From contig OZ243938.1 in NCBI GenBank assembly GCA_965214095.1, forward strand, positions 4,352,001 through 4,416,000: 64,000 nt of DNA. Reading direction: 5' to 3'. This DNA comes from Candidatus Poribacteria bacterium (GTDB lineage Bacteria > Poribacteria > WGA-4E > WGA-3G). Within the stretch, counting starts at the first letter, position 1. Each line of letters begins with the position of its first letter. Below, piece after piece: positions 1 through 64,000 of the stretch. Below the pieces are notes generated by a model that worked only from the letters and a program-made list of their open reading frames with translations, did no database searches and was not told the origin of the DNA. A program made the position numbers and the translations under genes.

Positions 1-2079
1 GGTAAAAGCATCACTAGTGCCGGTAATTCTGTTGTTGTTTGGAATGTTAAGAATGGCGAAAGAGTTACATCCTTTTCAAAACATACTGGTTGGGTTATGG
101 AGGCAGCATTTTCCGCAGATGGAACAACCATCGTCAGCGGAGGACTTGAAGATGGAACACTCTATGTCAATGAAATAGAAAAATCAAAATTATCAATAGG
201 TGATCCGAATACCGTCCGCTTAATCTACTTTCTGCCAAGTGACCTTTCACCACAACCAGATATAGACAAAAAGTTAGACAAATTAATTAAAAACGTTCAG
301 AACGTTTACGCTTCACAGATGGAATACCATGGATTCGGTAGAAAGACCTTTAAGATTGAAACTAACTCCACCGGTAAAGTTGTAGTACATCACGTGAAGG
401 GGCAATACAAGGATGCATATTATCAGAAGGAGTCAAGTAAAATTTGGGACGAAATTGATAAGCGATTTGACGTTTATAACAACATCTATCTGGCTGCTTT
501 AGATAGTAGTTCTGATGTCCTTGATGGTTTCGCATCTGGGTTTGGTATACCAACTGGTGATTTTGGTGGCAAAGTTGTAATTCCTGCTTCTAGTTCCAGT
601 TCTTATGATACGGCAGTGACCGTTCACGAACTTGGACATGCATTTGGTTTAGTACATGACTATCGCAATAATTTGAAGACATGGGTAGATGAGTTTATAA
701 ATGAACCTATGACAACATCTCTCTGTGCAGCACAATGGTTGGATGTACATCATTATTTTAACACAAGAGAATATGGTAAAAATCTACTTACGACCATTAA
801 GGCGGTATCTGCAAATCGCATAGAGAAAACTAATTCAGTCCGCTTTATATTTGATATAACTGATCTTGATGGACTGCATCAAGCACAATTCTTAATACCA
901 GAATCTCATGAATCACCATTTCAAAAATTGCATGATTTTAAAGTCTTGAATGGTCAGAAAGACACAGTCGAATTTATCACCACACAATTGACACCTAATA
1001 CTAAATCTATAACGATTCAAATCATTGATAAAATCGGGTTTTACACTAAGAAAAAGTTTACAATTAGGACGAATTCTCTACTGCCTTCACCCAAAGTTGT
1101 GTCCATACCGGATGTCAAATTAGCCGCTGCCGTTCGTACAGCATTAAACCTACCCCATGGAAAACGAATCACACAGTTGGATATGCTAAACTTGTATGGA
1201 CTCAATCCTAATGGAGATTTTGATGTTAGCAATCATCAGATTACCAACCTTACTGGAATTGAACATGCAACGAATCTAACAAGTTTGAATCTCAGTATGA
1301 ATGAGATTAACAACATACATCGGCTTGTACAATTGAAGAACTTGCGTGTTTTGAAGATCGATAATAATCAAATCAGGAACATAAAACCACTCATAAAAAT
1401 GACAAACTTAAAAGAAGTATCGCTAAGAGGGAACCCAATTGAAGATGTCTCACCTATTCGTACCTTACTTAAGGAAAAGCCTGATATTCACCATGATATT
1501 TGGCATCTCATCTACGATGTTGAAAAAATTACTGGTCCTTGGCTTTGGATGTTTGCCCCAACAAGTGAAGGAGAAGGCGGTGCAAGCTCCATTGACGTTG
1601 ATTCACTTTCCACCTTGAGCAAAGGAGTTGTCACTGAAGATATTGTTTCAAGAAAAGGAGCCAGAGTACGCGGTTTTGTTGGTAAACGTTCTTGGATTCA
1701 GGAAAGAATCACGGACGACAACGACGATAATATCAACAAACTTGTGAATAGAAAACGTATAATAGATACAAGTAACCCAAAACATAAATACTACTCAAAG
1801 TATACTAAAGATTATACTGCATACGCCCTTATCACACTTAAGTCTGCCTCTGCTCAATCTGATGTATTGATGTTCGTTGGCAGTGATGATGCTATTAAAG
1901 TGTGGTTAAACGGTAATGTGGTGTACAAAAATGCTATCAATCAAGGAGCAAAAGACTTTCAAAATAGTTTCAAAGTAGATTTAAATGCAGGTAATAATCT
2001 ATTATTGGTTAAGGTCAGCCAGAGTGGTTATAAATGGAGTATGTTTGTAGGTATTAATGCAGATGTAACCACTAAATAA
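1..2079 (+). CDS. Modular protein, 5'-partial: WD40 repeats + zinc metallopeptidase (HELGHAFGLVH) + LRR + C-terminal beta-sandwich domain
   Basis: Frame open from base 1 (GKSITSAGNSVVVWNV...HTGWV, WD40-like); HExxHxxGxxH motif; internalin-like LRRs; C-terminal GSDDAIKVWLNG domain. Confidence 0.8.
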   Translation, partial: GKSITSAGNSVVVWNVKNGERVTSFSKHTGWVMEAAFSADGTTIVSGGLEDGTLYVNEIEKSKLSIGDPNTVRLIYFLPSDLSPQPDIDKKLDKLIKNVQNVYASQMEYHGFGRKTFKIETNSTGKVVVHHVKGQYKDAYYQKESSKIWDEIDKRFDVYNNIYLAALDSSSDVLDGFASGFGIPTGDFGGKVVIPASSSSSYDTAVTVHELGHAFGLVHDYRNNLKTWVDEFINEPMTTSLCAAQWLDVHHYFNTREYGKNLLTTIKAVSANRIEKTNSVRFIFDITDLDGLHQAQFLIPESHESPFQKLHDFKVLNGQKDTVEFITTQLTPNTKSITIQIIDKIGFYTKKKFTIRTNSLLPSPKVVSIPDVKLAAAVRTALNLPHGKRITQLDMLNLYGLNPNGDFDVSNHQITNLTGIEHATNLTSLNLSMNEINNIHRLVQLKNLRVLKIDNNQIRNIKPLIKMTNLKEVSLRGNPIEDVSPIRTLLKEKPDIHHDIWHLIYDVEKITGPWLWMFAPTSEGEGGASSIDVDSLSTLSKGVVTEDIVSRKGARVRGFVGKRSWIQERITDDNDDNINKLVNRKRIIDTSNPKHKYYSKYTKDYTAYALITLKSASAQSDVLMFVGSDDAIKVWLNGNVVYKNAINQGAKDFQNSFKVDLNAGNNLLLVKVSQSGYKWSMFVGINADVTTK

Positions 2080-2090
2080 CGGAGATTGAA

Positions 2091-4487
2091 ATGTCAATTA
2101 AGGTGAATGAGTTTCAAATTCTGAATGCAGATGATGACGAATTGATGCGGATAAGCCGAGAAGGAACACTATCACTCAATTTGGATGAAATGCATGCAAT
2201 ACAGAAACATTTTGCTGAACTCCAACGTAACCCTACCGATGTAGAACTTGAAACCATCGCTCAAACATGGTCTGAGCATTGTGTTCACAAGACATTCAAA
2301 AGCCTTATCCTCTATTCAGAAGATGGCAAGGAAACAGAAGAAATTGATGGCTTGTTTCCAACATACATTCAACGTGCAACGGAAGTGATAGACAAACCGT
2401 GGTGTGTTTCGGTCTTTTCTGACAATGCAGGAATTATTGAATTTGATGAAAAATACAATTTAGTATTCAAGGTAGAAACTCATAATCACCCCTCCGCAAT
2501 AGAACCTTACGGTGGTGCAGGAACAGGGATTGGTGGGGTTATCAGAGATTCTCTCGGAACAGGACTTGGTGCAAAACCAATCTTAAACACAGATGTATTC
2601 TGTTTCGGTTTGCCAGATACTCCCTACGATAAATTACCAAAAGGAACTCTCCATCCGAAGCGCGTATTTAATGGCGTTGTTGCAGGTGTTCGTGATTACG
2701 GCAACCGAATGGGTATTCCAACGGCAAACGGTGCAATCTTATTTGACTCACGTTATACCGCAAACCCTCTGGTTTTCTGTGGCAACGTGGGACTCATCCC
2801 AAGAGATAGATGTGATAAATCTGTAGAACCTGGCGATTTAATCGTTGCTTTAGGTGGACGCACAGGACGTGATGGGATACACGGTGCAACCTTTTCCTCA
2901 GCAGAACTGGATGATACATCTGAAAACCTTGGAAGTGTTGTGCAAATTGGCAATCCAATTATAGAAAAGAAGATTGTTGATGCCTTACTACAGGCACGAG
3001 ATCAAAACCTGTTCCGCTCCATAACAGATTGTGGAGCAGGCGGGTTCTCATCGGCTGTTGGAGAGATGGGAGAGGATACTGGTGCAGAAGTACATCTGGA
3101 ACGTGTCCCTTTAAAATATGAAGGTCTTGCACCATGGGAAATATGGTTGTCAGAGGCACAAGAAAGAATGGTCATTGCTGTTCCTCCTGATAATTTAGAT
3201 AGACTTCAGGAGATTTGTGACGCTGAGATGGTAGAAGCAACTGTTCTTGGTAGTTTTACAGATTCTCACAGATTGCAGGTCTTATATGAAGGTGAGACGG
3301 TCGCTGATTTAGACATGGACTTTCTACATAAAGGACTACCGCAACATGTGAAGAAAGCAACGTGGCAGATACCTCAGCATAAAGAGATGCAATCACGTGA
3401 TGGTATTGCCGATGACTATGCCGATGACCTATGCCAACTCCTCGCAAGTCCAAATATAGCAAGTAAAGAATCTGTTATCCGTCAATACGACCACGAGGTG
3501 CAGGGTGGAATAGTAATCAAACCATTGGTAGGTGTCAAGAATGATGGTCCAAGTGATGCATGCGTTGCAACCCCAATTATTGGGAGTGAGAAGGCTGTCA
3601 TCGTTTCAAACGGAATCAATCCCAAATATAGTGATGTTGACCCCTATATCAGTGCTGCATCTGCAATAGATGAAGCTCTACGGAACATCGTCGCAGTCGG
3701 TGGAACATTGGAGAAAACTGCACTACTTGATAATTTCTGTTGGGGTAATCCCGACAAACCTGACAGACTTGGTGCGTTAGTTCGTGCTGCAAAGGCATGT
3801 TATGACATTGCAACCGCCTATGGTACCCCCTACATATCGGGTAAAGATAGTCTTTACAATGAATATCGTGATACAACAACAGGTGAACAACGTGCCATTC
3901 CTTCCACGCTACTCATATCCGCAATTTGCGTCATGCCAGACATTTGCAAAGCAGTGACGATGGATGTGAAATCTCCGGTAAATCTCATCTATGCCGTTGG
4001 AAATACATACTTAGAATTGGGTGGTTCTCACTACTTTGCTATACACGATTATATCGGAAATATCGCGCCTATTGTCCGCACAAATGAAGGTAAATTGACA
4101 ATGGAAACACTCAGCTCAGCAATCAACAGAGGTTTAGTCCGTTCTTGTCATGACTGTTCAGAGGGAGGGATAGGCGTTGCAGCTGCTGAAATGGCATTTG
4201 CAGGTGGATATGGAATGTCGTTAAACCTGAGTAATGTGCCTACTGGTGAGGATATATCCTATGATGATTTTCTACTATTCTCCGAATCAAATAGTCGTTT
4301 CCTCGTTGAAATTGAACCTAAAAATCAGACAACATTTGAACATCACATGGAAGGTGTTCCAATCGGTTGTTTAGGTCAAGTGATAGATTCACAAGAGTTT
4401 GTTGTTGACGGAATAACTCAAAACCGTGTCATCAATTCATCGATTGAGACTCTCAAATCTGCATGGCAAACTCCATTGGCTCCGTAA
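2091..4487 (+). CDS. purL: Phosphoribosylformylglycinamidine synthase subunit PurL
   Basis: WSEHCVHK, KVETHNHPSAIEPYGGAGTG, DCGAGG, SEAQERM, SGKDSLYN motifs. Confidence 0.97.
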   Translation: MSIKVNEFQILNADDDELMRISREGTLSLNLDEMHAIQKHFAELQRNPTDVELETIAQTWSEHCVHKTFKSLILYSEDGKETEEIDGLFPTYIQRATEVIDKPWCVSVFSDNAGIIEFDEKYNLVFKVETHNHPSAIEPYGGAGTGIGGVIRDSLGTGLGAKPILNTDVFCFGLPDTPYDKLPKGTLHPKRVFNGVVAGVRDYGNRMGIPTANGAILFDSRYTANPLVFCGNVGLIPRDRCDKSVEPGDLIVALGGRTGRDGIHGATFSSAELDDTSENLGSVVQIGNPIIEKKIVDALLQARDQNLFRSITDCGAGGFSSAVGEMGEDTGAEVHLERVPLKYEGLAPWEIWLSEAQERMVIAVPPDNLDRLQEICDAEMVEATVLGSFTDSHRLQVLYEGETVADLDMDFLHKGLPQHVKKATWQIPQHKEMQSRDGIADDYADDLCQLLASPNIASKESVIRQYDHEVQGGIVIKPLVGVKNDGPSDACVATPIIGSEKAVIVSNGINPKYSDVDPYISAASAIDEALRNIVAVGGTLEKTALLDNFCWGNPDKPDRLGALVRAAKACYDIATAYGTPYISGKDSLYNEYRDTTTGEQRAIPSTLLISAICVMPDICKAVTMDVKSPVNLIYAVGNTYLELGGSHYFAIHDYIGNIAPIVRTNEGKLTMETLSSAINRGLVRSCHDCSEGGIGVAAAEMAFAGGYGMSLNLSNVPTGEDISYDDFLLFSESNSRFLVEIEPKNQTTFEHHMEGVPIGCLGQVIDSQEFVVDGITQNRVINSSIETLKSAWQTPLAP

Positions 4488-4530
4488 CTTTAGCCAAACA
4501 CATGTGTTTAATCAATAAAGGGAGGAAGAT

Positions 4531-5337
4531 GTGAAACCGAATGTGCTTGTCCTACGAACAGCAGGAACAAACTGTGATGTAGAAACAGATGTTGCATTTC
4601 AACTTGCTGGTGCAAAAACCGATTTAGTTCATATTCAGAACCTAATCTCTGGCAATACAGACTTATCCGATTACCAGATACTTGCTATCCCTGGCGGCTT
4701 CTCTTATGGTGATGATATTGCAGCGGGAATACTTCTCGCTGTTGAAATGAAGCATAAGTTGAGAGATGCACTTCATCAATTTGTAGAGAAGAATAAGCTT
4801 ATTATTGGAATCTGCAACGGTTTCCAGGTTCTTGTCAGAACAGGATTATTACCAGGAATTGAAGACATTAAAGAGAAAACAGAATTATCGCAATCGACAA
4901 CCTTAGCTATGAATACATCAGCAAAGTTTGAATGTCGTTGGGTGGAATTAGATACTCAGCAGAGTCCGTGTGTTTTCACTACAGGTATTAAGCCGCAACT
5001 CTATCTCCCAGTCGCACATGCTGAAGGTAGGTTTAATGCACCTAATGAAGTTTTGGCAGAATTGGAATCTAACAAACAGGTGGTATTCCGTTACAGCAAT
5101 GGTAAACAATCTTCATCAAACAATACTGACTATCCATACAATCCCAACGGTTCCGATGCTGATATTGCTGGTATCTGTGATAAAACTGGTAGGATATTCG
5201 GTTTGATGCCACATCCTGAACGGTTTCTGACAAGATACAACCATCCACGGTGGACACGGGAAGACCTTCCTGAAGAAGGAGATGGTCTTGCGATATTCAA
5301 AAACGCTGTTGAATATGTAAAAGCAACTTTTTCATGA
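4531..5337 (+). CDS. purQ: FGAM synthase glutaminase subunit PurQ
   Basis: GTNCD, PGGFSYGD, GICNGFQ, AHAEG, GLMPHPER; GGAGG RBS before GTG. Confidence 0.97.
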   Translation: MKPNVLVLRTAGTNCDVETDVAFQLAGAKTDLVHIQNLISGNTDLSDYQILAIPGGFSYGDDIAAGILLAVEMKHKLRDALHQFVEKNKLIIGICNGFQVLVRTGLLPGIEDIKEKTELSQSTTLAMNTSAKFECRWVELDTQQSPCVFTTGIKPQLYLPVAHAEGRFNAPNEVLAELESNKQVVFRYSNGKQSSSNNTDYPYNPNGSDADIAGICDKTGRIFGLMPHPERFLTRYNHPRWTREDLPEEGDGLAIFKNAVEYVKATFS

Positions 5338-5768
5338 GTAATAAATTATCGCGTAAATTACTTCCTTTCTACATGAAATTGCCTATCTTCTGGGCATTCA
5401 TCATCATAACAATTATTGGACAGGTAATGTGGGTCGCAGCAATATCAAAAGACCCTCGTATTGATTTAAGATGGTTAACTTTTGGATATGCATTTGGAAT
5501 AGTGCTCGGATTTATGCAGGGCAAGTGGACATCACGCCTTTGGCAAAATTCATACCTACAAGTCCTAAGACGAGAGATAACATTCTGGCAGGCAAATGGG
5601 GCAAAGAGCTTAACATATTTCACCTCTTTCGCACTCGGACTACCGGTAGTCGGAATATTCTTGATTGAATCGACAGCAGAATTAGCGGGTATACAATCAT
5701 ACATATTTGGGTTTGTTGGTGGTATGAACATCGCTTTGTTATTATGGGTAAGACGTGTTCCGAAGTGA
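5334..5768 (+). CDS. Hypothetical membrane protein (about 4 TM)
   Basis: Hydrophobic segments; ATGA overlap with purQ stop. Confidence 0.7.
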   Translation: MSNKLSRKLLPFYMKLPIFWAFIIITIIGQVMWVAAISKDPRIDLRWLTFGYAFGIVLGFMQGKWTSRLWQNSYLQVLRREITFWQANGAKSLTYFTSFALGLPVVGIFLIESTAELAGIQSYIFGFVGGMNIALLLWVRRVPK

Positions 5769-5787
5769 TATTTCCTATAGAATACAC

Positions 5788-5817
5788 TTGATTTTTCTAT
5801 ACACAACAAGTTATAAT
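5788..5817 (+). promoter_or_regulatory. Putative sigma70 promoter of the mazE-like gene
   Basis: TTGATT-18 bp-TATAAT, followed by GGAGGA RBS and ATG 5834. Confidence 0.5.
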
Positions 5818-5833
5818 TGATGAACTGGAGGAA

Positions 5834-6241
5834 ATGTGTATGTCTGATGTAAAAATTACCACGCAGGAATGTGTCATATTCTTTGCCTTTCTAAATTATA
5901 TTAAAATGCCAAAAGAGTATCGTGTTTCTATAGAAAAATCTGGTTGCAACGAAGAAATGAAGTCCGCAGTATGCGATAAACCACATCGTCCCGAACCAGT
6001 GCGGAACCGATCGAAGAAACCAGAATATACCTTGGATGACCTTCTTTCACAGATGCCTGAATATAAAGATTTTTTTGAAGCTGTCAAATCCGGTAAATTG
6101 AAACCTCATCGTCCCGAACCAGTACGTACCCGTTCAAAAAATCCAAAATATAGCTTGGATGAACTCTTATCGCAATTGAATGATGACAATAGGCATGAGG
6201 AAGTTGAGACAGGTAGTGCAGTAGGCAACGAGGAATGGTAG
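5834..6241 (+). CDS. mazE: MazE-like antitoxin with duplicated C-terminal segment
   Basis: C-terminus YSLDELLSQLNDDNRHEEVETGSAVGNEEW resembles the MazE/ChpB tail; overlaps a mazF-like start. Confidence 0.65.
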   Translation: MCMSDVKITTQECVIFFAFLNYIKMPKEYRVSIEKSGCNEEMKSAVCDKPHRPEPVRNRSKKPEYTLDDLLSQMPEYKDFFEAVKSGKLKPHRPEPVRTRSKNPKYSLDELLSQLNDDNRHEEVETGSAVGNEEW

Positions 6242-6408
6242 CAAGAACCGATTACATACCAGTACCGGGTGATGTTGTCTGGATTGATTTTGATCCGCAA
6301 GCTGGACATGAACAAGCAGGTCGTCGTCCAGCAGTTACACTTTTCCATCAGTCAATTCCTCCTAAATGTTGCAATCCCGAATGTTCGGGGTTAACACCTT
6401 TTAGTTAG
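6235..6408 (+). pseudogene. mazF: Truncated MazF toxin (57 codons, not in ORF track)
   Basis: Manual translation MVARTDYIPVPGDVVWIDFDPQAGHEQAGRRPAVTL matches the MazF N-terminus, then diverges and stops. Confidence 0.8.
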
Positions 6409-6419
6409 TTTTCATCCAC

Positions 6420-8135
6420 ATGCAACTTGATAAAAATCAGCAGAAAGCCATCAACCACCTATCCGGTCCTGCTATTGTAGTTGCTGGACCGGGAAGTGGA
6501 AAAACCACTGTCGTAACATCCCGAATTCTAAATCTAATCCAAAACCACAACATCCCTCCAACTAATATCCTTGCAATAGCATTTAATAGAAAAGCCGTTG
6601 AAGAGATGGAAAACCGACTATTAAAGCTGCAACCATCTAATAATGGGTTACCAACAATCCGTACACTCCACGCCTTCGGTAAAGACATAGTCTACGCTCA
6701 TTATAAACAAGCTGGATTCAGTCGTCCTCCCGAAATTTGGTCAAGTGAAATAGACCGAATCATCGCACAAGAAAAACGAGAAATAGACCATGCGGCATCT
6801 TCAACCAATGTGGCAATCTATAGAATAGAACAGAATAAGACTGGTAAATGTTACATTGGACAGTCGACTAATCCTGAACGTCGTCGGAGAGAACATTTCA
6901 CACATTCATCAAATGACCGTCTACGTCAAGCAATCCGATCTCAAGGTGAAAATCACTTTACTTTTGAAGTGTTGGAACAGGTGCATGGTATAGACGCAAA
7001 CTCTCGTGAAGCATATTGGATTAGACATCACAGAAACCGTGGTAGCGTGTTCAACCGTGCTGATCCGATGCGATTAAAGTATAGCAATCAACTCATGCTT
7101 GAGATGTTCTGCCAACATTTTGGAATTGAATATACAGATCATCTTGATAGGGATCCTGAGTTTGAAGGCTTAGTAAACAGATTCAACGACATCAAAGAAA
7201 CGGTCATGCGTGGAAAGCGACAGGTAAAAAGAGGTCTCTTTGATGCTAATAGTATAACAAATATCGTCACTCGTGAATTTGCGATGAAGTATGAGGATCA
7301 GAAATCTGCAGCAAACGCTGTTGATTTTGAGGATATGATTATCTATGCTGCGCATCTGTTAGAAACCAATCCTGAAATAAGACAACATTATACGGATAAA
7401 TATCGTTTTGTACTCGTTGATGAATTTCAAGACATCGCTCCAATTGACTTTCGCTTAATATCTCAGTTGTCAGATAATCTGTTTGCTGTCGGTGATGATG
7501 ATCAAGCGATTTATAGTTTCCGTGGTGGTGATTCTCATATAATGCAAAACTTCTCAAACAGACAAGATGTTGTACAATATGAGATTACACGCAACTTTCG
7601 TTCCAATTCAACAATTGTTGAGCATGCAAGAGCATTGATTGAACGTAACGACCCCAGAATACGAAAGAATCTGCGATCATATAACCCACTCAAATCCACA
7701 ATAGAAATCGTTGAAACGACACCCTTTACGATATATGAAATACTTCCGCAGCAACTATCCAAACCTATGGAGACAGCAATCCTTGTCAGAACAAACTATG
7801 AAGTTGGACGAATAGAGGAGATGTTGTCCGATTTTAACTCTCCGCAAGGGATTGAAGTTACAACAATACATAAAGCAAAAGGTCGGGAGTGGAAAAAGGT
7901 TATCCTAATCCACAACACGTTGGACAGACGGTTTCCTCGCAAAGATAATATCATCGCTGAGGAACGCCGTGTGTTCTATGTTGCGATGACACGTGCGAAG
8001 GAGAAGTTGGTCATTCTTGGCGGGAATTGTCAGTTTGTTCCTGAGTTTGAGAAGATTTCGAAGAATGTCAGTTATTATCTTCGGCAGTTGTCATATTGGC
8101 ATGCAAGAAGGAAACTGAAAAAACTTGAGACATGA
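6420..8135 (+). CDS. UvrD/Rep-family helicase with inserted GIY-YIG nuclease domain
   Basis: AGPGSGKT, VDEFQD, VGDDDQAIYSFRG, TIHKAKGREW, YVAMTRA; insert AIYRIEQNKTGKCYIGQSTNPERRRREH. Confidence 0.88.
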   Translation: MQLDKNQQKAINHLSGPAIVVAGPGSGKTTVVTSRILNLIQNHNIPPTNILAIAFNRKAVEEMENRLLKLQPSNNGLPTIRTLHAFGKDIVYAHYKQAGFSRPPEIWSSEIDRIIAQEKREIDHAASSTNVAIYRIEQNKTGKCYIGQSTNPERRRREHFTHSSNDRLRQAIRSQGENHFTFEVLEQVHGIDANSREAYWIRHHRNRGSVFNRADPMRLKYSNQLMLEMFCQHFGIEYTDHLDRDPEFEGLVNRFNDIKETVMRGKRQVKRGLFDANSITNIVTREFAMKYEDQKSAANAVDFEDMIIYAAHLLETNPEIRQHYTDKYRFVLVDEFQDIAPIDFRLISQLSDNLFAVGDDDQAIYSFRGGDSHIMQNFSNRQDVVQYEITRNFRSNSTIVEHARALIERNDPRIRKNLRSYNPLKSTIEIVETTPFTIYEILPQQLSKPMETAILVRTNYEVGRIEEMLSDFNSPQGIEVTTIHKAKGREWKKVILIHNTLDRRFPRKDNIIAEERRVFYVAMTRAKEKLVILGGNCQFVPEFEKISKNVSYYLRQLSYWHARRKLKKLET

Positions 8136-8187
8136 ATGAGAGAATGTGCTATAATCCTAAAAAATTATTGAGTTTACCGTTAACCTA

Positions 8188-9411
8188 ATGCAAAAGAAAC
8201 AACCATCAAATCCACCAGCACGTAATCAGTTCATCTTTCTCACATTCACACATACCATCCTTGACTCTTACGCTACCCTATTTCCACATATACTTCCATT
8301 TATATTGGATAGGTTTGCTTCCGAAGCTAATCGGAATAGTTTTACTGGCGTGCTCATTTCAATTTATAGTATTTTCAGTTCGCTCGGACAGATATTGTTC
8401 GGATGGCTTTCCGATAGGTTTCGTTCAGTTTATTTTATAACATTCGGCGTTGCATTCACTGCAATTGGCTTAAGTCTTGTGGGGATTGCCCCATCAGTAT
8501 GGATTGTCTTTATTTTGTTAGCTCTTGGTGGATTAGGCGTTGCGGCATTCCATCCACAAGCGACTACCTATGCGGGAGCACTCGCAGCGGAAACACGAGG
8601 TATGGGTATCGCAATTTTCCTCACTGGCGGGAATATCGGCCGCGCTCTGGGACCTCTGCTCCTATTAGTGTTACCATATTTTTATGAGGATTTAAACTAT
8701 CTTGCATGGGAAATGCAAATCGGGATACTTGTGGCTATACTGGTACCCATAGTATTAGATTTTGATGATGAACTTGATCTTACAGCATCAGCACGGGTGC
8801 TATCAGACGAAGAAAAAACAGGTCGTCAATCATTTTGGCGTGTTGCAAATCCACACCTTCTTCCACTCATTGTCCTATTTATTATCGCTTCCCTCAGAAC
8901 TGTCACAATTGCAGGTTTAGAGAACTTTCTTTCTGTTTACCTAAAAGATCTTAACTATTCTAATTGGAATCGCTCGTTAGTTATCGGAGTCTTTATCTTT
9001 GCTGGGTCTATGGGTATCATGGGAAGTGGGTGGTTATTGTCCAAAATCAACACTTTGGTATTATTGCTGTTATCGCTTGTTTTAGCACCACCATTACTCT
9101 TGGCATCCCTTCATACAGATGGTATCATCTTCCTTGTGTTGCTCTTTTTAGGTAATATGGTTCTTACAAGTTCAGTTACAATCAACATTATATTGGCGCA
9201 AATGATGTTGCGGGGTCATGAGAGTATCGCAGCAAGTTTTATGATGGGTGCTTCATGGGGTGTTGGTGGGTTGTTGAATTTAATTGTTGGTGAATTGGGT
9301 GATAAATATGGATTACCTATTGTGCTTGATGGTTTGGTAATGGTCCCTCTCCTCATCTCTCCATTGATACTTATATTGCAAAAGCAACCGGATTTATCAA
9401 AAACAGAATGA
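8188..9411 (+). CDS. MFS transporter (Fsr-like)
   Basis: About 12 TM; GWLSDRF motif A; GVAAFHPQA. Confidence 0.85.
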   Translation: MQKKQPSNPPARNQFIFLTFTHTILDSYATLFPHILPFILDRFASEANRNSFTGVLISIYSIFSSLGQILFGWLSDRFRSVYFITFGVAFTAIGLSLVGIAPSVWIVFILLALGGLGVAAFHPQATTYAGALAAETRGMGIAIFLTGGNIGRALGPLLLLVLPYFYEDLNYLAWEMQIGILVAILVPIVLDFDDELDLTASARVLSDEEKTGRQSFWRVANPHLLPLIVLFIIASLRTVTIAGLENFLSVYLKDLNYSNWNRSLVIGVFIFAGSMGIMGSGWLLSKINTLVLLLLSLVLAPPLLLASLHTDGIIFLVLLFLGNMVLTSSVTINIILAQMMLRGHESIAASFMMGASWGVGGLLNLIVGELGDKYGLPIVLDGLVMVPLLISPLILILQKQPDLSKTE

Positions 9412-9413
9412 GA

Positions 9414-10493
9414 TTAGAATGTCCATAGGACACTCAAGAAATGGGTGTTAATAAGATCACCGATGAGAAGCGCGTAATCAAGACTGAACTGATTGAGTTG
9501 TAGACCGACCCCGCTTGTCAACCGACTGTCACGCATACCTATTCGTATCGCTAACGGTTGCGTAAGTTCATATTCTATTCCCACATGTGATTGTCCACCA
9601 TAACGTTCCTGCCATTGATAAGAAATGACACATTCTCGATTGAAAATGAGTTTAGTAAAATATGCAATCCCGATATTCAGATTTGCAGGAATTGATTCTT
9701 TATCAGCAGTAGCGGTATTCCAGGTTAGGGTGGTCTGAGATATGTCTTGCACATTCACACCGAGGGCAAATCCGCCTGCATTTGCGAGACCGAATAGTGC
9801 ATTCATATCTGGTAGTCGGATTAGCATTCCGGCATCAAAACCGTATCCTGTGCTACCGTAGTTGTGGAATAGAGACGTTACATCATCAAGTTCACCAACC
9901 CCACTGAATCTTTGATAGATGCCTTTTACATTTATGCCGAACAGGAATTCCGGAGGGATTGAATCTCTTCCGAAGTTGTCCCACCAAGATTGACTGACGG
10001 CAAAGCGCGTTGCCAGTGAAAGCACAAAAGCATTTTCGCTATCATTTAGATACCCGGATGGAGTGAAATCTTGTTCTGTTGGTCGGTATCTTGGGTTGTT
10101 TTTGCGTTGGTCAGCACTGATTGCTGGATCAAAAGCGGGTACGTCATAATAGATTGGAATATCATCAATCCCTGCTCTAATCCATGACAAACCGACTGTT
10201 ACATAAGGTAAAAAATTGCCTGTTCCACTGATGTAACTAAAAGTCCCTAAACCTGAACGTCTTGCGGCATGCATCAAACAGACTTGATAATTGTGAGTTC
10301 CTCCGGCAATTCCCGCAGGATTCCAATAGGTTGCAGTTGCATCGTCAGCAATACCAACATACGCACCGCCAAGTCCAAGTGCGCGTGCACCGATACCGTT
10401 TGTCAGAAAATCACCTGTGTAATTCTCTGCATAGGTGGGTAATGTGACAAACAAACTGCATATAATTATGAGAAAGAGATTTCGTTTAGACAA
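9414..10493 (-). CDS. PorV/PorQ-like outer-membrane beta-barrel protein
   Basis: Signal peptide; GIGARALGLGGAYVGIADDATATYWNPAG; terminal Phe. Confidence 0.75.
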   Translation of the reverse strand: MSKRNLFLIIICSLFVTLPTYAENYTGDFLTNGIGARALGLGGAYVGIADDATATYWNPAGIAGGTHNYQVCLMHAARRSGLGTFSYISGTGNFLPYVTVGLSWIRAGIDDIPIYYDVPAFDPAISADQRKNNPRYRPTEQDFTPSGYLNDSENAFVLSLATRFAVSQSWWDNFGRDSIPPEFLFGINVKGIYQRFSGVGELDDVTSLFHNYGSTGYGFDAGMLIRLPDMNALFGLANAGGFALGVNVQDISQTTLTWNTATADKESIPANLNIGIAYFTKLIFNRECVISYQWQERYGGQSHVGIEYELTQPLAIRIGMRDSRLTSGVGLQLNQFSLDYALLIGDLINTHFLSVLWTF

Positions 10494-10615
10494 AAGTCAT
10501 TGTTCCTTGATGTGTTTTTGTTTTTGTAAATAGTTCAGATATGATAGGCGTTATGAATATAGGACCTATTCTGAATAATAATGTAGCACTAAATGATTTG
10601 TAACAAAACTTACAA

Positions 10616-10720
10616 TTATAGTGAATTATAAATATAAGTTGACACTTTCGTCCCACGGTAGGCGAGGTTTCCTAACCTCGCCGATGCAGAGTGTTCAAGT
10701 AATTTCAAAATCTACTATAA
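10616..10720. repeat. 105-bp MITE-like element (TTATAGT...ACTATAA ends) with GTAG-REP hairpin; copy at 38675-38779
   Basis: Near-identical second copy; GGTAGGCGAGGTTTCCTAACCTCGCC palindrome. Confidence 0.85.
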
Positions 10721-10770
10721 TGAAACATGTTGTCCCAATTGCATATTCATATCTATATTGAGTAATATCC

Positions 10771-10795
10771 GAGGCGGAATGAATTGCGCGACTAC
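10771..10795 (-). repeat. GTAG-REP hairpin (GTAGTCGCGCAATTCATT type); related to 32069-32090
   Basis: Reverse complement of the REP at 32069. Confidence 0.6.
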
Positions 10796-10877
10796 TAACC
10801 AACTATTTGTTCAATTAGGTTCAAGTGCACCCAATCCTGTTTGCGGTACTCAGAAAAGAATACAATAGACGAATACA

Positions 10878-11309
10878 TCACCCCACACTAAATGTCTCAG
10901 AGTAGCCGTTCACATCTATTGTATAGTCCCCTGCTCTACAGTATCCAAGAAAAATCATATCAATATAATATGGACTGGCAATAGAACATTCAACGTTACC
11001 TCCCATTATTGTCTGTTTGATCTCAATAAAAATTGTATCACCATCCGAAAAAATTGGGTATCTATCAAACACATGAGGCATAATATCAGGATCTATCTCG
11101 TAGTTTTCAATACAGTTATCCCCTGATAGTGTGCCAACAACCAAAAGTGAAATGGCAAAAACTTCCGGCGCGTCCGGTAGGTCTATTGCTGTTGCAATTA
11201 CTTCAACGTCTTTAATGGGCATCAATTCTATTACATCTCGGTTACATCCCATAAGATTTGCTGTGATTAAGAGAGTTAAACCTATAAATGAGAGTATAGA
11301 ATTTCGCAT
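10878..11309 (-). CDS. Hypothetical lipoprotein
   Basis: Signal peptide with lipobox-like LMGC. Confidence 0.65.
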   Translation of the reverse strand: MRNSILSFIGLTLLITANLMGCNRDVIELMPIKDVEVIATAIDLPDAPEVFAISLLVVGTLSGDNCIENYEIDPDIMPHVFDRYPIFSDGDTIFIEIKQTIMGGNVECSIASPYYIDMIFLGYCRAGDYTIDVNGYSETFSVG

Positions 11310-11387
11310 AATTTATGCTATTTCACTGTGTTTGTTGATAGTAATCTTCAACCATTAGTAGCAATATCCACATATTTTCATCAATTC

Positions 11388-12251
11388 TTATACGCGATTG
11401 AGTTCAAAATCGTTCCAATAATATTGATATTTTTTTGATTTCCATCCTTTATAGATTTCGTCCCATTGCATTCGGTTAAAGTGCGGTAAGAGGGAGCCTT
11501 CAGTCACGGGTTGTGAACATCCTTGGTAGCGATAATCTACAGATAAGCGAATCCTGTCTGATGTTTGATTTGGCAATGCCTTGTGTACAGTATGGCTATG
11601 AAAGAACATCGCATCTCCAATTTCGTAATCACCAGAAACCCAATGTAACCCATCAGTTTCTAAAGGTTCGGTGTCAATGCCAAGTCCTCCTGCCCCGAAT
11701 GCAGGTTGGACAGGATAGATGCCAGACCGATGCGAACCTACCAATACTGTCAATCCTCCAAAATACGTCGGACAATCACCAAGCGGTATCCAACCGGTAT
11801 AGGTTTCTTCTGTTCCACGGATATGGATAAAATCTTGGTGTGCAGGTGTTGTATATTTAGTGTTTTCTGGGAACATAATTCTTCCAATATTCCGAGGATG
11901 CACCAGGGTTTTTTCTCCAAACAATTTGTCACACATATTTATAATTGCTGGGTGATGTGCAAAAGCATGGAACGATTCCAACGATTGAAACTCGTCTAAC
12001 ACAGGCCAATATCCGTCGTCACCCTCCATATATGGACCTCCTATGCGGATTCCCTCCATCAGTGAATCTCCTCCCTGTGCCCATCCATGTTGGTGACATA
12101 TCTCTAAGAAATCTCGTCGTAAATTTAGAATTGAATCTGAATCTATCAACCCCTTAAAGTATAGATACCCATCTTGTTTTGCCCGTTCTTGAAGTTGTTC
12201 TGGTTGATTTAATAGTTCGTTTGATATTGTAAAAGATTCTATCCTTGCCAT
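11388..12251 (-). CDS. Phytanoyl-CoA dioxygenase (PhyH) family Fe(II)/2OG dioxygenase
   Basis: TPAHQD, WIPLGD, HSHTVH, RLSVDYRY. Confidence 0.9.
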   Translation of the reverse strand: MARIESFTISNELLNQPEQLQERAKQDGYLYFKGLIDSDSILNLRRDFLEICHQHGWAQGGDSLMEGIRIGGPYMEGDDGYWPVLDEFQSLESFHAFAHHPAIINMCDKLFGEKTLVHPRNIGRIMFPENTKYTTPAHQDFIHIRGTEETYTGWIPLGDCPTYFGGLTVLVGSHRSGIYPVQPAFGAGGLGIDTEPLETDGLHWVSGDYEIGDAMFFHSHTVHKALPNQTSDRIRLSVDYRYQGCSQPVTEGSLLPHFNRMQWDEIYKGWKSKKYQYYWNDFELNRV

Positions 12252-12422
12252 ATTTTACCTCAATAGTTAAGGAGGTTTCTATTCGTAGATGTTATATCTG
12301 TAATTATAGCAATTAAACATCAGGAGTGCAAATCATATCAATTGTGTGTGTTATGATAATTCTTCACCATAATTTTCAGAATATGCTACAATCCTAACAA
12401 TCCATTGATGAGGAGGAATGAT

Positions 12423-13604
12423 ATGCTTAGTATAAAACATATTGAAACATTCACATTGAATGTACCGTTTTATTGTGATCGTGTCAGTCGGCACATGTAC
12501 CGTGCTTTAACACACGGTGAACGCGTTTGTGTCTACCGAGTGGAACTTAGTAATTCAGAGATTGGATATGGTGAAAACTTATCTGATGAGTCTGGCAATA
12601 TTGAACGTTTGATTGGACAAAACCCGTTCGCTTGTATGAATGATGATGGTGTTGGTTTCGGTATTCAGATGGCACTGTACGATGCAGTTGGGAAAAGTGT
12701 TGGCGTGTCTGTGTCAGATTTGATCGGTCCAAAAGCGCGGGATCGTAGTCCGATTTCATGGTGGGATATTGATATGCCACCGGAGGACTGGGTCGCAGAG
12801 GTGCAGGAATCTGTGAAGCGGGGTTATACTTCTGCAAAACTCAAAGCAAGACCTTGGCGTGATATATTTGCACAGGTTGATGCTGTTGGTAATGCTGTAC
12901 CCGATAACTACCGTCTTGACATTGACTTTAACGGTTTCCTCAGAACTGCGGATAATGCAATTCCAGTGCTACAAGAACTGGATAACCATCCGAATGTCGC
13001 AATCTATGAGAGTCCATTTTATCTTGGGACAGATTTGGAAGGTGCAGCGAGATTACAGGAAGCAGTAGAAAAAAGGATTGTAGAACACTGGAATGAAAAC
13101 TGTCTGCATGCACGTTGTTCTGGTGGATTTGTTGTCGGTGGTGGAGTAAACTCCCTACTACGTACGAATGCACTCTGTGCTTCGTTTGATCAACCGTTTT
13201 GGCTGCAGATGGTTGGGACAGGCATTACTACTGCCTATTGTGTGCATCTCGGTGCTGTGCTTTCACAAGCTGAATTGCCCGCAATTACATGCCACGAATT
13301 GTGGGAATCGGATCTACTTGCCAAACGACTTGAAGTTGTTGATGGGACTATTGAAGTTCCTGATAAACCCGGTTTGGGAGTTGATATAGACGAGGACGCA
13401 TTAAGAGAATATAGTGTTGACTCATCAACACCTACACCACAGCAGTTATTCCATCAGAGTGATTATACTTGTAGGGTACATATTCCAAATCCTGATGGTG
13501 GAGAGACAGTCCACGATTTTGAGAATGAAGGTGTGTACTATCCTGCGTTCAGTGAAGGAAAATATCCTGGATTTGTTCCCGGTGTTTGGATGGAGGTAGT
13601 TTAG
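12423..13604 (+). CDS. Mandelate racemase/muconate lactonizing enzyme (enolase superfamily)
   Basis: MALYDAVGK, KLK, DFN, ESP, PDKPGLGVDID; GAGGAGG RBS favours ATG 12423. Confidence 0.85.
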   Translation: MLSIKHIETFTLNVPFYCDRVSRHMYRALTHGERVCVYRVELSNSEIGYGENLSDESGNIERLIGQNPFACMNDDGVGFGIQMALYDAVGKSVGVSVSDLIGPKARDRSPISWWDIDMPPEDWVAEVQESVKRGYTSAKLKARPWRDIFAQVDAVGNAVPDNYRLDIDFNGFLRTADNAIPVLQELDNHPNVAIYESPFYLGTDLEGAARLQEAVEKRIVEHWNENCLHARCSGGFVVGGGVNSLLRTNALCASFDQPFWLQMVGTGITTAYCVHLGAVLSQAELPAITCHELWESDLLAKRLEVVDGTIEVPDKPGLGVDIDEDALREYSVDSSTPTPQQLFHQSDYTCRVHIPNPDGGETVHDFENEGVYYPAFSEGKYPGFVPGVWMEVV

Positions 13605-13657
13605 GGTCTTAGGTGAAATTTCGTAATGCTCCAGTTGTGATGTGGCTGGAGCATTTA

Positions 13658-14566
13658 TTATGTAATTTCATCAAAATAATCTGAGTCTACTCGTTTGATT
13701 TCGTAAGTTTTGGTTGTAGAAACGCCAACATCATGCTCAATCATAAGTTCTGCCAGCCGAGTCCCATTGATAAGTACAATTTTTTTTGTGCTTCGTTCAG
13801 CAAAACGTTCAGCTGACTGATTAAAACCAGATGTTGTTATGAATACACCCTTCTGTGCACCTTTTCCATCTAATGCTCCTATAAAATCTCTAATTGGTGG
13901 TTCTCCAACATTTGCTTCCCACCGTTTTGCTTGAACGTAAATCACATCAAGACCGAGTCTGTCTTCGTTAATGACACCATCAATTCCACCATCTCCACTA
14001 CGTCCAACAGCTTCTGCATCCTCTCGTGAACCACCATAACCCATGGCTACTAAGAGATCAATAACAAGTTCCTCAAAGAAGGTTGAGGTGTTATTTTTTA
14101 TTTTATCCAAAAGCTCTGCTGCCAATTCTTCATGAATACTTTGGTAAATTCTGTCAATAGCCTCAATAGTATTCTCCTCTTCTGTTTGATCTTGAAATTG
14201 AACATCCTTTAGTTCTTCTTCTTGATTTGGATTTTCTCCTTCTTCTACAAGAAAGTATGGTTTCCTTTTTCCGTCAGGTTGTACCACTTTGCCTTTATCC
14301 TTGAGAGAGTGTAATGCGTCCCTAACCATGAAATAAAAGATATTGCTCCTATAAGGATTCTTCATCGTAGCAGCTTTTTGTGCCTCAGATAAATTGAAAT
14401 ACTCGGATAATCTATTTTTACACTCCTTTATCGTAATTCCTTCAGTAGGAAAATCAAGCTTAAGAATGGCATTACTTATTTCATCATTTGTTGGAAAATC
14501 TATAGTATATTCTTCATAAGTTTCATGATTATATGCATTTCTTGAGGTAGTTTTTATGTTATCCAT
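13658..14566 (-). CDS. mrr: Mrr-type (type IV) restriction endonuclease
   Basis: N-terminal wHTH-like region; FFEELVIDLLVAMGY, DGGIDG, YVQAKRW, GVFITTS. Confidence 0.9.
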   Translation of the reverse strand: MDNIKTTSRNAYNHETYEEYTIDFPTNDEISNAILKLDFPTEGITIKECKNRLSEYFNLSEAQKAATMKNPYRSNIFYFMVRDALHSLKDKGKVVQPDGKRKPYFLVEEGENPNQEEELKDVQFQDQTEEENTIEAIDRIYQSIHEELAAELLDKIKNNTSTFFEELVIDLLVAMGYGGSREDAEAVGRSGDGGIDGVINEDRLGLDVIYVQAKRWEANVGEPPIRDFIGALDGKGAQKGVFITTSGFNQSAERFAERSTKKIVLINGTRLAELMIEHDVGVSTTKTYEIKRVDSDYFDEIT

Positions 14567-14716
14567 AATAATTCTCTTTTGGAAATTGAATATGTAAATA
14601 GTTTGACATAGGTTACATATTCTGTCAACAAGATTCTATCAAATGGTAGGCCTATTTTGTTGTATAAATTGCCAGTTGATGTGTTTTGCTAAGAGTTAGG
14701 TTGAATTGTAGCGATG

Positions 14717-14791
14717 CATAGTAGTAGGCACACGCCGTGTGCCGTAATTTCCTCTCAGGTGGACGGCACGCGGAGCGTGCCTACTACCATG
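14717..14791. repeat. Inverted GTAG-REP doublet (REPIN/BIME-like); copy at 39297-39375
   Basis: GTAGTAGGCACACGCCGTGTGCCGT ... ACGGCACGCGGAGCGTGCCTACTAC; imperfect CAG...CTG outer inverted repeats at 14673/14816. Confidence 0.8.
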
Positions 14792-15038
14792 ATGGATTCG
14801 CAAAAAACATGATCTGCAATACATTAACGACTGTAAGAAGATGCATCAAAGATATTGAAAACGAAATTTCCTGTATCCAATGGTGTATGTGGGCATCTTG
14901 CTATGGTGTTCTGACAGAATCTCGGAAAGCACCGAGCATGTGGAGTTGGGGAATTATAGATGCTTCGCCGCGTTTTCAGTGCCTTCCGCGATTCTGCATA
15001 TCGTGGTTGAAAACCACTCCAACAATTAATATTTTACA

Positions 15039-15812
15039 TCAACTTTCACTATACAACCTCTCTATCACATCACATATATCCTGAGCATCCGCAAGATATT
15101 CATTCATTGTCTTTTCAATAAACTCCTCAGGAATTCCATGCATTGCTTCTGCGATTGCACCTGCAATTGCTCCAAGTGTGTCAGCATCGCCACCAATTGA
15201 TATTGCATTCCGGACAGCATCTTCATAACTCTCCGATTCCAACGCACAAATTATTGCTTGTGGGACAGTGCCCTGACAAGTCACGTCAAATGAGTAGTCA
15301 GGTCGTATATCGTCAACAGACATGGTTAAGTCATAAACGTATTCGTCTGCAATTACTTTGCGGATGTTCGTTGGACTTTCGTCTTGAAATGCCAGCCAGA
15401 TAGCATGTGTAGTTGCACGCGCCCCTTTCATGCCTTCAGGATGACTGTGGGTTATTTCAGTTACTTTATCGGATGCAGCAAGAGCAGCGTCTAGGTTATC
15501 ACGATTTAGGAATGCAGCGGGAGAAACACGCATCGCAGCACCGTTACCATAACTATTGTATGGTTCAGGAGGATCTTCATGAATCCATTGTGCAAACATA
15601 CCACCATAACCTCTGCCAGGATAATTTTGACACCATTTTTGCATCGTCTCTGCGGGTGGTAGGTCGTGCAATAATATATCCGCTACTGCTAATGTGCAAA
15701 CAGAATCATCTGTAAAAAAACACTCCTGAGTAAAGAATTCAAATTCTTTGGTTTTGATAGGTTCCCACTCATATATGGAACCAACAATATCTCCGATAAT
15801 TGCACCTATCAT
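15039..15812 (-). CDS. ADP-ribosylglycohydrolase family protein
   Basis: GAIIGDIVG, FTDDS, SYGNGAAMRVSP, GGDADT. Confidence 0.92.
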   Translation of the reverse strand: MIGAIIGDIVGSIYEWEPIKTKEFEFFTQECFFTDDSVCTLAVADILLHDLPPAETMQKWCQNYPGRGYGGMFAQWIHEDPPEPYNSYGNGAAMRVSPAAFLNRDNLDAALAASDKVTEITHSHPEGMKGARATTHAIWLAFQDESPTNIRKVIADEYVYDLTMSVDDIRPDYSFDVTCQGTVPQAIICALESESYEDAVRNAISIGGDADTLGAIAGAIAEAMHGIPEEFIEKTMNEYLADAQDICDVIERLYSES

Positions 15813-16022
15813 TTATTGCTCCTTTATTTCAATCTATGTATAGTAGTTTTAATTTTTATGTTTTATATAAATCTTTGACTTAGAGACTCATCCTACCCCC
15901 ATTATAATTATGCTGTCTTTTTATAGATTTGTCTATTTTATTTTTACCAATCATGAATATGGATCTTGTGATAAAATAGAGGATACCACACGTCAATTAT
16001 CTATATCAATTAGGAGAATAGA

Positions 16023-16862
16023 ATGAACGAAAAGCTTTTTGTTAGTCAAGAATTCACACCAGTCAACGGGTTCACATCAGGGATAGAAGGACCTGCATGT
16101 GATGCTGATGGCAACCTTTATGTCGTCAACTTTGATAGACAACATACAATCGGAAAAGTGACACCAGAAGGAGAAGCGAGTGTTTTCGTAGAATTGTCAA
16201 ACGGTAGCATCGGCAACGGTATCCGCTTCAATAGCGAAGGTTATATGTTCATAGCAGACTATACAAACCACAATGTTTTGAAAGTGGATATGGATACCCG
16301 TGAAATTAGCGTTCACGCACACGAGTCTGATATGAACCAACCGAATGACCTTGCTATCGGTGCAAATGATATTCTCTATGCGAGTGACCCGAATTGGGGT
16401 AATTCTACCGGACAGATTTGGCGAATTGATACGAATGGTCAGGTTACGTTATTGGAAGCGGATATGGGAACTACAAACGGAATTGAGGTGAGTCCAGATG
16501 AAAAGAGACTTTATGTCAATGAATCTGTGCAACGTAATGTATGGACTTATGACCTATCGCCTCATGGTGAGGTAAGCAATAAGCGACTATTAATTCAATT
16601 CCCCGATTTTGGTATGGATGGCATGCGGTGTGACATTGAGGGTAATCTGTATGTTACTCGACACGGTAAAGGCACGATTGCAAAACTGTCACCTGATGGT
16701 GAGGTGTTATTGGAAGTAGAGTTGACTGGGAAAAATTGCACAAACATTGCATTTGGTGGACCGGATGGGTGCACGTGCTATGTTACGATGGCGGATCGTG
16801 GGAATGTTGAGGTATTACGTGCTGACAAACCGGGTAGGAGTTGGAAGTTGTTCCAAAGGTAA
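16023..16862 (+). CDS. SMP-30/gluconolactonase family protein
   Basis: EGP, PNDL, NGIEVSPD, DGMRCD, TNIAFGG. Confidence 0.9.
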   Translation: MNEKLFVSQEFTPVNGFTSGIEGPACDADGNLYVVNFDRQHTIGKVTPEGEASVFVELSNGSIGNGIRFNSEGYMFIADYTNHNVLKVDMDTREISVHAHESDMNQPNDLAIGANDILYASDPNWGNSTGQIWRIDTNGQVTLLEADMGTTNGIEVSPDEKRLYVNESVQRNVWTYDLSPHGEVSNKRLLIQFPDFGMDGMRCDIEGNLYVTRHGKGTIAKLSPDGEVLLEVELTGKNCTNIAFGGPDGCTCYVTMADRGNVEVLRADKPGRSWKLFQR

Positions 16863-17204
16863 TTCGTTCTTGATGTTTTGTAAATTATTGACAAATTTTG
16901 TGATTTGTGATAATCTTTCGTAAATATTTACAATTGGAGGTATATCATGAAACAATTCTGTCTTATTCTAGTCCTTGTCTTAATTTGTAGCACATTTGCA
17001 TCTGCAGATTTACTTGATGGTCTTGTGCTAAATATGCCACTTGATGAAGGAAATGGTAACGAGACAAAGGATATATCTGATAATGGGTTTACAGGTACAA
17101 TAATGGGTGCTGCCAAATGGGTTGAAGGTAAATTTGGTGATGCCTTGGAATTCAACGCGTCTGCAGATTTCGTTGAAATCGCTGATGACGATGCATTTCA
17201 TATT

Positions 17205-18246
17205 AGACATTATAATGATTTAGTTGCAAGTTTAGTTAACCTCTGTTATTCTAATTACAATCTTATAAATGGAGGTTTTCTCATTATCGTTTTTGAAGAT
17301 ATTAAGGACAAAGCTGATACGCTTCTATCTCTCACTGGATATACTTTAGAAGAGTTTACAAAACTATTACCTCATTTTTCTAAATGTTTTTTAGCTTATA
17401 TGGAAACACATACCCTTGATGGAAAACCGCGCATAAAACGGAGATATAAACCCTACAAGAATAGTTGTTTTGCTTCACATGAAGATATGTTGCTATTTAT
17501 ATTAATTTATCTTCATGAAGCTCCGAAACAGGTTCTATTCGGCACGCTCTTTGGTATGGCTCAACCTCTTGCGAATAAATGGATTCACTTGCTTTTACCG
17601 ATATTGAACACCGCATTAGCAGAACTTGAAGAGCTGCCATCTCGGGAAACAGTTCCCACATCTATGTGTGATACTTGTGAGGTATCAAGTCAAAGTCAAG
17701 ATAAAGCGTATTTTTTTTCATGATGGTATAGAACGGCGAATACGGCGTCCAAGAGACCCAGAAGCTCAAAAGGCATATTATAGCGGTAAAAAGAAATGTC
17801 ATACAGCAAAAAATAATCTGATTATCAATGAGAGCTGCAAAGTCGTCCTATTGACACCCTCTTTTGAAGGAAGACACCATGACAAATACATAGCTGATCA
17901 GGTGGGCTATTGTGTGCCCCCGGGAAGCACCTTGTATCAAGATACCGGTTTTCAGGGGTTCACTCTTCCTGATGTTCACATCGTTCAACCGAAGAAAAAA
18001 CCGAAAGGTGGAGAACTGACAGAAAAAGAAAAAGAAATCAATAGAAAGATAGCGTCTATACGCATACGTGTTGAACATGCCATTAGTGGTGTCAAAAGAT
18101 ACCGCATTGTCAAAGACAAACTCAGAAATTGGAAGAAAGGGTTTTGTGACTTAGTTATGGAAACCTGTTGTGGTTTACACAATTTTCGACTAAACTTCAG
18201 ACCCTGGTGTTATGAAACTCCTACTATTTAATTCATTATAATGTCT
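17205..18246 (+). mobile_element. IS5-family (ISL2-like) insertion sequence, 1042 bp, 3-bp TSD ATT
   Basis: TIR AGACATTATAATGA/TCATTATAATGTCT; ATT at 17202-17204 and 18247-18249. Confidence 0.9.
17283..18231 (+). CDS. IS transposase split in two frames at a T8 run (17711-17718)
   Basis: HTH part LLFILIYL...LFGMAQPLANKWIH; DDE part HDGIER, YSGKKKCHT, QDTGFQG, RIRVEHAI; GGAGG then ATT 17283. Confidence 0.8.
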
Positions 18247-18785
18247 ATTGAAGATGAGATTACACAAGCAGCTTGGGTTAAATTGAACCAACTACCAAGT
18301 GCACATGCAGTCATCTTTGGAACACGTGGAGGTGGCGGTGCAAGACATATCGGTTTCGGTTATGGAATGAATCCACAAAATGGCATCAAAGTTTGGACAA
18401 ATGGTGCTGGTGGTGGGTTCAAGGATATCAACGATAATGTGACGAAATTAGAAGTTGGTAAGTGGTATTATCTATCCTATACACATTCATCGGACAATAA
18501 CGGTAAAGTAAAAATCTATGTGGATGGAGAAGTCACACTTGAGAACGATTCTGGTAATCCTGTTGCCCCCGCAGGCGTTACAAGTCGCATTCAGATTGGC
18601 ACTTGGTCAGGTGAAAAATGGCCAGGTGTAGTTGATGAAGTCCGTCTATGGAATCGCGTCCTTTCTGATGCTGAAATGGAAGAGAGTATGAATTTAGGAT
18701 CTGACGAATTACTTGATGTCAATCCTAAAGACAAATTAGCCACTGCCTGGGGTTCAATAAAGAGTATTCGTTAATCAATCATATT

Positions 18786-18814
18786 AGGCGGCATTCCTTG
18801 CCGCCTCTTTCTTT
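18786..18814 (+). terminator. Rho-independent terminator
   Basis: AGGCGGCA-TTCCT-TGCCGCCT stem followed by CTTTCTTT. Confidence 0.7.
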
Positions 18815-18838
18815 CAGTACAAAAATGATAAAATCTAT

Positions 18839-19387
18839 ATGCAAGTCTATGAATCTATATTAACCCGTCTTGAAAAAACCGCGAAACAGTATACCAATAT
18901 CGCTCCAGAAAACGGGCAGTTCCTATCAATTCTCACCCGATCAATTCATGCCAAATATGTCCTTGAAGTAGGTACCAGCAACGGATATTCTGCAATTTGG
19001 TTTGCAGCTGCACTCAAGGAAACAGGTGGTAGACTTATCACCTTAGAAAACGATCCAAAACGCGCAAAAGAAGCACAGTCAAATCTCAGTGAAGCAGGAC
19101 TTGATGATATTGTTGAGATTCGTGTTGGGGATGCACTTCAGGAAATATCCAAATGTGATTTTACTTTCGATCTCGTGTTTCTTGACGCTGAGAAAGGTCA
19201 ATACCTTCAATACTTAGAATTAGTGTTGCCAAACATCCGTTCAGGTGGTTTAATGATTGCTGATGATACAATTACCATGCGTGATGAGATGTTGGATTAT
19301 GTAGAATTTGTCTTTAATACACCACTATTAGATTCTGTTGATATCCCGTTGGATGATGGGATTATTTTAAGTTATAGAACTGAGTAG
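18839..19387 (+). CDS. O-methyltransferase (family 3)
   Basis: VLEVGTSNGYS, FDLVFLDAEK, ADD. Confidence 0.9.
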   Translation: MQVYESILTRLEKTAKQYTNIAPENGQFLSILTRSIHAKYVLEVGTSNGYSAIWFAAALKETGGRLITLENDPKRAKEAQSNLSEAGLDDIVEIRVGDALQEISKCDFTFDLVFLDAEKGQYLQYLELVLPNIRSGGLMIADDTITMRDEMLDYVEFVFNTPLLDSVDIPLDDGIILSYRTE

Positions 19388-19488
19388 TGAGTTGTTACAA
19401 GTACATATATCAGATAAACTGTGATAAAACTAAACTTGGCCAACTGATGTATTTTATTCTGCATCTTTGATGATAAAGGAGAAAGAAA

Positions 19489-20277
19489 ATGAAACGGTTC
19501 ATAATTTGTTTTTATGCGATTGGTTTTTTCATCGTCCAATTTAGCCATGCTGAAATCGATCCTACTACTATAGTAGGTGCATGGCTGTTTGATGAAGCAG
19601 ATGGAAAAGTTGCATCTGATTCATCAGATAAGGGGAATGATGGTAATCTTGTCGGTGGCGCAAAATGGGTGAAGGGTAAATTTGGCAATGCAATTGAATT
19701 AAATGGGACAGATGCTTGGGTTACGGTCCCTCAGATTGGTCCATTAGCAGACTTTACACTACTGAAATGGTTCAATTCTACTGGAAGAGTTAACAGTTGG
19801 AGATGCTTTTTCAATCGCAATGGTTGGGCAGCAGGTTTTGTGCATTATCAATTTAGAACGGACAATAAAATGGAAATAGCAATTCACTCAAACGATCCAG
19901 TCCGACATCCTGGATGGGAAGATACCGGGTTCATTGCAGATAATAGTATTTTGAATAAGTGGATCCATCTTGCAGTTGCATACAGTAGTACCGAACAGAC
20001 TATTCGTGTGTATTTTGATGGTGAATTGGATGCAGAAGGTAAATGGGGTCCTTTGGCCGGTGAATTTGGACCTGGCAGAATTGGTTCATGGGATGGCGGC
20101 GGAAGAGAGTGGCAAGGTTTGTTTGATGAAATGTTACTCTTTGATGTATCATTGGAGGAAGACGATATTTTGATGCTTATGGAAAACGGTTTAGAAGGTG
20201 CCCTTGCAGTTGAGGCTATAAACAAAGCTGCGACTATTTGGGGAAAGATAAAAGACGATTCTATAAAAAGAAGATAG
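19489..20277 (+). CDS. LamG/concanavalin-like secreted protein
   Basis: Signal peptide; WLFDE, WVKGKFGNA, WIHLAVAY, VYFDG; C-terminal WGKIK. Confidence 0.85.
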   Translation: MKRFIICFYAIGFFIVQFSHAEIDPTTIVGAWLFDEADGKVASDSSDKGNDGNLVGGAKWVKGKFGNAIELNGTDAWVTVPQIGPLADFTLLKWFNSTGRVNSWRCFFNRNGWAAGFVHYQFRTDNKMEIAIHSNDPVRHPGWEDTGFIADNSILNKWIHLAVAYSSTEQTIRVYFDGELDAEGKWGPLAGEFGPGRIGSWDGGGREWQGLFDEMLLFDVSLEEDDILMLMENGLEGALAVEAINKAATIWGKIKDDSIKRR

Positions 20278-20290
20278 TGAGGATTCACAA

Positions 20291-21484
20291 ATTTCACTTA
20301 AAACCAAACTATCCCACAAATCCGAACGTTTCACAGAATCTGTCATCCGTGGCATGACACAGTTATGTTTAAAGCATAATGCAATCAATTTGTCACAAGG
20401 CACGCCTGCATATCAACCTCCAGATGAAGTAAAGCAGGCTGCGATTGCTGCTATTCAAGAGGGATACAATCAGTATAGTATCACTTGGGGAGCACCCGAT
20501 TTTCGTGAAGCAATTGCACATAAAATGGAGACATTCAACGGTATTGAAACCGATGCTGCCAAAAATGTAACTGTAACCTGTGGTTCAACAGAAGGTATGT
20601 TGTCCGTTCTCCTTGCTATCATCAACCCTGGCGATGAGGTCATTATATTTGAACCTTTCTATGAAAATTATGGTCCGGATACAATTATCTCAGGGGCAAA
20701 ACCTGTGTATGTAGCACTCCAGGAGACAGAAACAGAAGATGGAGGAATGCTATTTACTTATGACCAAAATGAATTGAAAAACGCATTTTCATCAAACACG
20801 AAAGCGATTATAATTAACACACCCAATAATCCTCTCGGAAAAGTATTTACACGTGCGGAACTGCAGGAGATAGCCGAACTTTGCTGTGAACACGACTGCA
20901 TTGCTATTACAGATGAAATATATGAATATATGATATATGATGGTAAACCACATATCAGCATTGGCAGTCTACCACTAATGAAGGATAGGACAATCACAGT
21001 GTCAGGGTTAAGCAAGACCTATTCTATGACCGGGTGGCGATTAGGGTATGTAGTCGCACCTGAAATATTATCCAATGCTATACGAAAGATGCATGACTTC
21101 CTAACCGTTGGTGCTCCGCACCCTTTACAACGTGCGGGTATAGCTGCTCTCAACTTGCCATCAAGTTATTACACAAAATTGGTGGAAAAATATGACAGAA
21201 ATCGCCAAAGACTCGTTAATATATTGACGGATGCAGGTTTTCGTTGTCATCCACCAGAGGCTGCATACTATATTATGACAGACATTTCAGATTTTGGATT
21301 TTCAGATGATACCGCGTTCGCACATTGGTTAGTAAAGGAAATCGGTGTAGGTGGCGTGCCTGGATCCAGTTTCTACAGTCGTCCACATCTCGGTAAAACG
21401 AAGTTTCGTTTTATGTTCAGTATGTCTGATGATATTTTAGATGAAGCGGGTGATCGTTTGATGAAAATAAAATCAAAAATATAA
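20291..21484 (+). CDS. Aminotransferase class I/II (probable ATT start at 20291; ATG 20354 alternative)
   Basis: INLSQG, NTPNNPLG, DEIY, SKTYSMTGWRLG; conserved FTESVIR lies upstream of the ATG. Confidence 0.9.
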   Translation: MSLKTKLSHKSERFTESVIRGMTQLCLKHNAINLSQGTPAYQPPDEVKQAAIAAIQEGYNQYSITWGAPDFREAIAHKMETFNGIETDAAKNVTVTCGSTEGMLSVLLAIINPGDEVIIFEPFYENYGPDTIISGAKPVYVALQETETEDGGMLFTYDQNELKNAFSSNTKAIIINTPNNPLGKVFTRAELQEIAELCCEHDCIAITDEIYEYMIYDGKPHISIGSLPLMKDRTITVSGLSKTYSMTGWRLGYVVAPEILSNAIRKMHDFLTVGAPHPLQRAGIAALNLPSSYYTKLVEKYDRNRQRLVNILTDAGFRCHPPEAAYYIMTDISDFGFSDDTAFAHWLVKEIGVGGVPGSSFYSRPHLGKTKFRFMFSMSDDILDEAGDRLMKIKSKI

Positions 21485-21519
21485 ATGATGTAAATGGTTG
21501 AAAAGCTACAAAACGAGGT

Positions 21520-21732
21520 ATGATAATGGATACCGTCCTTAATAAAGAAACACGTGAAATCTATGAAGAAGAGATAAAAGCACTTATTCAGCATGACCCG
21601 AAGTATATTACACTCGGACCTGATGAACTTGAAGCGATTGTGAAGGCATTTGATTTTACATTATCGAATGGGCGTGATAAGGTTAGAGCGCAAATGCTAT
21701 ATGATCTGATACAAGAAAAAAGAGAAATATAA
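21520..21732 (+). CDS. Small acidic hypothetical protein
   Basis: GAGG RBS; 1 bp from the SMC gene start. Confidence 0.65.
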   Translation: MIMDTVLNKETREIYEEEIKALIQHDPKYITLGPDELEAIVKAFDFTLSNGRDKVRAQMLYDLIQEKREI

Positions 21733-21733
21733 T

Positions 21734-23614
21734 ATGCGATTAGAACGTATTCGTCTCAAGTCCTTCGGTTGTTTTCAACAGCAAGATTTTGAGCTGTCTG
21801 AGGGTATCAACCTTATCTTTGGTCCAAACTTCAGTGGTAAAAGTACGCTTGTCAATGCGATCTTTTTCACATTGACGGGGAAACCGATTGTGCCACGGGT
21901 TGATGCATCGGCTATAAAAAGTGCCAATTCGTATAGCGGTACTGCTGGACTCCAATTTGTTCACAATGATGAACGTTATATGCTGTTCCGTGGAACAAAA
22001 AAACGTTTCCAGCTCAGACAGGAAAAAGGGGATGAATGGCATATAGTCTTTGATGAATCCCGTATCACTGTTGTGGAGGCAACCTTGAAAGAGCAGTTCG
22101 GTTTTTCACATGACCGACTTGCCTTGACTGCGTTCCTACGTGAAGGTGAAATTTTTGAGTTCCTTGCCCGTCAACCAGCAACAAGACGCGATATCTTATT
22201 TGCACTGCTTGGTATTGATAGATTGATTGAAGTTCGCGAAAGATTCATCGATGCACGTCGGCTTGCGAAACGGGAACGCACAAGAATTCAGTCACATCAA
22301 AAGAGTCTTAGATTTAATGCCCAAAACCCTCATAAACCTGAGATTGACAAAATAGAAGCGGAATTGAAGAAATTGGAAAAGGAATACAGTAGAGAAAGTG
22401 GAGATTCAGAAATAATTAATGAATGGATTCAGAATAGAAAACAGCTGCAAAAACAATTGGATTTACTTCTTCAGGAACAGAAAGAGACACTAAGCGGTTT
22501 TGATGGTTTCTCACATCTGAAAAAGATGATCTCGACCGTTGAAACTGCGATTAAGGAATCGAAGGAATTAGAAGCGGAACGCGATACACTCATCAAAACA
22601 ACCGGCAGCCTTGATTCCCAGGTTACAGCATTGACCAATGTATGCGACTCACTTCGCACTTTGATTGAGAATGATGATAGACATTGTCCAACCTGTCATC
22701 AGAAAGTTGAGAAGGAAATTCTTATAAAGATTGTTGAGGAAAAGGAGAAAGAAAAATCGCAGCTATCCACTGATTTGAAGGAAAATAATAAAATACTATC
22801 GGAAAAGACAGAAAACCTGCAAAGTAGACAGGCACTTGAGCAACGTCTTGACAACCTAAAAGCACGTGTGTCACGTTTAGAACAGTTGAAAGGTGATATT
22901 GATAAGTCTCAAAATGAAATTTCTGATATTAAATCACGACTGAGTGCAAAAGGTGTTGATAGTGAGACTGATTTATCGAATGAGTCTAATGAAAGTGGTT
23001 CAGAATCATCTGAGAATATAGATAAGACACAGTTAAAAGTGCGTATTGATAGTCTACGTAAAAAACTCTCAAAACTTAAACAGGATGAGGCAGTACAGCA
23101 AGACAGGCTTAATCAACTTCAGAAAGTCAATCTAGAAGCGGAAGAGACTGAGAAGACAACTTTATGTTTAGAACTCGCTTGTTTAGGTGTTGACAAGACC
23201 ATTGATACGTTACAACGTCAAATACTCAAACCTGTAGAATCCGAATTACAAAATTGGCTTGGACAGATGGAACTTTTTGGCAAAACACATATTGACTTAC
23301 AACGTCAACATCTACTTCCTACACTGAATATAGATGGGGTTGATCGTAGTTTGATGTTGCTCAGTGGAAGCGAAAAGATGTTTCTATATCTCTGCTTTAA
23401 AGTAGCACTTGCAAAGGTATTAGGTAATACCGGTTTCTTTGTATTTGATGATCCAACGTTACATTTAGATGGGGAGAGAAAAGCATTGATGGTAGATTTC
23501 ATTCGTCAACTTGCAGAAGAATATCAGGTGATTGTGACCAGTTATGACGATGATGTGCGTGAAGGATTAGAAGGTGCACATCTGATTGAAATGGGTAGAG
23601 AAAAACAAGATTAA
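21734..23614 (+). CDS. SbcC/Rad50-like SMC ATPase
   Basis: GPNFSGKST, coiled coils, CPTC zinc hook, LSGSE, FVFDDP. Confidence 0.85.
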   Translation: MRLERIRLKSFGCFQQQDFELSEGINLIFGPNFSGKSTLVNAIFFTLTGKPIVPRVDASAIKSANSYSGTAGLQFVHNDERYMLFRGTKKRFQLRQEKGDEWHIVFDESRITVVEATLKEQFGFSHDRLALTAFLREGEIFEFLARQPATRRDILFALLGIDRLIEVRERFIDARRLAKRERTRIQSHQKSLRFNAQNPHKPEIDKIEAELKKLEKEYSRESGDSEIINEWIQNRKQLQKQLDLLLQEQKETLSGFDGFSHLKKMISTVETAIKESKELEAERDTLIKTTGSLDSQVTALTNVCDSLRTLIENDDRHCPTCHQKVEKEILIKIVEEKEKEKSQLSTDLKENNKILSEKTENLQSRQALEQRLDNLKARVSRLEQLKGDIDKSQNEISDIKSRLSAKGVDSETDLSNESNESGSESSENIDKTQLKVRIDSLRKKLSKLKQDEAVQQDRLNQLQKVNLEAEETEKTTLCLELACLGVDKTIDTLQRQILKPVESELQNWLGQMELFGKTHIDLQRQHLLPTLNIDGVDRSLMLLSGSEKMFLYLCFKVALAKVLGNTGFFVFDDPTLHLDGERKALMVDFIRQLAEEYQVIVTSYDDDVREGLEGAHLIEMGREKQD

Positions 23615-23671
23615 CCTATAACTGCCAAAGAAGTAAGATGCACATACCATCAGATAGATAATGAATTTAAT

Positions 23672-23700
23672 TTGACATCTTCATGTTAATATGTTACAAT
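23672..23700 (+). promoter_or_regulatory. sigma70 promoter of the tRNA operon
   Basis: TTGACA-17 bp-TACAAT with extended TG. Confidence 0.75.
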
Positions 23701-23740
23701 AAATACGCTTTTAGTGTCAAAACAAACCCTAAGAGCCTTT

Positions 23741-23812
23741 GCGGGAGTAGCTCAGTGGTAGAGCTCCACCTTGCCAAGGTGGAGGTCGCGAGTTCAAATC
23801 TCGTCTCCCGCT
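23741..23812 (+). tRNA. tRNA-Gly(GCC)
   Basis: GCGGGAG acceptor stem; CCACC-TTGCCAA-GGTGG anticodon arm; GTTCAAATC T-loop; CCA not encoded. Confidence 0.95.
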
Positions 23813-23864
23813 TTTATATAAAAACATAATTTGTACGTGTGCAATCTAATAACGTACACTACAA

Positions 23865-23939
23865 GGTGGCGTAGCCAAGTGGTAAGGCCGAAGTCTGCAA
23901 AACTTCTATTCGTCGGTTCGATTCCGACCGCCACCTCCA
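23865..23939 (+). tRNA. tRNA-Cys(GCA)
   Basis: GGTGGCG acceptor stem; CTGCAAA loop; GGTTCGATTCC; encoded CCA. Confidence 0.95.
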
Positions 23940-23950
23940 TCATGCATTAT

Positions 23951-24024
23951 GGGCGGTTAGCTCAGGTGGCTAGAGCGTTTGCTTGACATGCAAGAGGTCA
24001 CAGGTTCAAGTCCTGTACCGCCCA
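23951..24024 (+). tRNA. tRNA-Val(GAC)
   Basis: GGGCGGT acceptor stem; TTGACAT loop; GGTTCAAGTCC. Confidence 0.95.
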
Positions 24025-24092
24025 TCCTACCTATTTTCGATCTCAATATTCTGGACAGTCCACTCATTTTGTGGTATATTATGATTATGCTC

Positions 24093-24232
24093 TTATAGTA
24101 AAATGTAAAAATACATGCACACTCCACGGTAGATGCGGTTTCCTAACCGCATCTATGAGACTGAACAAACACCGGTTCGGTTAGGAAACCGAACCTACCG
24201 TCGTGTGTAAATAATTATGGTTTTAACTATAA
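24093..24232. repeat. 140-bp MITE-like element with REP doublet; inverted copy at 57782-57920
   Basis: TTATAGT...ACTATAA ends; GGTAGATGCGGTTTCCTAACCGCATCT and GGTTCGGTTAGGAAACCGAACCTACC hairpins. Confidence 0.85.
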
Positions 24233-24254
24233 AATCTAAAGAAGGAGAAAATCA

Positions 24255-24860
24255 ATGGCAATCATAACAACCAAAAAGGCATATCTCGCTATATTTCTGA
24301 TAGGAGTTATCGTAGTAATTGCAGGGATATCAGTTTATGGTATATACCAGCGGGACACATCTCAAACACCAACTACGATATTCAAAGAATTAACTGAAGC
24401 TGATGAAGAAATCGTGAAAGAAAATATCAGATCAAATATAGAACAACAGAAAAGGAAATCTACAGAAAAAGTTGATAAAAAGCAGCCTTCCTATGTTGAT
24501 AGCATGCCTATTGAGAATAATAACAAGGACGAAAAACCTACACCTACTTATGAAGGACCTGTTCCTATTGTAACAGAAGCAGATGCATCAGATACAGAAA
24601 CATCCGATCTACAATCTCAGTCAGATGAAATTCAAGCAAACATGGGTGACATAAAAAATTTACATAAACAATTTGATCCTAAAGGTGTAGACTGGGGTAA
24701 TGCAAACTTTATAGAAATTACATCAGATGATGATCTAAAAAAGGTTCTTGCAGAATTAAAAGCATCTGGTAAGTTAACTGATAAAAACATCATCCAAATT
24801 AAAAAGAGTGTCAATGTAGGTGATGGCAAATGGATAGAGGTGGAAATAGATGATAAATAA
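24255..24860 (+). CDS. Hypothetical membrane-anchored protein
   Basis: AAGGAG RBS; N-terminal TM; low-complexity linker. Confidence 0.7.
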   Translation: MAIITTKKAYLAIFLIGVIVVIAGISVYGIYQRDTSQTPTTIFKELTEADEEIVKENIRSNIEQQKRKSTEKVDKKQPSYVDSMPIENNNKDEKPTPTYEGPVPIVTEADASDTETSDLQSQSDEIQANMGDIKNLHKQFDPKGVDWGNANFIEITSDDDLKKVLAELKASGKLTDKNIIQIKKSVNVGDGKWIEVEIDDK

Positions 24861-25080
24861 TGCCATTGTATTAACCCAATAATCTTGTTGAAGTGGATTC
24901 CATCCCCTATTTTTCTTGTTTGAGGCCTTCTAACCCCGAACATAAAGAATTACTGCTAAAATATGTGCTAAAACATTGAAGAAATCTATCATGAAATACA
25001 ACACATATACCACAAGTATATGTAACTGTGGGTGTCCCGATCTACTAAGACAATAGTATATAATTTTGGAGACCATTTTC

Positions 25081-27357
25081 ATGAAAAACATACCTCTTAT
25101 CATTATCACGTTCCTGTTATTTTCAGTTTTTGCATTACCATCTTCTATTATTGCAGATGAACCTATCGCAACTCTGACTGGTCACACCGATATTGTTTAT
25201 AGTGTTGAATTCAGTCCAAACGGTAGCCTACTCGCAACTAAAGGAAGAGACAAAACAATCCGTATATGGAATCCACACTCTGGAAACCTTATAAGAACAA
25301 TTAAAGATACAAATCCTCATGGAGAGATAACATTTAACAGAGATGGAAGTCTACTCGCAAGTGCTGAAGGGACAGAAAAAGTTGTTAATCTGTGGAATTC
25401 AGAAACTGGCAAGCTGCAAAAGACTTTAGGAGGCCATCTTGGTAATGTCTACTACGTTGCATTTTCACCGAATTCAGATGTACTTGCAAGTGCAGATTCG
25501 GATGGAAATATCATTCTATGGAATTCTGACACTGGTCAACTCTTACGCACGTGGTATGCAGAGAAACTTAACGGTTTGACTTTCAGTGCCGATGGCAGTT
25601 TCATTGCCAATAGCGGTAAGAATGATGAAAACGTCAAAGTTTGGAATGCTAACACTGGTCAACTACTACACACACTTGAATCAAGTGTACATCAACTTTT
25701 TGATGTTACATTCAGTACTAATGATAATACAATAGCTGGTGTCGGATGGGATGGAATTGACTTATGGGATGCTAATACAGGAGAATTAATACGACGACTT
25801 CCTAATTATCGCGGTAGGGTTTATTTATGTGGTGCTTTCAGTCCTGATGGTAGCATCCTAGCCAGTGGAAAGGATACAGGTGTCAGTTTATGGGATGTAA
25901 AAAGAGGAACTTTACTTGATACCTTGATAGAAGGTGGAGTAGAAATGTATGATTTGGCATTTAGTCCTGATGGACGCACTCTCGCAAGTGTAGGGAGAAG
26001 AAATGAAGTGCGTTTATGGGATATTACACCACTTGATGACGTAAATGCCCCAGAATTTCCTGAAGATTTAACCGGTCCGAATGTCAATACTTGGCACGAA
26101 GACTTTGGTGAAGTGCATCTTGATTCATGGACTAGTCGTGAATATCAGCGTGAAAGAGTTTCATGGGAAACAAAAAACGGTCAATTGGAGGTGCACACAC
26201 ACCCTTTTTGTAATGGACGATTAAATATTTTTAATCAACTTAATCTGGAAACCAATTATTCACTTGAATTTACAGCCTTCCCTATAGAGACAGAACAAAT
26301 TCGCGTCAAGCTAAAAGTTGATTCTCTTGAAAATGCGAATACTGGAATTTTCATCGGTAAGAAACCTGACAGCATTGTTCATCAAGTGTTCCAACATGCA
26401 TATCTTTTTGCAAACCACACACTCGGCACTCCCGATAGTTGGGGTCATCGTCGTACTGTCTCAGAGATCGGACTAAATTTAAGAGAGATTGATGTGGTGT
26501 TTGATCGTGGACATTTCTATGTTTATTCAGAAGGTAAATACATCATGGACTTCCAAACGAACAGTATTCAAACGATAGATTACATCGGTATTGTAGTCTT
26601 TCCCGAAAACTGTAATGTTTCTGCTACAGTAAATTTGGATGATTTTGAGATATCAGGACCAACTATTCCTGCACCAGGAGCCGTTGTTGTTGAGCCAAAA
26701 GACAATAAACCAATAGACGATACTGTAATAGATGAAATCTGGGTTGAAGATTTCAATGAGGGACCCCTCGATTCATGGACAGAGAATATACATCAGAAAA
26801 AACGTAATAGAGCGACGTGGCAAGCGAAAGATGGTCACCTGGATGTATGGATACAGCCAGAATTGAACCATGCTCTCTTACAAACTTATGAGTTAGAATT
26901 TACGGGTCTACCTATCAAGGCTGAAAAACTTAATGTAAAGGTTGATGTCCTTGAAGCACATAACGCAAACGTTGGTATTTTTATCGGACAGTATGACTGG
27001 ACAGGTGGTACATTCAGACGTACCTATAAAATCCTCCACAAAGGCATCTGGGGTGCAATAGAATTAGGTGATGTTCCTGATCACAATTATGAGAATCTTA
27101 AGGAAATAGAAATAGTCTTTAATAAGGGACATTTCGAATTGCTCTCTGAAGGAGAGCACATACTTGAGTTCGACGAACCTAATCTACCATACATTGATTG
27201 TCTCGGCATTATAACTTATACGAGCGAGGTGCCACTCGCGCATTTTGTTATGGATAATTTCGTAATTTCGGATATGGTTCCTCATCAGGAAAAGACTTTG
27301 AATGTCACTGCAAAGGGTAAGGCTGCAATATCATGGGGTGAAATAAAACAGCAATAA
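25081..27357 (+). CDS. Secreted WD40-repeat protein with two copies of an unnamed ~200-aa domain
   Basis: Signal peptide; about 7 WD40 repeats; repeated W.EDF...LDSW domain; WGEIK tail. Confidence 0.85.
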   Translation: MKNIPLIIITFLLFSVFALPSSIIADEPIATLTGHTDIVYSVEFSPNGSLLATKGRDKTIRIWNPHSGNLIRTIKDTNPHGEITFNRDGSLLASAEGTEKVVNLWNSETGKLQKTLGGHLGNVYYVAFSPNSDVLASADSDGNIILWNSDTGQLLRTWYAEKLNGLTFSADGSFIANSGKNDENVKVWNANTGQLLHTLESSVHQLFDVTFSTNDNTIAGVGWDGIDLWDANTGELIRRLPNYRGRVYLCGAFSPDGSILASGKDTGVSLWDVKRGTLLDTLIEGGVEMYDLAFSPDGRTLASVGRRNEVRLWDITPLDDVNAPEFPEDLTGPNVNTWHEDFGEVHLDSWTSREYQRERVSWETKNGQLEVHTHPFCNGRLNIFNQLNLETNYSLEFTAFPIETEQIRVKLKVDSLENANTGIFIGKKPDSIVHQVFQHAYLFANHTLGTPDSWGHRRTVSEIGLNLREIDVVFDRGHFYVYSEGKYIMDFQTNSIQTIDYIGIVVFPENCNVSATVNLDDFEISGPTIPAPGAVVVEPKDNKPIDDTVIDEIWVEDFNEGPLDSWTENIHQKKRNRATWQAKDGHLDVWIQPELNHALLQTYELEFTGLPIKAEKLNVKVDVLEAHNANVGIFIGQYDWTGGTFRRTYKILHKGIWGAIELGDVPDHNYENLKEIEIVFNKGHFELLSEGEHILEFDEPNLPYIDCLGIITYTSEVPLAHFVMDNFVISDMVPHQEKTLNVTAKGKAAISWGEIKQQ

Positions 27358-27418
27358 ATCTGTCAGATCACGAAATGACATTTCTTCATAATGCACATGT
27401 CCATAATAGGAGAACATA

Positions 27419-28192
27419 ATGAAAGTATTCTTCACACTGTTTCTGGTTATTCTAACGGTAGTATGTATTTCTGGACAAATGCTATCCGCTGAAACTTGGG
27501 TAGAGAATTTCAATGGTGGTAATCTTGATTCTTGGAAAGAATACGATGAACACTTCGGTACAGGTGTTTGGGCACCAAAAACTGTATGGAAGACTAAAGA
27601 TGGAATGTTGGATGTATGGATTGATCCACCGCCATCCCCCGGTATCTTTGCAATATTTCCACTTGAGTTTGTCGGTTTTCCAATTAAGGCTAATAAACTC
27701 AATGTAAGAGTGAAGATTGTACAGAAACTGCGTAATACTGACAGGATTGGTATTCTAATAGGTCAGCTTGATGAAAGAAACAATGTAATAAGTAATACGT
27801 TTCATTTTCTTAACGGATCATTTTTACCAATAAATAAAACGCCATTCAGAAACGGTGTAATACAAACACCACGTTCAGATAATATACTTGAAATTGCTCA
27901 TCAAGTAGATTCAGAACATTTTCCACTTGAGGAAATGGAAATATCATTTGACAACGGACATTTCAAGTTTATATCACAGAATAATCTACTGACTGAATTC
28001 AAGGTTGAACAAATGACTACGATTGATTGTTTAGGAGTAATTGCTTATGTGGAACGGGGTGGAGGACACCTTGGATTATTTGCATTAGATGATTTTGTTA
28101 TTTCTGGTCCGAATGTCCCTGCACACAGCAGTCTAAATGTGCATTCTATTGGTAAGACTGCAGTCTTATGGGGAGATCTGAAAAGACAATAA
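27419..28192 (+). CDS. Secreted protein with one copy of the same ~200-aa domain
   Basis: ETWVENFNGGNLDSW...LEFVGFPI...IDCLG...DDFVISGP; WGDLK tail. Confidence 0.75.
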   Translation: MKVFFTLFLVILTVVCISGQMLSAETWVENFNGGNLDSWKEYDEHFGTGVWAPKTVWKTKDGMLDVWIDPPPSPGIFAIFPLEFVGFPIKANKLNVRVKIVQKLRNTDRIGILIGQLDERNNVISNTFHFLNGSFLPINKTPFRNGVIQTPRSDNILEIAHQVDSEHFPLEEMEISFDNGHFKFISQNNLLTEFKVEQMTTIDCLGVIAYVERGGGHLGLFALDDFVISGPNVPAHSSLNVHSIGKTAVLWGDLKRQ

Positions 28193-28232
28193 TTATATTG
28201 GATATTCTATCGTAACCTATCCATTGAACTTA

Positions 28233-29060
28233 TCAAGTCATCAGATATGATATAAGTCTTTTCCCATCACGAAAATCAGGTATAATGATGTCCGCACCCA
28301 CGCGAATAAGTCGTTCTCTTTTATCTGCGTTCATATTGTAGATATTATCCTCCACAGACGCAACACCAACAGCAATCGCTCCCACTGCCTTCGCATTTTC
28401 AATCTCAACATATCCATCACCAATAATAAGCAGTTCACTACCACTCAGTTCAAAATCTGTGAGTATTTTCTGAATAACCATCGCTTTGGAAAACTTCTTG
28501 TACTCTCGCAATGCCCCATGTATACCACCATTGAAAAACTTTGCTACACCGAGAAGTTCAGCCTCATTCTTAACGAATTCAACATCTGTTCCACTTGCCA
28601 GATAGCATTGAACACCCATATCATGCAAACTCTTCAGGAATTCCAGTGACATCGGTACACGTAGTGTTTCACCGGATAAGGTTCCATCAGCAAGGTCTGC
28701 AATTCGTTTGTCAACGATGGGAAGTAGCCGATTATTATATTCGTCTTTGTAATCAAGCGGTTCCTTTGGTTCTCCACCCCGCTTTTCAACTTCTTCTACC
28801 AATTGCATCATCTGATAGATCGTCTGTTTCCCGGTCAATCTATCAACAAATTCAACGACGATTGCTTCTAACTTTTCGCGTGTTTCAGTTGTGTTGGTTT
28901 CGGTTTTGAGGAAATCAACCATCATAGGTACCATCACGTTTTGCCAACCATCTCTGATGAGAGAGATGGTCCCATCAAAATCAAAAACAGCATGTCGGAT
29001 GTTTCCTGTTTGGATATTATTGTGGATTTCAATACTGGTACCGTCTAAAAGTTGTTGCAT
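28233..29060 (-). CDS. HAD-superfamily hydrolase
   Basis: FDFDGT, LASGT, IIGDG; GAGGAG RBS before ATG 29060. Confidence 0.88.
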   Translation of the reverse strand: MQQLLDGTSIEIHNNIQTGNIRHAVFDFDGTISLIRDGWQNVMVPMMVDFLKTETNTTETREKLEAIVVEFVDRLTGKQTIYQMMQLVEEVEKRGGEPKEPLDYKDEYNNRLLPIVDKRIADLADGTLSGETLRVPMSLEFLKSLHDMGVQCYLASGTDVEFVKNEAELLGVAKFFNGGIHGALREYKKFSKAMVIQKILTDFELSGSELLIIGDGYVEIENAKAVGAIAVGVASVEDNIYNMNADKRERLIRVGADIIIPDFRDGKRLISYLMT

Positions 29061-29166
29061 TGGTCTCCTCACACTTACAAAGTTGTTGATTTCTCACTAC
29101 TTATCTGATAATATAATGGCAAATGAATAATAATGCAACCAAAATCTGATTCTGGTCGGCAGTTGT

Positions 29167-30042
29167 ATGGATGAAAAAGAGATACTGAAGAAGATACAAC
29201 GTATTGATATATTTACTAATCGTTTAGTCAATACCATTTTTGCTGGAGAATATAGAAGTATATTCAAAGGACAAGGAATTACCTTTGACGAAGTGCGTGA
29301 GTATCAAGAAGGCGATGAAATTCGGACAATAGATTGGAATGTCACAGCACGGATGGGACATGCATATATCAAAAAATACGTAGAAGAACGTGAATTGGTG
29401 ATGATGCTTCTTGTTGACATGAGTGCATCAACACAGTTTGGGAGTATTTCAGAAACCAAAGCCGAGATAGCAGCAGAAATTGCAGCACTACTTGCATTTT
29501 CAGCCATCAGAAACAACGACAAAGTTGGACTGATGTGTTTTACAGATAAAGTAGAACATTATGTAGCACCACAAAAAGGAAAAAGACATGTCCTGAGAGT
29601 AGTCAGAGACATTCTCCGTTTTGAACCTAATCATGCAGGAACAGATATTTCTGAAGTATTATCCTTTGCAAATAAAATACTAAAACCACATAGTGTTGTC
29701 TTTCTTATCTCTGATTTCAAGGATACTGACTATCAAAAGCAGCTGCGTGTTACGGCAAAAAGGCATTCATTAATTGCTATAACGTTAACAGATCAAAGGG
29801 AATTGGAAATGCCGAATGTCGGACTAATTGCATTAACAGACCCAGAGACTGGTGATAAGATCGTTGTTGATACAAGGTCGGATCATGGCAGGCAATTATA
29901 TACAGAACATATACGTCAATCAGGAGAGGAACGACTACGGACATTACGGACAAGTAAGGTGGATAACATAGATATCAGAACAGATGAATCGTATGTTATT
30001 CCTCTCATTCGTTATTTCCACCAACGTGCTGCTCGTAGTTAA
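29167..30042 (+). CDS. DUF58 vWA-domain protein (MoxR-associated type)
   Basis: FDEVREYQEGD, IDWNVTAR, VDMSAS, ISDF. Confidence 0.9.
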   Translation: MDEKEILKKIQRIDIFTNRLVNTIFAGEYRSIFKGQGITFDEVREYQEGDEIRTIDWNVTARMGHAYIKKYVEERELVMMLLVDMSASTQFGSISETKAEIAAEIAALLAFSAIRNNDKVGLMCFTDKVEHYVAPQKGKRHVLRVVRDILRFEPNHAGTDISEVLSFANKILKPHSVVFLISDFKDTDYQKQLRVTAKRHSLIAITLTDQRELEMPNVGLIALTDPETGDKIVVDTRSDHGRQLYTEHIRQSGEERLRTLRTSKVDNIDIRTDESYVIPLIRYFHQRAARS

Positions 30043-30096
30043 TAATATTCTTCAAAATATAATACAACTCAGATTTCTTAGTGGATACTTAGGTTT

Positions 30097-30873
30097 ATGA
30101 CTACACTTGAGGCAAAAGGTATAACACATGAATTTGTTCAGGATAAAACGAAAATACAAGTGTTGAAAAACCTAAACTTTTCTGTAAACAAAGGAGAGTT
30201 TGTCGCACTACTTGGTCCTTCAGGATGCGGTAAGAGTACGTTATTCAATATCATCTCTGGACTTATAACACCGCTTTCAGGTGAAATTTACCTAAATGGT
30301 AAACGACTTCAAGGCAATATTGGTGCATTCGGATATATGCAGCAAAAAGACCTCCTTCTACAATGGCGAACAGTATTGAAGAATGTCCTCATTGGTCCAG
30401 AAATACAAGGCGCATCGCTTGTTGATACAAAAATCGAAGCACTTGAATTATTGACGCAGCTTGGTTTGCAGGGGTTTGAAAAAAGTTATCCGATGCAACT
30501 TTCTGGTGGTATGCGTCAACGGGTTGCATTAGTTCGGACACTACTATTCAATAAAGATATCCTACTATTAGATGAACCGTTTGGTGCTTTAGATGCAATG
30601 ACACGCACTGTGATGCAATCCATACTTTTGGATATATGGAACAAAAACAGACAAACAGTGCTTCTTATTACGCATGATATTGAGGAAGCACTTGTACTTG
30701 CGGATAAAATCTATGTCCTAACTGCCAGACCGGCATCTATAAAAGCAACAGTGGATGTACCTTTATCAAGACCAAGAGATATAACAGAGAGAGACCTAAT
30801 TGACTTGAAGAGTAAACTGTTTGAGTTGTTGAAAATGGAAATGCAACAGGTGTTTGATACGAACCATCAATAA
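30097..30873 (+). CDS. ABC transporter ATP-binding protein (NitT/TauT type)
   Basis: GPSGCGKST, LSGGMRQR, LLLDEPFGALD, ITHD. Confidence 0.92.
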   Translation: MTTLEAKGITHEFVQDKTKIQVLKNLNFSVNKGEFVALLGPSGCGKSTLFNIISGLITPLSGEIYLNGKRLQGNIGAFGYMQQKDLLLQWRTVLKNVLIGPEIQGASLVDTKIEALELLTQLGLQGFEKSYPMQLSGGMRQRVALVRTLLFNKDILLLDEPFGALDAMTRTVMQSILLDIWNKNRQTVLLITHDIEEALVLADKIYVLTARPASIKATVDVPLSRPRDITERDLIDLKSKLFELLKMEMQQVFDTNHQ

Positions 30874-30913
30874 CTATTTTTTAAATACTCGATACGATTT
30901 ACAAGGAGAAATT

Positions 30914-32011
30914 TTGATTAATCGTCTATTACATATCATTCTCATATTCATATTCATATTCATACCCGCATTATTTCATATTGGATGTGCAGAAGAAGCA
31001 GAGGATACGATTGTAATTCAATCGGTGGATCCACCTGATGGTAGTACTATCTTTACTAATTCTACAATTTCAATCACATTTGAACGCACACCACGAAATC
31101 TTACGGTCTCGGATGGAGAGTTTACGCTAACTGGTGATACTGTTTCAATTGTCGGACCTTTCCCATTAGGGAATCTTGAGATTGAACTCAATTGGGATGG
31201 AGGAAACCGAACGATTTCCTACACTGTTGAAGAAACTGAAATCCCAGAGGGCATGGCACTCATTCCTGCAGGTGAATTTCAATTAGGGAGTGTCAGCGGA
31301 GAGGCAGGAAGTATTGCTCAGAGCGGACATGCTGTCCATATTGATGCTTTCTATATTGACATCTATGAGGTGACGAATAGCCAATATAAAAAGTTCATTG
31401 AGAGCAATCCATCATGGCAAAAGAATAGTATCCCCAACCGATTCCATGATGGCAATTATCTGGCAAAATGGTCTGATAATACATTTCCAAGTGATATTGC
31501 TGATCATCCTGTTGTGTATGTAAGTTGGTATGCAGCAGCTGCCTATGCAAAGTGGATAGGTAAAAGGTTGCCAACTGAAGCAGAATGGGAGAAAGCCGCA
31601 CGCGGTGGTGTAGAAGGTCAAAAGTATCCATGGGGAAATACACTTGATGACGATAAGGTTAATTATAGTTTGAATATCGGTATCACTGGTGCCACGACCC
31701 CTGTCGGTGATTATCCTCCAAACGGATACGGTTTATATGACATAGTTGGCAATGTGTTGGAATGGTGTTTGGATGAATATGACAATGAATTTTACAACGA
31801 TCCACCCAAGAACAATCCGTTGAGTGGTGACAGAAACATAGAAGATATTCTTGAGAATTTTAGGAACATCAGTTCTTCACGTTCTGTCAGGGGTGGTTCT
31901 TGGGTAGAAAGTGGTCAACCAAGGATATGGATTACATATAGACGTGGCAATGATCCTGCTTCCACGAGTCAATTGGTTGGGTTTCGTTGTGTCAAATCTT
32001 TATCTCCATAA
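30914..32011 (+). CDS. Formylglycine-generating-enzyme (SUMF1/EgtB/PvdO) family lipoprotein
   Basis: YEVTN, HPVVYVSW, RLPTEAEWEKAARGG, GNVLEW, GFRC; AAGGAG before TTG 30914. Confidence 0.88.
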   Translation: MINRLLHIILIFIFIFIPALFHIGCAEEAEDTIVIQSVDPPDGSTIFTNSTISITFERTPRNLTVSDGEFTLTGDTVSIVGPFPLGNLEIELNWDGGNRTISYTVEETEIPEGMALIPAGEFQLGSVSGEAGSIAQSGHAVHIDAFYIDIYEVTNSQYKKFIESNPSWQKNSIPNRFHDGNYLAKWSDNTFPSDIADHPVVYVSWYAAAAYAKWIGKRLPTEAEWEKAARGGVEGQKYPWGNTLDDDKVNYSLNIGITGATTPVGDYPPNGYGLYDIVGNVLEWCLDEYDNEFYNDPPKNNPLSGDRNIEDILENFRNISSSRSVRGGSWVESGQPRIWITYRRGNDPASTSQLVGFRCVKSLSP

Positions 32012-32024
32012 GATAACCGAAGTA

Positions 32025-32160
32025 ATACCACTTCTAATAAAAACTACTCATTATCAAAACAGACGCTCGTAGTCGCGCAATTCATTGCGCCTCCTATATT
32101 CAGCAAATTGAGGATAAATCTACAAATTCTCAATGATACCTAATCTATTAGAAATGGTAT
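32025..32160. repeat. MITE-like element (ATACCA.TTCTAATA TIR) containing a GTAG-REP
   Basis: ATACCACTTCTAATA / TATTAGAAATGGTAT; REP at 32069-32090; same TIR family at 60303. Confidence 0.7.
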
Positions 32161-32198
32161 AAGAAATCGTACAACTGCCTCTGTTAGAATGTTGAACT

Positions 32199-33254
32199 TC
32201 AACTAATCGAAAAAACGCTCACCCCACCCGACTCGTCACCAACAGCAATATACTGGTCATTCGGTGACCAAACGAGGTTTGTGACCCCCGCTGTCAAAGC
32301 GGCTTCATGAACCGCCCGAGAACGTAGGTTGCCTCGCAATTGCCAGACGTAGACCAGACCGTCGGCACAGCCTGAGGCAAGCAGTTTTCCGCGATGTTGA
32401 AATCGCACAACGCTGAGAAAATCCTGATGCCCGGAAAGCGTAATGGGTTTGGTACCAGCCGGTCCGCGACCGGAACAATCCCACACCGTAACATCCTCAC
32501 CGCCCCCCGTAGCCAAGTATCGACTCGTGGCATCCCACGAGACTTCTCGCACTTTCGTCGGATAGCCAGTCATTTGCAAGTCCTCACTGGTAGACATAAT
32601 CCAGAAGTGTACAGTCGAATCTTGATCTCCGGTGGCGATGTGTTTGCCGTCAGGGCTCCACGCAATCACCAGTGATGAGCCTTGCCATTCCAATCGCTGG
32701 AGGGCTTCCGACTGTTGCGGGTCCCACAGCGAGACACCGCCGTAGGTAATCGAGGCAAGTTGCTTTACACGCGGTTTCCACTGGAGACCAGAAATCGTGC
32801 TCTGATGGTCGGGATATTCGCGAACAAGCTCACCGACAACGTTCCAGAGTTTCAACTTACGACCCGCGGCAGAGGCGAGTATCGGTTTTTCGCCGCAACT
32901 CCAAGATAGGTGCTCAACCCATGCTGCGCCCCCGTCAAGCGAATGGGTCGCTTCGCCACTTGTCATATCCCACAACCGAATTTTCCCATCTTGTCCTGCG
33001 CTTGCAAGCACCTTGCCGTCTGGACGCCATGCGATCGACATTGTACCGAATTCATGCCCTTCAAAGGCATGGATAACCGCTCGACGATGCCCTTCAAAAA
33101 TTGTCACCGGACCGAGAACCGACGCGGCAGCGATGTATTTCCCATCAGGGGACCACGCCAGATCAATGACGTGGTCGCTGATGGTTGCCGTCCAATTTTC
33201 GCGCAGTTGAGAGGGCTGGAGAATGCGGTTGCTCAGGTTGTTCATGCGAGACAT
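32199..33254 (-). CDS. WD40-repeat protein (CobW-associated)
   Basis: Multiple WD40 repeats (AWSPDG, GQDGKIRLWD); overlaps the COG0523 gene end. Confidence 0.88.
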   Translation of the reverse strand: MSRMNNLSNRILQPSQLRENWTATISDHVIDLAWSPDGKYIAAASVLGPVTIFEGHRRAVIHAFEGHEFGTMSIAWRPDGKVLASAGQDGKIRLWDMTSGEATHSLDGGAAWVEHLSWSCGEKPILASAAGRKLKLWNVVGELVREYPDHQSTISGLQWKPRVKQLASITYGGVSLWDPQQSEALQRLEWQGSSLVIAWSPDGKHIATGDQDSTVHFWIMSTSEDLQMTGYPTKVREVSWDATSRYLATGGGEDVTVWDCSGRGPAGTKPITLSGHQDFLSVVRFQHRGKLLASGCADGLVYVWQLRGNLRSRAVHEAALTAGVTNLVWSPNDQYIAVGDESGGVSVFSIS

Positions 33255-34594
33255 GCTTCAAACCCCTCAGTCAATTCTGCCCGGTCGAGGTTACGCCCGA
33301 TGAAGATGAGGCTATTGTAGCGCGGTTCACCATCCCACGGGCGATCAGGGCGACCGTCAAAGAGCATATGAACACCTTGGAAGACGAAGCGGTTGGGTTC
33401 CCCCTTGATGCTTAGAATACCTTTCATGCGGAAGATGTCGACACCTTTTGTCCGAAGCAGGTCGCTAATCCAATCGTTCAGCCGGTCAGGATTGAGGTCG
33501 CCGGGGGTTGTGATGCCGACCGATGTGACTTCGTCATCATGTTCGTGGTCTGGCTTAAATTCGCGTTCAACAACTGGCTTGACAAGGGTACCGCTGCCAA
33601 AGAGTTGCGCTTGAAATTCGTCGGGATGATGCTCGGTAAACAGCGCGTAAGCACCGGGGCGGTCGAGCTGCACATCAAAACGTAATTCATCGGCTGTGAG
33701 ATTCAACGAAATGAGTTGTCCACTCGGTTGAAGGGTGCCACCCGCCGAAAGTTCATACTCGTCATCGGAGAAAACCATAACGACTGGCTCAACAGCGGCC
33801 TCCAAAGCTTCAACGGTTGACTCATTTACGGGTACCAACGCGACTTTCATCATCGGGTCAGGACCTTCTTGGAGAACCAGTTCATACGCGCTTTCCGATA
33901 GGTTATAAACACCAGCCCATTCAAATGGATACTCCGGTTCCATAAACTGTGGGTCAACCTCCATCGCACGGTCGAGATCGAATCCGCCGACATTGAGAAT
34001 CTTGTCCATTTCAACCACGGCGTCTTTCGTTCGATAAATCTTCGCTGCACCGTTCATGCCGCGAATTCTGGCTTCCAGTTGATCTAACTCTGACTCGGTC
34101 ACAAGGTCAACCTTGTTCAACAAAATGACATCGGCAAAGGCAATCTGTTCACGCGCCTCGTCGCTGTCATCGATGTGCTGCCAGATGTGTTTGGCATCCA
34201 CCAGCGTCGTGACGGAATCCAGTTGCAGTTTCTCCTGCATTTCGGTGTCCATGAAGAACGTCTGAGCAACTGGCCCGGGGTCCGCAAGCCCTGTGGTTTC
34301 GACCATGATGTAGTCGAACTTATCGCGACGCTTCATCAGATTCCCCAAAATACGGATGAGATCACCGCGTACCGTGCAGCAGATGCAACCATTGTTCATC
34401 TCGAAAATCTCTTCTTCGGCACCGATGACCAAATCATTATCGACACCGATCTCGCCAAACTCGTTTTCGATGACAGCGATACGTTTGCCATGGTTTTCGG
34501 TGAGAATGCGGTTGAGAAGCGTGGTTTTACCAGACCCCAAAAAGCCCGTTAACACGGTGACGGGGACTTGATTGTTTAGCATGCTTGTGTTCAT
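33242..34594 (-). CDS. COG0523/CobW-family metallochaperone GTPase
   Basis: LTGFLGSGKTT, ENEFGE, GCICC, ETTGLADP, NKVD, CobW_C RMKG...QGVH. Confidence 0.93.
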   Translation of the reverse strand: MNTSMLNNQVPVTVLTGFLGSGKTTLLNRILTENHGKRIAVIENEFGEIGVDNDLVIGAEEEIFEMNNGCICCTVRGDLIRILGNLMKRRDKFDYIMVETTGLADPGPVAQTFFMDTEMQEKLQLDSVTTLVDAKHIWQHIDDSDEAREQIAFADVILLNKVDLVTESELDQLEARIRGMNGAAKIYRTKDAVVEMDKILNVGGFDLDRAMEVDPQFMEPEYPFEWAGVYNLSESAYELVLQEGPDPMMKVALVPVNESTVEALEAAVEPVVMVFSDDEYELSAGGTLQPSGQLISLNLTADELRFDVQLDRPGAYALFTEHHPDEFQAQLFGSGTLVKPVVEREFKPDHEHDDEVTSVGITTPGDLNPDRLNDWISDLLRTKGVDIFRMKGILSIKGEPNRFVFQGVHMLFDGRPDRPWDGEPRYNSLIFIGRNLDRAELTEGFEACLA

Positions 34595-34613
34595 CTTTCT
34601 CTCCTTGTTGAAT

Positions 34614-34874
34614 TTAGTCAGCGGTCAAACTAACGATGTCCGTCTGCTTTACCTCTGACAGCGGTTTGTGAATTTTGTATTGCCGGGGCTTTCCCGGTGT
34701 CTCCATGATTGCAATGACCGTTTCAATAGGCGGACAGCCTTCTTCGGTGCACTGCAACTGAGTAATCATCACGGAGATGTCTTCTGATAGGTCAAAGGCT
34801 TGGGAGACCCACGATTTGACTTGGACGAGTTGCTGTGGGTCACTCTGCTTCTGCGAATTTAAAAAATTAAACAC
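34614..34874 (-). CDS. Small Cys-motif protein (CxxxxCPPxET)
   Basis: AAAGGAG RBS before GTG 34874; QLQCTEEGCPPIETV...KIHKPL. Confidence 0.7.
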   Translation of the reverse strand: MFNFLNSQKQSDPQQLVQVKSWVSQAFDLSEDISVMITQLQCTEEGCPPIETVIAIMETPGKPRQYKIHKPLSEVKQTDIVSLTAD

Positions 34875-35005
34875 TGTTGTATGGTCTCCTTTAGGCAGCA
34901 CGTGCCCTTTCTTGATAGAAACCCGCTGGCCGGAATGCAAACGGATCCCGACAGCAACGCTTCCTTTAGATCCCTAAATCTTTTGCCGAACTTACGTTAA
35001 GTTAA

Positions 35006-35416
35006 TTAATGCGATACGCCAGCATGTTCTTCTTCACATGCAGCGCAGGTTTTACACAGATGTCGATTTACGAGGTGTGCGGATGCAAGAGAGAGTCCTC
35101 CAGAAATATGTAAGATCACCTCATAAATTCCTTCAGCAGAAATATGTGCAGTAGCAATAAATGCAATTCCTACGATTAGGACAAGGAATGCCCTCCAACG
35201 ACGATGATGACGAACTCCCCAAACGATGCTTCCTAATGCAAGCACAACTGCCCCACCGATGATGACTAATTCCGCGGGTTCACTGACAAAAAAACCAAGA
35301 CCAATCAATGGTAAAAATGTAACCAAAAGGGGCATCGCCATGCAATGGATAGCACATGAAAGAGATATACATGCGCCAACAGAGTCTACGAATCCTTGAC
35401 TAAAATATTTTTTCAA
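35006..35416 (-). CDS. MerC-domain membrane protein
   Basis: SLSCAIHCMAMP motif; 4 TM; C-terminal HxxN and Cys/His tail. Confidence 0.8.
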   Translation of the reverse strand: MKKYFSQGFVDSVGACISLSCAIHCMAMPLLVTFLPLIGLGFFVSEPAELVIIGGAVVLALGSIVWGVRHHRRWRAFLVLIVGIAFIATAHISAEGIYEVILHISGGLSLASAHLVNRHLCKTCAACEEEHAGVSH

Positions 35417-35493
35417 TTCTTTACTCCTATTGTTGTATGGATTGTAGATATAGAAATATCCATACAGAGTGCATATTTAATATTGAAACTTAC

Positions 35494-37761
35494 TTAAAAA
35501 TTCATTTTATACAAAAATTTAATGTTTCTTCCCGGTTCTGGCATCACAGCTTTAATTCGGGATAAATGATCACGGTAGGCAGTGTTAAAAAGATTCTCTA
35601 CTTCAAGGACAATTAGATTTTCAAACTGCCACAAACTGTAATTAAAGTAGACCCCTACATTGTGGATAACATATCCATCAGTCGGTTCTTCAAATTCACC
35701 AAGACGTGTTTGACTTACAGAATATTTTGATGTCAGGTGAAAATGAAAGGGAGATAAAGTATAATTTAAAGCAAGTCTCCCATTGAGTGGTGGAATACGT
35801 TCCAAAGGTTTACCTTCGTCTTCAATCGTCCCATTCAAATAACTCATACCAATATTTACAACGAAGTTAGGAAGTATCTCTGTTTCTATACTTGTTTCAA
35901 TTCCATTCATAACTACATCCTGTCCATTGTATTGATATATCCACAACCACCCAGCAGCACCACTACCCCACTCTTTTTCACCAGTATTTGTTGGCTTGAG
36001 GTAACTATAAATCTGATTCTGGAATAGTGCCACGTTGAGGTTGAATCTGTTGCTTGTATATTCTGCATAGAGTTCGCCGCCATACCCGTTTTCCGCTTCC
36101 AAATCTGCATTACCGATTTCATAAGAATACACGGCAAGATGCGGACCATCAGAGAAAAGTTCCTCTATGCCAGGGGCACGGTATGATTTCATGATGGTTG
36201 TACCAGTACTTAGATTGTCATTCCACTGGTAGATTCCAGATACAGCACCAGAAAAACCACCGAAATCACGTCTTTCAACAGTACCTGCTTGAATAACAGT
36301 TCCAGGATGAAAAGGTTCTGCACGTCGGAATTCGTATCGGACCCCGCTTTGTAAGGTCAGACGATTAACCTCTTGTTGATTCGTAAAGTATCCAGCCAGC
36401 GCAAATTCACGGGTGTGCGGTGTCCAATAGAAGCCACCCGTTGCGTGATCTCTGTATTCACCCCACAAACCTGTGATAACATTGTCAAATAGGTATGTCA
36501 TCACGGAGAAATTGTATGTCAGAACTCCGAATTCCACGCCAAGCGTACCATTTGACTCTAATTCCTGATGTTCATATCGTGTATAGGCTGTCCGCAGTTT
36601 TACTTTGTCAATCCAACTCTTGTTAAAACGATATTCCAGCATCCCATCATAACGTTGTCTGTCCAAAGCAATGTTGACCCCATGGATATGTCCCTCAGGT
36701 GACCCTGGAATGCCGTAATCTGAACGATAGCCTCCACCAGATACACCGATATATCCCCATGGCTTGATGAGTGAAGTGCCAATGGTATAATTGAGATTAG
36801 ATAGTTCTGTGTTTTCAAGGACTCCATCTGGTGTTTGCGTATCTGCTGAAAGACGACGATTCCATTCTAAATTCCCTACGAAGTCATTGACAGGCACCAT
36901 CAATCCTGTTGTCCCAGTTAACCCTGTATTGACCGATTCTGCTTGTAAAGTCAAACGCATGGTTGGACGTTTAGGAAGAAAATCTGGGATACTGCTGCGT
37001 TTGACGTTGATCACGCCACCTAAAGTGCTGGAACCATAGATAAGGGATGCTGGACCACGTGTGATTTCTATCCCTTTTGCAGAAGTTGGGTCAATAGCAA
37101 CAGCATGATCTGCACTGGAGGCAGATTTGTCCCCACTTCGTTCCCCATCTTCAAGGATGAGTAATCTGTCACCACCTAATCCTCTTATTACAGATCGGGC
37201 AACTGCACTTCCCATGGTGCGTTGTGAAATCCCAAGTTGATCTGAAAGCGTTTGCGCCAATGTCATTCCCATCCGTCTTTCCAGTTCAACTTCATCTAAC
37301 GATATGTCACTTGTTTTTTTATATTGATCAAGAGATTGTCTCGCACCCAGTACAGTAACTGTATCAAGTTGTTCTGCTTCAGTTCTCATTTCGATTTGCA
37401 GATAAGACGTTGTGTCATTTACATCAACAACCTGTTCATGCAGCAGATAGTTCACCTTTGTAAACTGAAACGTATGTTGTCCCTCTGAGATAGCATCAAT
37501 TCTAAACTGACCGAATTTATCTGTTTGCGTTGTTTTTTCAACCCCTATAATACGGACAGTTACGTCGCTAAGTCTGATATAGTTTTGTATATCTAAGACT
37601 TCACCGCGTAGCTGATAGGTTGCTACTTGGTTGCTGTGTGTATCTCGATTATGACATAACATACAACTGAATGTCAAAATGAGTGTGAAAAGGTAGGTGC
37701 GTTTTATACACGTACCTACCTTTGATTTTCTACATAAGCAGGAATTTCCAATGTACAACAT
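35494..37761 (-). CDS. TonB-dependent receptor (ZnuD-like, probable metal uptake)
   Basis: N-terminal carboxypeptidase-regulatory-like domain; IRGLGGDR, ADHAV, RGPASLIYG, GPHLA, ENLFN...PGRN, terminal F. Confidence 0.9.
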   Translation of the reverse strand: MLYIGNSCLCRKSKVGTCIKRTYLFTLILTFSCMLCHNRDTHSNQVATYQLRGEVLDIQNYIRLSDVTVRIIGVEKTTQTDKFGQFRIDAISEGQHTFQFTKVNYLLHEQVVDVNDTTSYLQIEMRTEAEQLDTVTVLGARQSLDQYKKTSDISLDEVELERRMGMTLAQTLSDQLGISQRTMGSAVARSVIRGLGGDRLLILEDGERSGDKSASSADHAVAIDPTSAKGIEITRGPASLIYGSSTLGGVINVKRSSIPDFLPKRPTMRLTLQAESVNTGLTGTTGLMVPVNDFVGNLEWNRRLSADTQTPDGVLENTELSNLNYTIGTSLIKPWGYIGVSGGGYRSDYGIPGSPEGHIHGVNIALDRQRYDGMLEYRFNKSWIDKVKLRTAYTRYEHQELESNGTLGVEFGVLTYNFSVMTYLFDNVITGLWGEYRDHATGGFYWTPHTREFALAGYFTNQQEVNRLTLQSGVRYEFRRAEPFHPGTVIQAGTVERRDFGGFSGAVSGIYQWNDNLSTGTTIMKSYRAPGIEELFSDGPHLAVYSYEIGNADLEAENGYGGELYAEYTSNRFNLNVALFQNQIYSYLKPTNTGEKEWGSGAAGWLWIYQYNGQDVVMNGIETSIETEILPNFVVNIGMSYLNGTIEDEGKPLERIPPLNGRLALNYTLSPFHFHLTSKYSVSQTRLGEFEEPTDGYVIHNVGVYFNYSLWQFENLIVLEVENLFNTAYRDHLSRIKAVMPEPGRNIKFLYKMNF

Positions 37762-37772
37762 GGAAATTCTCC

Positions 37773-38357
37773 TTATTCTACAGTGACTGGTATGAGAAGT
37801 GCTGCAGTATAATCGGGATGGTCGCCATGCAGGAGTTGGAGTTTTATCTCAGTATTCCCTGCTGATATGCCTTCCACTCCAAAACTCAATCCATGATCTT
37901 CATCGTCATGATCATCTTCATCGTCATGATCATCTTCATCGTCATGATCATCTTCACCAAGGTGAATTTCAATGATTGTATCATCGTATTCCGATAGACC
38001 TAAAGCGAAGACTTCTTCTGCTTCACCCTCTTCATGATCATGATCATCGTCTTCATCCTCATCCTCACCCGGATGAAATTCGTGCTCGTGGTCATCAAGG
38101 AAACTGACCTGAACTTCAATTTCGTCACCAACAGACACGGTGAGTTCACCCTCGTGTTCACCTTTGAATTGACGATAGACCTCATTTCCATCTACCATTA
38201 ATACAAATCCATCTGCGTCTGCGTGAATGATTTCTTCTTCATGGTCATCAGTGATCGGATTATCGTCTTCGCTGCAGCCTCCCATAAAAGGTAGCACAGC
38301 AACGATAGCTATTAACAATATACGTGAAATCTCGCGTCCTAAAAAATATGTATGCAT
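37773..38357 (-). CDS. His/Asp-rich lipoprotein
   Basis: Lipobox-like MGGC; DDHDDE repeats; LLHGDHPD; GGAG RBS before ATG 38357. Confidence 0.8.
   Translation of the reverse strand: MHTYFLGREISRILLIAIVAVLPFMGGCSEDDNPITDDHEEEIIHADADGFVLMVDGNEVYRQFKGEHEGELTVSVGDEIEVQVSFLDDHEHEFHPGEDEDEDDDHDHEEGEAEEVFALGLSEYDDTIIEIHLGEDDHDDEDDHDDEDDHDDEDHGLSFGVEGISAGNTEIKLQLLHGDHPDYTAALLIPVTVE
37896..37956. repeat. 18-bp coding tandem repeat (about 3.4 copies)
   Basis: ATCTTCATCGTCATGATC x3 plus partial; encodes DHDDED units. Confidence 0.9.
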
Positions 38358-38557
38358 TTTGTTCTCCAATATATGAATAAAGTTTGAATTATCACAATTC
38401 AACAAATAAATACTCGTTTAACTTCTTATCAGGACAAAGAACTATTGGACAAAGGTGCGCAAACCAGACATGTATGCTTGGTAAACTACACACTAATTAT
38501 ACAAATCAAATAGACTTCATCCATTCTGTCAAGATAAATTGACATCAGAACAATTAT

Positions 38558-38797
38558 TTATAGTGAACATTGAAAATAATAGTACAAAGTACCTGTAGGA
38601 GCGATCTCCGAATCGCGATTTAACTCAGTGGTAATTGGGAATCGGAGTTTCTTCCTACATCTCAAAATGTCCCATTATAGTGAATTATAAATATAAGTTG
38701 ACACTTTTGACCCACGGTAGGCGAGGTTTCCTAACCTTGCCGATGCAGTGTGTTCAAGTAATTTCAAAATATACTATAATTCAAAAGTTTACTATAA
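38558..38797. repeat. Nested MITE-like elements (outer element with GTAGGAGCGATCTCCGAATCGCG REP; inner 38675-38779)
   Basis: Outer ends TTATAGTGAACATTGAA / TTCAAAAGTTTACTATAA; inner matches the copy at 10616. Confidence 0.75.
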
Positions 38798-39151
38798 AAA
38801 AATAATATTTACTGATAAACCAGAGCATTTTGGGGGTGCTCTTCTCTGTATATTTGATGTAGGATTGAATGTTTTGGGGGAGATTGTTATTTGTGGTATT
38901 TTGGTATCACAAAGAGCAATTGTGGGAATAGTAGTAGGTTGGATATTGAAATTAACGTGTGTTGTGATAAATACACATGCTGGACATCTCTCATCCGTAT
39001 GTAATGGTTCACTGTCTTCATGCTCATGACAATGTTCGTGTTCAAGGTCATGTTCATGGCAGTGCATGAACGGCATCAGACTGAGAAGCAATACGTGACA
39101 AATTATTCCAACGATGAACAGTATGTTCGTAGTATATTTAAGTTGTTTCAA
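38792..39151 (-). CDS. DUF2946-like His-rich, CxxC, RAPP-motif protein (putative metal-responsive leader)
   Basis: N-terminal hydrophobic segment, HCHEHDLEHEHCHEH, CPAC, C-terminal RRAPP. Confidence 0.7.
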   Translation of the reverse strand: MKQLKYTTNILFIVGIICHVLLLSLMPFMHCHEHDLEHEHCHEHEDSEPLHTDERCPACVFITTHVNFNIQPTTIPTIALCDTKIPQITISPKTFNPTSNIQRRAPPKCSGLSVNIIFL

Positions 39152-39235
39152 CTATCCGGACCTATCTGAATTTTTTGGTTAATGGATATATTATAATATA
39201 TTAATTGATGGATTGCAATATTTTGTGATGCAAAC

Positions 39236-39475
39236 CAGGGTTATTTAGTTTTCGGTAATTCTGATAGATTTGTTCACATATCAATATAAAGCAATGCATA
39301 GTAGTAGGCACACTCCGTGTGCCGTATACCTTAAAGCACAAGATAGACGGCACACGGAGTGTGCCTACTACCATGAACATTTATGAAGAAAAGGAGCGTG
39401 GGTCTAAACGCAACTCATACTATAAACTTTCAGCAATGCCGTTCAGTTGATATTTCTTAAAACTAAATAATCCTG
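39236..39475. mobile_element. 240-bp MITE with REP doublet cargo and near-perfect 9-bp TSD
   Basis: CAGGGTTATTTAGTTTT / AAAACTAAATAATCCTG (16/17); flanks GATGCAAAC / GGTGCAAAC. Confidence 0.75.
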
Positions 39476-39602
39476 GGTGCAAACAGATTTTCATGGATTT
39501 TTTTAGCAATATATGATAGAATATCTATACATTTATAAAAAATATGTCATAATATATAAAGTGTAATATACTTTCGTTAATAATTTAAAGGATAATTTCT
39601 AA

Positions 39603-39944
39603 ATGCCAATAGACACAGTTACTTTGCCACCAGGACACTATATTATTGCCGACCCTGATTATTATAAGGATTATGAACCTTACGCCTATTTTTGGACTGG
39701 TGGAGATGGTGCATTCTACGATAACTTAGAAAATTGTTATTATGTAGATTCTGCAATGCTATCAGTATTTCAAGTAGAAAATAAACCACAAAATGTCCCT
39801 GAAGGAACACACTACTTCAATTTCAAAACGCCATGGAAAATTGACTTCAATCAACATGGGGTTTTAGAACAACTCAAAATCACAGTTCTCTCATTCAAAG
39901 ATATCAGTCCTGATTTTTTCGAACCTATGGTTTTCAATAGTTGA
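39603..39944 (+). CDS. Hypothetical protein upstream of dndC
   Basis: AAGGGA RBS; aromatic-rich, DP.Y and TGGDG.F.D. Confidence 0.6.
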   Translation: MPIDTVTLPPGHYIIADPDYYKDYEPYAYFWTGGDGAFYDNLENCYYVDSAMLSVFQVENKPQNVPEGTHYFNFKTPWKIDFNQHGVLEQLKITVLSFKDISPDFFEPMVFNS

Positions 39945-40037
39945 TTTACTTTCGTCCGATAACATTGTTTGTTTCTAATCCAAATGAAACGTCAATCTGT
40001 AACGGAACGTTTTTCTTTTGAAGGAAGGTACGGAAAT

Positions 40038-41444
40038 ATGGCAGATACATCTTACAGTATCTTTGATACACGCACTCCAGAAGACATTCACCAAGAAATA
40101 CAACAAGTTTATCTTGAAAACGCGCGTCCTTGGGTAATTGGGTACAGCGGTGGAAAAGATTCTACTACAGCACTCCAACTAATATGGTATGCCCTTTCAG
40201 AATTACCGCCAGAAAAGCTTGAGTTTCCTGTTTTTGTGGTGTCTTCTGATACGCTCGTTGAAACTCCTGTCATCGTAAGTTACATAACGGGCACGCTGGA
40301 CAAACTTGAAGCAGTTGCGCGTGAAAAAAATATGCCTTTTCATACACAGATTGTCCGGCCAATTACTGAGGAAACTTTCTGGGTCAACTTGATTGGGAAA
40401 GGATATCCTGCTCCATATTCGCGATTTCGGTGGTGCACTGACCGAATGAAAATAAAACCTGCAAACCGGTTTATTTTGGATAAAGTTGCAGAATATGGTG
40501 AAGTAATTATGGTACTGGGTGTTCGTAAGGGGGAGAGTAATACACGTGATCAAGTTTTAAGTCTACACAGTATACAAAACTCTCTGCTTATGCGACATAC
40601 TACATTACCGAATGCTTATGTTTATGCACCTATTGTTAATTTTTCATTAGAGGATGTCTGGATGTACCTGTTATCCAATCCATCCCCTTGGGGAGGTGAC
40701 AATAGACAATTAGTCACTCTCTATCGAAATACGAATGCTCAAGGTGAATGTCCACTCGTCGTAGATGAAACTACCCCTTCCTGTGGAAATAGCCGCTTTG
40801 GATGTTGGACATGCACTGTTGTAACAAAAGACAAAGCAATGGAAGGTTTGATTGATAACGGAGAAGATTGGATGCTGCCTTTGCTGAATTTCCGAGATTT
40901 CCTTGCAGATACCCAAGATCCTGAAAAAAAGCATGAAATTCGCGAACATCGTCGTAGCAACGGAAGAATAACGTTCGATGAGAATGATAAACTCATACGT
41001 GGTCCCTATACCCTTGACTTTTGTAAAGAACTATTGACAAGACTGCTTAAAACGCAAGAAAAAGTTCGTAAAGACGGTCCAGACTCGGATATGAAACTCA
41101 TCACTGACGACGAACTTGAGGAAATTCGCAGAATCTGGAGAACCAATCGCCAAGATTGGGAGGATGCAGTACCACAGATTTATTCTGAAGTCGTCGGTGA
41201 ACGAGAGTGGATTGCTGACGATACAACGGCTTTTACTGCATCTGATAAGGAGTTGTTATCAAAAATCTGTGACGAGAATGGAGTGCCTGTTACACTTGTG
41301 GCAAAATTGTTAGATACTGAACGTCAGATGGATGGCATGAGTCGGCGCTCAGGAATCCAATCCAGAATTGACACTATTTTCCATGAAGATTGGCGTTCTG
41401 AAGAAGAGGCCCGTAATAGCTTAGATGGTAGTGTACAACAATGA
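40038..41444 (+). CDS. dndC: DNA phosphorothioation sulfurtransferase DndC
   Basis: PWVIGYSGGKDST, SDTLVE, RWCTDRMKI, GVRKGES, CPLVVD..TPSCGNSRFGCWTC. Confidence 0.95.
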   Translation: MADTSYSIFDTRTPEDIHQEIQQVYLENARPWVIGYSGGKDSTTALQLIWYALSELPPEKLEFPVFVVSSDTLVETPVIVSYITGTLDKLEAVAREKNMPFHTQIVRPITEETFWVNLIGKGYPAPYSRFRWCTDRMKIKPANRFILDKVAEYGEVIMVLGVRKGESNTRDQVLSLHSIQNSLLMRHTTLPNAYVYAPIVNFSLEDVWMYLLSNPSPWGGDNRQLVTLYRNTNAQGECPLVVDETTPSCGNSRFGCWTCTVVTKDKAMEGLIDNGEDWMLPLLNFRDFLADTQDPEKKHEIREHRRSNGRITFDENDKLIRGPYTLDFCKELLTRLLKTQEKVRKDGPDSDMKLITDDELEEIRRIWRTNRQDWEDAVPQIYSEVVGEREWIADDTTAFTASDKELLSKICDENGVPVTLVAKLLDTERQMDGMSRRSGIQSRIDTIFHEDWRSEEEARNSLDGSVQQ

Positions 41445-43453
41445 TTCTCCACAAACTCACACTTAATAATTTCGGTTTGTTCCGTGGTCGGCAAACTATT
41501 ACACTCACCCCATATAACAGTAGACCTATAATCCTCATTGGTGGCATGAATGGTTCTGGTAAAACAACTTTGCTTGATGCAGTCAGGCTTTGTCTCTACG
41601 GTAAACGTTCCTTAGGTTCTCGTGTATCTCCTAATGAATATCATGAATATCTCGCTGCAATGATCCATCGCACTCCATCTCAAAAAATACAATTGAATCA
41701 AGCATCGGTCTCACTTGAGTTTGAATATGCACGGGGTGGTGAACGAAAACTCTGTAGTGTTGAACGTGAATGGAAACAATTCGGAAAGAGTAACCGTTCT
41801 GTAAAAGAGGGTCTAACATTCAGTGAAGACAAGAGTCAGAATGTAATGTCCGAAGCATCACACTTGCAAGATCATATCAATGAACTTATTCCAGTTGGTG
41901 TATCACAATTTTTCTTTTTTGACGGAGAAGATATTCAGAAATTGGTTGATGACACAAGCCATGATGAATTTCTTGCAGATTCAATAAAAGCATTGCTTGG
42001 AATTAATTATGTGGAAAGGTTACAATCGGATTTACGAATATATGCAAACCGATTGATCAAACGAGATAGTCCAGAACCTGTTCAAACAGAAATAGAAGCA
42101 ATAGAATGTGAAATCTCTTCTCTACAATCGTCTCTATCAGATGCAGAAGATCTTAATAAAACACTACATGCTGAAATTGAGAAATTAGAAGCACAGATTG
42201 AACGTCAAGAATCACGCATAGCTTCTGAAGGTGGTCTTTATGCTAAGAAAAGGGATAAGTTTATTCTACAGCAAGGACAACTCCTTGCAGATATCGAAGC
42301 ATTGGAAAATGACATTCGGGATTTTTGTGAAGACATATTCCCATTTTCATTAGTACCGGAATTACTTGGTAAGTTAAGAGATAGACTGATAAAAGAGATT
42401 GAATTGGATGAGTGGGAGTCAGAAAAACGTGTTTTGAAAAAACAGAATGATGAATTACTTGAAACTCTTGCCTCTGCTATACTATGGGAGGATGCTTCCT
42501 TAAATGATGCACAGATTAAAGCTGTTCGTTCCAAACTCTCTCCAATTTTGAAAAAACGAATTGAACGTCCAAAGGAATTACGCGGATTCAAGAAAATCCG
42601 GGACCGTTCACCTTCTGAATACGCAAATCTATTTGAGTGGATTGATGCGTGTCTAGACGTTGTTCCTACAGAATTTGCTGAATTGAACAATACATTGAGA
42701 GAAACACAATCTGAATTAGAAAAGGTTGAGGCGTTACTACAGAGAGCTCCAACAGAAGAAGTGCTAAAACCAATGATTGAAAAACTATCTGAATTAAATC
42801 AGAAACTTGGTCAGTTAAACAAGCAAGTGCAAGAAACAGACGACTCAATCCACTCTACATCCTATCAACTTGATGTTGCTGAACGTAAACTTGATAGATT
42901 GCGTTATAATCAGCAGCTTGCACAAGAACATATTCAACGCCAAGGACGGGTAAACGAAGTGCAGTCAGTTCTTTCCAAATATACAAGTCAACTGTTACAA
43001 ACAAAATTGTCAACACTAGGTAATGCTATCGTTGAGAGTTTCAATCAACTATCACATAAAACGAATCGAATTAAACATGTCGAAATTGATTCCCAGACGT
43101 TCAAGGTAACCCTTTATGATGCGAACAACAATCCGTTGTCAAAAAATGAATTGTCTGCAGGTGAAAAACAGATATATACAACAGCTTTATTATGGGGATT
43201 GGCAAAAACATCTGGAAAACCACTCCCAATGATTCTTGACACACCCCTCGGACGTTTAGATACCAGTCACCGCAAACTTCTTGTTGAACGTTATTTTCCG
43301 AACGTTAGCCACCAAGTCATACTGCTCTCTACTGACACTGAAATTGACGAACATTTACTCTCACTTTTGGAACCTTGTGTCTCACACACGTTCCATTTAG
43401 AGTATCAAAAATCAGACGAACACTCCGACATTAAAGAGGGTTATTTCGGGTAG
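41441..43453 (+). CDS. dndD: DNA sulfur modification ATPase DndD
   Basis: LIGGMNGSGKTT, FFFFDGE, LSAGEKQ, LDTPLGRLD, SHQVILLSTDTEI; ATGA overlap with dndC. Confidence 0.95.
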   Translation: MILHKLTLNNFGLFRGRQTITLTPYNSRPIILIGGMNGSGKTTLLDAVRLCLYGKRSLGSRVSPNEYHEYLAAMIHRTPSQKIQLNQASVSLEFEYARGGERKLCSVEREWKQFGKSNRSVKEGLTFSEDKSQNVMSEASHLQDHINELIPVGVSQFFFFDGEDIQKLVDDTSHDEFLADSIKALLGINYVERLQSDLRIYANRLIKRDSPEPVQTEIEAIECEISSLQSSLSDAEDLNKTLHAEIEKLEAQIERQESRIASEGGLYAKKRDKFILQQGQLLADIEALENDIRDFCEDIFPFSLVPELLGKLRDRLIKEIELDEWESEKRVLKKQNDELLETLASAILWEDASLNDAQIKAVRSKLSPILKKRIERPKELRGFKKIRDRSPSEYANLFEWIDACLDVVPTEFAELNNTLRETQSELEKVEALLQRAPTEEVLKPMIEKLSELNQKLGQLNKQVQETDDSIHSTSYQLDVAERKLDRLRYNQQLAQEHIQRQGRVNEVQSVLSKYTSQLLQTKLSTLGNAIVESFNQLSHKTNRIKHVEIDSQTFKVTLYDANNNPLSKNELSAGEKQIYTTALLWGLAKTSGKPLPMILDTPLGRLDTSHRKLLVERYFPNVSHQVILLSTDTEIDEHLLSLLEPCVSHTFHLEYQKSDEHSDIKEGYFG

Positions 43454-43459
43454 GGTTTT

Positions 43460-43822
43460 ATGCAGTTAAACAGAATTCATATCTCAGAAGATTCACGTCA
43501 TAAGCTCAGCATTCTGAAAGGAAGGACAGGATTACTTCCGAATGTTCTCAGCAGAATCGGATTGATGCTTTCCCTCGCAGAATCTAATGAACCCGAACTT
43601 GATGCAGATACATCAGATGGATCGGAATTCAATCGTTTTACGTTGATGGGAGAATGGGATCCGCTGATTGTTGCATTATTGGAGGAAAAAGGGATTGATA
43701 ACGGTATGTGTGAGGATAATGAGATACTTGTAAAATATTTCCGTGCACATTTAAATCGTGGGGTTCGTTTGCTTTACGGTCGGGTTAAGAGGTTAGAGGA
43801 TTTCGGAAATATTTTGCCTTGA
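43460..43822 (+). CDS. dndE: DNA sulfur modification protein DndE
   Basis: LKGRTGLLPNVLSRIGLMLSL, EFNRFTLMGE, FRAHLNRG; follows dndD. Confidence 0.9.
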   Translation: MQLNRIHISEDSRHKLSILKGRTGLLPNVLSRIGLMLSLAESNEPELDADTSDGSEFNRFTLMGEWDPLIVALLEEKGIDNGMCEDNEILVKYFRAHLNRGVRLLYGRVKRLEDFGNILP

Positions 43823-43862
43823 GGACAGAAGGATTTGCCTCCTAATTCATGATTCCGAGACT

Positions 43863-45608
43863 TTATAATCGACTTCTGTTTAGTAATTCGTGAATTTCTT
43901 TAATACTTCCACCTCTCTTGCTAGGTAAGTTTCTTTGCGCGGAGTGATAGGCACCTGGATAAAATACAACGGCAGATTCCTTAACTCGTCCCCTGTTATA
44001 TGTGGTATAAATGTTATGTTTTATCTTACGTAGTTCCGCTTCCACTTGTTCTAATGTTAACTGTTTATCTACAAACGTCCCTAACAATCTTATGAATGCT
44101 CCCATATATTTAGCACACATCAGCAGCGAATCTTGATTTCCCCAGTCTTCAGAAAACACACTCTTAACTTGCGAAAAATAACTCTCTAACAATGTTCCTA
44201 CATTTTGGATAAGTATGTCATAAGTTTCTTCACCCTCGTCCGTACCTCCTATGCGTTCACCTATAATATTTCTAATAGCATTAAAACTCTCAAGTTTTGA
44301 GATACGAGCTAATTCTTCAATTACGGAAATAATTGGAATCGGTGTTTGGTCAAACTGATTTTTCTTGATAAATGCTTTTATCGCAAATATTCTTGCAAGA
44401 ACACCGTTAGGTTTAGAATCACATGTTTTTAGGACTTTTGCTGCAACAGATTCTGGTGTCTTTACATCAAGGACATCATACGAAATGAGAAGGATTAAAT
44501 CCCGTTTAACCTTGGTTTGCTCTCTGTTAATGGTGATGAAGGTTTGCGCTGCATAGCGGTTTATTTTTTCCGAGTCCTTTGTATTAAACTTGATCGCAGT
44601 CACAATCAGTTTTGACTCTCTCCTAACTTGTTCATCATCAGATAAAGTGTATGAAAACAAACGGTGTTGACCATCAATAACATCAATTGAAGCATATTCA
44701 AAAGGGATATGTAACCCATTTTCATCAATCTTACATTCTTTAGACAAGACTAATGTTAGATTAGTTGGAAAAGTAATCCTAGAGTTATCATTTATAAAAC
44801 CTGCTAAATTCTCTAATTTTTGGTGACTTAAAAGTCTTTGATAACCACTACTTGTTTTAGGAGTAGAATCATCAATTGATGTAGAGCGTTTTGCAGATAC
44901 AGTAAGCGGTTGTCCTTGATAACGGGCAACTCGGGCAACTCGTAAAAGCTCATCAGGTGTAAAAATCGCTACTACAATGGTAGCACGGGCTTGACCAGAA
45001 CCAAGGCTAATGTTAGTAAGTTCTAGGCATTTTCTAACTGGTAGAGAGTCACCTAAAACAGAATCTTTTAGATCTCTTGGTGTAATTTTCTGTGAAGCAA
45101 AAAACTCATATTTCGCTGTAGATTTAATAGCACGTTCAAGGTTTTTAAAATATTCCCAGTTTTCTTCATCAAAAATATGCAAACAATCTGTTTCAGGAAA
45201 ATCTGTTGGAGATATCTTTTGGATTGTTAATTCGCTGCTGGTTCCTATATACAAGTATCGCCAAGTTGATACACCGGTAAAGTTTGGTAGTTTATCTTTT
45301 GGAATTCCTTGGAAGTGAGAAAATAGTTTCAGTTTTTCTAATTGACATTCGTTGATTAATTTACAGTGTCTAATAAAACTTTTTATCTTTTTGCTGGGCT
45401 TACTTCTTTCAGTGGTAGTTTCAATTAGTATACAAACTCCCTTTTCCAAACAGACAATGTCAATCTCCAGGTGTCCGCTTGGTGATTCCTTGGGATAAAG
45501 ATTGCGGAGTGGAATTTGTCCGTGAGAACCGTAGCATTCAATCCCCATACCTTTTAAGGTCTTCAGTACCTCTCTCTCAAATCGCTGTCCTTTTTTGTCT
45601 TTTGACAT
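43863..45608 (-). CDS. DGQHR (DndB-like) domain protein with N-terminal PD-(D/E)xK-like nuclease domain
   Basis: GQRFEREV...EIDIV...ILIET; YQRLL, FPTNL, VIDGQHRLFSY, FITINREQ. Confidence 0.8.
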   Translation of the reverse strand: MSKDKKGQRFEREVLKTLKGMGIECYGSHGQIPLRNLYPKESPSGHLEIDIVCLEKGVCILIETTTERSKPSKKIKSFIRHCKLINECQLEKLKLFSHFQGIPKDKLPNFTGVSTWRYLYIGTSSELTIQKISPTDFPETDCLHIFDEENWEYFKNLERAIKSTAKYEFFASQKITPRDLKDSVLGDSLPVRKCLELTNISLGSGQARATIVVAIFTPDELLRVARVARYQGQPLTVSAKRSTSIDDSTPKTSSGYQRLLSHQKLENLAGFINDNSRITFPTNLTLVLSKECKIDENGLHIPFEYASIDVIDGQHRLFSYTLSDDEQVRRESKLIVTAIKFNTKDSEKINRYAAQTFITINREQTKVKRDLILLISYDVLDVKTPESVAAKVLKTCDSKPNGVLARIFAIKAFIKKNQFDQTPIPIISVIEELARISKLESFNAIRNIIGERIGGTDEGEETYDILIQNVGTLLESYFSQVKSVFSEDWGNQDSLLMCAKYMGAFIRLLGTFVDKQLTLEQVEAELRKIKHNIYTTYNRGRVKESAVVFYPGAYHSAQRNLPSKRGGSIKEIHELLNRSRL

Positions 45609-45645
45609 TATTTATTTCCTAACATCCAAAATTTCCAACTGAATT

Positions 45646-46101
45646 CTAGATAGAATCGTCTTGAATCCAATTCGCCAATAAATCAAGAAGATTGTCAATT
45701 TTATCACCAGGCATCTCACGTACTTCTTCCTCTATTTGTAGAATTCCCGCATTAGCGTATTCCTCTGCAATCCTTAAAATTTCGTTTCGGTCAGTTAATA
45801 CCTCAACTCCGTTTGTCTCAGTAACAGCCAATGCATCAAGCAAAGAAACTTCGTCTGTTGAAAATACTTGCCAATTGAAAATATCAGTTCCTTTTGCTAA
45901 AGGAATTCGTTCTTGATTTTTATATCCTAAAAATGTAGCTGACATGAAAAGGTTTTTCATGTTTTCAAAAGGTCGTGTATCTGTGTCCTTTTCTGAGATC
46001 TCTCTATCAGGACGTTTAGCTAGTTCTTGGTACGTTGAATGATGAGACTGATCAATAGAAATACGATATTGTTCTCTTGACTGTTGTTTAACATTTTTCA
46101 T
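45646..46101 (-). CDS. pbeD: PbeD-like small phosphorothioation-associated protein
   Basis: PF..MK.LFM.A..LGY, IAEEYANAG motifs; position after the SMC-like ATPase. Confidence 0.65.
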   Translation of the reverse strand: MKNVKQQSREQYRISIDQSHHSTYQELAKRPDREISEKDTDTRPFENMKNLFMSATFLGYKNQERIPLAKGTDIFNWQVFSTDEVSLLDALAVTETNGVEVLTDRNEILRIAEEYANAGILQIEEEVREMPGDKIDNLLDLLANWIQDDSI

Positions 46102-46111
46102 TATTATACTC

Positions 46112-46245
46112 CTAGTGCTAAGTCAAGTGTTAACTGATGGATATAATAGTATTTGGGAATCGGAGTCCCCTTCTACAATAAGTGGACAGTCGGTAGGAGC
46201 GATCTCCGAATCGCGAACTACAATAAAATGTTGACTAAGCACTAG
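46112..46245. repeat. MITE-like element with REPs between pbeC and pbeD
   Basis: CTAGTGCTAAGTCAA / TTGACTAAGCACTAG (14/15); GTAGGAGCGATCTCCGAATCGCG shared with about 38595. Confidence 0.75.
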
Positions 46246-46271
46246 CCAGTTGAGATACCTTATATTCATTT

Positions 46272-48224
46272 CTATGGTATACGTTTTATTGTAGTCGTCG
46301 TGTTTTTCAGATCTTCCTTAGTGAATTGCAACACATATTCTGCTCCAATTGATGACTCAAGTTTTGTCCGTGCATCACCATATAATTCTTCGTCTGTGAC
46401 AAATAAAACTAATTGATCCGCAATATCGGGAAAGACATCAACTATATTTTCTCTGTGTTCTTTGGAAAGTCTACCAAAAGGTGTGTCCATTACAATTGGA
46501 AAAGGTTCATTTTCCAAGTTTGGGATCATTCTCTTAACTGCCATTTTTGCAAGTGCGCCTATGAATGAGAGACTGAGAATCTGACGCTGCCCAGCTGACA
46601 TCTCAGGGAGCACATCATCACCAGAAACATCAATTACTAAAAGCTTATAATTTTCTGTGAGGGTAATTTCTACAAAATGGTCTGCATTTCTAACAAGACC
46701 TTTGAAAATTGGTTGAACTTCTTCTTGAATTTGTTCTCGCATATTTGCTGCATGCATCTCGTATATTTCAGCCATCGCCGAAGAAGCTGCATTGGTAAGT
46801 TCATAGGAACGTTTCAAAAGTTCTGTTGCAGTACTTAAACTTTCTTCCTTCTTTATATCTTCATCCAACTGGCTAATAATTCGATCAATTTCTTCAATTC
46901 GTCCTTTTGTAAGACTAATTTTATTTTCATAATCCCGTATATCCGATTCGTATCCCTTTCGGGCTGCTTCAAGCTGAGTGACCTCGTCATCATCAAAATT
47001 ACCAAGATTCTCCTTAATATTTTCTAAACGGATTTCATTTGTCTGGATTTTAGATTCTAACTCTTGGGCATTTCCCAAGGAGGATTTCAATTGCATTGGA
47101 ATTTTTTCCACCTCATCGTTCAACAATCTTTTTAAATTATTCTCAGTTTCGCTTATAGCATATTTCTCCGAGTCTGAAGTCACAGTATTCTCAAGTAAAT
47201 TTACGATATTTTGATATTCAATGCTTTCACTAGGAATTGGACGACCACACAAACAGTTAGTTTGACATAAAAGATCTTTCAAAAAGGCAGTAGGAATCCT
47301 ACTTGGAATATCATTTTTCTCAATTATTTCTAAGCATTTAAATATAACAGGTTTGGCCAAAGGAAAAAATCCTTTGTTAGCAAGAGCGCGTATTTCTATA
47401 CGACTATCTTCTTTATTATCTTTTAGTTTTTGTAATTCTAGCTCTATACTATTTCGTTCTTGGGCAAGTTCGCGAGATGATGCAATTGTTTTTAGTCTGT
47501 CATCTACATCTTGCTTTAAGTTTTTTGATGCCTCAATTTCAGCCTTTTTTTTCTCTATATCCTCGCAAAACTTGTCCCGCTGAGATTGTCTGTTTTCTCT
47601 CTCATCAAGTAATACCTTTAAATTACCTGTAGAATTTCGTTTAAGTTCTCTACGGTACTCTGAAGCGATATTTGTTAGGTGCCTCCGGCCTCGATCAATC
47701 TCTTCAATTCTAAGGACGTTGCGCACTGCATTCTGGATTTCCTCTTCGTTACCGGGTTTAGTAAAGTTATAAATCTGTTCCCCATCAAAAAAGAAATGAA
47801 CACTTACATCTTCGGGAATTATTGACTTAATCCGATCTGAGGCATCATCTTCCGTATGTTTACGTTTTAATCCGAAAGGATTATTACTTTTTAACAAAAA
47901 TGTTGTCTTATTATCTCCAAATGTAGATCTTTTTGCACAGTACTCATTTTCTCGATAGGTAAATCCGATTTCCACCAAGGTTTCAGCAGAATTATTTTCC
48001 CTCAAAGCACGTCTATTTTCTAACTTTCCAATATTGCCAAATTTTCTTCGCACAGACTCAGTTCCGTAAAAACACCAGTGGCAAGCCATAAATAATGAAG
48101 TCTTGCCAGCACCATTGGCTCCATGAATCACAGTAACATGACGAGATTCATCAGTTGTAAAGTAAAGAGACTGTTCACCGTAATAGGATCTAAAATTTTT
48201 TAATGTAATATAGTTAAGTTTCAA
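46272..48224 (-). CDS. pbeC: PbeC-like SMC/DndD-type ATPase
   Basis: HGANGAGKT, FFFDGE, CLCGR hook, MSAGQRQ, MDTPFGRL. Confidence 0.75.
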   Translation of the reverse strand: MKLNYITLKNFRSYYGEQSLYFTTDESRHVTVIHGANGAGKTSLFMACHWCFYGTESVRRKFGNIGKLENRRALRENNSAETLVEIGFTYRENEYCAKRSTFGDNKTTFLLKSNNPFGLKRKHTEDDASDRIKSIIPEDVSVHFFFDGEQIYNFTKPGNEEEIQNAVRNVLRIEEIDRGRRHLTNIASEYRRELKRNSTGNLKVLLDERENRQSQRDKFCEDIEKKKAEIEASKNLKQDVDDRLKTIASSRELAQERNSIELELQKLKDNKEDSRIEIRALANKGFFPLAKPVIFKCLEIIEKNDIPSRIPTAFLKDLLCQTNCLCGRPIPSESIEYQNIVNLLENTVTSDSEKYAISETENNLKRLLNDEVEKIPMQLKSSLGNAQELESKIQTNEIRLENIKENLGNFDDDEVTQLEAARKGYESDIRDYENKISLTKGRIEEIDRIISQLDEDIKKEESLSTATELLKRSYELTNAASSAMAEIYEMHAANMREQIQEEVQPIFKGLVRNADHFVEITLTENYKLLVIDVSGDDVLPEMSAGQRQILSLSFIGALAKMAVKRMIPNLENEPFPIVMDTPFGRLSKEHRENIVDVFPDIADQLVLFVTDEELYGDARTKLESSIGAEYVLQFTKEDLKNTTTTIKRIP

Positions 48225-48384
48225 GTTTCTTTATCTCCTCATGAATAATCTGCTCAATTGTATTTTTTATGCCTTTGGGCTTTATCATATCTATCCTTTC
48301 AAGTTCTGCTTTAAGTACTTTATCAATTACATTCCTCACTTCACTAGGTAAACTGTCCATATATTCTTCTATCTTATTTTTCAT
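48214..48384 (-). CDS. pbeB: PbeB-like 56-aa protein (not in ORF track)
   Basis: MKNKIEEYMDSLPSEVRNVIDKVLKAELERIDMIKPKGIKNTIEQIIHEEIKKLET; TAATG overlap with pbeA stop, GGAGG RBS, overlaps pbeC start. Confidence 0.7.
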   Translation of the reverse strand: MKNKIEEYMDSLPSEVRNVIDKVLKAELERIDMIKPKGIKNTIEQIIHEEIKKLET

Positions 48385-48706
48385 TATGATCCTCCTAATA
48401 TACCTAATAGATTATATATTTTAGCATAGTCATGTATATTAACACGTGCTTGATTCTTATTCAATGCTAATTCCGCAAATTCGTTAAACCTTCTCAATTC
48501 CTTTTCAACTATTTTACGCTCTGTGTCAAATGTTGAACTTGAATATTGCTGGTACCCAGAAGGTGGAACGGCAATTAGATCATGTATTTCAGCTTTTTCT
48601 TTGCCGTGTGCTTTACGAAGAATTCTACCCCGTCGTTGTATAAACTCCTTCGGATTACTGCTACTTGCAAGAATGTATGCCGTTTGGGTACTAGGCACAT
48701 CAACAC

Positions 48707-50194
48707 CATAGGCGTCAATTTAGTGATTTTTTGCTGCATTTTCAAGGTGTTCTAATGTTGTGTCTCTATTAGCACGTCTCTCAATGTAGCACCCATTTTG
48801 GAAAGCGTGTTTTATTTCATCAAAAGTTTGCCGAAAAGACATTATAGACTTGCGGAAACCTATTGCAAGTGTGCGTGCGAAGGTGCTAATAAGTTCTGCT
48901 GTTTTTGTTAGACTATGTTTTAGACATCGCCAACCGACCCTTAACATGATCCAGTGCCGCATAATTGCGACGATGAGTTTTGCATATAACTCACATAAGA
49001 TTCTATATGGCTTGTCGCTACGGGAGGTATCAACTTTTCCAATGCTTTTGAAGCACTTGAACATCAACTCAACCTGCCATCGGATGCGTGCGACAGCACA
49101 AATCTGTTCAGCAGTCAGATGGTCTACTTTTATATTAGTAATGTAGATATTCCATCTTGCGAGCTGAAGTCGTTTGGGTGAAGGTTTCGTATACTTCCGC
49201 TTTGCACGATGTTTTATCTCCTTAATACGCTGTTGGGTTTCTGTTTCTGAAAGTCTTTGAACAACTAATCGTGCTTTGAGACGCTTGTTTTTACCTATAA
49301 AGATTTGTTTGTCCTTGAAGTTATTAGAACCCTTCTTGAGCCATTTTAGCAAACAAAAAGGGTCACCTGTTTCATCATAGAGAAAACACTGGACTTTGTA
49401 GCGTGATATCCAAAAGACGTTTGCATCGGAAAGTCTTTTGAAGGTATCAAGTGAATAATAGCCGAGGTCTGCGAGGCGCAAACTGCCGGCGGGTAGCATG
49501 TCAATCTGCTTTTCAATAGCACTATCAGCGGTGATACCATTGGTCAGTTCAAAGTGTTCAAAAGTGCCTGTGGCACTATCAAAACGCAGGTGGAGTTTCA
49601 CGGCAGCTGTGTTCGGTTTATTCTTTTTGCTTCCACCTTCCCAAGTTTCGTGGAGCACATCAGGGAGTGTAATCCAAGAACTATCTTGTAAATAGACACC
49701 AGTGAACTTTTCAAGGAGCGGAAGCGTTTGCGGGTCGGCAGAAATAACCTTGGACGCAGTAGCATCAAGGATAACTTTCAGGGTCTCTGCTGCTTCAGAT
49801 GTAAATCGTTGTTCAATGGCTTGTCGTGAGATTGAAATCCCCAGCACACCAGCGGTTTGCGCAAGTTGTGTATAGGTGGCATCTGGGTTTTCTAACCAAG
49901 TCCAAATGAGTATTTGAGCAAAACGACTACCGTTGAGTTTACAACTTCTTTTGACAAAACCTGTATTGAGAGCTGCATCATTGGCTATAGTTGTAAGAAT
50001 ATGTTGCATTTCTTTGGGAACTTGTGATAATGTATTCATTAGGAAACACCTCTTTGTAGACCATAATAAATCTATATCTACATTATATATGAGGTGTTTT
50101 CATTTTTACAGAAGTTTTATTTCATAATTTATACTTCCTCTGATTAAAAGTTGACACTTATCGGTCTTGGTGCATCCTTAAATTGACGCCTATG
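48707..50194 (-). mobile_element. IS4-family element, 1488 bp, flanked by 20-bp direct repeats
   Basis: 16-bp perfect TIR CATAGGCGTCAATTTA; DR GGTACTAGGCACATCAACAC at 48687-48706 and 50195-50214. Confidence 0.92.
48720..50039 (-). CDS. IS4-family transposase
   Basis: QDSS, KLH, LADLGY, ITN, RWQVELMFK (DDE/YREK-like). Confidence 0.92.
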   Translation of the reverse strand: MNTLSQVPKEMQHILTTIANDAALNTGFVKRSCKLNGSRFAQILIWTWLENPDATYTQLAQTAGVLGISISRQAIEQRFTSEAAETLKVILDATASKVISADPQTLPLLEKFTGVYLQDSSWITLPDVLHETWEGGSKKNKPNTAAVKLHLRFDSATGTFEHFELTNGITADSAIEKQIDMLPAGSLRLADLGYYSLDTFKRLSDANVFWISRYKVQCFLYDETGDPFCLLKWLKKGSNNFKDKQIFIGKNKRLKARLVVQRLSETETQQRIKEIKHRAKRKYTKPSPKRLQLARWNIYITNIKVDHLTAEQICAVARIRWQVELMFKCFKSIGKVDTSRSDKPYRILCELYAKLIVAIMRHWIMLRVGWRCLKHSLTKTAELISTFARTLAIGFRKSIMSFRQTFDEIKHAFQNGCYIERRANRDTTLEHLENAAKNH

Positions 50195-51985
50195 GGTACT
50201 AGGCACATCAACACCTTCATCAAGACACTTCATTGCCACAAGTGCCTGAAGATGGCCTGACGCGAACATGTCCAGCAATTCTAGCCTTTCAGACGCGGGT
50301 TCCTTTGCAGTAAATTTGTTAACACGTAAATCTAAATTTGCTAGTAACGAAAGCACTAAGTCAATTTGTTTCGGTGCACAGTAAAAAAGTGTATGATGAA
50401 TCATGTCTGTCTTTTCAGTTAATAACTCTAATAAAATTGGCAACTTGTTTTCAGCGTTGTTTAGCAGCTTAGCACGTTTTCTCAACAAGTGCTTAAGTGG
50501 TTCATTTGGCTCATCAGGTCTTTTCCTATAAAATTGCTTGGAAATTTCTTCAGTGAGTTTTTCATATTTTTCAAGCTCTGCCTCAGTTAATTTGACCAAG
50601 TGAGGATGATATTCATATTGACATAAGAAGCCTTTTTCAATTGCTTTATCAAGGGGAAAAGAAAAAACAACTTCGCCAAAATACTCTTTTAAAGCATCTG
50701 TGCCTTCATCATCAAACCATCTTTCTAAAGTCGCAGTCAAACCTAAACGGCAATCAAAAACGTCTAACAACTTTTTTCGGCTACTAACTGCTCCAAGGTG
50801 GTGTACCTCGTCTGCAATCAAAACAGCACCTTGTGTTTTTTTAGAAAACAATTTCTGCATAATTTCGCTAGTAAAGGTTTTCGCAGTCGTAATGACACAT
50901 ACAACATTGCGATTGTGCCAATTGTACTGGACTGATGCCTTATTAAACAGTTCAACCCATGAAGCAGAACTTTTATAAGCCAAGATCGGTTCAAATTGAA
51001 ATTTTACAACTTCCTTATGCCATTGGTCAACGAGGTGCTGAAATGGACACACAATTAAGACAAACAGCCGTTTCTTTTCTTCTCTAAGTTTTGAAAGAGC
51101 AGATAGAGCCGTGAATGTCTTACCAGTTCCAGTTGCCATTTCAAAGATGCCACGACATCCATTATTAAACCATGCATCAATTGCTTGAGTCTGATAATCT
51201 CTTAATTTTATACTGTTTGGTAAATAAGAAGCGTTCTCTTCAATAATCTCCTGAGTTTCCTCTGTAGTATTCTGCTCAGTTTCATAGACAGTTTGATAGA
51301 CCAATATATCTCTTCTAACGGCAGTTGGAAAATCTATTATATCTAATTTATCTGTTGTATTATTCCACAATCGTTTAAAGTTGTCAATTTTTTGTTGAAC
51401 ACGTTCTTGTGCATCATTCCATGACCAATGCACATCAATAGACTCGAAATTATTTATTAATCCACCAACAGTTTCATTTGAAGAACCAGTAAATGCTACG
51501 GCATAGTTATCGTCATCTATAAATACACCGATTTTTTCGTGATATATTCCTCGGGGATAAGTGTCGTCTAAGTCGGAGGGTAGTGCGATTCTGATATCTA
51601 AATATTCATGTGCAATTAGCCAAGTGAGTAACTTCAATCTATCGTCAGAGACATCACAAAATTCATATTCAGAAGTGGTAGTTACTTTCTTTTTCCTCTC
51701 TTCATAGCCTTTTTTGATAGCCTCAATGTCATCCGCCATTAATTTAGGACCTGTTACTAAACTAATATGTCCTCCATTTTGGATAAATGTGGGTAATCCT
51801 TTGACATTTTGCTGGAGACCATTACTAGTAAAGTATGCCACCGCGCGACAATATCGCGTGGCATTTTTTAGACACGGAGTATAGAAATCCTTAATAAGTT
51901 CTGACTTATCGGAACGGTATTCGTGTTTGAGGGAAAGTTCTCTAAGTGACATATGTTTACAATCAGTTCTTTAGTAATTGCCATA

Positions 51986-52014
51986 ACTTTAGCAAAATAC
52001 ACAAAAAATGTCAA
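51986..52014 (-). promoter_or_regulatory. Putative sigma70 promoter of the pbe operon
   Basis: Minus strand TTGACA-17 bp-TAAAGT with TGn. Confidence 0.55.
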
Positions 52015-52041
52015 GATTTTATTAATTTTTTAGGCACAATT

Positions 52042-54585
52042 CTACTTCCGCAACAACATCCGCCGCGTTGCACGAAAATCACCCGCAGAAAAGACATAAA
52101 AATACACACCACTCGCAACATACTCACCACGATCATTCTTTCCATCCCAATAAGCAGCACTATCCCTACCAAAGTATGTTCCGGCAGACCGATGTCCCAA
52201 AACTAACTTGCGGACAACATTGCCACGGACATCATAAATCGTTATATTCACATCAGCATCTGACGCTAACTGATACGGAATCCACGTCTCAGGATTGAAT
52301 GGATTTGGATAGTTCACCAACAACTGGGTCTCTGATGGTATCAACACAGCAAGAAGTTGTTCAAGTATCGTTATACCCTTGCTAATTACTTCATCTCTTA
52401 CAGGTAGACCTTTCGCCTGATTAATCCAATGTTGGACATCAATTGGGTTGAGATCTGAATTGTGGGACGAGGACGTTGGTGAAGCTGAATCACCATTATT
52501 CAACTCATTCACAACCAAAAGCAAATCAATAATATCAACAACACCGTCCCGATTCACATCAGGATTCGGAATGGCGTTACCGATAACGGTTTCCCCAAAG
52601 TTTGCAGCAACAAGCACAAGATCAAAATTATCTACCGTGCCATCGCCGTTCACATCAGACCGGTTGACTACGGACGACGGTTCTCCTGCCTTTAACACAT
52701 AGTCTTGTTGTGTGATATTCCCATAGACATCAATAACTTGTAAGACAATAGTGTTGAGTGGATATGACGTTAACGATGTGATGTCAAATTCTACAGCAGC
52801 ACTTTGAGTATCTATACGTTGACAACTATGTAATTTTATACCAGTCGCAGGATCATCACCGGTTGTAGGCACAAGCAGCTGCACCTGATGAATACCATCA
52901 AGATCAGTAATCTGAAATATAATTGAAAAATCAGACGCATTTGGGGGATACGTATCAGAAGTGAGAATATGCATTGATGTCAAGTTGTTGAAAGTGATGT
53001 TTTCTTGATTGAAAAATCGACTAACACTCAACCATTCTGTAGCACAATATGAAAACTGATAAGGATTAGTACCATAAGACATGATGTAACTATCGTCTCG
53101 AAAATCGTGGTCTAAACCGAAAGCGTGTCCAAGTTCATGTGCAGTAACGATGGTGCCGACTTCCTCATCAAAACAATCACCGGATGCAGGAATAACAGCA
53201 TATCCCCCATTAGATTTCACTGCATGCTCTAATCCACGCCACAGACTGCCACCAACACCACACACATGTTCTTCTTCAATTGCCTGACTGCTTACCTCCG
53301 CTACGATAAAATAGACATGTTTTTCCAGATCAAACTGCTTAGAAACTTCATCCAGTATTTTGTTAGTTGTATCTGTATGATAGTAGAAATCAATGAAGTT
53401 TCCATCAACGCGATATATGATCGTTTGGTCATATTCATCCTTTTCAAAATCAAATGTCTTTCTACCAAATCCGTTGAATTCCATTTGGTCAGCGTACAAT
53501 GTTTGAACACCTTTGATGAGACTATCCAGTTTCATCCACATATTTGTTTGTGCAGTGCGGTCACTTGGAATGAAATAGATAATGCGCACCATTTCGGACG
53601 ACACAGTATGAAAAGATGTAATATCCCAGAGTCGTAAAGTGCCATCGCTGCCACCGCTCGTAAGGTGTGTTCCATCAGGTGAAAAATCTGCTGTAAATAC
53701 CCAACCATCGTGTCCATTTAACGTGGTTAATTGTTCTCCAGTGCGTGTTGTCCACAGGTTTACTACTTCATAATCCGTGCTTGCCAAAATGCTACTATCA
53801 GGTGAAAAACTCAGTCCTGTGACTGTCGCTGAGGTAGGTAATGTACCTATGAGTGACCAACTCAGTAGATTCCACAACTTCACACTTCCATTTAAACCGC
53901 CACTTGCAAGGAATTGGTTGTCAGGAGAAAACTTCAATGCAGAAATAGAATCTGCATCCCCTCTAAATTGAACTATATCTTGTTGTGTTTGAAGATTCCT
54001 TACACTAATCTGTCCATCGGTATCTCCATAAGCAAGATATTTACCATCAGATGAATATGCAACAGCAAAAATCCAATCACGATGTCTAATTGTCATTATC
54101 TCTCTGAGTGTGTGAATATCCCAAATCTTGAGGTGTAGTCCTGCTGAAACTATCTTCTGTCCATCTGGAGAAAAGGCAACGGCTTTGATTTGTGATCGGT
54201 ATCGGTCTGTAATATGTGAGAGCGTGGCAAGATGTCTTTTACCAGAGACATCCCATAATTTCATGGTATAGTCATCACTTCCGCTAACCAGATACTTGCC
54301 ATCTGGTGAAAAAGCAATAGAATTAACTATATCTCGATGACTTCCTAATGTTGTAGATCCATCTTGTTCCAAATCCCATAATTTGATGGTGTGATCTCCA
54401 CCTGCACTCGCGATAAGTGACGAATTGATAGGAGAATATGCAACAGAATATACATTACCACCGTGGGTTAATGTCGTGTGTTCTTGCGCAATGATAGTAA
54501 GTGGAAATATTAAGAAGATTAGAAGGACGAGAAGATATTTTTTGTAATGCATGGCTGTATAATATTCAATATAGACTATCATCAT
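52042..54585 (-). CDS. Secreted WD40 + zinc metallopeptidase + dockerin-like + C-terminal sorting (FlgD-Ig/T9SS-like) domain protein
   Basis: About 7 WD40; HELGHAFGLDH; DVNGDGTVD/DVNRDGVVD; NYPNPFNPETWIPYQL...ASGVYFY. Confidence 0.88.
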   Translation of the reverse strand: MMIVYIEYYTAMHYKKYLLVLLIFLIFPLTIIAQEHTTLTHGGNVYSVAYSPINSSLIASAGGDHTIKLWDLEQDGSTTLGSHRDIVNSIAFSPDGKYLVSGSDDYTMKLWDVSGKRHLATLSHITDRYRSQIKAVAFSPDGQKIVSAGLHLKIWDIHTLREIMTIRHRDWIFAVAYSSDGKYLAYGDTDGQISVRNLQTQQDIVQFRGDADSISALKFSPDNQFLASGGLNGSVKLWNLLSWSLIGTLPTSATVTGLSFSPDSSILASTDYEVVNLWTTRTGEQLTTLNGHDGWVFTADFSPDGTHLTSGGSDGTLRLWDITSFHTVSSEMVRIIYFIPSDRTAQTNMWMKLDSLIKGVQTLYADQMEFNGFGRKTFDFEKDEYDQTIIYRVDGNFIDFYYHTDTTNKILDEVSKQFDLEKHVYFIVAEVSSQAIEEEHVCGVGGSLWRGLEHAVKSNGGYAVIPASGDCFDEEVGTIVTAHELGHAFGLDHDFRDDSYIMSYGTNPYQFSYCATEWLSVSRFFNQENITFNNLTSMHILTSDTYPPNASDFSIIFQITDLDGIHQVQLLVPTTGDDPATGIKLHSCQRIDTQSAAVEFDITSLTSYPLNTIVLQVIDVYGNITQQDYVLKAGEPSSVVNRSDVNGDGTVDNFDLVLVAANFGETVIGNAIPNPDVNRDGVVDIIDLLLVVNELNNGDSASPTSSSHNSDLNPIDVQHWINQAKGLPVRDEVISKGITILEQLLAVLIPSETQLLVNYPNPFNPETWIPYQLASDADVNITIYDVRGNVVRKLVLGHRSAGTYFGRDSAAYWDGKNDRGEYVASGVYFYVFSAGDFRATRRMLLRK

Positions 54586-54638
54586 TTATGACAACGGTCA
54601 GTATAACCTCAAACAGATACAATGAATTATAACATAGA

Positions 54639-55709
54639 CTATTGATAACGTGCCTTATCTTCTGCAACAATAATATCTTCACCTATTGAGACACCTAATT
54701 TTTCTGCCCCTTCATGAAGTTGATTATAGATTGTATCTGGTATCTCAATTCCATTCTCAAGCCGTTCTGAACGGTAACGTGATTCATAATCTCCAGGTAC
54801 TAACACTTCATCAAAACCAGCAGCGGGTGGTGTTGATTTTATGACATCCAAGAACGCACGAACACCTTTCTGATAGTCTGCGAGAGGCGTAAAGGCACTA
54901 ACATCAATTGCCTGCATATAGATTCCACCCATGTCGCCAGTATCGGCATTGAATGTTCCTGCCAATCCGCCAAGAAGGCATGTGAACATAGCGAGGGCAT
55001 ATCCTTTATGTCTACCGAAGGCTAAGAGAGCACCACCATCATAGAAATCAGCAGGCTTTACACTCGGCTGACCGTGTTTATCTAATATGCATCCTTCTGG
55101 TAAATCAGCATCCTTACTCCGTGCCACCTGAATTTTCCCTTCAGCAATTACACTTGTCGCATAGTCCACAATAAACGGTGTTCCATCACCTGTTGGCACA
55201 CCGATAGCAATTGGATTGGTACTGAATGTTCCCTCTGCCCCACCAAAAGGCACAGTCGGTCCTGCCCCTTTACCACCTTTGCCAACTGTAATAAGTCCTA
55301 TACAACCCGATGCAGCAGCGTCTTCAGCATATTCCCCTAAACGACCAATATGTCCTGTATTGAAGATACTCACACTGCATACAGCAGAAGTCTTTGCCTT
55401 TTCAATTGCTTTCTGCATTGCTACACGTGAAACGTAGTGTCCAAAACATTTATTTCCATCATATCGCAAGGTGTTCGCTGTTTCAGCAACAATTTCCGGT
55501 TCAGCAGAAGGAATTATCTGTTCAGCCTCAATTGCTCTCAGGTATGCGGGGATGCGAAGAACGCCGTGAGAGTCATGACCTGCCAAATGTGCATTTATGA
55601 GTATCTCTGAAACATCATTCGCAATATGCTCTGATGTCCCAGCGGCAACAAAGATTGTGCGTGAAATCGCGTGAAGGTGTGGCGCATAAAGTAGATGTGT
55701 CTTTTCCAT
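54639..55709 (-). CDS. Ldh_2-family (type 2 malate/L-lactate dehydrogenase) oxidoreductase
   Basis: GHDSHGVLR, GHIGRLG, TNPIAIG, DYATS, HKGYAL. Confidence 0.9.
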   Translation of the reverse strand: MEKTHLLYAPHLHAISRTIFVAAGTSEHIANDVSEILINAHLAGHDSHGVLRIPAYLRAIEAEQIIPSAEPEIVAETANTLRYDGNKCFGHYVSRVAMQKAIEKAKTSAVCSVSIFNTGHIGRLGEYAEDAAASGCIGLITVGKGGKGAGPTVPFGGAEGTFSTNPIAIGVPTGDGTPFIVDYATSVIAEGKIQVARSKDADLPEGCILDKHGQPSVKPADFYDGGALLAFGRHKGYALAMFTCLLGGLAGTFNADTGDMGGIYMQAIDVSAFTPLADYQKGVRAFLDVIKSTPPAAGFDEVLVPGDYESRYRSERLENGIEIPDTIYNQLHEGAEKLGVSIGEDIIVAEDKARYQ

Positions 55710-55862
55710 ATATCCATCCTCTCATGTATTATTTCTATATGTAATCTAAAATCTGTGTATATTCTATCCTATCTATCTTTTTTGTCAATTAAAACATGAT
55801 GATTGAAAATTCAACATGTAACTGCTATACTAAGCAAATCAAAGACTTTTTGGAGGACAGAT

Positions 55863-56951
55863 ATGAAACAAGTAACGATATATCGTGAACCGGGACGTTT
55901 TGCAGGGTGGCCAGCAAACTATGGGATATGGTCATGGGATAACGAAATCGTGGTTGGGTTTACTGTTGGATACCACAAATCCGATGCTGGATTCCACAAA
56001 CGCGACAAAGACAAACCTTTTACTGCAATGCAAGCACGTAGCACAGACGGTGGAGAAACTTGGACTGTATCAGAGACACCTTGTCGTCTCCCAGGTGCAG
56101 GCACGCTCTCAGCAAATGAACATGTTCAGGACAAACATAAAAATCAAAAGGACTCCAGCTATAGCACACCGCAAAGTGTTGATTTTACACATCCCGATTT
56201 TGCAATGATGTGTAGTAGGTCAGGTCTCAAAGCAGGGGCATATTCGTGGTTTTATACTTCTACTAATCGGTGTCATAGTTGGGAGGGACCTTATCAACTA
56301 CCGATGTTCGGTTACACTGGAATCGCTGCGCGCACTGATTATATGGTCTCTGATTCAGATGAATGTCTACTCTTCTTAACAGCCTCTAAATCGGATGGTG
56401 CGGAAGGTCTGATATTCTGTGCGCGCTCAACTGATGGTGGAAAATCCTTCTCATTGCTATCTCAAATTGGACCCGAACCTGATGGATTTGCCATCATGCC
56501 AGCGAGTGTTCGTCTATCTGACACACGAATTTTGGTTGCCGTTCGGTGTCGTGGGAAAAGCAGACAGTCTAATAGAGATTGGGAAAAACTAAGTAATTGG
56601 ATTGACCTTTATGCTTCAGATGATAACGGACAGACATGGGACTATATGAACCAACCTGTTGATAACACGGGGCGTGGTGGGAATCCGCCGACATTAACAC
56701 ATCTATTAGACGGCAGATTATGTCTAATCTACGGATACCGAGATGCACCGCATCGTATCTGTGCAAAGTTGAGCGATGATGAAGGAAAAACGTGGGGAGA
56801 AGAGATCGTTTTACGAGATAATGGCGGGGATCCCGATATCGGCTATCCTCGTACTGTCCAACGTCCCGACGGTGTCATTGTAACAGTCTACTATTTTGAT
56901 GAAGAACCCGATGGAGAACGATATATTGAAGCGACACTGTGGAAACCGTAA
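55863..56951 (+). CDS. BNR/sialidase-family protein
   Basis: Asp-boxes STDGGETW, STDGGKSF, SDDNGQTW, SDDEGKTW; DIGYP. Confidence 0.85.
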   Translation: MKQVTIYREPGRFAGWPANYGIWSWDNEIVVGFTVGYHKSDAGFHKRDKDKPFTAMQARSTDGGETWTVSETPCRLPGAGTLSANEHVQDKHKNQKDSSYSTPQSVDFTHPDFAMMCSRSGLKAGAYSWFYTSTNRCHSWEGPYQLPMFGYTGIAARTDYMVSDSDECLLFLTASKSDGAEGLIFCARSTDGGKSFSLLSQIGPEPDGFAIMPASVRLSDTRILVAVRCRGKSRQSNRDWEKLSNWIDLYASDDNGQTWDYMNQPVDNTGRGGNPPTLTHLLDGRLCLIYGYRDAPHRICAKLSDDEGKTWGEEIVLRDNGGDPDIGYPRTVQRPDGVIVTVYYFDEEPDGERYIEATLWKP

Positions 56952-56952
56952 A

Positions 56953-57726
56953 TTACATCCTGGACATTCGCCACACCAAAACGGGGAATATCATTAGGCA
57001 AAGCACACAATACAATCCTGCATTCCACATCCACAAATTCCCTACTTCAGATTGTCCGATTGATAATAGCGCAGCCAACGGACTTAATATTTCAAACATA
57101 GGTATATCAGTAAACGGTGATATTGGCAAGAGTGGCAAGAAAGTTGTGATTAGTACAATCCCATAACTAATGCCTTTTGCATTGAGCGGGGATAACCATA
57201 ACGCAAATCCTATTCCAATCAGAGCATACAACAGGCAACTTGCAAATATCACTACGCTGCTTTGCAGATACTGTCCTATTGACACGCCTCCCAAAAAGCC
57301 TGATAGTGCAAACAGCGGAATTGTGAACCATATCACCCAGAATGACCATACGACAACCGCAGTAATCTTACCACCTAATATCTTCCAATTTCCTAACGGG
57401 GTTAATCTCAAGAATGTCCAATTGCTGTCGTCTCTCTGTAGATTCTCTTTGAAATTGTTACCTGTATGTTCTAAACGTATCGCATCCACTGCATGTCTTG
57501 GTACCACAAATTGTGCGAAGAATATACACAGAATGAATATAATATACGTTTGTTTGCCAACATCAATCAAAATGCCATTCTTATTTGTATCAATTCCTTG
57601 TGCATAAAACTCCATCGTTCCGATAAATAGCACAAGAATTAGAACGGATATAACAACAAACTGAACAATCAAATATTTACGAGAATTGGTATATATACGA
57701 AGATCTTTTAGTATTATGGCTAACAT
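56953..57726 (-). CDS. ABC-2-type permease-like membrane protein
   Basis: About 6 TM; LTPL...ILGGK motif. Confidence 0.65.
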   Translation of the reverse strand: MLAIILKDLRIYTNSRKYLIVQFVVISVLILVLFIGTMEFYAQGIDTNKNGILIDVGKQTYIIFILCIFFAQFVVPRHAVDAIRLEHTGNNFKENLQRDDSNWTFLRLTPLGNWKILGGKITAVVVWSFWVIWFTIPLFALSGFLGGVSIGQYLQSSVVIFASCLLYALIGIGFALWLSPLNAKGISYGIVLITTFLPLLPISPFTDIPMFEILSPLAALLSIGQSEVGNLWMWNAGLYCVLCLMIFPVLVWRMSRM

Positions 57727-57781
57727 ATTTATATCTATCTATATCCAAATTTCATTGACGTATAACAACATTGATGTTATT

Positions 57782-57920
57782 TTATAGTAAAAACCGTAAT
57801 TATTTACACACTACGGTAGGTTCGGTTTCCTAACCGAACCGGTGTTGTTCAGTCTCATAGATGCGGTTAGGAAACCGCATCTACCGGGGAGTGTGCATGT
57901 GTTTTTACATTACACTATAA
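57782..57920. repeat. Inverted copy of the 24093-24232 element
   Basis: Reverse-complement match over about 139 bp. Confidence 0.85.
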
Positions 57921-57962
57921 CACACAGAAATTGGATAGAACGCACAATAAAGGAGTTATTCT

Positions 57963-59153
57963 ATGTCAAAACTTAATATTGCACTCATCGGTGCTGGCAG
58001 ACGTGGTGGTGGTTCTCACCTACCTGTCATTGCAAAACTCAAAGATGTCTACAATTTGGTTGCAATTTGCGACATTGAAGAAGAAACCGCAACACGATAT
58101 GCAGAACAATACGGTGCCAATCCTTATACTAACGTCCGAGATTTAGTCACACAGGAAGACCTTGATGTCGTTGACATAACGGTGCCAGGTGTTGCACACC
58201 ATTCCATTGCTTGTTTTATGGCAGATGCAGGTGTCCATATCTTGTGCGAAACCCCGATTGCGGTTACACTCCCAACATCAGATATGATGATTGAAAGTGC
58301 AAAAGCAAATAATGTAAAACTTGAGGTAGCAGAAAACTACTACCGCGCCCCGCGCGAACGATTTCTATCCAAAGTCATTGAAGCAGATGTGATTGGTGAA
58401 GTAGCACGTATATACCGAATTTTTCATGAAGGTGGTTGTCATGGGATGAGTATGCTGCGCCTGCGTGCTGGCGGTAAACCAAAATCTGCTCTCGGTGTTA
58501 CTCAATCAACTCCCATTATCCCTATAATTGATAGAATGAAACGTGACCACAGCAGTGAAAGATGGAGTCTCGGGTTTATTGAATTTGATAATAACGCAAC
58601 TGCTCTGATGGTCTACTCCAATGTCATCCATGCACGTTCACTTGGTCGCGGACAATCAGGTATCTCTCAGATTGATGGTAGTAAAGGAACAATCGTTGGA
58701 GACGAAATCTATGTCACACCTGCTGCTGACCTGCAATCTGGGGCAAAGGGTATTGCACATAGAGCCAAACGCACAACTATTGACGTTGATGGCGTTGATG
58801 TCATTGAAAAGATCGAGCTTGAATTACCAGAACAGACGGTGACATGGGAAAACCCTCTCAAGCACTACCCTCTTTCTGAAGGACAAATCGCTGTTGCTGA
58901 TGAACTCCTTAGTATTGCGAATGCTGTCAACAATGATACCGATCCTGAATACGGAGCAGCACTTGCAAGACAAGACCAAGAGATGAACATTGCGATGAAT
59001 GAATCTGGCAAACGCAGCCGTGAGACTTTACTGTTCCCATTGACTGAGTTAACCGAAACGGAACGTGGTACTAATGACAATTATCAGAAACAGTATGGAC
59101 ATCCTATAGAAGACGTTGAAGCTGGGATTGATACCTTCTTTCCGCGTCGCTGA
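57963..59153 (+). CDS. Gfo/Idh/MocA oxidoreductase
   Basis: IALIGAGRRG, ICD, HILCETP, ENY. Confidence 0.88.
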   Translation: MSKLNIALIGAGRRGGGSHLPVIAKLKDVYNLVAICDIEEETATRYAEQYGANPYTNVRDLVTQEDLDVVDITVPGVAHHSIACFMADAGVHILCETPIAVTLPTSDMMIESAKANNVKLEVAENYYRAPRERFLSKVIEADVIGEVARIYRIFHEGGCHGMSMLRLRAGGKPKSALGVTQSTPIIPIIDRMKRDHSSERWSLGFIEFDNNATALMVYSNVIHARSLGRGQSGISQIDGSKGTIVGDEIYVTPAADLQSGAKGIAHRAKRTTIDVDGVDVIEKIELELPEQTVTWENPLKHYPLSEGQIAVADELLSIANAVNNDTDPEYGAALARQDQEMNIAMNESGKRSRETLLFPLTELTETERGTNDNYQKQYGHPIEDVEAGIDTFFPRR

Positions 59154-59198
59154 TATAGAAAAACATACATATTTCAATTTAGCTTAGAGTTCAGACCC

Positions 59199-60272
59199 TC
59201 AACGACTCAATGGGTGTTCCCGATTAACAATCGGAAATTGCACGCGTTGTCCTGTGAGTTGAGATTCGTAAGCACCTAAGATCATCTCCAATGCTGCGAC
59301 TGCATCCTCTGCAGCGGAAATCGGTTTGCGATCATTCTCTATTGCATCAATCAGATCCAGTATAGCGAGTTCGTTTCCTTTGGAGAATGGGGTATCATCC
59401 AGATCAATCGCTTCCCATGCCTGATCAGGATTTGAAGGCACTAAAACTGGATACGGATAAACCATCAGTCTGTTTGCAACATCTCCACGAAGAGAAAAAA
59501 TACCGTCGCTACCTACAATCTCCATACCGTATCTGCCTGAACCGGCTTGGTCTTTACGTGACTGGAAGAAACCTGTGACACCACTCTTGAAAGCAAAGTA
59601 ACTATTTATACAATCCCCTGCTACCGGTCCGACAGGTTCAGTGGGTTCATGATGACCACCAGAAACTACCTCTTGACCATCTTTCAAGACGTGTGCCTGC
59701 ATCCAATCAACATCTCCTACATAGAAACGCATCATATTGAACAAGTGTGTGCCAAGGACAATCATATCCTCTCCACCCCCACGTCTGTCCTGTTTTCCAC
59801 TGGCATAAATTGCTTGCACAGTGCCAATTTTACCTTCATGGAGCAACTGCCTGATTGTATGTGTTGCAGGTAGATAAACCGCTTGATGCGCAACCGCAAC
59901 CTTTCCTCCGTTTGTCTTTGCACTCTCAACGATCTTATCACCCTCTTCAAGCGATCCTGTCATCGGCTTTTCGCTGTAGACGCTGCATCCAGCTTCAAGA
60001 CATGCAGTTACCATATCAACGTGCTCAGTCACCCATCGCGGACCGACACTTACAATGTCTAAATCCTCTTTTTCTAACATGTCACGATAATCAGTGTAGC
60101 TGCGTAGCGCACCAGATTCTTCAACTGCTTTTTTTCTTCCTGCTTCATCTAGGTCAGAGATAGCGATAAATTCAACATTATCTATGTTATTATATGCTGT
60201 ATGCAGTCCGTGTCCGAAGTTGCCTGCTCCAGTATGTCCGATAGCTGCAGCACGATAGATCTTTTCACTCAT
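59199..60272 (-). CDS. Gfo/Idh/MocA oxidoreductase
   Basis: IGHTGAGNFGHG, YSEKP, LGTH. Confidence 0.88.
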   Translation of the reverse strand: MSEKIYRAAAIGHTGAGNFGHGLHTAYNNIDNVEFIAISDLDEAGRKKAVEESGALRSYTDYRDMLEKEDLDIVSVGPRWVTEHVDMVTACLEAGCSVYSEKPMTGSLEEGDKIVESAKTNGGKVAVAHQAVYLPATHTIRQLLHEGKIGTVQAIYASGKQDRRGGGEDMIVLGTHLFNMMRFYVGDVDWMQAHVLKDGQEVVSGGHHEPTEPVGPVAGDCINSYFAFKSGVTGFFQSRKDQAGSGRYGMEIVGSDGIFSLRGDVANRLMVYPYPVLVPSNPDQAWEAIDLDDTPFSKGNELAILDLIDAIENDRKPISAAEDAVAALEMILGAYESQLTGQRVQFPIVNREHPLSR

Positions 60273-60302
60273 AATAAATGTCCTCTCTAATAAGTTGTTC
60301 TA

Positions 60303-60416
60303 ATACCATTTCTAATAGAAAACGCCGCATTTTTGTAGCACAAACTGCCAGTTTGTGCAGTCCTTCAAGACATTCTTAACAAATGTTAATGGGATAAACA
60401 TTTATAGAAATGATAT
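60303..60416. repeat. MITE-like element (same TIR family as 32025) with a different GTAG-REP
   Basis: ATACCATTTCTA / TAGAAATGATAT; GTAGCACAAACTGCCAGTTTGTGC. Confidence 0.65.
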
Positions 60417-60424
60417 AACTTTCA

Positions 60425-61117
60425 CTATAAATTTGCAAACGATTTCACCCTATGCACGAGATCAGAATAATAGCATAGTCGTGCATAATATCTCATGACT
60501 CTATCAACATATTCAAGTGTCTCAGGATAACCTTGAAAATATCCGTGCGGTGGTTCCCCAGCCTCCCACACATTGCTATGCAATACCTTATCTTTTTCTG
60601 TAAGAAGGACAAGATTTCTGCTGAGACACACCCATTGATTTGGATTATCATGTCTGTGTGCAGTAATCTGTTGGGCATCCTTGATGTGTCCACGACCTCC
60701 ATTATAACTTGCCAATGCAATCCGAACACGATTCGGATGTGAACTGTCAGGATACAGGTCGTATAAACTACGGAAATAACGTGTCGCGCCAGCAATACTC
60801 TCATTAGCGTTGAATGGGTCAGTGACACCAAGTTCTTTCGCTGTCTTTGGCATCAGCTGCATCAAACCCATCGCACCTGCATGACTCTCCGCATTCTCGT
60901 CAAACCCAGATTCTTGCACAATCAGTGCAGTAATGAGCCGCCAATCCAAGTGATGCATAGCAGCATGTTCTTGTATCACCGGACGATATTTCAATATTTT
61001 GGGTGTAAGTACAAGTATCCGTACGCCGTTCCAATCACGGACAAATACGACAAATCCAACGATTAGAACTGCACACAAAATGAGTCTTATGAGAATGCGT
61101 TTTGTTATCTTCAGCAT
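60425..61117 (-). CDS. Lytic transglycosylase (SLT/MltF-like)
   Basis: QESGF, GAMGLMQLMP, ALASYNGG, ETLEYV. Confidence 0.9.
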   Translation of the reverse strand: MLKITKRILIRLILCAVLIVGFVVFVRDWNGVRILVLTPKILKYRPVIQEHAAMHHLDWRLITALIVQESGFDENAESHAGAMGLMQLMPKTAKELGVTDPFNANESIAGATRYFRSLYDLYPDSSHPNRVRIALASYNGGRGHIKDAQQITAHRHDNPNQWVCLSRNLVLLTEKDKVLHSNVWEAGEPPHGYFQGYPETLEYVDRVMRYYARLCYYSDLVHRVKSFANL

Positions 61118-61136
61118 GTAGGTATGTCCTTATACC

Positions 61137-62780
61137 TTAGTTTCCCCAAGCATAAGCAATCAAGAAAACAAAACGGTGTTGTTGATCAGTTTCATCCTCA
61201 ACGTGATCTCTGTTTTGAATATGCCGCCAAGCGTAGTTGATAGAACCTTTAACCCCCTTAATCGGTCTATATTTCCAACCAAGTCGAAATTCAGTAAGCC
61301 GTTCAACAACCCCTGATGGAAAAGGTATGTTCTCAAAATCTTCACCGTAAAACCGATCAGTAATATCTGCTTCACCGTTTCGTTGATGGCTAAAGCTTCC
61401 CTCAATTATTGCAGAAGGTGTTGCATGATAAGACACACGAAACGTGAGTAAATCTGCATCCGTGCCTATCGGATGTCCAATCACTGTGCCGAAGTGCGTG
61501 AACTGATTATCAGGTTCCAGATGTGTATATGTCCACCGATTGACACGCACATATTCTCCGAGGAAACCGAGTTGTCGGTCTGCAAACTTTGGATACCACT
61601 CCACACCAGTAAGCCATGTTACCGCATGCGGGTCATTAGAATCAGATTGATACTGAAAATCATCTGCCAGCCATTCTGCATATAGACGTACACCATCAAT
61701 TGGTCGCACTGCGCCATCAAAACTCAACATCATGTTGTCATCATTCTCGGCATTATATTGCACTGCATAATACGGAATTATAGGATTGAGGTAATGCCAT
61801 CTTACTGACTCCACATCTCCGCCATACAGCACCCATTCCGATACACCTATTTCAAGCCAATCACTAAATTGATAGTCCACCCGATGCGCGCTAAGATAGC
61901 GTTTCGCAAGGTAACGTGTCGTGCCATCGTCAAACCATGTTGAATTTAGTTGTGCTGAAAACGCAGTTGCTTTGAGTGTGCCGATTCTACAAGGAATTGT
62001 TCCAGTGAGACGGACAAGTTCAAACGGAGGTGAGTTATCAGATATACCTACAGACTTGATAGGACTTGCTCCCCAATAAACATAATCTCTTCCAAAGAGA
62101 AGATTTAAACTTGCCTCATTAGAAAATGATAGATTATATTGAAGATAACTCCGTTTGAAGTCAACAACATAATCCCAGTGCCATCGTTCATACCGTTGGT
62201 CAGCAGATTTCAAAAGGGGAGGTGAATCTGGTAGATAATAGTTATCTAAAAAATCTTGACCTTGTTCAAAATTGGATATTTCCAATTCAGAATATATGTT
62301 CAATCTGTGACTATCTTTACCAATACCAAAATGCAGTCCACTTTGAAGAGCAGGTGCAATTTCCTCATTCGCAACACGCATTTCCGGTTGGATATTAACA
62401 TAAGTTCTTTGTAGCACGGAATTTTGTGCATCTTGTAGGTTCAATTGTGCTAACGCATTGTGGAATTCTCGTTTGAGTTTCTCAAGGAGTTTTCTGTCTA
62501 TGTCAGATATAGTGAAAGCACCTGATTGGAAACGTTTTTCTGCAGTTTGGATAATCTTTGCGACATCCTCACGAGATAGCGGCAATGTGTGACGATGAAA
62601 GCCACCTGTAACACCTGATACTTCAAGCTTATTTAACGTGTCAATCACCCAACCGTCAAAGTTATTCGGAATATTTGGAGTAGCGTATACTGATAGCGAA
62701 ACAGATGAAAAGAATACAAAAATAGAGAAAAGAAGAGTGCTTAATTTCTTATATGTAACTGAGGAATTAGGTGTAATCAT
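61137..62780 (-). CDS. Capsule assembly Wzi-family outer-membrane protein
   Basis: [31 protein letters not shown]; ATG 62780 overlaps the nadE stop. Confidence 0.75.
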
Positions 62781-64000
62781 GCGTCTTGCATCTCCTCGCA
62801 CATCCTATCTATCTTCTTGAATTGCCAACTCCAACGTGTGTTGTATAGAAACTGCCGAAGGTCAAATCGGTTATCTTCTGGAGAATACGGTTCTGCATGA
62901 TATGACGGGGTTAGGGTTGTCATCTTGTGCCGATTAATTGCATAATACCGGAAGAACTTTTTCACTTTTTCAGCCACTTCATCTGGCGGAAGATGATTCC
63001 ATTCCTGAGCAAGTTTTTCAAACATGCTAACAGGTCCACATCGATGCACTTTCCGTAGCTGACCGAAACGACTCAACTCCGCATAAGTCATTCCCATATC
63101 TTCTTCATCAGTTTGAGTGTAGGTTTCAGTAATAGGTTCCAATTCTGCTGTTGGTGGTGCTTCCAATATATCTCCAAGACTGGGATAGCCGAGATTTTCC
63201 TGTGCCCATCTTAGAAAACTACGAAGATCTGTTTTGCTGATACTACCTATCGGATTGATGTCTGCACTGCTGCAATCGTATTTTGTGAGATACCCGCGCA
63301 ATGCTTCGTCAACATTGCCAGTACCTAAGACGAGAAGTGTGCCACGTTTATTGCGAACCCACGGTAAGGTTTGTGCAAAGAGATAACTGATAACCATCCG
63401 TAGACGTGCCTGAATGTTCTGTAATGCTTGATTCTCAACAGTGCTGCCGCCTTCGGTTTTGAACTTAGGGGTTTTGCCAGTGATACCAATGAATAGCTTT
63501 TGCAGTGCGTTTACAAGTGTATCTATATTGATATTTAGATGATAACTGCCGATCTCACTTGCCAACTGCTTTGCACGCTGCCGCGTTTCACGAGAACTGT
63601 TCTCGGTTCCCATATAGCATGTATACAGCAGTTGATCTGCAAGATATTGTGAAGCAAGAAAAGGATCGTCATATTTAGTTTTGATAGTTTCTACACAATC
63701 TTTACCAAGCAATCGTTCAACATCACATATCACGTGTTGTGCATCAGACAGAATCGATTTTGCAACCAGTTGACACATTGACCCGACAAGTGTTGCAACA
63801 GCCCCGCTATCCGATCCACCTGATAGTGGCACAAAATAGCCTCCAGCTTCAGATCGTCTAAGATAATCCCATAACCAGCAGGCAGGACCAAGTGCAATCT
63901 CCTCTTCAGGTGTATGTATGTTGAGTTCAGTCATCGGAATGGTAACATTACGTTTTTCTCTATCGGTCACCGAGAAATCAACATTTATTTGTGGTATTGA
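62777..64000 (-). CDS. nadE: Glutamine-dependent NAD+ synthetase, eukaryote-like (Qns1/NADSYN1 type), 5'-partial
   Basis: [64 protein letters not shown]; frame open to base 64000. Confidence 0.93.

Follow-up and report, generated by a model that had tools for sequence, protein, structure and literature searches.

The window analysed here is a 64,000-nucleotide (64-kb) stretch of contig OZ243938.1, in which dndC, dndD and dndE on the plus strand converge with a pbe-type operon on the minus strand (Table 1). Open reading frame (ORF) calling recovered all of the ORFs described in the initial annotation, including the minus-strand operon that faces dndCDE. Profile matches and gene order identify the locus as a bacterial Dnd-Pbe phosphorothioate (PT) defence island of a known type, and the E-values of the PADLOC and TIGR matches exclude chance as their source. 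The previously given span of 40038-51952 fits these genes, although the dndC frame is already open at 39969; its start is uncertain and may be TTG 39969 or ATG 39984, whereas 40038 had been taken before.

Table 1. Features of the Dnd-Pbe locus in window coordinates.
Feature	Position	Strand	Evidence or description
113-aa ORF	39603-39944	+	25 nt upstream of dndC
dndC	39969-41444	+	PADLOC DndC E 2.2e-201; TIGR03183 562 bits (cutoff 290); Pfam PAPS_reduct
dndD, ABC/SMC-like ATPase	41441-43453	+	PADLOC DndD E 8.6e-207; TIGR03185 534 bits (cutoff 246)
dndE	43460-43822	+	Pfam DndE E 6.6e-23; TIGR03184 80.4 bits (cutoff 71.85)
Fifth gene, 581 aa	43863-45608	-	TIGR03187 DGQHR domain 79.2 bits (cutoff 58.85)
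pbeD, 151 aa	45646-46101	-	TIGR04062 E 8.8e-18, 64.9 bits, under the curated cutoff of 74.25
pbeC, 650 aa, CxC-type ABC ATPase	46272-48224	-	PADLOC PbeC E 5.1e-122
pbeB, 56 aa	48214-48384	-	Between pbeA and pbeC; assigned by position
pbeA 3' remnant, 104 aa	48384-48698	-	PADLOC PbeA E 2.4e-34, positions 590-670 of 672
Direct repeat copy	48685-48707		Perfect 23-nt repeat, family D3
IS4-family IS, 1,485 bp	48708-50192	-	Transposase gene 48720-50039; NF033592 196 bits (cutoff 115)
Direct repeat copy	50193-50215		Perfect 23-nt repeat, family D3
pbeA 5' part, 602-aa ORF	50144-51952	-	PADLOC PbeA E 1.9e-211, model positions 1-594 of 672

The dnd genes and the interrupted pbe operon

Each of the 55 non-overlapping window ORFs of at least 90 aa, together with a 56-aa ORF, was compared with Pfam; PADLOC and NCBIfam were applied to the locus ORFs, and PADLOC also to 27 of the remaining window ORFs. 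DndC is a PAPS-reductase-like sulfurtransferase according to TIGR03183, PADLOC and Pfam. The dndC and dndD genes overlap by 4 nt, and dndD and dndE are adjacent with a spacing of 6 nt. The 113-aa ORF may open the dnd operon. It is kept in place in two Poribacteria loci (L001, 53% identity; L002, 45%; tblastn), but matched nothing in Pfam, PADLOC or NCBIfam, and Atlas returned nothing usable for it. In agreement with the earlier statement that dndFGH is absent, PADLOC and NCBIfam found no match to these genes among the ORFs scanned in the window. Neither DndF, DndG and DndH nor DndA and canonical DndB were matched by any of the 55 ORFs or the 56-aa ORF, no class-V aminotransferase was found among the window ORFs with Pfam, and the DndA of a related locus (L008) used as a tblastn query found nothing in the 64-kb window. 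Among related loci, dndA is present in 8 of 13.

The pbe names had been given from motifs and gene order, and they agree with the PADLOC Pbe profiles, which match PbeA and PbeC. The 5' part of pbeA encodes an HKD nuclease domain, with the signature HEKIGVF...GSSN present in its translation, and SF2 helicase motifs I-V (Pfam ResIII, Helicase_C and PLDc_2), and the 3' remnant encodes helicase motif VI and the C-terminus (TIGR04095 positions 355-451 of 451). The two pieces score 412.6 and 127.3 bits against TIGR04095, each under its cutoff of 600 because the gene is interrupted by the insertion sequence (IS). Neither the PADLOC PbeB model (E<=10) nor any other profile matched the 56-aa ORF assigned as pbeB; its counterparts in the same place in L001-L003 are 52-71% identical, and an ORF of 56-76 aa lies between pbeA and pbeC in all 12 loci examined. 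The product of pbeC had been called an SMC ATPase. It is indeed ABC/SMC-like, but is better placed in the CxC-type class of ABC ATPases, as that class is described in PMC10853773: the motif CQTNCLCG (C-L-C) lies mid-protein, at the centre of the coiled-coil region. Against the DndD model TIGR03185 it scores 212 bits, under the cutoff of 246. A search of the Pbe proteins against profiles had been proposed as a refuting test, and it placed the 151-aa protein in the dnd-associated TIGR04062/PF27807 family. With a profile search, 1316 homologues carrying the PF27807 label were obtained, several of them named 'dnd system-associated protein 4', and the Atlas score was 0.95, with clusters of the same family. 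From size and position, TIGR04062 would correspond to the published PbeD. The published claim that PbeD is a cognate of DndE was not reproduced by hhalign (probability 0.3%).

An IS had been hinted at before, and an IS4-family transposase gene does interrupt pbeA. The transposase, which also matches Pfam DDE_Tnp_1, is encoded on the strand of the pbe operon, and the terminal inverted repeats of the IS (48706-48727 and 50174-50195) are 91% complementary. The direct repeats that flank it are likely a target-site duplication of 21-23 bp, and encode the same PbeA residues on either side of the IS. The insertion cuts pbeA at helicase motif V, and the final 16 codons of the 602-aa ORF, ahead of its stop, come from the IS; in L001-L003, the two pieces map onto one continuous ORF. 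The window has a single copy of the IS, which is absent from the 80 related loci described below. Since the 23-nt repeats are perfect and the transposase frame is intact, the insertion is probably recent, and because it interrupts pbeA, it probably impairs the encoded Pbe module. The transposase gene is codirectional with the operon, and therefore the downstream genes may still be transcribed. Promoter-like hexamers on the minus strand showed no excess, with 39 found against 44.9 expected in shuffled sequence.

The locus can be compared with DndCDEA-PbeABCD of Haloterrigena jeotgali A29, described by Xiong et al. 2019 (PMC6459918), which Krishnan et al. 2024 equate with their CxC ABC-ATPase-centred system (PMC10853773). 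Both have the pbe order A-B-C-D, paired with dndCDE, with no dndB or dndFGH nearby, and the sizes given for the haloarchaeal PbeB and PbeD are 66 and 152 aa (PMC6459918), as compared with 56 and 151 aa in the window. In contrast to H. jeotgali A29, the window has no dndA within 64 kb, its pbeA is split by an IS, and its host is bacterial and Poribacteria-like; in contrast to the published four-gene cassette, its operon has a fifth gene, encoding a nuclease-DGQHR fusion. The locus had been presented as a bacterial copy of a haloarchaeal system. The match itself stands, but bacterial Dnd-Pbe loci are already published, with 235 bacterial pbeAC reported in PMC6459918 and tandem DndD- and CxC-centred systems in 936 bacterial taxa reported in PMC10853773. 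The core locus is thus ordinary, its copy in the window is IS-damaged, and only the fifth gene is new here.

Sequence and predicted fold of the fifth gene product

The suggestion of an extended variant was right in that the fifth operon gene is real; the extra gene is the one for the 581-aa nuclease-DGQHR protein, and the 151-aa protein is the one taken here as PbeD. The fifth gene follows pbeD after a gap of 37 nt. From sequence and structure models, residues 1-~190 of its product are predicted to form a PD-(D/E)xK-like nuclease domain and residues ~200-450 a DndB/ParB-type DGQHR domain, in which DGQHR itself stands at residues 312-316; the remainder, residues ~460-581, is a helical C-terminal domain. 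D50, E63, Y256-Q-R258 and I311-DGQHR-L317 are invariant in 27 sequences, and 18 N-terminal domains, from sequences that share only 17-69% identity, all have E48, D50, E63 and K74. The canonical ExK lysine is a threonine in this family (E63-x-T65), and nuclease activity would depend on the invariant K74 replacing it. In the structure models (pLDDT 87.3 and 87.9), the order of secondary structures in the N-domain fits an alpha-beta-beta-beta-alpha-beta core.

The best Foldseek hits were ParB/Noc and PD-(D/E)xK nucleases, with none at E<=1e-3 for the whole model or for the N-domain, and the top hits of the N-domain were all PD-(D/E)xK nucleases (R2 endonuclease, BstEII, SduA, McrC, Can2, MspJI and Hjc; best E 3.6e-3). 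The family profile matched nothing among the PDB sequences at E<=1, DndI chains included, and Pfam NERD and Hjc match only 2 and 1 of the 27 family members, respectively, at E of about 0.04. Pfam DndB (PF14072) matches the central domain in 25 of the 27 members, with a best E of 5e-12; the window protein itself reaches 20.8 bits (cutoff 29.1), and its alignment is confined to profile positions 28-158 of 338. No NCBIfam DndB-equivalog match was obtained among families with E<=0.01.

DndB shares the DGQHR domain and the association with dnd, but the 581-aa protein is longer by ~200 aa through its N-terminal nuclease-like domain, and its gene is usually transcribed with pbe and not located upstream of dndC. 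A canonical DndB (~340-380 aa, encoded upstream of dndC) was rejected as an identification, with the partial match under the Pfam cutoff and the gene on the opposite strand, downstream of pbeD. A second DGQHR family beside dnd genes that is likewise not DndB is TIGR04172, 'DNA phosphorothioation-associated DGQHR protein 1', reported from ProPhylo as a dnd satellite distinct from DndB (PMC3226654). The 581-aa protein scores 37.5 bits against its cutoff of 450, with only residues 248-381 aligned and a model of 381 positions, and is therefore placed in a different family.

DndI (Salmonella enterica Cerro 87, PMC11662687) and SspE resemble the 581-aa protein in joining a ParB-superfamily NTPase-type domain (D-G-Q-x-R) to a nuclease in one polypeptide, and in being encoded beside a PT-modification operon, alongside a larger restriction module (DndFGH there, PbeABCD here). 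In the 581-aa protein, however, the nuclease is N-terminal and of a predicted PD-(D/E)xK type rather than HNH/DUF1524, and the ParB-like domain is of the DndB/DGQHR type rather than the DUF262 type. GmrSD_N (DUF262) matches only 2 of 27 family members; its best E is 0.011, with a score of 16.3 bits that falls short of the cutoff of 33.2. No HNH family matched. With these results and the N-terminal position of the nuclease-like domain, assignment to the DndI/SspE/GmrSD type itself was rejected.

Genomic linkage of the family

Homologues of the fifth gene numbered 129 at E<=1e-3, most of them 535-595 aa in length, and the family comprised 268 clusters at 50% identity (E<=1e-30). From 251 relatives, 80 loci were kept for linkage analysis, 21 of which have near full-length homologues. 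In 14 of these 21, which come from reference genomes, dnd-linked hosts being bacteria of several phyla and one archaeon, dnd and/or pbe-type genes adjoin the homologue. Linkage of the minus-strand genes to dnd elsewhere had also been named as a refuting test, and the full five-gene operon does adjoin dndCDE in other genomes. Genes of both kinds, pbeA/C(/D) and dndC/D(/E), occur together in 11 loci (L001, L002, L004-L007, L009, L010, L013, L014 and L016). Additionally, L003 has pbe and its contig ends inside the fifth gene, L008 has dndBCDEA and a divergent PLD-helicase operon, and L011 has dndBCDE and a truncated PbeC-like ORF. A pbe-type module is present in all 13 loci with a visible dndC, and of the 12 loci in which the PbeD profile gives a hit, 11 have the fifth gene immediately after pbeD in the same orientation; in L007, the exception, it follows dndE. 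The host names include Poribacteria, Roseivirga, Pedobacter, Rubrobacteraceae, Chloroflexia, Leptolinea, Anaerolineae, Isosphaeraceae, Trueperaceae, Latescibacterota, Ca. Onstottus and Bathyarchaeota. By this linkage, some Dnd-Pbe loci have the fifth gene as a conserved accessory.

For 7 of the 21 near full-length homologues, neither dnd nor pbe was found in flanking DNA of at most 10 kb per side, the flanks being shorter in L015 and L020. Five of these lie in a conserved housekeeping neighbourhood, in Trichodesmium, Microcoleaceae, Cyanobacteriota and Dapis (two). Therefore, unless dnd is encoded elsewhere in these genomes, the family is not strictly PT-dependent. A canonical DndB co-occurs with the fifth gene in L008, L009, L010, L011, L014 and L016, which is half of the 12 loci in which the region upstream of dndC is visible (Pfam DndB E 4e-137 in L011), and the fifth gene product is thus not a substitute for DndB.

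Longer relatives of 750-800 aa adjoin a DNA adenine methyltransferase in all ten loci examined (L024, L032, L034, L038, L042, L061, L063, L066, L071 and L078), the enzyme being of the D12 class in eight and MT-A70 in two. They share 16-24% identity with the 581-aa protein over its first ~250 residues and, like it, have homologous nuclease and DGQHR domains and an adjacent DNA-modification enzyme. Unlike it, they are longer, are partnered by an adenine methyltransferase instead of Dnd, and carry the canonical triad: their D...ExK motif (QIDVV...IECKS) aligns to the N-domain of the 581-aa protein, with D50 and E63 facing the D and the ExK glutamate. Since a methyltransferase adjoins these genes, the nuclease-DGQHR architecture pairs with a different DNA-modification enzyme, as would be expected of a restriction partner.

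Proposed role and competing readings

In the proposed working of the locus, DndC, DndD and DndE would write PT into host DNA, for which they would need a cysteine desulfurase encoded beyond the 64-kb window. The pbe operon would contribute PbeA, as HKD nuclease and SF2 helicase, the small PbeB, the CxC ATPase PbeC, and PbeD; the haloarchaeal PbeABCD module is described as blocking unmodified virus DNA (PMC6459918). This Pbe arm is probably weakened in the window by the recent IS4-family insertion in pbeA, and the 581-aa protein would act as a self-contained restriction effector. Its DGQHR domain would bind DNA, hydrolyse NTP and respond to the PT mark, and would thereby gate the nuclease domain: DNA that is PT-free (foreign) would be cut or nicked, and host DNA with the mark would be spared. 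The same gating logic has been shown experimentally for DndI and SspE, which have a DUF262 ParB-like domain and an HNH nuclease. DndI, encoded beside dndBCDE, is reported to sense PT via its NTPase domain and to restrict phage alone (PMC11662687), and ParB-type DGQHR/COG1479 domains are described as fused to HNH, PD-(D/E)xK or HEPN nucleases and linked to restriction-modification (PMC3632139). The reading as a whole, a Dnd-Pbe island with an IS-split pbeA and a 581-aa PT-gated nuclease effector like DndI/SspE, is given a probability of about 0.5. Within it, the nuclease and NTPase activities of the 581-aa protein and its division of labour with PbeABCD are presumed, and PT sensing is suggested by analogy.

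According to the first study of PbeABCD, no DNA cleavage was seen (PMC6459918); a later comparative study argues that cleavage must occur (PMC10853773). Since it joins a nuclease domain to the type of ParB-like NTPase domain by which DndI and SspE sense PT, the fifth gene product would be a concrete candidate, in some Dnd-Pbe systems, for the role of PT reader or effector, although the haloarchaeal PbeABCD, as described, works without a counterpart of it (PMC6459918), so that it would not be required for Pbe defence. The fusion would also be a third domain combination built on the plan of 'ParB-like NTPase plus nuclease', and the methyltransferase-linked longer relatives suggest a broader, little-studied class of two-gene restriction-modification modules. 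More tentatively, PD-(D/E)xK-DGQHR fusions might constitute one family of stand-alone, NTP-gated modification-reader nucleases, repeatedly recruited as restriction partners by Dam-like/MT-A70 adenine methyltransferases, in two-gene modules, and by DndCDE; in those Dnd-Pbe islands that have it, the 581-aa protein, rather than PbeA, would then read PT and cut unmarked DNA, and would supply a PT sensor and a DNA-damaging activity that are not assigned in the Pbe literature.

The absence of canonical dndB from the window leaves room for a regulatory, DndB-like role of the 581-aa protein. That it is simply a long DndB, acting as a dnd repressor and/or an NTP-dependent governor of PT density with an N-domain that binds DNA or is dead, and not as a restriction effector, is nevertheless improbable. 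The DGQHR motif marks DndB (PMC4507180) and Pfam DndB recognises nearly the whole family (25 of 27 members, best E 5e-12), but the window protein itself falls under the Pfam cutoff and has no NCBIfam DndB-equivalog match (E<=0.01). Canonical dndB is missing from the window and from its closest relatives, L001 and L002, yet a full DndB accompanies the fifth gene in half of the evaluable loci, and L011 has both side by side in one operon. Replacement of the ExK lysine by threonine would suit an inactive domain, whereas invariance of E48, D50, E63 and K74 across 18 divergent sequences would be unexpected for one. In L007 and L011 the fifth gene lies on the dnd strand, beside the dnd genes, but in 11 of 12 loci its transcription goes with pbe and not with dnd, and relatives pair with DNA methyltransferases, like restriction subunits. 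It also seems unlikely that the protein is an obligate fifth Pbe subunit ('PbeE'), a second nuclease recruited by the PbeC-PbeD scanning pair and with no solo function. Its gene directly follows pbeD on the same strand in nearly all loci with a PbeD hit, with the short gap seen in the window, and a pbe-type module accompanies every visible dndC; however, the gene is on the dnd strand in L007 and divergent from the PLD-helicase operon in L008, a third of the near full-length homologues have no pbe or dnd beside them, and relatives sit beside a lone methyltransferase gene. Additionally, like searches returned 129 homologues of the fifth gene and 1316 of PbeD, and because its family is so much smaller, most Pbe systems do without it.

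A further rival reading is loss of defence, in which the IS inactivates the pbe operon, fifth gene included, by polarity and leaves a decaying orphan PT-modification module. This is possible, if somewhat doubtful. An element of 1,485 bp does cut pbeA at helicase motif V, and orphan dnd modules without a restriction partner are described as common (PMC10853773). However, the perfect 23-nt repeats and intact transposase frame point to a young insertion, the transposase gene has the orientation of the operon, and close to the end of the IS there are promoter-like hexamers (48868-48841 and 48745-48717, minus strand), at a frequency no higher than in shuffled sequence. Moreover, pbeB, pbeC, pbeD, the fifth gene and dndCDE are all full-length in comparison with their relatives.

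Convergent dnd and pbe gene sets

As read from the ORFs, 39.6-52.0 kb of the window holds two gene sets that converge on one another. The initial annotation placed dndCDE on the plus strand, facing a minus-strand operon, and this arrangement is confirmed by ORF coordinates and by NCBIfam and PADLOC matches; dndC, dndD and dndE all exceed the curated NCBIfam equivalog cutoffs. It also held that dndFGH are absent. Consistent with this, no DndF, DndG or DndH, and likewise no DndA-type cysteine desulfurase or canonical DndB, was found among the 55 non-overlapping ORFs of at least 90 aa in the window, and the 56-aa ORF matches none of them. Phosphorothioate (PT) synthesis would require a desulfurase from elsewhere in the genome; IscS can serve as the desulfurase in other systems (PMC10853773).

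Features of the Dnd-Pbe locus in window coordinates (bit scores are followed by the curated cutoff)
Feature	Position	Strand	Assignment and remarks
113-aa ORF	39603-39944	+	25 nt upstream of dndC; function not assigned by any family match
dndC	39969-41444	+	TIGR03183, 562 bits (290); PADLOC Dnd top match
dndD	41441-43453	+	TIGR03185, 534 bits (246); PADLOC Dnd top match; 4-nt overlap with dndC
dndE	43460-43822	+	TIGR03184, 80.4 bits (71.85); PADLOC Dnd top match
581-aa ORF (fifth gene)	43863-45608	-	End 40 nt from dndE stop
151-aa ORF (PbeD)	45646-46101	-	TIGR04062
650-aa ORF (PbeC)	46272-48224	-	PADLOC PbeC
56-aa ORF (PbeB)	48214-48384	-	Size and gene order
104-aa ORF (3' part of pbeA)	48384-48698	-	PADLOC PbeA
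IS4-family transposase gene	48720-50039	-	439 aa, intact
602-aa ORF (5' part of pbeA)	50144-51952	-	PADLOC PbeA
Insertion sequence (IS)	48708-50192		1,485 bp, IS4 family
Direct repeat flanking the IS	48685-48707 / 50193-50215		23 nt, perfect
Terminal inverted repeats of the IS	48706-48727 / 50174-50195		Imperfect, 91% complementary

The 113-aa ORF matched no known family, and an Atlas search gave no usable match; it is kept at the same place in both related Poribacteria loci, at 53% and 45% identity. Upstream of the dnd operon, an AT-rich gap (GC 0.34) contains a perfect inverted repeat of about 25 nt (arms at about 39300-39324 and 39348-39372), part of which was flagged in a terminator scan. 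Across 38400-52600, there is no excess of promoter-like sites (39 found vs 44.9 in shuffled sequence) or of terminator-like sites (9 vs 9.1). Within DndC, the C-terminal ~45 residues (426-471, window 41244-41381) match Pfam Sp-DndD (E 1.7e-9), a family of small proteins known from some Dnd systems. The same stretch matches the PADLOC PbeB model (E 8.6e-5), and the stand-alone 56-aa PbeB matches neither model.

On the minus strand, a single pbeA gene is split between the 602-aa and 104-aa ORFs. The former covers positions 1-594 of the 672 in the PADLOC PbeA profile (E 2e-211) and the latter positions 590-670 (E 2e-34), and they similarly divide TIGR04095, named "DNA phosphorothioation system restriction enzyme" in NCBIfam, into positions 3-360 and 355-451. 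In Pfam, the N-terminal part of PbeA matches ResIII, Helicase_C and, weakly, PLDc_2, and its translation shows an HKD signature (HEKIGVF...GSSN). The 650-aa protein matches PADLOC PbeC (E 5e-122) and reaches 212 bits against the DndD equivalog TIGR03185, under the cutoff of 246. It had initially been labelled an SMC ATPase; however, CQTNCLCG lies midway along its coiled-coil region, and this CxC feature is the criterion by which Krishnan et al. divide PbeC-type ATPases from DndD and true SMC proteins (PMC10853773), so that the protein is of the PbeC type.

The two small proteins were assigned with the help of published sizes. PbeB and PbeD are given as 66 aa and 152 aa by Xiong et al. (PMC6459918), and therefore the 56-aa and 151-aa ORFs fit them in size and order. 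No profile matched the 56-aa PbeB, PADLOC at E<=10 included, and its homologues at the same position in the related loci L001-L003 are 52-71% identical; moreover, the interval between pbeA and pbeC holds an ORF of 56-76 aa in 12/12 related loci. For the 151-aa protein, the match to TIGR04062 ("DNA phosphorothioation-associated protein 4"; E 8.8e-18) reaches 64.9 bits, under the curated cutoff of 74.25, and the protein falls in Atlas clusters of the TIGR04062/PF27807 family (score 0.95). A profile built from it and nine syntenic homologues recovered 1316 proteins labelled PF27807, several of them named "dnd system-associated protein 4". PADLOC at E<=10 returned nothing for the 151-aa protein. 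Krishnan et al. regard PbeD as a cognate of DndE (PMC10853773). This was not reproduced by hhalign with shallow alignments of ten PbeD and 11 DndE sequences (probability 0.3% over 20 columns).

The Pbe names, which had been proposed from motifs and gene order, are thus upheld by the PADLOC Pbe profiles for PbeA and PbeC and by TIGR04062 for the 151-aa protein. The proposal of a fifth operon gene holds, and the extra gene is the one encoding the 581-aa protein. The 151-aa ORF was rejected as the extra gene because it is PbeD.

An insertion sequence, at which the initial annotation had hinted, is present and splits pbeA. The transposase gene has the same orientation as the pbe operon. The direct repeat encodes the PbeA helicase motif V region (...GVDVPST...) on either side of the element, and the upstream pbeA frame enters the IS for 16 codons before reaching a stop. 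In L001-L003, both parts of pbeA form one uninterrupted ORF. The window holds a single copy of the IS, and the 80 related loci hold none. We conclude that PbeA was truncated by a recent IS insertion.

Genomic linkage of the fifth gene

Relatives of the 581-aa protein were collected in a single scan of one genome per species, which gave 251 relatives; the best 80 loci were retained for analysis. Among these best 80, 21 loci (L001-L021) hold near full-length homologues, and they were screened with the window proteins, the PbeD profile, and DndB and DndA from two loci, with Pfam used where matches were lacking. The proposed link between the minus-strand genes and dnd is seen elsewhere, in that pbeA/pbeC and dndC/dndD are both present in 11/21 loci: Poribacteria (L001 and L002, metagenome-assembled genomes and the closest Dnd-Pbe loci to the window), Roseivirga (L004), Pedobacter (L005), Rubrobacteraceae (L006), Ca. 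Onstottus (L007), Leptolinea (L009), Chloroflexia (L010), Anaerolineae (L013), Isosphaeraceae (L014) and Trueperaceae (L016). Additionally, L003 has pbeABCD and a contig end inside the fifth-gene homologue, Bathyarchaeota L008 has dndBCDEA with a divergent PLD-helicase operon, and Latescibacterota L011 carries, on a single strand, a PbeC-like fragment, a 156-aa ORF, the fifth gene and dndB-dndC-dndD-dndE. In L008, the fifth-gene homologue (10019-11744, plus strand) is divided between a 210-aa and a 402-aa ORF that overlap, possibly a frameshift or pseudogene. The fifth gene thus recurs as an accessory of Dnd-Pbe islands across several bacterial phyla and in one archaeon, and within these islands it is invariably placed where the dnd and pbe modules meet.

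Within the islands, dndA is present in 8/13 loci with dndC. The remaining 7/21 loci (L012, L015 and L017-L021) have no dnd or pbe genes within the flanking DNA examined. Five of them (L012, L015, L017, L019 and L020; Trichodesmium, Microcoleaceae, Cyanobacteriota and two Dapis records) have the homologue embedded in a conserved set of housekeeping genes. One flank encodes RNase PH, adenylate kinase and CobO; the other encodes a YfbK-type vWA protein, dCMP deaminase, dUTPase and a ThyX that carries an intein.

Architecture and possible role of the 581-aa protein

Residues 209-499 of the 581-aa protein match the DGQHR domain TIGR03187 with 79 bits (cutoff 58.85). The protein is also weakly similar to DpdB and TIGR04172, and PADLOC at E<=10 gave no match besides DpdB (E 5e-5) and Csx1 (E 0.02). 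The family comprises 129 matches at E<=1e-3 in a 90%-clustered collection, mostly of 535-595 aa, and 268 clusters at 50% identity with E<=1e-30; the only database name seen for its members is "DGQHR domain-containing protein". Across 27 members, 25-92% identical to the window protein, D50, E63, Y256-Q-R258, F280-P281, I311-D-G-Q-H-R-L317 and N361 are invariant. Similarly, E48, D50, E63 and K74 are invariant in 18 N-terminal domains from genomes (17-69% identity). The family profile had no match at E<=1 to any PDB sequence, and Pfam searches of the 27 members gave NERD in 2/27 and Hjc in 1/27 at E of about 0.04.

Both AlphaFold models are confident (full-length, pLDDT 87.3; residues 1-195, pLDDT 87.9). 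With Foldseek against the PDB, the best matches of the whole model are ParB/Noc/sulfiredoxin folds and PD-(D/E)xK nucleases, and those of the N-terminal domain are all PD-(D/E)xK proteins (R2 endonuclease, BstEII, SduA, McrC, Can2, MspJI, PspGI and Hjc). None reaches E<=1e-3 in either search, and the predicted PD-(D/E)xK/ParB fold is therefore a consistent trend, not a formal match.

More distant matches include longer proteins (750-800 aa) that share the nuclease-DGQHR head, with a canonical D...ExK motif (QIDVV...IECKS) and a DndB-like DGQHR domain. In the 581-aa protein, D50 and E63 align with the D and E of this motif, and the Dnd-linked family has a threonine at the position of the ExK lysine; the invariant K74 in the next helix might stand in for it. 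The gene adjacent to these longer relatives encodes a DNA adenine methyltransferase in 10/10 loci examined (L024, L032, L034, L038, L042, L061, L063, L066, L071 and L078; L064 was omitted since a contig end cuts the gene), of D12 class in eight and MT-A70 in two. Each pair looks like a two-gene restriction-modification module. Therefore, the nuclease-DGQHR architecture goes with two unrelated DNA-marking chemistries, in the fashion of a restriction partner.

DndCDE acts with a desulfurase to install PT, on which the block of PT-free virus by PbeABCD depends (PMC6459918). In DndI and SspE, a ParB-like NTPase domain is joined to an HNH nuclease; PT is sensed via the NTPase domain, and phage restriction is independent of a larger restriction complex (PMC11662687). 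Fusions of ParB-type DGQHR/COG1479 domains to HNH, PD-(D/E)xK or HEPN nucleases are frequent, and these domains have links to restriction-modification systems (PMC3632139). By analogy, the 581-aa protein may be a single-chain effector comparable to DndI and SspE, to which we give a probability of about 0.5. Its DGQHR domain would read DNA and PT status under NTP control and would then gate the PD-(D/E)xK domain. All three are single chains with a ParB-type domain, whereas the nuclease is HNH in DndI/SspE and predicted to be PD-(D/E)xK in the 581-aa protein.

Other roles would account for parts of these data. A DndB-like regulator of PT level is in keeping with Pfam DndB matches in 25/27 family members, which in the window protein reach 20.8 bits, under the cutoff of 29.1. 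Canonical DndB stands alongside the fifth gene in 6/12 loci with a visible region upstream of dndC (L013, which is cut there, was left out). A plain replacement of DndB was rejected because of this co-occurrence, and a regulatory role seems unlikely. An obligate fifth Pbe subunit is judged comparably improbable. In its favour, 11/12 loci with a PbeD-profile match have the fifth gene immediately after pbeD and in the same orientation; the exception is L007, in which it comes after dndE, with the pbe operon running towards it. Against it, homologues also occur in the seven loci that lack dnd and pbe in the flanking DNA examined. A complex prediction for the 581-aa protein with PbeD (score 0.00, mark 0.32) counts neither way on binding. 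Functional decay of the present locus after the IS insertion, a possibility to which we give somewhat more weight than to either of these roles, is compatible with any of the readings, that of a PT-gated effector included.

Bacterial Dnd-Pbe loci, and Pbe recast as a CxC-ATPase system, are already published. No description of a PD-(D/E)xK-DGQHR fusion in Pbe or Dnd loci was found in the text of the papers examined, and the figures and supplementary neighbourhood tables of PMC10853773 may depict it; the Dnd-associated nucleases given in that source are HKD-SF2, HNH-SRA, REase-HARE-HTH, NERD, URI, HEPN and PIN.

Other genes in the window

Several further genes resemble parts of defence systems. 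A UvrD-type helicase (6420-8135, plus strand) carries an inserted GIY-YIG domain (residues 132-206); among the PADLOC models it matches GajB best (E 2e-66), with no GajA gene adjoining. An Mrr-type restriction endonuclease (type IV, modification-dependent) lies at 13658-14566 on the minus strand (Pfam Mrr_cat, E 1.5e-37; PADLOC mREase_IV, E 1e-62). At 21734-23614 (plus strand), an SMC/ABC-like ATPase has LmuB of Lamassu as its best PADLOC match (E 4e-37). No LmuA partner is recognisable, and three tRNA genes (23741-24024, plus strand) come directly after the ATPase gene.

A second mobile element is found at 16947-18231 (plus strand), where overlapping HTH_Tnp_4 and DDE_Tnp_4 ORFs in different frames suggest an IS5-like transposase that is either made by frameshifting or broken. 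The PurL encoded in the window shares 85-88% identity with proteins named Candidatus Poribacteria. Additionally, the window encodes an LRR protein (97-2079, plus strand) and three large WD40-repeat proteins (25066-27357, plus strand; 32199-33254 and 52042-54585, minus strand), one of which has a T9SS-type C-terminal sorting domain. The 32-35 kb region, with WD40 and CobW genes, has a GC content of 0.49-0.53, compared with about 0.40 elsewhere in the window.

Follow-up and report, generated by a model that had tools for sequence, protein, structure and literature searches.

A eukaryote-type NAD+ synthetase in the genomes of one order of Poribacteria

How does a bacterium come to carry an NAD+ synthetase of the kind found in humans and yeast, and in which of the two domains did this kind of gene reside first? 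The question is raised by the end of a 64,000-nucleotide stretch of a Candidatus Poribacteria genome (contig OZ243938.1, positions 4,352,001 to 4,416,000; hereafter the window), in which an earlier note had recognized a gene resembling eukaryotic Qns1/NADSYN1, especially the plant-like versions, rather than typical bacterial NadE.

An NAD+ synthetase of the eukaryotic subtype

The window holds the last 407 codons and the TGA stop of an intact, intron-free 703-codon gene that crosses its edge (Table 1). Its first 296 codons are situated outside the window, which places the gene start at the extrapolated window coordinate 64888, and the domain coordinates within the window were computed from this point; the complete gene spans 2278..4389(-) in the extended locus and 4414780-4416888 on the contig. 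All the protein blocks quoted in the earlier note were recovered in the translation of the open reading frame within the window ([53 protein letters not shown]; [44 protein letters not shown]). The portion of the protein encoded outside the window contains a nitrilase-like CN_hydrolase glutaminase domain (PF00795, residues 7-282, 126.6 bits), in which E45 (GPELE), K114 (RPKK) and C175 (ETCEEL) are each identical in the aligned human enzyme; these positions correspond to the catalytic Glu-Lys-Cys triad of Qns1/NADSYN1. The NAD_synthase domain (101.7-104.3 bits) is followed by a C-terminal extension, in the last stretch of which (approximately the final 20 columns of the alignment part inspected) the bacterial NadE outgroups of 544-581 aa are gapped. 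Relatives of the gene display open frames of about 700 aa in which internal stops are absent. We predict that the gene encodes a full-length, working two-domain NAD+ synthetase of the eukaryotic NADSYN1/Qns1 subtype.

Table 1. Coordinates in the window of the NAD+ synthetase gene, its parts and the genes that follow it
Feature	Position	Strand	Evidence
Eukaryote-type (NADSYN1/Qns1-like) glutamine-dependent NAD+ synthetase, C-terminal 407 codons and TGA	62777..64000	-	890 bits to 6OFB, both domains
NAD_synthase (PP-loop ATP pyrophosphatase) domain, residues 338-608	63065..63877	-	PF02540
PP-loop motif SGGSDS, residues 356-361, ATP binding	63806..63823	-	aligns with human SGGVDS
Residues 609-703, a C-terminal extension characteristic of eukaryotic-subtype enzymes ([44 protein letters not shown])	62780..63064	-	aligns to human up to residue 694
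ATGA overlap of the nadE stop TGA and the downstream Wzi-like ATG	62777..62780	-	sequence: GAC GCA TGA / ATG ATT ACA CCT (MITPNS)
Wzi-like capsule assembly outer-membrane gene, directly downstream of nadE	61137..62801	-	PF14052 Caps_assemb_Wzi, 84 bits
Lytic transglycosylase with an SLT domain, third in the gene string	60425..61117	-	PF01464, 88 bits

In comparisons with solved structures the best match is human NADSYN1 (6OFB; 890.2 bits, E 9.6e-267, query 3-699 against human 4-694), with the Cytophaga enzyme 3ILV reaching 223 bits and the M. tuberculosis enzyme 3DLA 78 bits. The TIGR00552 model recovers the protein at 104.4 bits (cut-off 63.65), and the NCBIfam equivalogs for bacterial NadE, scanned against the window's 407 residues, remain far below their cut-offs (PRK13980, 88 vs 255; PRK00768, 62.7 vs 250; PRK13981, 44.5 vs 479; PRK02628, 26 vs 473). 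Of 30 Atlas matches, the three best clusters listed are 82-100% Eukaryota, and the mean identity of the bacterial clade to which the query belongs is 57-64% to each eukaryotic group and about 31% to Spirosoma. In trees the query's type groups with eukaryotes, to the exclusion of the bacterial two-domain NadE, across a branch supported at 100/100. Hence, by sequence membership, the gene is of the eukaryotic subtype, while its host is a Poribacteria genome, so that the gene today is not a eukaryotic one. The assignment in the earlier note to the Qns1/NADSYN1 type therefore stands, but its plant-like shading does not: the query is 60.1-60.7% identical to moss and green alga, no higher than to fungi (60.7-63.0%), with Rhizaria at 59.0-61.0% and an MMETSP protist at 63.5%. 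We rejected a plant affinity on the basis of these similar identities and of the trees, none of which joins the query to plants.

The Poribacteria protein shares with human NADSYN1 and yeast Qns1 the same two-domain architecture (703 vs 707 aa, collinear over residues 3-699), the Glu-Lys-Cys triad, the SGGxDS PP-loop and the C-terminal extension; it differs from them in residing on a bacterial chromosome within a string of genes with overlapping stop and start codons, in forming a clade of its own, and in being the sole NAD synthetase beside bacterial NadA/C/D. The nearest genuinely bacterial forms that we obtained are the Cytophagales/Vibrio-type NadE proteins (3ILV; Spirosoma linguale pSLIN01 Slin_6745; the Hymenobacter and Vibrio parahaemolyticus plasmid nadE), which have the same fusion of CN-hydrolase and NAD synthase in 640-695 aa and score 223-241 bits against the window's protein, but are only 29-31% identical and separated from it by a saturated 100/100 branch. 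Classic NadE, as found in other Poribacteria lineages and in M. tuberculosis (3DLA/3SEQ), is assigned the same reaction and the same Pfam domains; however, the end of the C-terminal extension is missing from it (in the alignment part inspected), and it obtains 200-245 bits with NCBIfam/TIGR00552 as opposed to 104 for the window's protein, and in the other Poribacteria lineages occupies frames of 544-585 aa (two-domain) or 267-289 aa (single-domain).

Role in NAD synthesis and distribution in Poribacteria

A profile search of the source genome recovered one strong PF02540 match and three weak ones, the latter being LarE, GuaA and MnmA. The same genome also codes for NadD (184.7 bits), NadA (276.9 bits) and NadC (216.4 bits). 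The eukaryote-type enzyme is thus the only NAD synthetase of the source genome and completes a bacterial NadA/NadC/NadD pathway. Likewise, in all five genomes sampled across the four families of the order, the frame of about 700 aa is the only match above the TIGR00552 cut-off. By analogy with the family, the N-terminal nitrilase-like domain (Glu45-Lys114-Cys175) would hydrolyze glutamine, and the ammonia would be channelled internally to the PP-loop domain (SGGSDS) at the C-terminus, where ATP would adenylate nicotinic acid adenine dinucleotide (NaAD) prior to its amidation to NAD+. Based on the 890-bit collinearity with 6OFB, we propose that the protein is likely to catalyze the conversion of NaAD, ATP and Gln to NAD+ and to possess a comparable ammonia tunnel and homo-octameric assembly.

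The gene is present in 158 of 159 genomes of one Poribacteria order (families f1-f4), at 64-100% identity, and absent from all 17 other genomes of the phylum (best E 2e-18); each of the five of these that were examined codes for classic bacterial NadE, the frames being 267-289 aa and 544-585 aa long. Among the matches listed, the only named bacterial holders are Poribacteria and MAGs labelled Chloroflexi or Chloroflexota, and the proteins with the latter label nest inside the Poribacteria diversity. The literature that we searched contained no report of an NAD synthetase in Poribacteria, and among the papers listed for gene transfer none named NADSYN1 or Qns1.

Phylogenetic position and origin of the gene

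The bacterial sequences form a single clade (UFBoot 95, SH-aLRT 91), which was also recovered at 0.96 in a FastTree survey of 305 rows, namely those of the 375 collected proteins with a length of 600-900 aa. We used two outgroups, a distant one drawn from the NadE of the remaining Poribacteria classes and a closer one from Cytophagales and Vibrio plasmids, and with either of them this clade falls on the eukaryotic side of the saturated 100/100 branch, rather than nesting within a broad bacterial clade. In the ML trees it lies inside eukaryotes with Opisthokonta and a protist group known only as EukProt transcripts (SH-aLRT 93), and in three trees it is the sister of this protist group or of P0360 (83; 87; 0.96). 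The backbone of the bootstrap tree is a five-way polytomy (UFBoot < 80) comprising the bacterial clade, Opisthokonta, plants, SAR and the protist group. Saturation affects both outgroup branches, which join the ingroup at its longest rows and drew warnings from the tools, so that the rooting is unreliable and neither outgroup polarizes the tree. The 35-row trees were computed with the long-branch rows P0267, P0190, P0189, P0184, P0134, P0140, P0147, P0136, P0126 and P0132 left out. Across twelve indel regions in the inspected part of the 35-row alignment, we found none that clearly groups the bacterial clade with some eukaryotes to the exclusion of others; the sole hint of this kind is an N-terminus shorter by one residue, MKL(V/T)TLAT, which seven of the ten bacterial rows have in common with P0360 and EukProt398.

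A provisional outgroup consisting of P0184, P0189-P0191, P0267 and P0271 was dropped, as its members also proved to belong to the eukaryotic type, matching 6OFB at 318-552 bits and 3ILV at 109-173. The Atlas matches of P0267 are to generic eukaryotic clusters only, and the kin of P0190 occur on contigs of about 2.3-7 kb.

Exactly the two explanations offered in the earlier note remain, namely a transfer from eukaryotes to bacteria and a bacterial sister clade of the eukaryotic enzyme, and the phylogeny does not separate them. We favor a single ancient eukaryote-to-bacterium transfer with displacement of the native nadE, to which we assign a probability of roughly 55%. The donor would have been an early eukaryote, as opposed to an animal host, and a single event would have brought the gene into the ancestor shared by one Poribacteria order, where it would have displaced the native bacterial nadE before being vertically inherited with slow evolution; a second bacterial lineage, the MAGs of which bear the label Chloroflexota, probably obtained it in turn. 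The direction of this transfer is suggested by the long branch between NadE and the eukaryotic type, which would be ordinary for the pre-LECA eukaryotic stem, whereas it would otherwise imply an unseen bacterial lineage. Five of the six eukaryotic groups are nearer to the bacterial clade than to any other group (for instance, fungi are 63.7% identical to it and at most 62.0% to any other group); hence there is no signal for a specific donor, and a slow sister of all eukaryotes would have a similar appearance.

That sister position is the substance of a second and more doubtful account, in which the clade of the Poribacteria order lies outside all eukaryotic NADSYN1/Qns1 and either is, or obtained its gene from, the pre-LECA lineage that donated it to the eukaryotic stem. 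Tentatively, then, the order's clade might be the closest living bacterial relative of the LECA NAD+ synthetase gene, a slow, near-ancestral sister at the center of the eukaryotic star. AU tests allow this topology: keeping eukaryotes monophyletic with the bacterial clade outside costs 15.4, 1.9 and 0.6 (0.64) lnL, with p-AU of 0.133, 0.254 and 0.396, and is in no case rejected. The star shape of the bootstrap tree and the short branches of the bacterial clade, along with its proximity to most eukaryotic groups, are consistent with it, as is the existence of intermediate-looking bacterial forms, with 3ILV and the Spirosoma/Hymenobacter/Vibrio plasmid nadE reaching 223-241 bits at about 30% identity compared to 78 bits for the M. 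tuberculosis type. Furthermore, De Ingeniis et al. 2012 (PMC3376133), whose "branch II" is the eukaryotic subtype, conclude that it descends from a bacterial two-domain branch. However, the type is limited to one order, with classic NadE in the other orders and classes of the phylum, so that the order itself must either have acquired the gene or have evolved the type along an extremely accelerated stem. Moreover, among the matches listed there is no further named bacterial phylum save for the Chloroflexota-labelled proteins, in the ML trees the root falls elsewhere than on the bacterial clade with either outgroup, and stems of near-zero length would be needed on both sides of the split.

A recent host-to-symbiont transfer from an animal, such as a sponge or coral, is very improbable. 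The record titles of related loci do resemble the names of sponge and coral MAGs, one low-share run is labelled as a sponge metagenome, and the close contact of symbiont and host would favor transfer; but a tree constrained to group the animal rows with the bacterial clade is worse by 18.3 lnL and is rejected (p-AU 0.010, for a group named after the tree had been seen and in a set that is without sponge sequences), and animals are the least similar group in this sponge-free set (mean 57.2%). Identity within the bacterial clade also descends to 64%, nearly as deep as its distance to eukaryotes, which indicates that the event predates the diversification of the order.

Precedents for parts of the favored transfer exist. 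Thomes and Lescure 2020 (PMC7883664), who do not mention NAD, report archaeal phosphopantothenate enzymes only in sponge-associated Poribacteria; the pantoate kinase and phosphopantothenate synthetase of these Entoporibacteria likewise represent an interdomain swap in a cofactor pathway, with free-living relatives keeping the bacterial version, but differ in the archaeal donor and in belonging to the CoA pathway. Judging by record titles, the order studied here may correspond to the Entoporibacteria. The BtubA/B tubulins of Prosthecobacter, too, belong to a eukaryotic protein type that was widespread by the time of LECA and yet occurs in a single narrow group of bacteria, and for them a transfer from eukaryotes and a deep sister position have long been debated; unlike the NAD+ synthetase, they are cytoskeletal as opposed to core metabolic proteins, and were an addition, not the replacement of a native gene.

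It is rare for an essential, single-copy cofactor enzyme to be replaced across domains and for the replacement to become fixed throughout a bacterial order. With a eukaryotic donor, this would rank among the deepest known movements of a core metabolic gene from eukaryotes to bacteria and, after the archaeal CoA enzymes, the second interdomain swap in cofactor synthesis in Poribacteria; if the clade is instead the sister of all the eukaryotic enzymes, it would point to the source of the NAD synthetase of eukaryotes and name a bacterial origin for it. In either case the bacterial sequences are slow, intron-free and nearer to each eukaryotic supergroup than most supergroups are to one another, and could help to root the family, besides offering a readily expressed substitute for the enzyme of humans or yeast. 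They also call for caution where NadE is pursued as an antibacterial target on account of the differences between the bacterial and human enzymes, as here a bacterium possesses the human type.

Gene neighborhood and integrity of the locus

The nadE gene begins 63 bp after an upstream gene and, as the earlier note had observed, overlaps a Wzi-like gene that is in turn followed by a lytic transglycosylase (Table 1). The ATGA overlap suggests translational coupling of nadE and the Wzi-like gene. The start of the latter is likely to be the ATG at 62780, although the listed open reading frame begins at an in-frame GTG at 62801, 21 nt upstream, which is also possible. The SLT gene additionally obtains 147.8 bits with an MltF-like profile, which is under the cut-off. 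Across related loci, the Wzi-like gene is found downstream of nadE in 74 of 89, which come from many assemblies and include closed single-contig chromosomes, and the SLT gene in 58 of the 89, with many loci ending before its position. The similarity in composition to the neighboring genes that had been noticed earlier is borne out by a GC content of 0.42-0.43 over the gene vs 0.39-0.46 in neighboring sliding windows. Continuity across the locus is seen in two spanning Logan contigs, which cover 4402 bp with 0 differences and come from two runs, possibly the source sample itself.

Although the source genome was assembled from a metagenome (4 contigs, 94.5% complete, 1.2% contamination), admixture of eukaryotic DNA and a chimeric join, the latter considered in the earlier note, can be set aside as negligible in light of the position of nadE, which lies at 4.41 Mb on a contig no shorter than 4.42 Mb, amidst bacterial genes with which it agrees in base composition and one of which it overlaps, of the same arrangement in the related loci, single-contig chromosomes among them, of the occurrence of the gene in nearly every genome of the order, and of the independently assembled contigs from two runs. 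Short of being proof of transcription, two contigs of an RNA-labelled run from another study match the stretch at 90-95%, and one of them covers nadE and part of the upstream gene.

The enzyme and its affinities

The gene coding for the NAD synthetase (nadE) crosses the end of the window, and when completed on contig OZ243938.1 (C1) of the Candidatus Poribacteria metagenome-assembled genome GCA_965214095.1 (G000) it displays both domains expected of this type, as well as all of the peptide blocks quoted in the earlier note. The window itself spans G000:C1:4352001-4416000. Glu45, Lys114 and Cys175, the catalytic triad of this family, align with identical residues in the human enzyme, as does the PP-loop SGGSDS (residues 356-361), the family's ATP loop.

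Features of the nadE locus and its surroundings
Feature	Position	Strand	Details
nadE, complete	G000:C1:4414780-4416888	minus	703 codons, internal stops 0
nadE, part inside the window	window 62777..64000	minus	ORF without a start within the window
CN-hydrolase domain	residues 7-282		126.6 bits, Pfam
NAD synthase domain	residues 338-608		101.7 bits, Pfam
Gene upstream of nadE, 63 bp away	locus L006 3673..4986 = G000:C1:4416952-4418265, just past the window end	minus	437 aa
ORF adjoining the gene string	window 57963..59153	plus	396 aa, Rossmann-like GxGxxG stretch at start
ORF adjoining the gene string	window 59199..60272	minus	357 aa, Rossmann-like GxGxxG stretch at start

Searches against all PDB sequences recovered human NADSYN1 (6OFB) with 890.2 bits (E 9.6e-267) in an unbroken alignment of residues 3-699, as against 223 bits for the Cytophaga enzyme 3ILV; the M. 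tuberculosis enzymes in PDB score 74-78 bits and single-domain NadE less than 45 bits. The match to NADSYN1, together with scores far below every curated NCBIfam model of bacterial NadE, bears out the earlier recognition of a eukaryote-type NAD+ synthetase. The best 3 of 30 Atlas matches are NADSYN clusters dominated by Chordata, Ascomycota and Streptophyta (scores 0.98-0.99), and identity is 59-63.5% to named fungi, a moss, a green alga, Rhizaria and an MMETSP protist versus about 31% to the closest two-domain enzymes of true bacterial type that we obtained. The enzyme family and this subtype are already known, and databases call these proteins NAD(+) synthase; the closest database proteins bear that name and are assigned to Candidatus Poribacteria. 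One stored homolog, the 1201-aa P0021 of Lupinus angustifolius, gives scores as if it contained NADSYN twice, perhaps through tandem duplication or because gene models were merged.

Gene neighborhood and integrity of the locus

We then examined the conserved gene neighborhood. The nadE stop codon overlaps an ATG of the next gene (ATGA), which codes for a Wzi-like protein (84 bits) and is followed by a gene for an SLT transglycosylase (88 bits). For the 437-aa upstream protein, neither Pfam nor NCBIfam gave a match; over its final 161 residues, identity is 78-98% in 71 of 89 related loci, a conservation exceeding that of NadE itself. Relatives share this gene order: of the 89 loci, 74 have the Wzi-like gene, 71 the upstream gene and 58 the SLT gene, and the arrangement is missing in 15 (L027, L081-L086 and L088-L095). 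L027 stops just past nadE; the others belong to a family at about 68-69% identity and have no Wzi-like, SLT or upstream gene within 3 kb. Based on their different neighborhood, the gene string seen in the window is confined to family f1, one of the four families (f1-f4) of the order holding the gene. Species-representative genomes supplied 160 related loci, of which the best 80 are from Poribacteria or "uncultured bacterium" assemblies, with numerous single-contig chromosomes among them. The GC content of nadE is in line with that of its neighbors, and contigs from two sequencing runs, for which the source sample is a possible origin, cover 4402 bp including the junctions with 0 differences. 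The recurring gene order and the spanning contigs thus speak against the chimeric contig that had been raised as a possible refutation; a chimeric or contaminant locus is excluded for practical purposes, and nadE is bacterial, as are the genes around it.

An RNA-labelled metatranscriptome from another study (run X22) yielded two contigs at 90-95% likeness to this locus (L001 2285..5001 and 603..1715). One of these (3284 nt) extends over nadE into the upstream gene; it ends 7 nt inside the nadE stop, followed by adapter-like letters, and is no proof of transcription. The two ORFs adjoining the gene string look like putative Gfo/Idh/MocA-type oxidoreductases, judging from their initial motifs; that of 357 aa lies beside the SLT gene in only one of 89 loci, with one more weak 25% match elsewhere.

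Sole NAD synthetase of one Poribacteria order

A family search of G000 returned a single strong NAD synthase, the three weak matches being LarE, GuaA and MnmA, which makes it the only NAD synthetase of this genome; NadD, NadA and NadC are present in their bacterial forms. In all five genomes sampled from the four families, nothing but a frame of about 700 aa exceeds the TIGR00552 cut-off. We surveyed 176 genomes of the phylum, 159 in this order and 17 in other orders and classes. The full-length eukaryote-type gene occurs in 158 of the 159 (64-100% identity; f1 111/111 plus G000, f2 11/11, f3 28/29, f4 7/7), the single genome without it being the 95% complete G070. Outside the order, 16 genomes have weak matches only (E 2e-18 to 1e-5) and G047 (73% complete) none whatever; the five of these 17 that were examined all encode NadE of the classic kind, with frame lengths of 267-289 aa and/or 544-585 aa. 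The intact eukaryote-type enzyme is the sole NadE of the whole order and the rest of the phylum, as seen in those five genomes, has the classic form; a single order has therefore replaced its native enzyme. Within the literature searched, we found no report of an odd evolutionary position or order-wide replacement of the NAD synthetase in this order.

In genus g9 (G089-G091) and several genomes of g13 (e.g. G174:C1:4416157-4417296) the match is split in two (E about 1e-165 to 1e-193). The piece listed spans residues about 312-700 in open frames of 719-788 aa, which suggests that the linker joining the domains is rearranged or carries an insertion. The same enzyme type occurs in four proteins of Chloroflexi/Chloroflexota-labelled assemblies (P0374, P0375, P0402 and P0405). 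The two placed in the tree, P0374 and P0375, sit in a 26-row sub-clade nested within Poribacteria diversity; the best match of P0374 in the order's 159 genomes reaches no more than 77% identity, and it is therefore not a relabelled representative. These copies may come from a true second phylum, perhaps through spread between bacteria among co-resident symbionts, or from mis-binning.

Phylogenetic placement and origin

In a FastTree analysis of the 305 of 375 stored proteins with 600-900 aa, every row with a bacterial label belongs to a single clade of 186 (support 0.96) that has P0360 as its sister (0.96) and is placed among named eukaryotes. As PDB yardsticks showed all 150 listed representatives to be of the eukaryotic type, we brought in real outgroups, namely the two-domain NadE of other Poribacteria classes and, later, plasmid nadE of Spirosoma, Hymenobacter and Vibrio. 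In a 45-row tree (LG+C20+F+G4, PMSF) the protist transcript EukProt416 plus (P0360 + EukProt398) forms the sister group (83) of the bacterial clade (SH-aLRT 92), which lies five nodes inside the eukaryotic rows; the outgroup branch, however, is saturated and attached to the longest rows. Upon removal of ten long-branch rows, the 35-row tree recovers the bacterial clade (95/91), Opisthokonta (93/97), SAR (96/90), plants (94/93) and the EukProt group (80/98), with a backbone lacking resolution among them; quick trees unite the bacterial clade, Opisthokonta and the EukProt group (SH-aLRT 93) under either outgroup. Judged by mean identity, the EukProt group, fungi, plants, Rhizaria and stramenopiles each have the bacterial clade as their closest other group, animals being the exception; thus the bacterial sequences lie at the center of a eukaryotic star. 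They form a single, old clade, in which members differ from one another (down to 64% identity) almost as much as from eukaryotes.

Of the two origins suggested earlier, we favor a single ancient eukaryote-to-bacterium transfer with displacement of the native nadE, to which we assign a probability of roughly 0.55, the direction being what we infer: the gene had to enter the order anyway, other bacterial sources are absent among the named matches, and a long branch separating it from bacterial NadE is nothing unusual for the eukaryotic stem. The other, that the clade is bacterial in origin and sister to the eukaryotic enzymes as a whole, perhaps near their original donor, we regard as distinctly less probable. 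The trees fully allow it: when the bacterial clade is constrained to group with the outgroup, so that the eukaryotic rows become one clade, none of three tests rejects the constraint (45 rows, 15.4 lnL, p-AU 0.133; 35 rows, 1.93 lnL, p 0.254; closer outgroup, 0.64 lnL, p 0.396). It also fits the derivation of the eukaryotic branch from a bacterial two-domain branch set out in section 16 of De Ingeniis et al. 2012 (PMC3376133). A recent animal donor is disfavored, as forcing the bacterial clade with the animal rows, a group chosen after the tree and lacking sponge, costs 18.3 lnL (p 0.010).

A parallel is provided by the archaeal CoA-pathway enzymes that one study (PMC7883664) reports only in sponge-associated Poribacteria. 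Another (PMC8546597) splits the phylum into sponge-associated and free-living groups.

The stored homologs also include NADSYN-type proteins of 770-892 aa on metagenome contigs of 13-78 kb (P0123 and P0272-P0275), with Ser/Pro-rich insertions in the two seen in the alignment (P0123 and P0275); this group clusters with Plasmodiophora in the 35-row tree (95/94).
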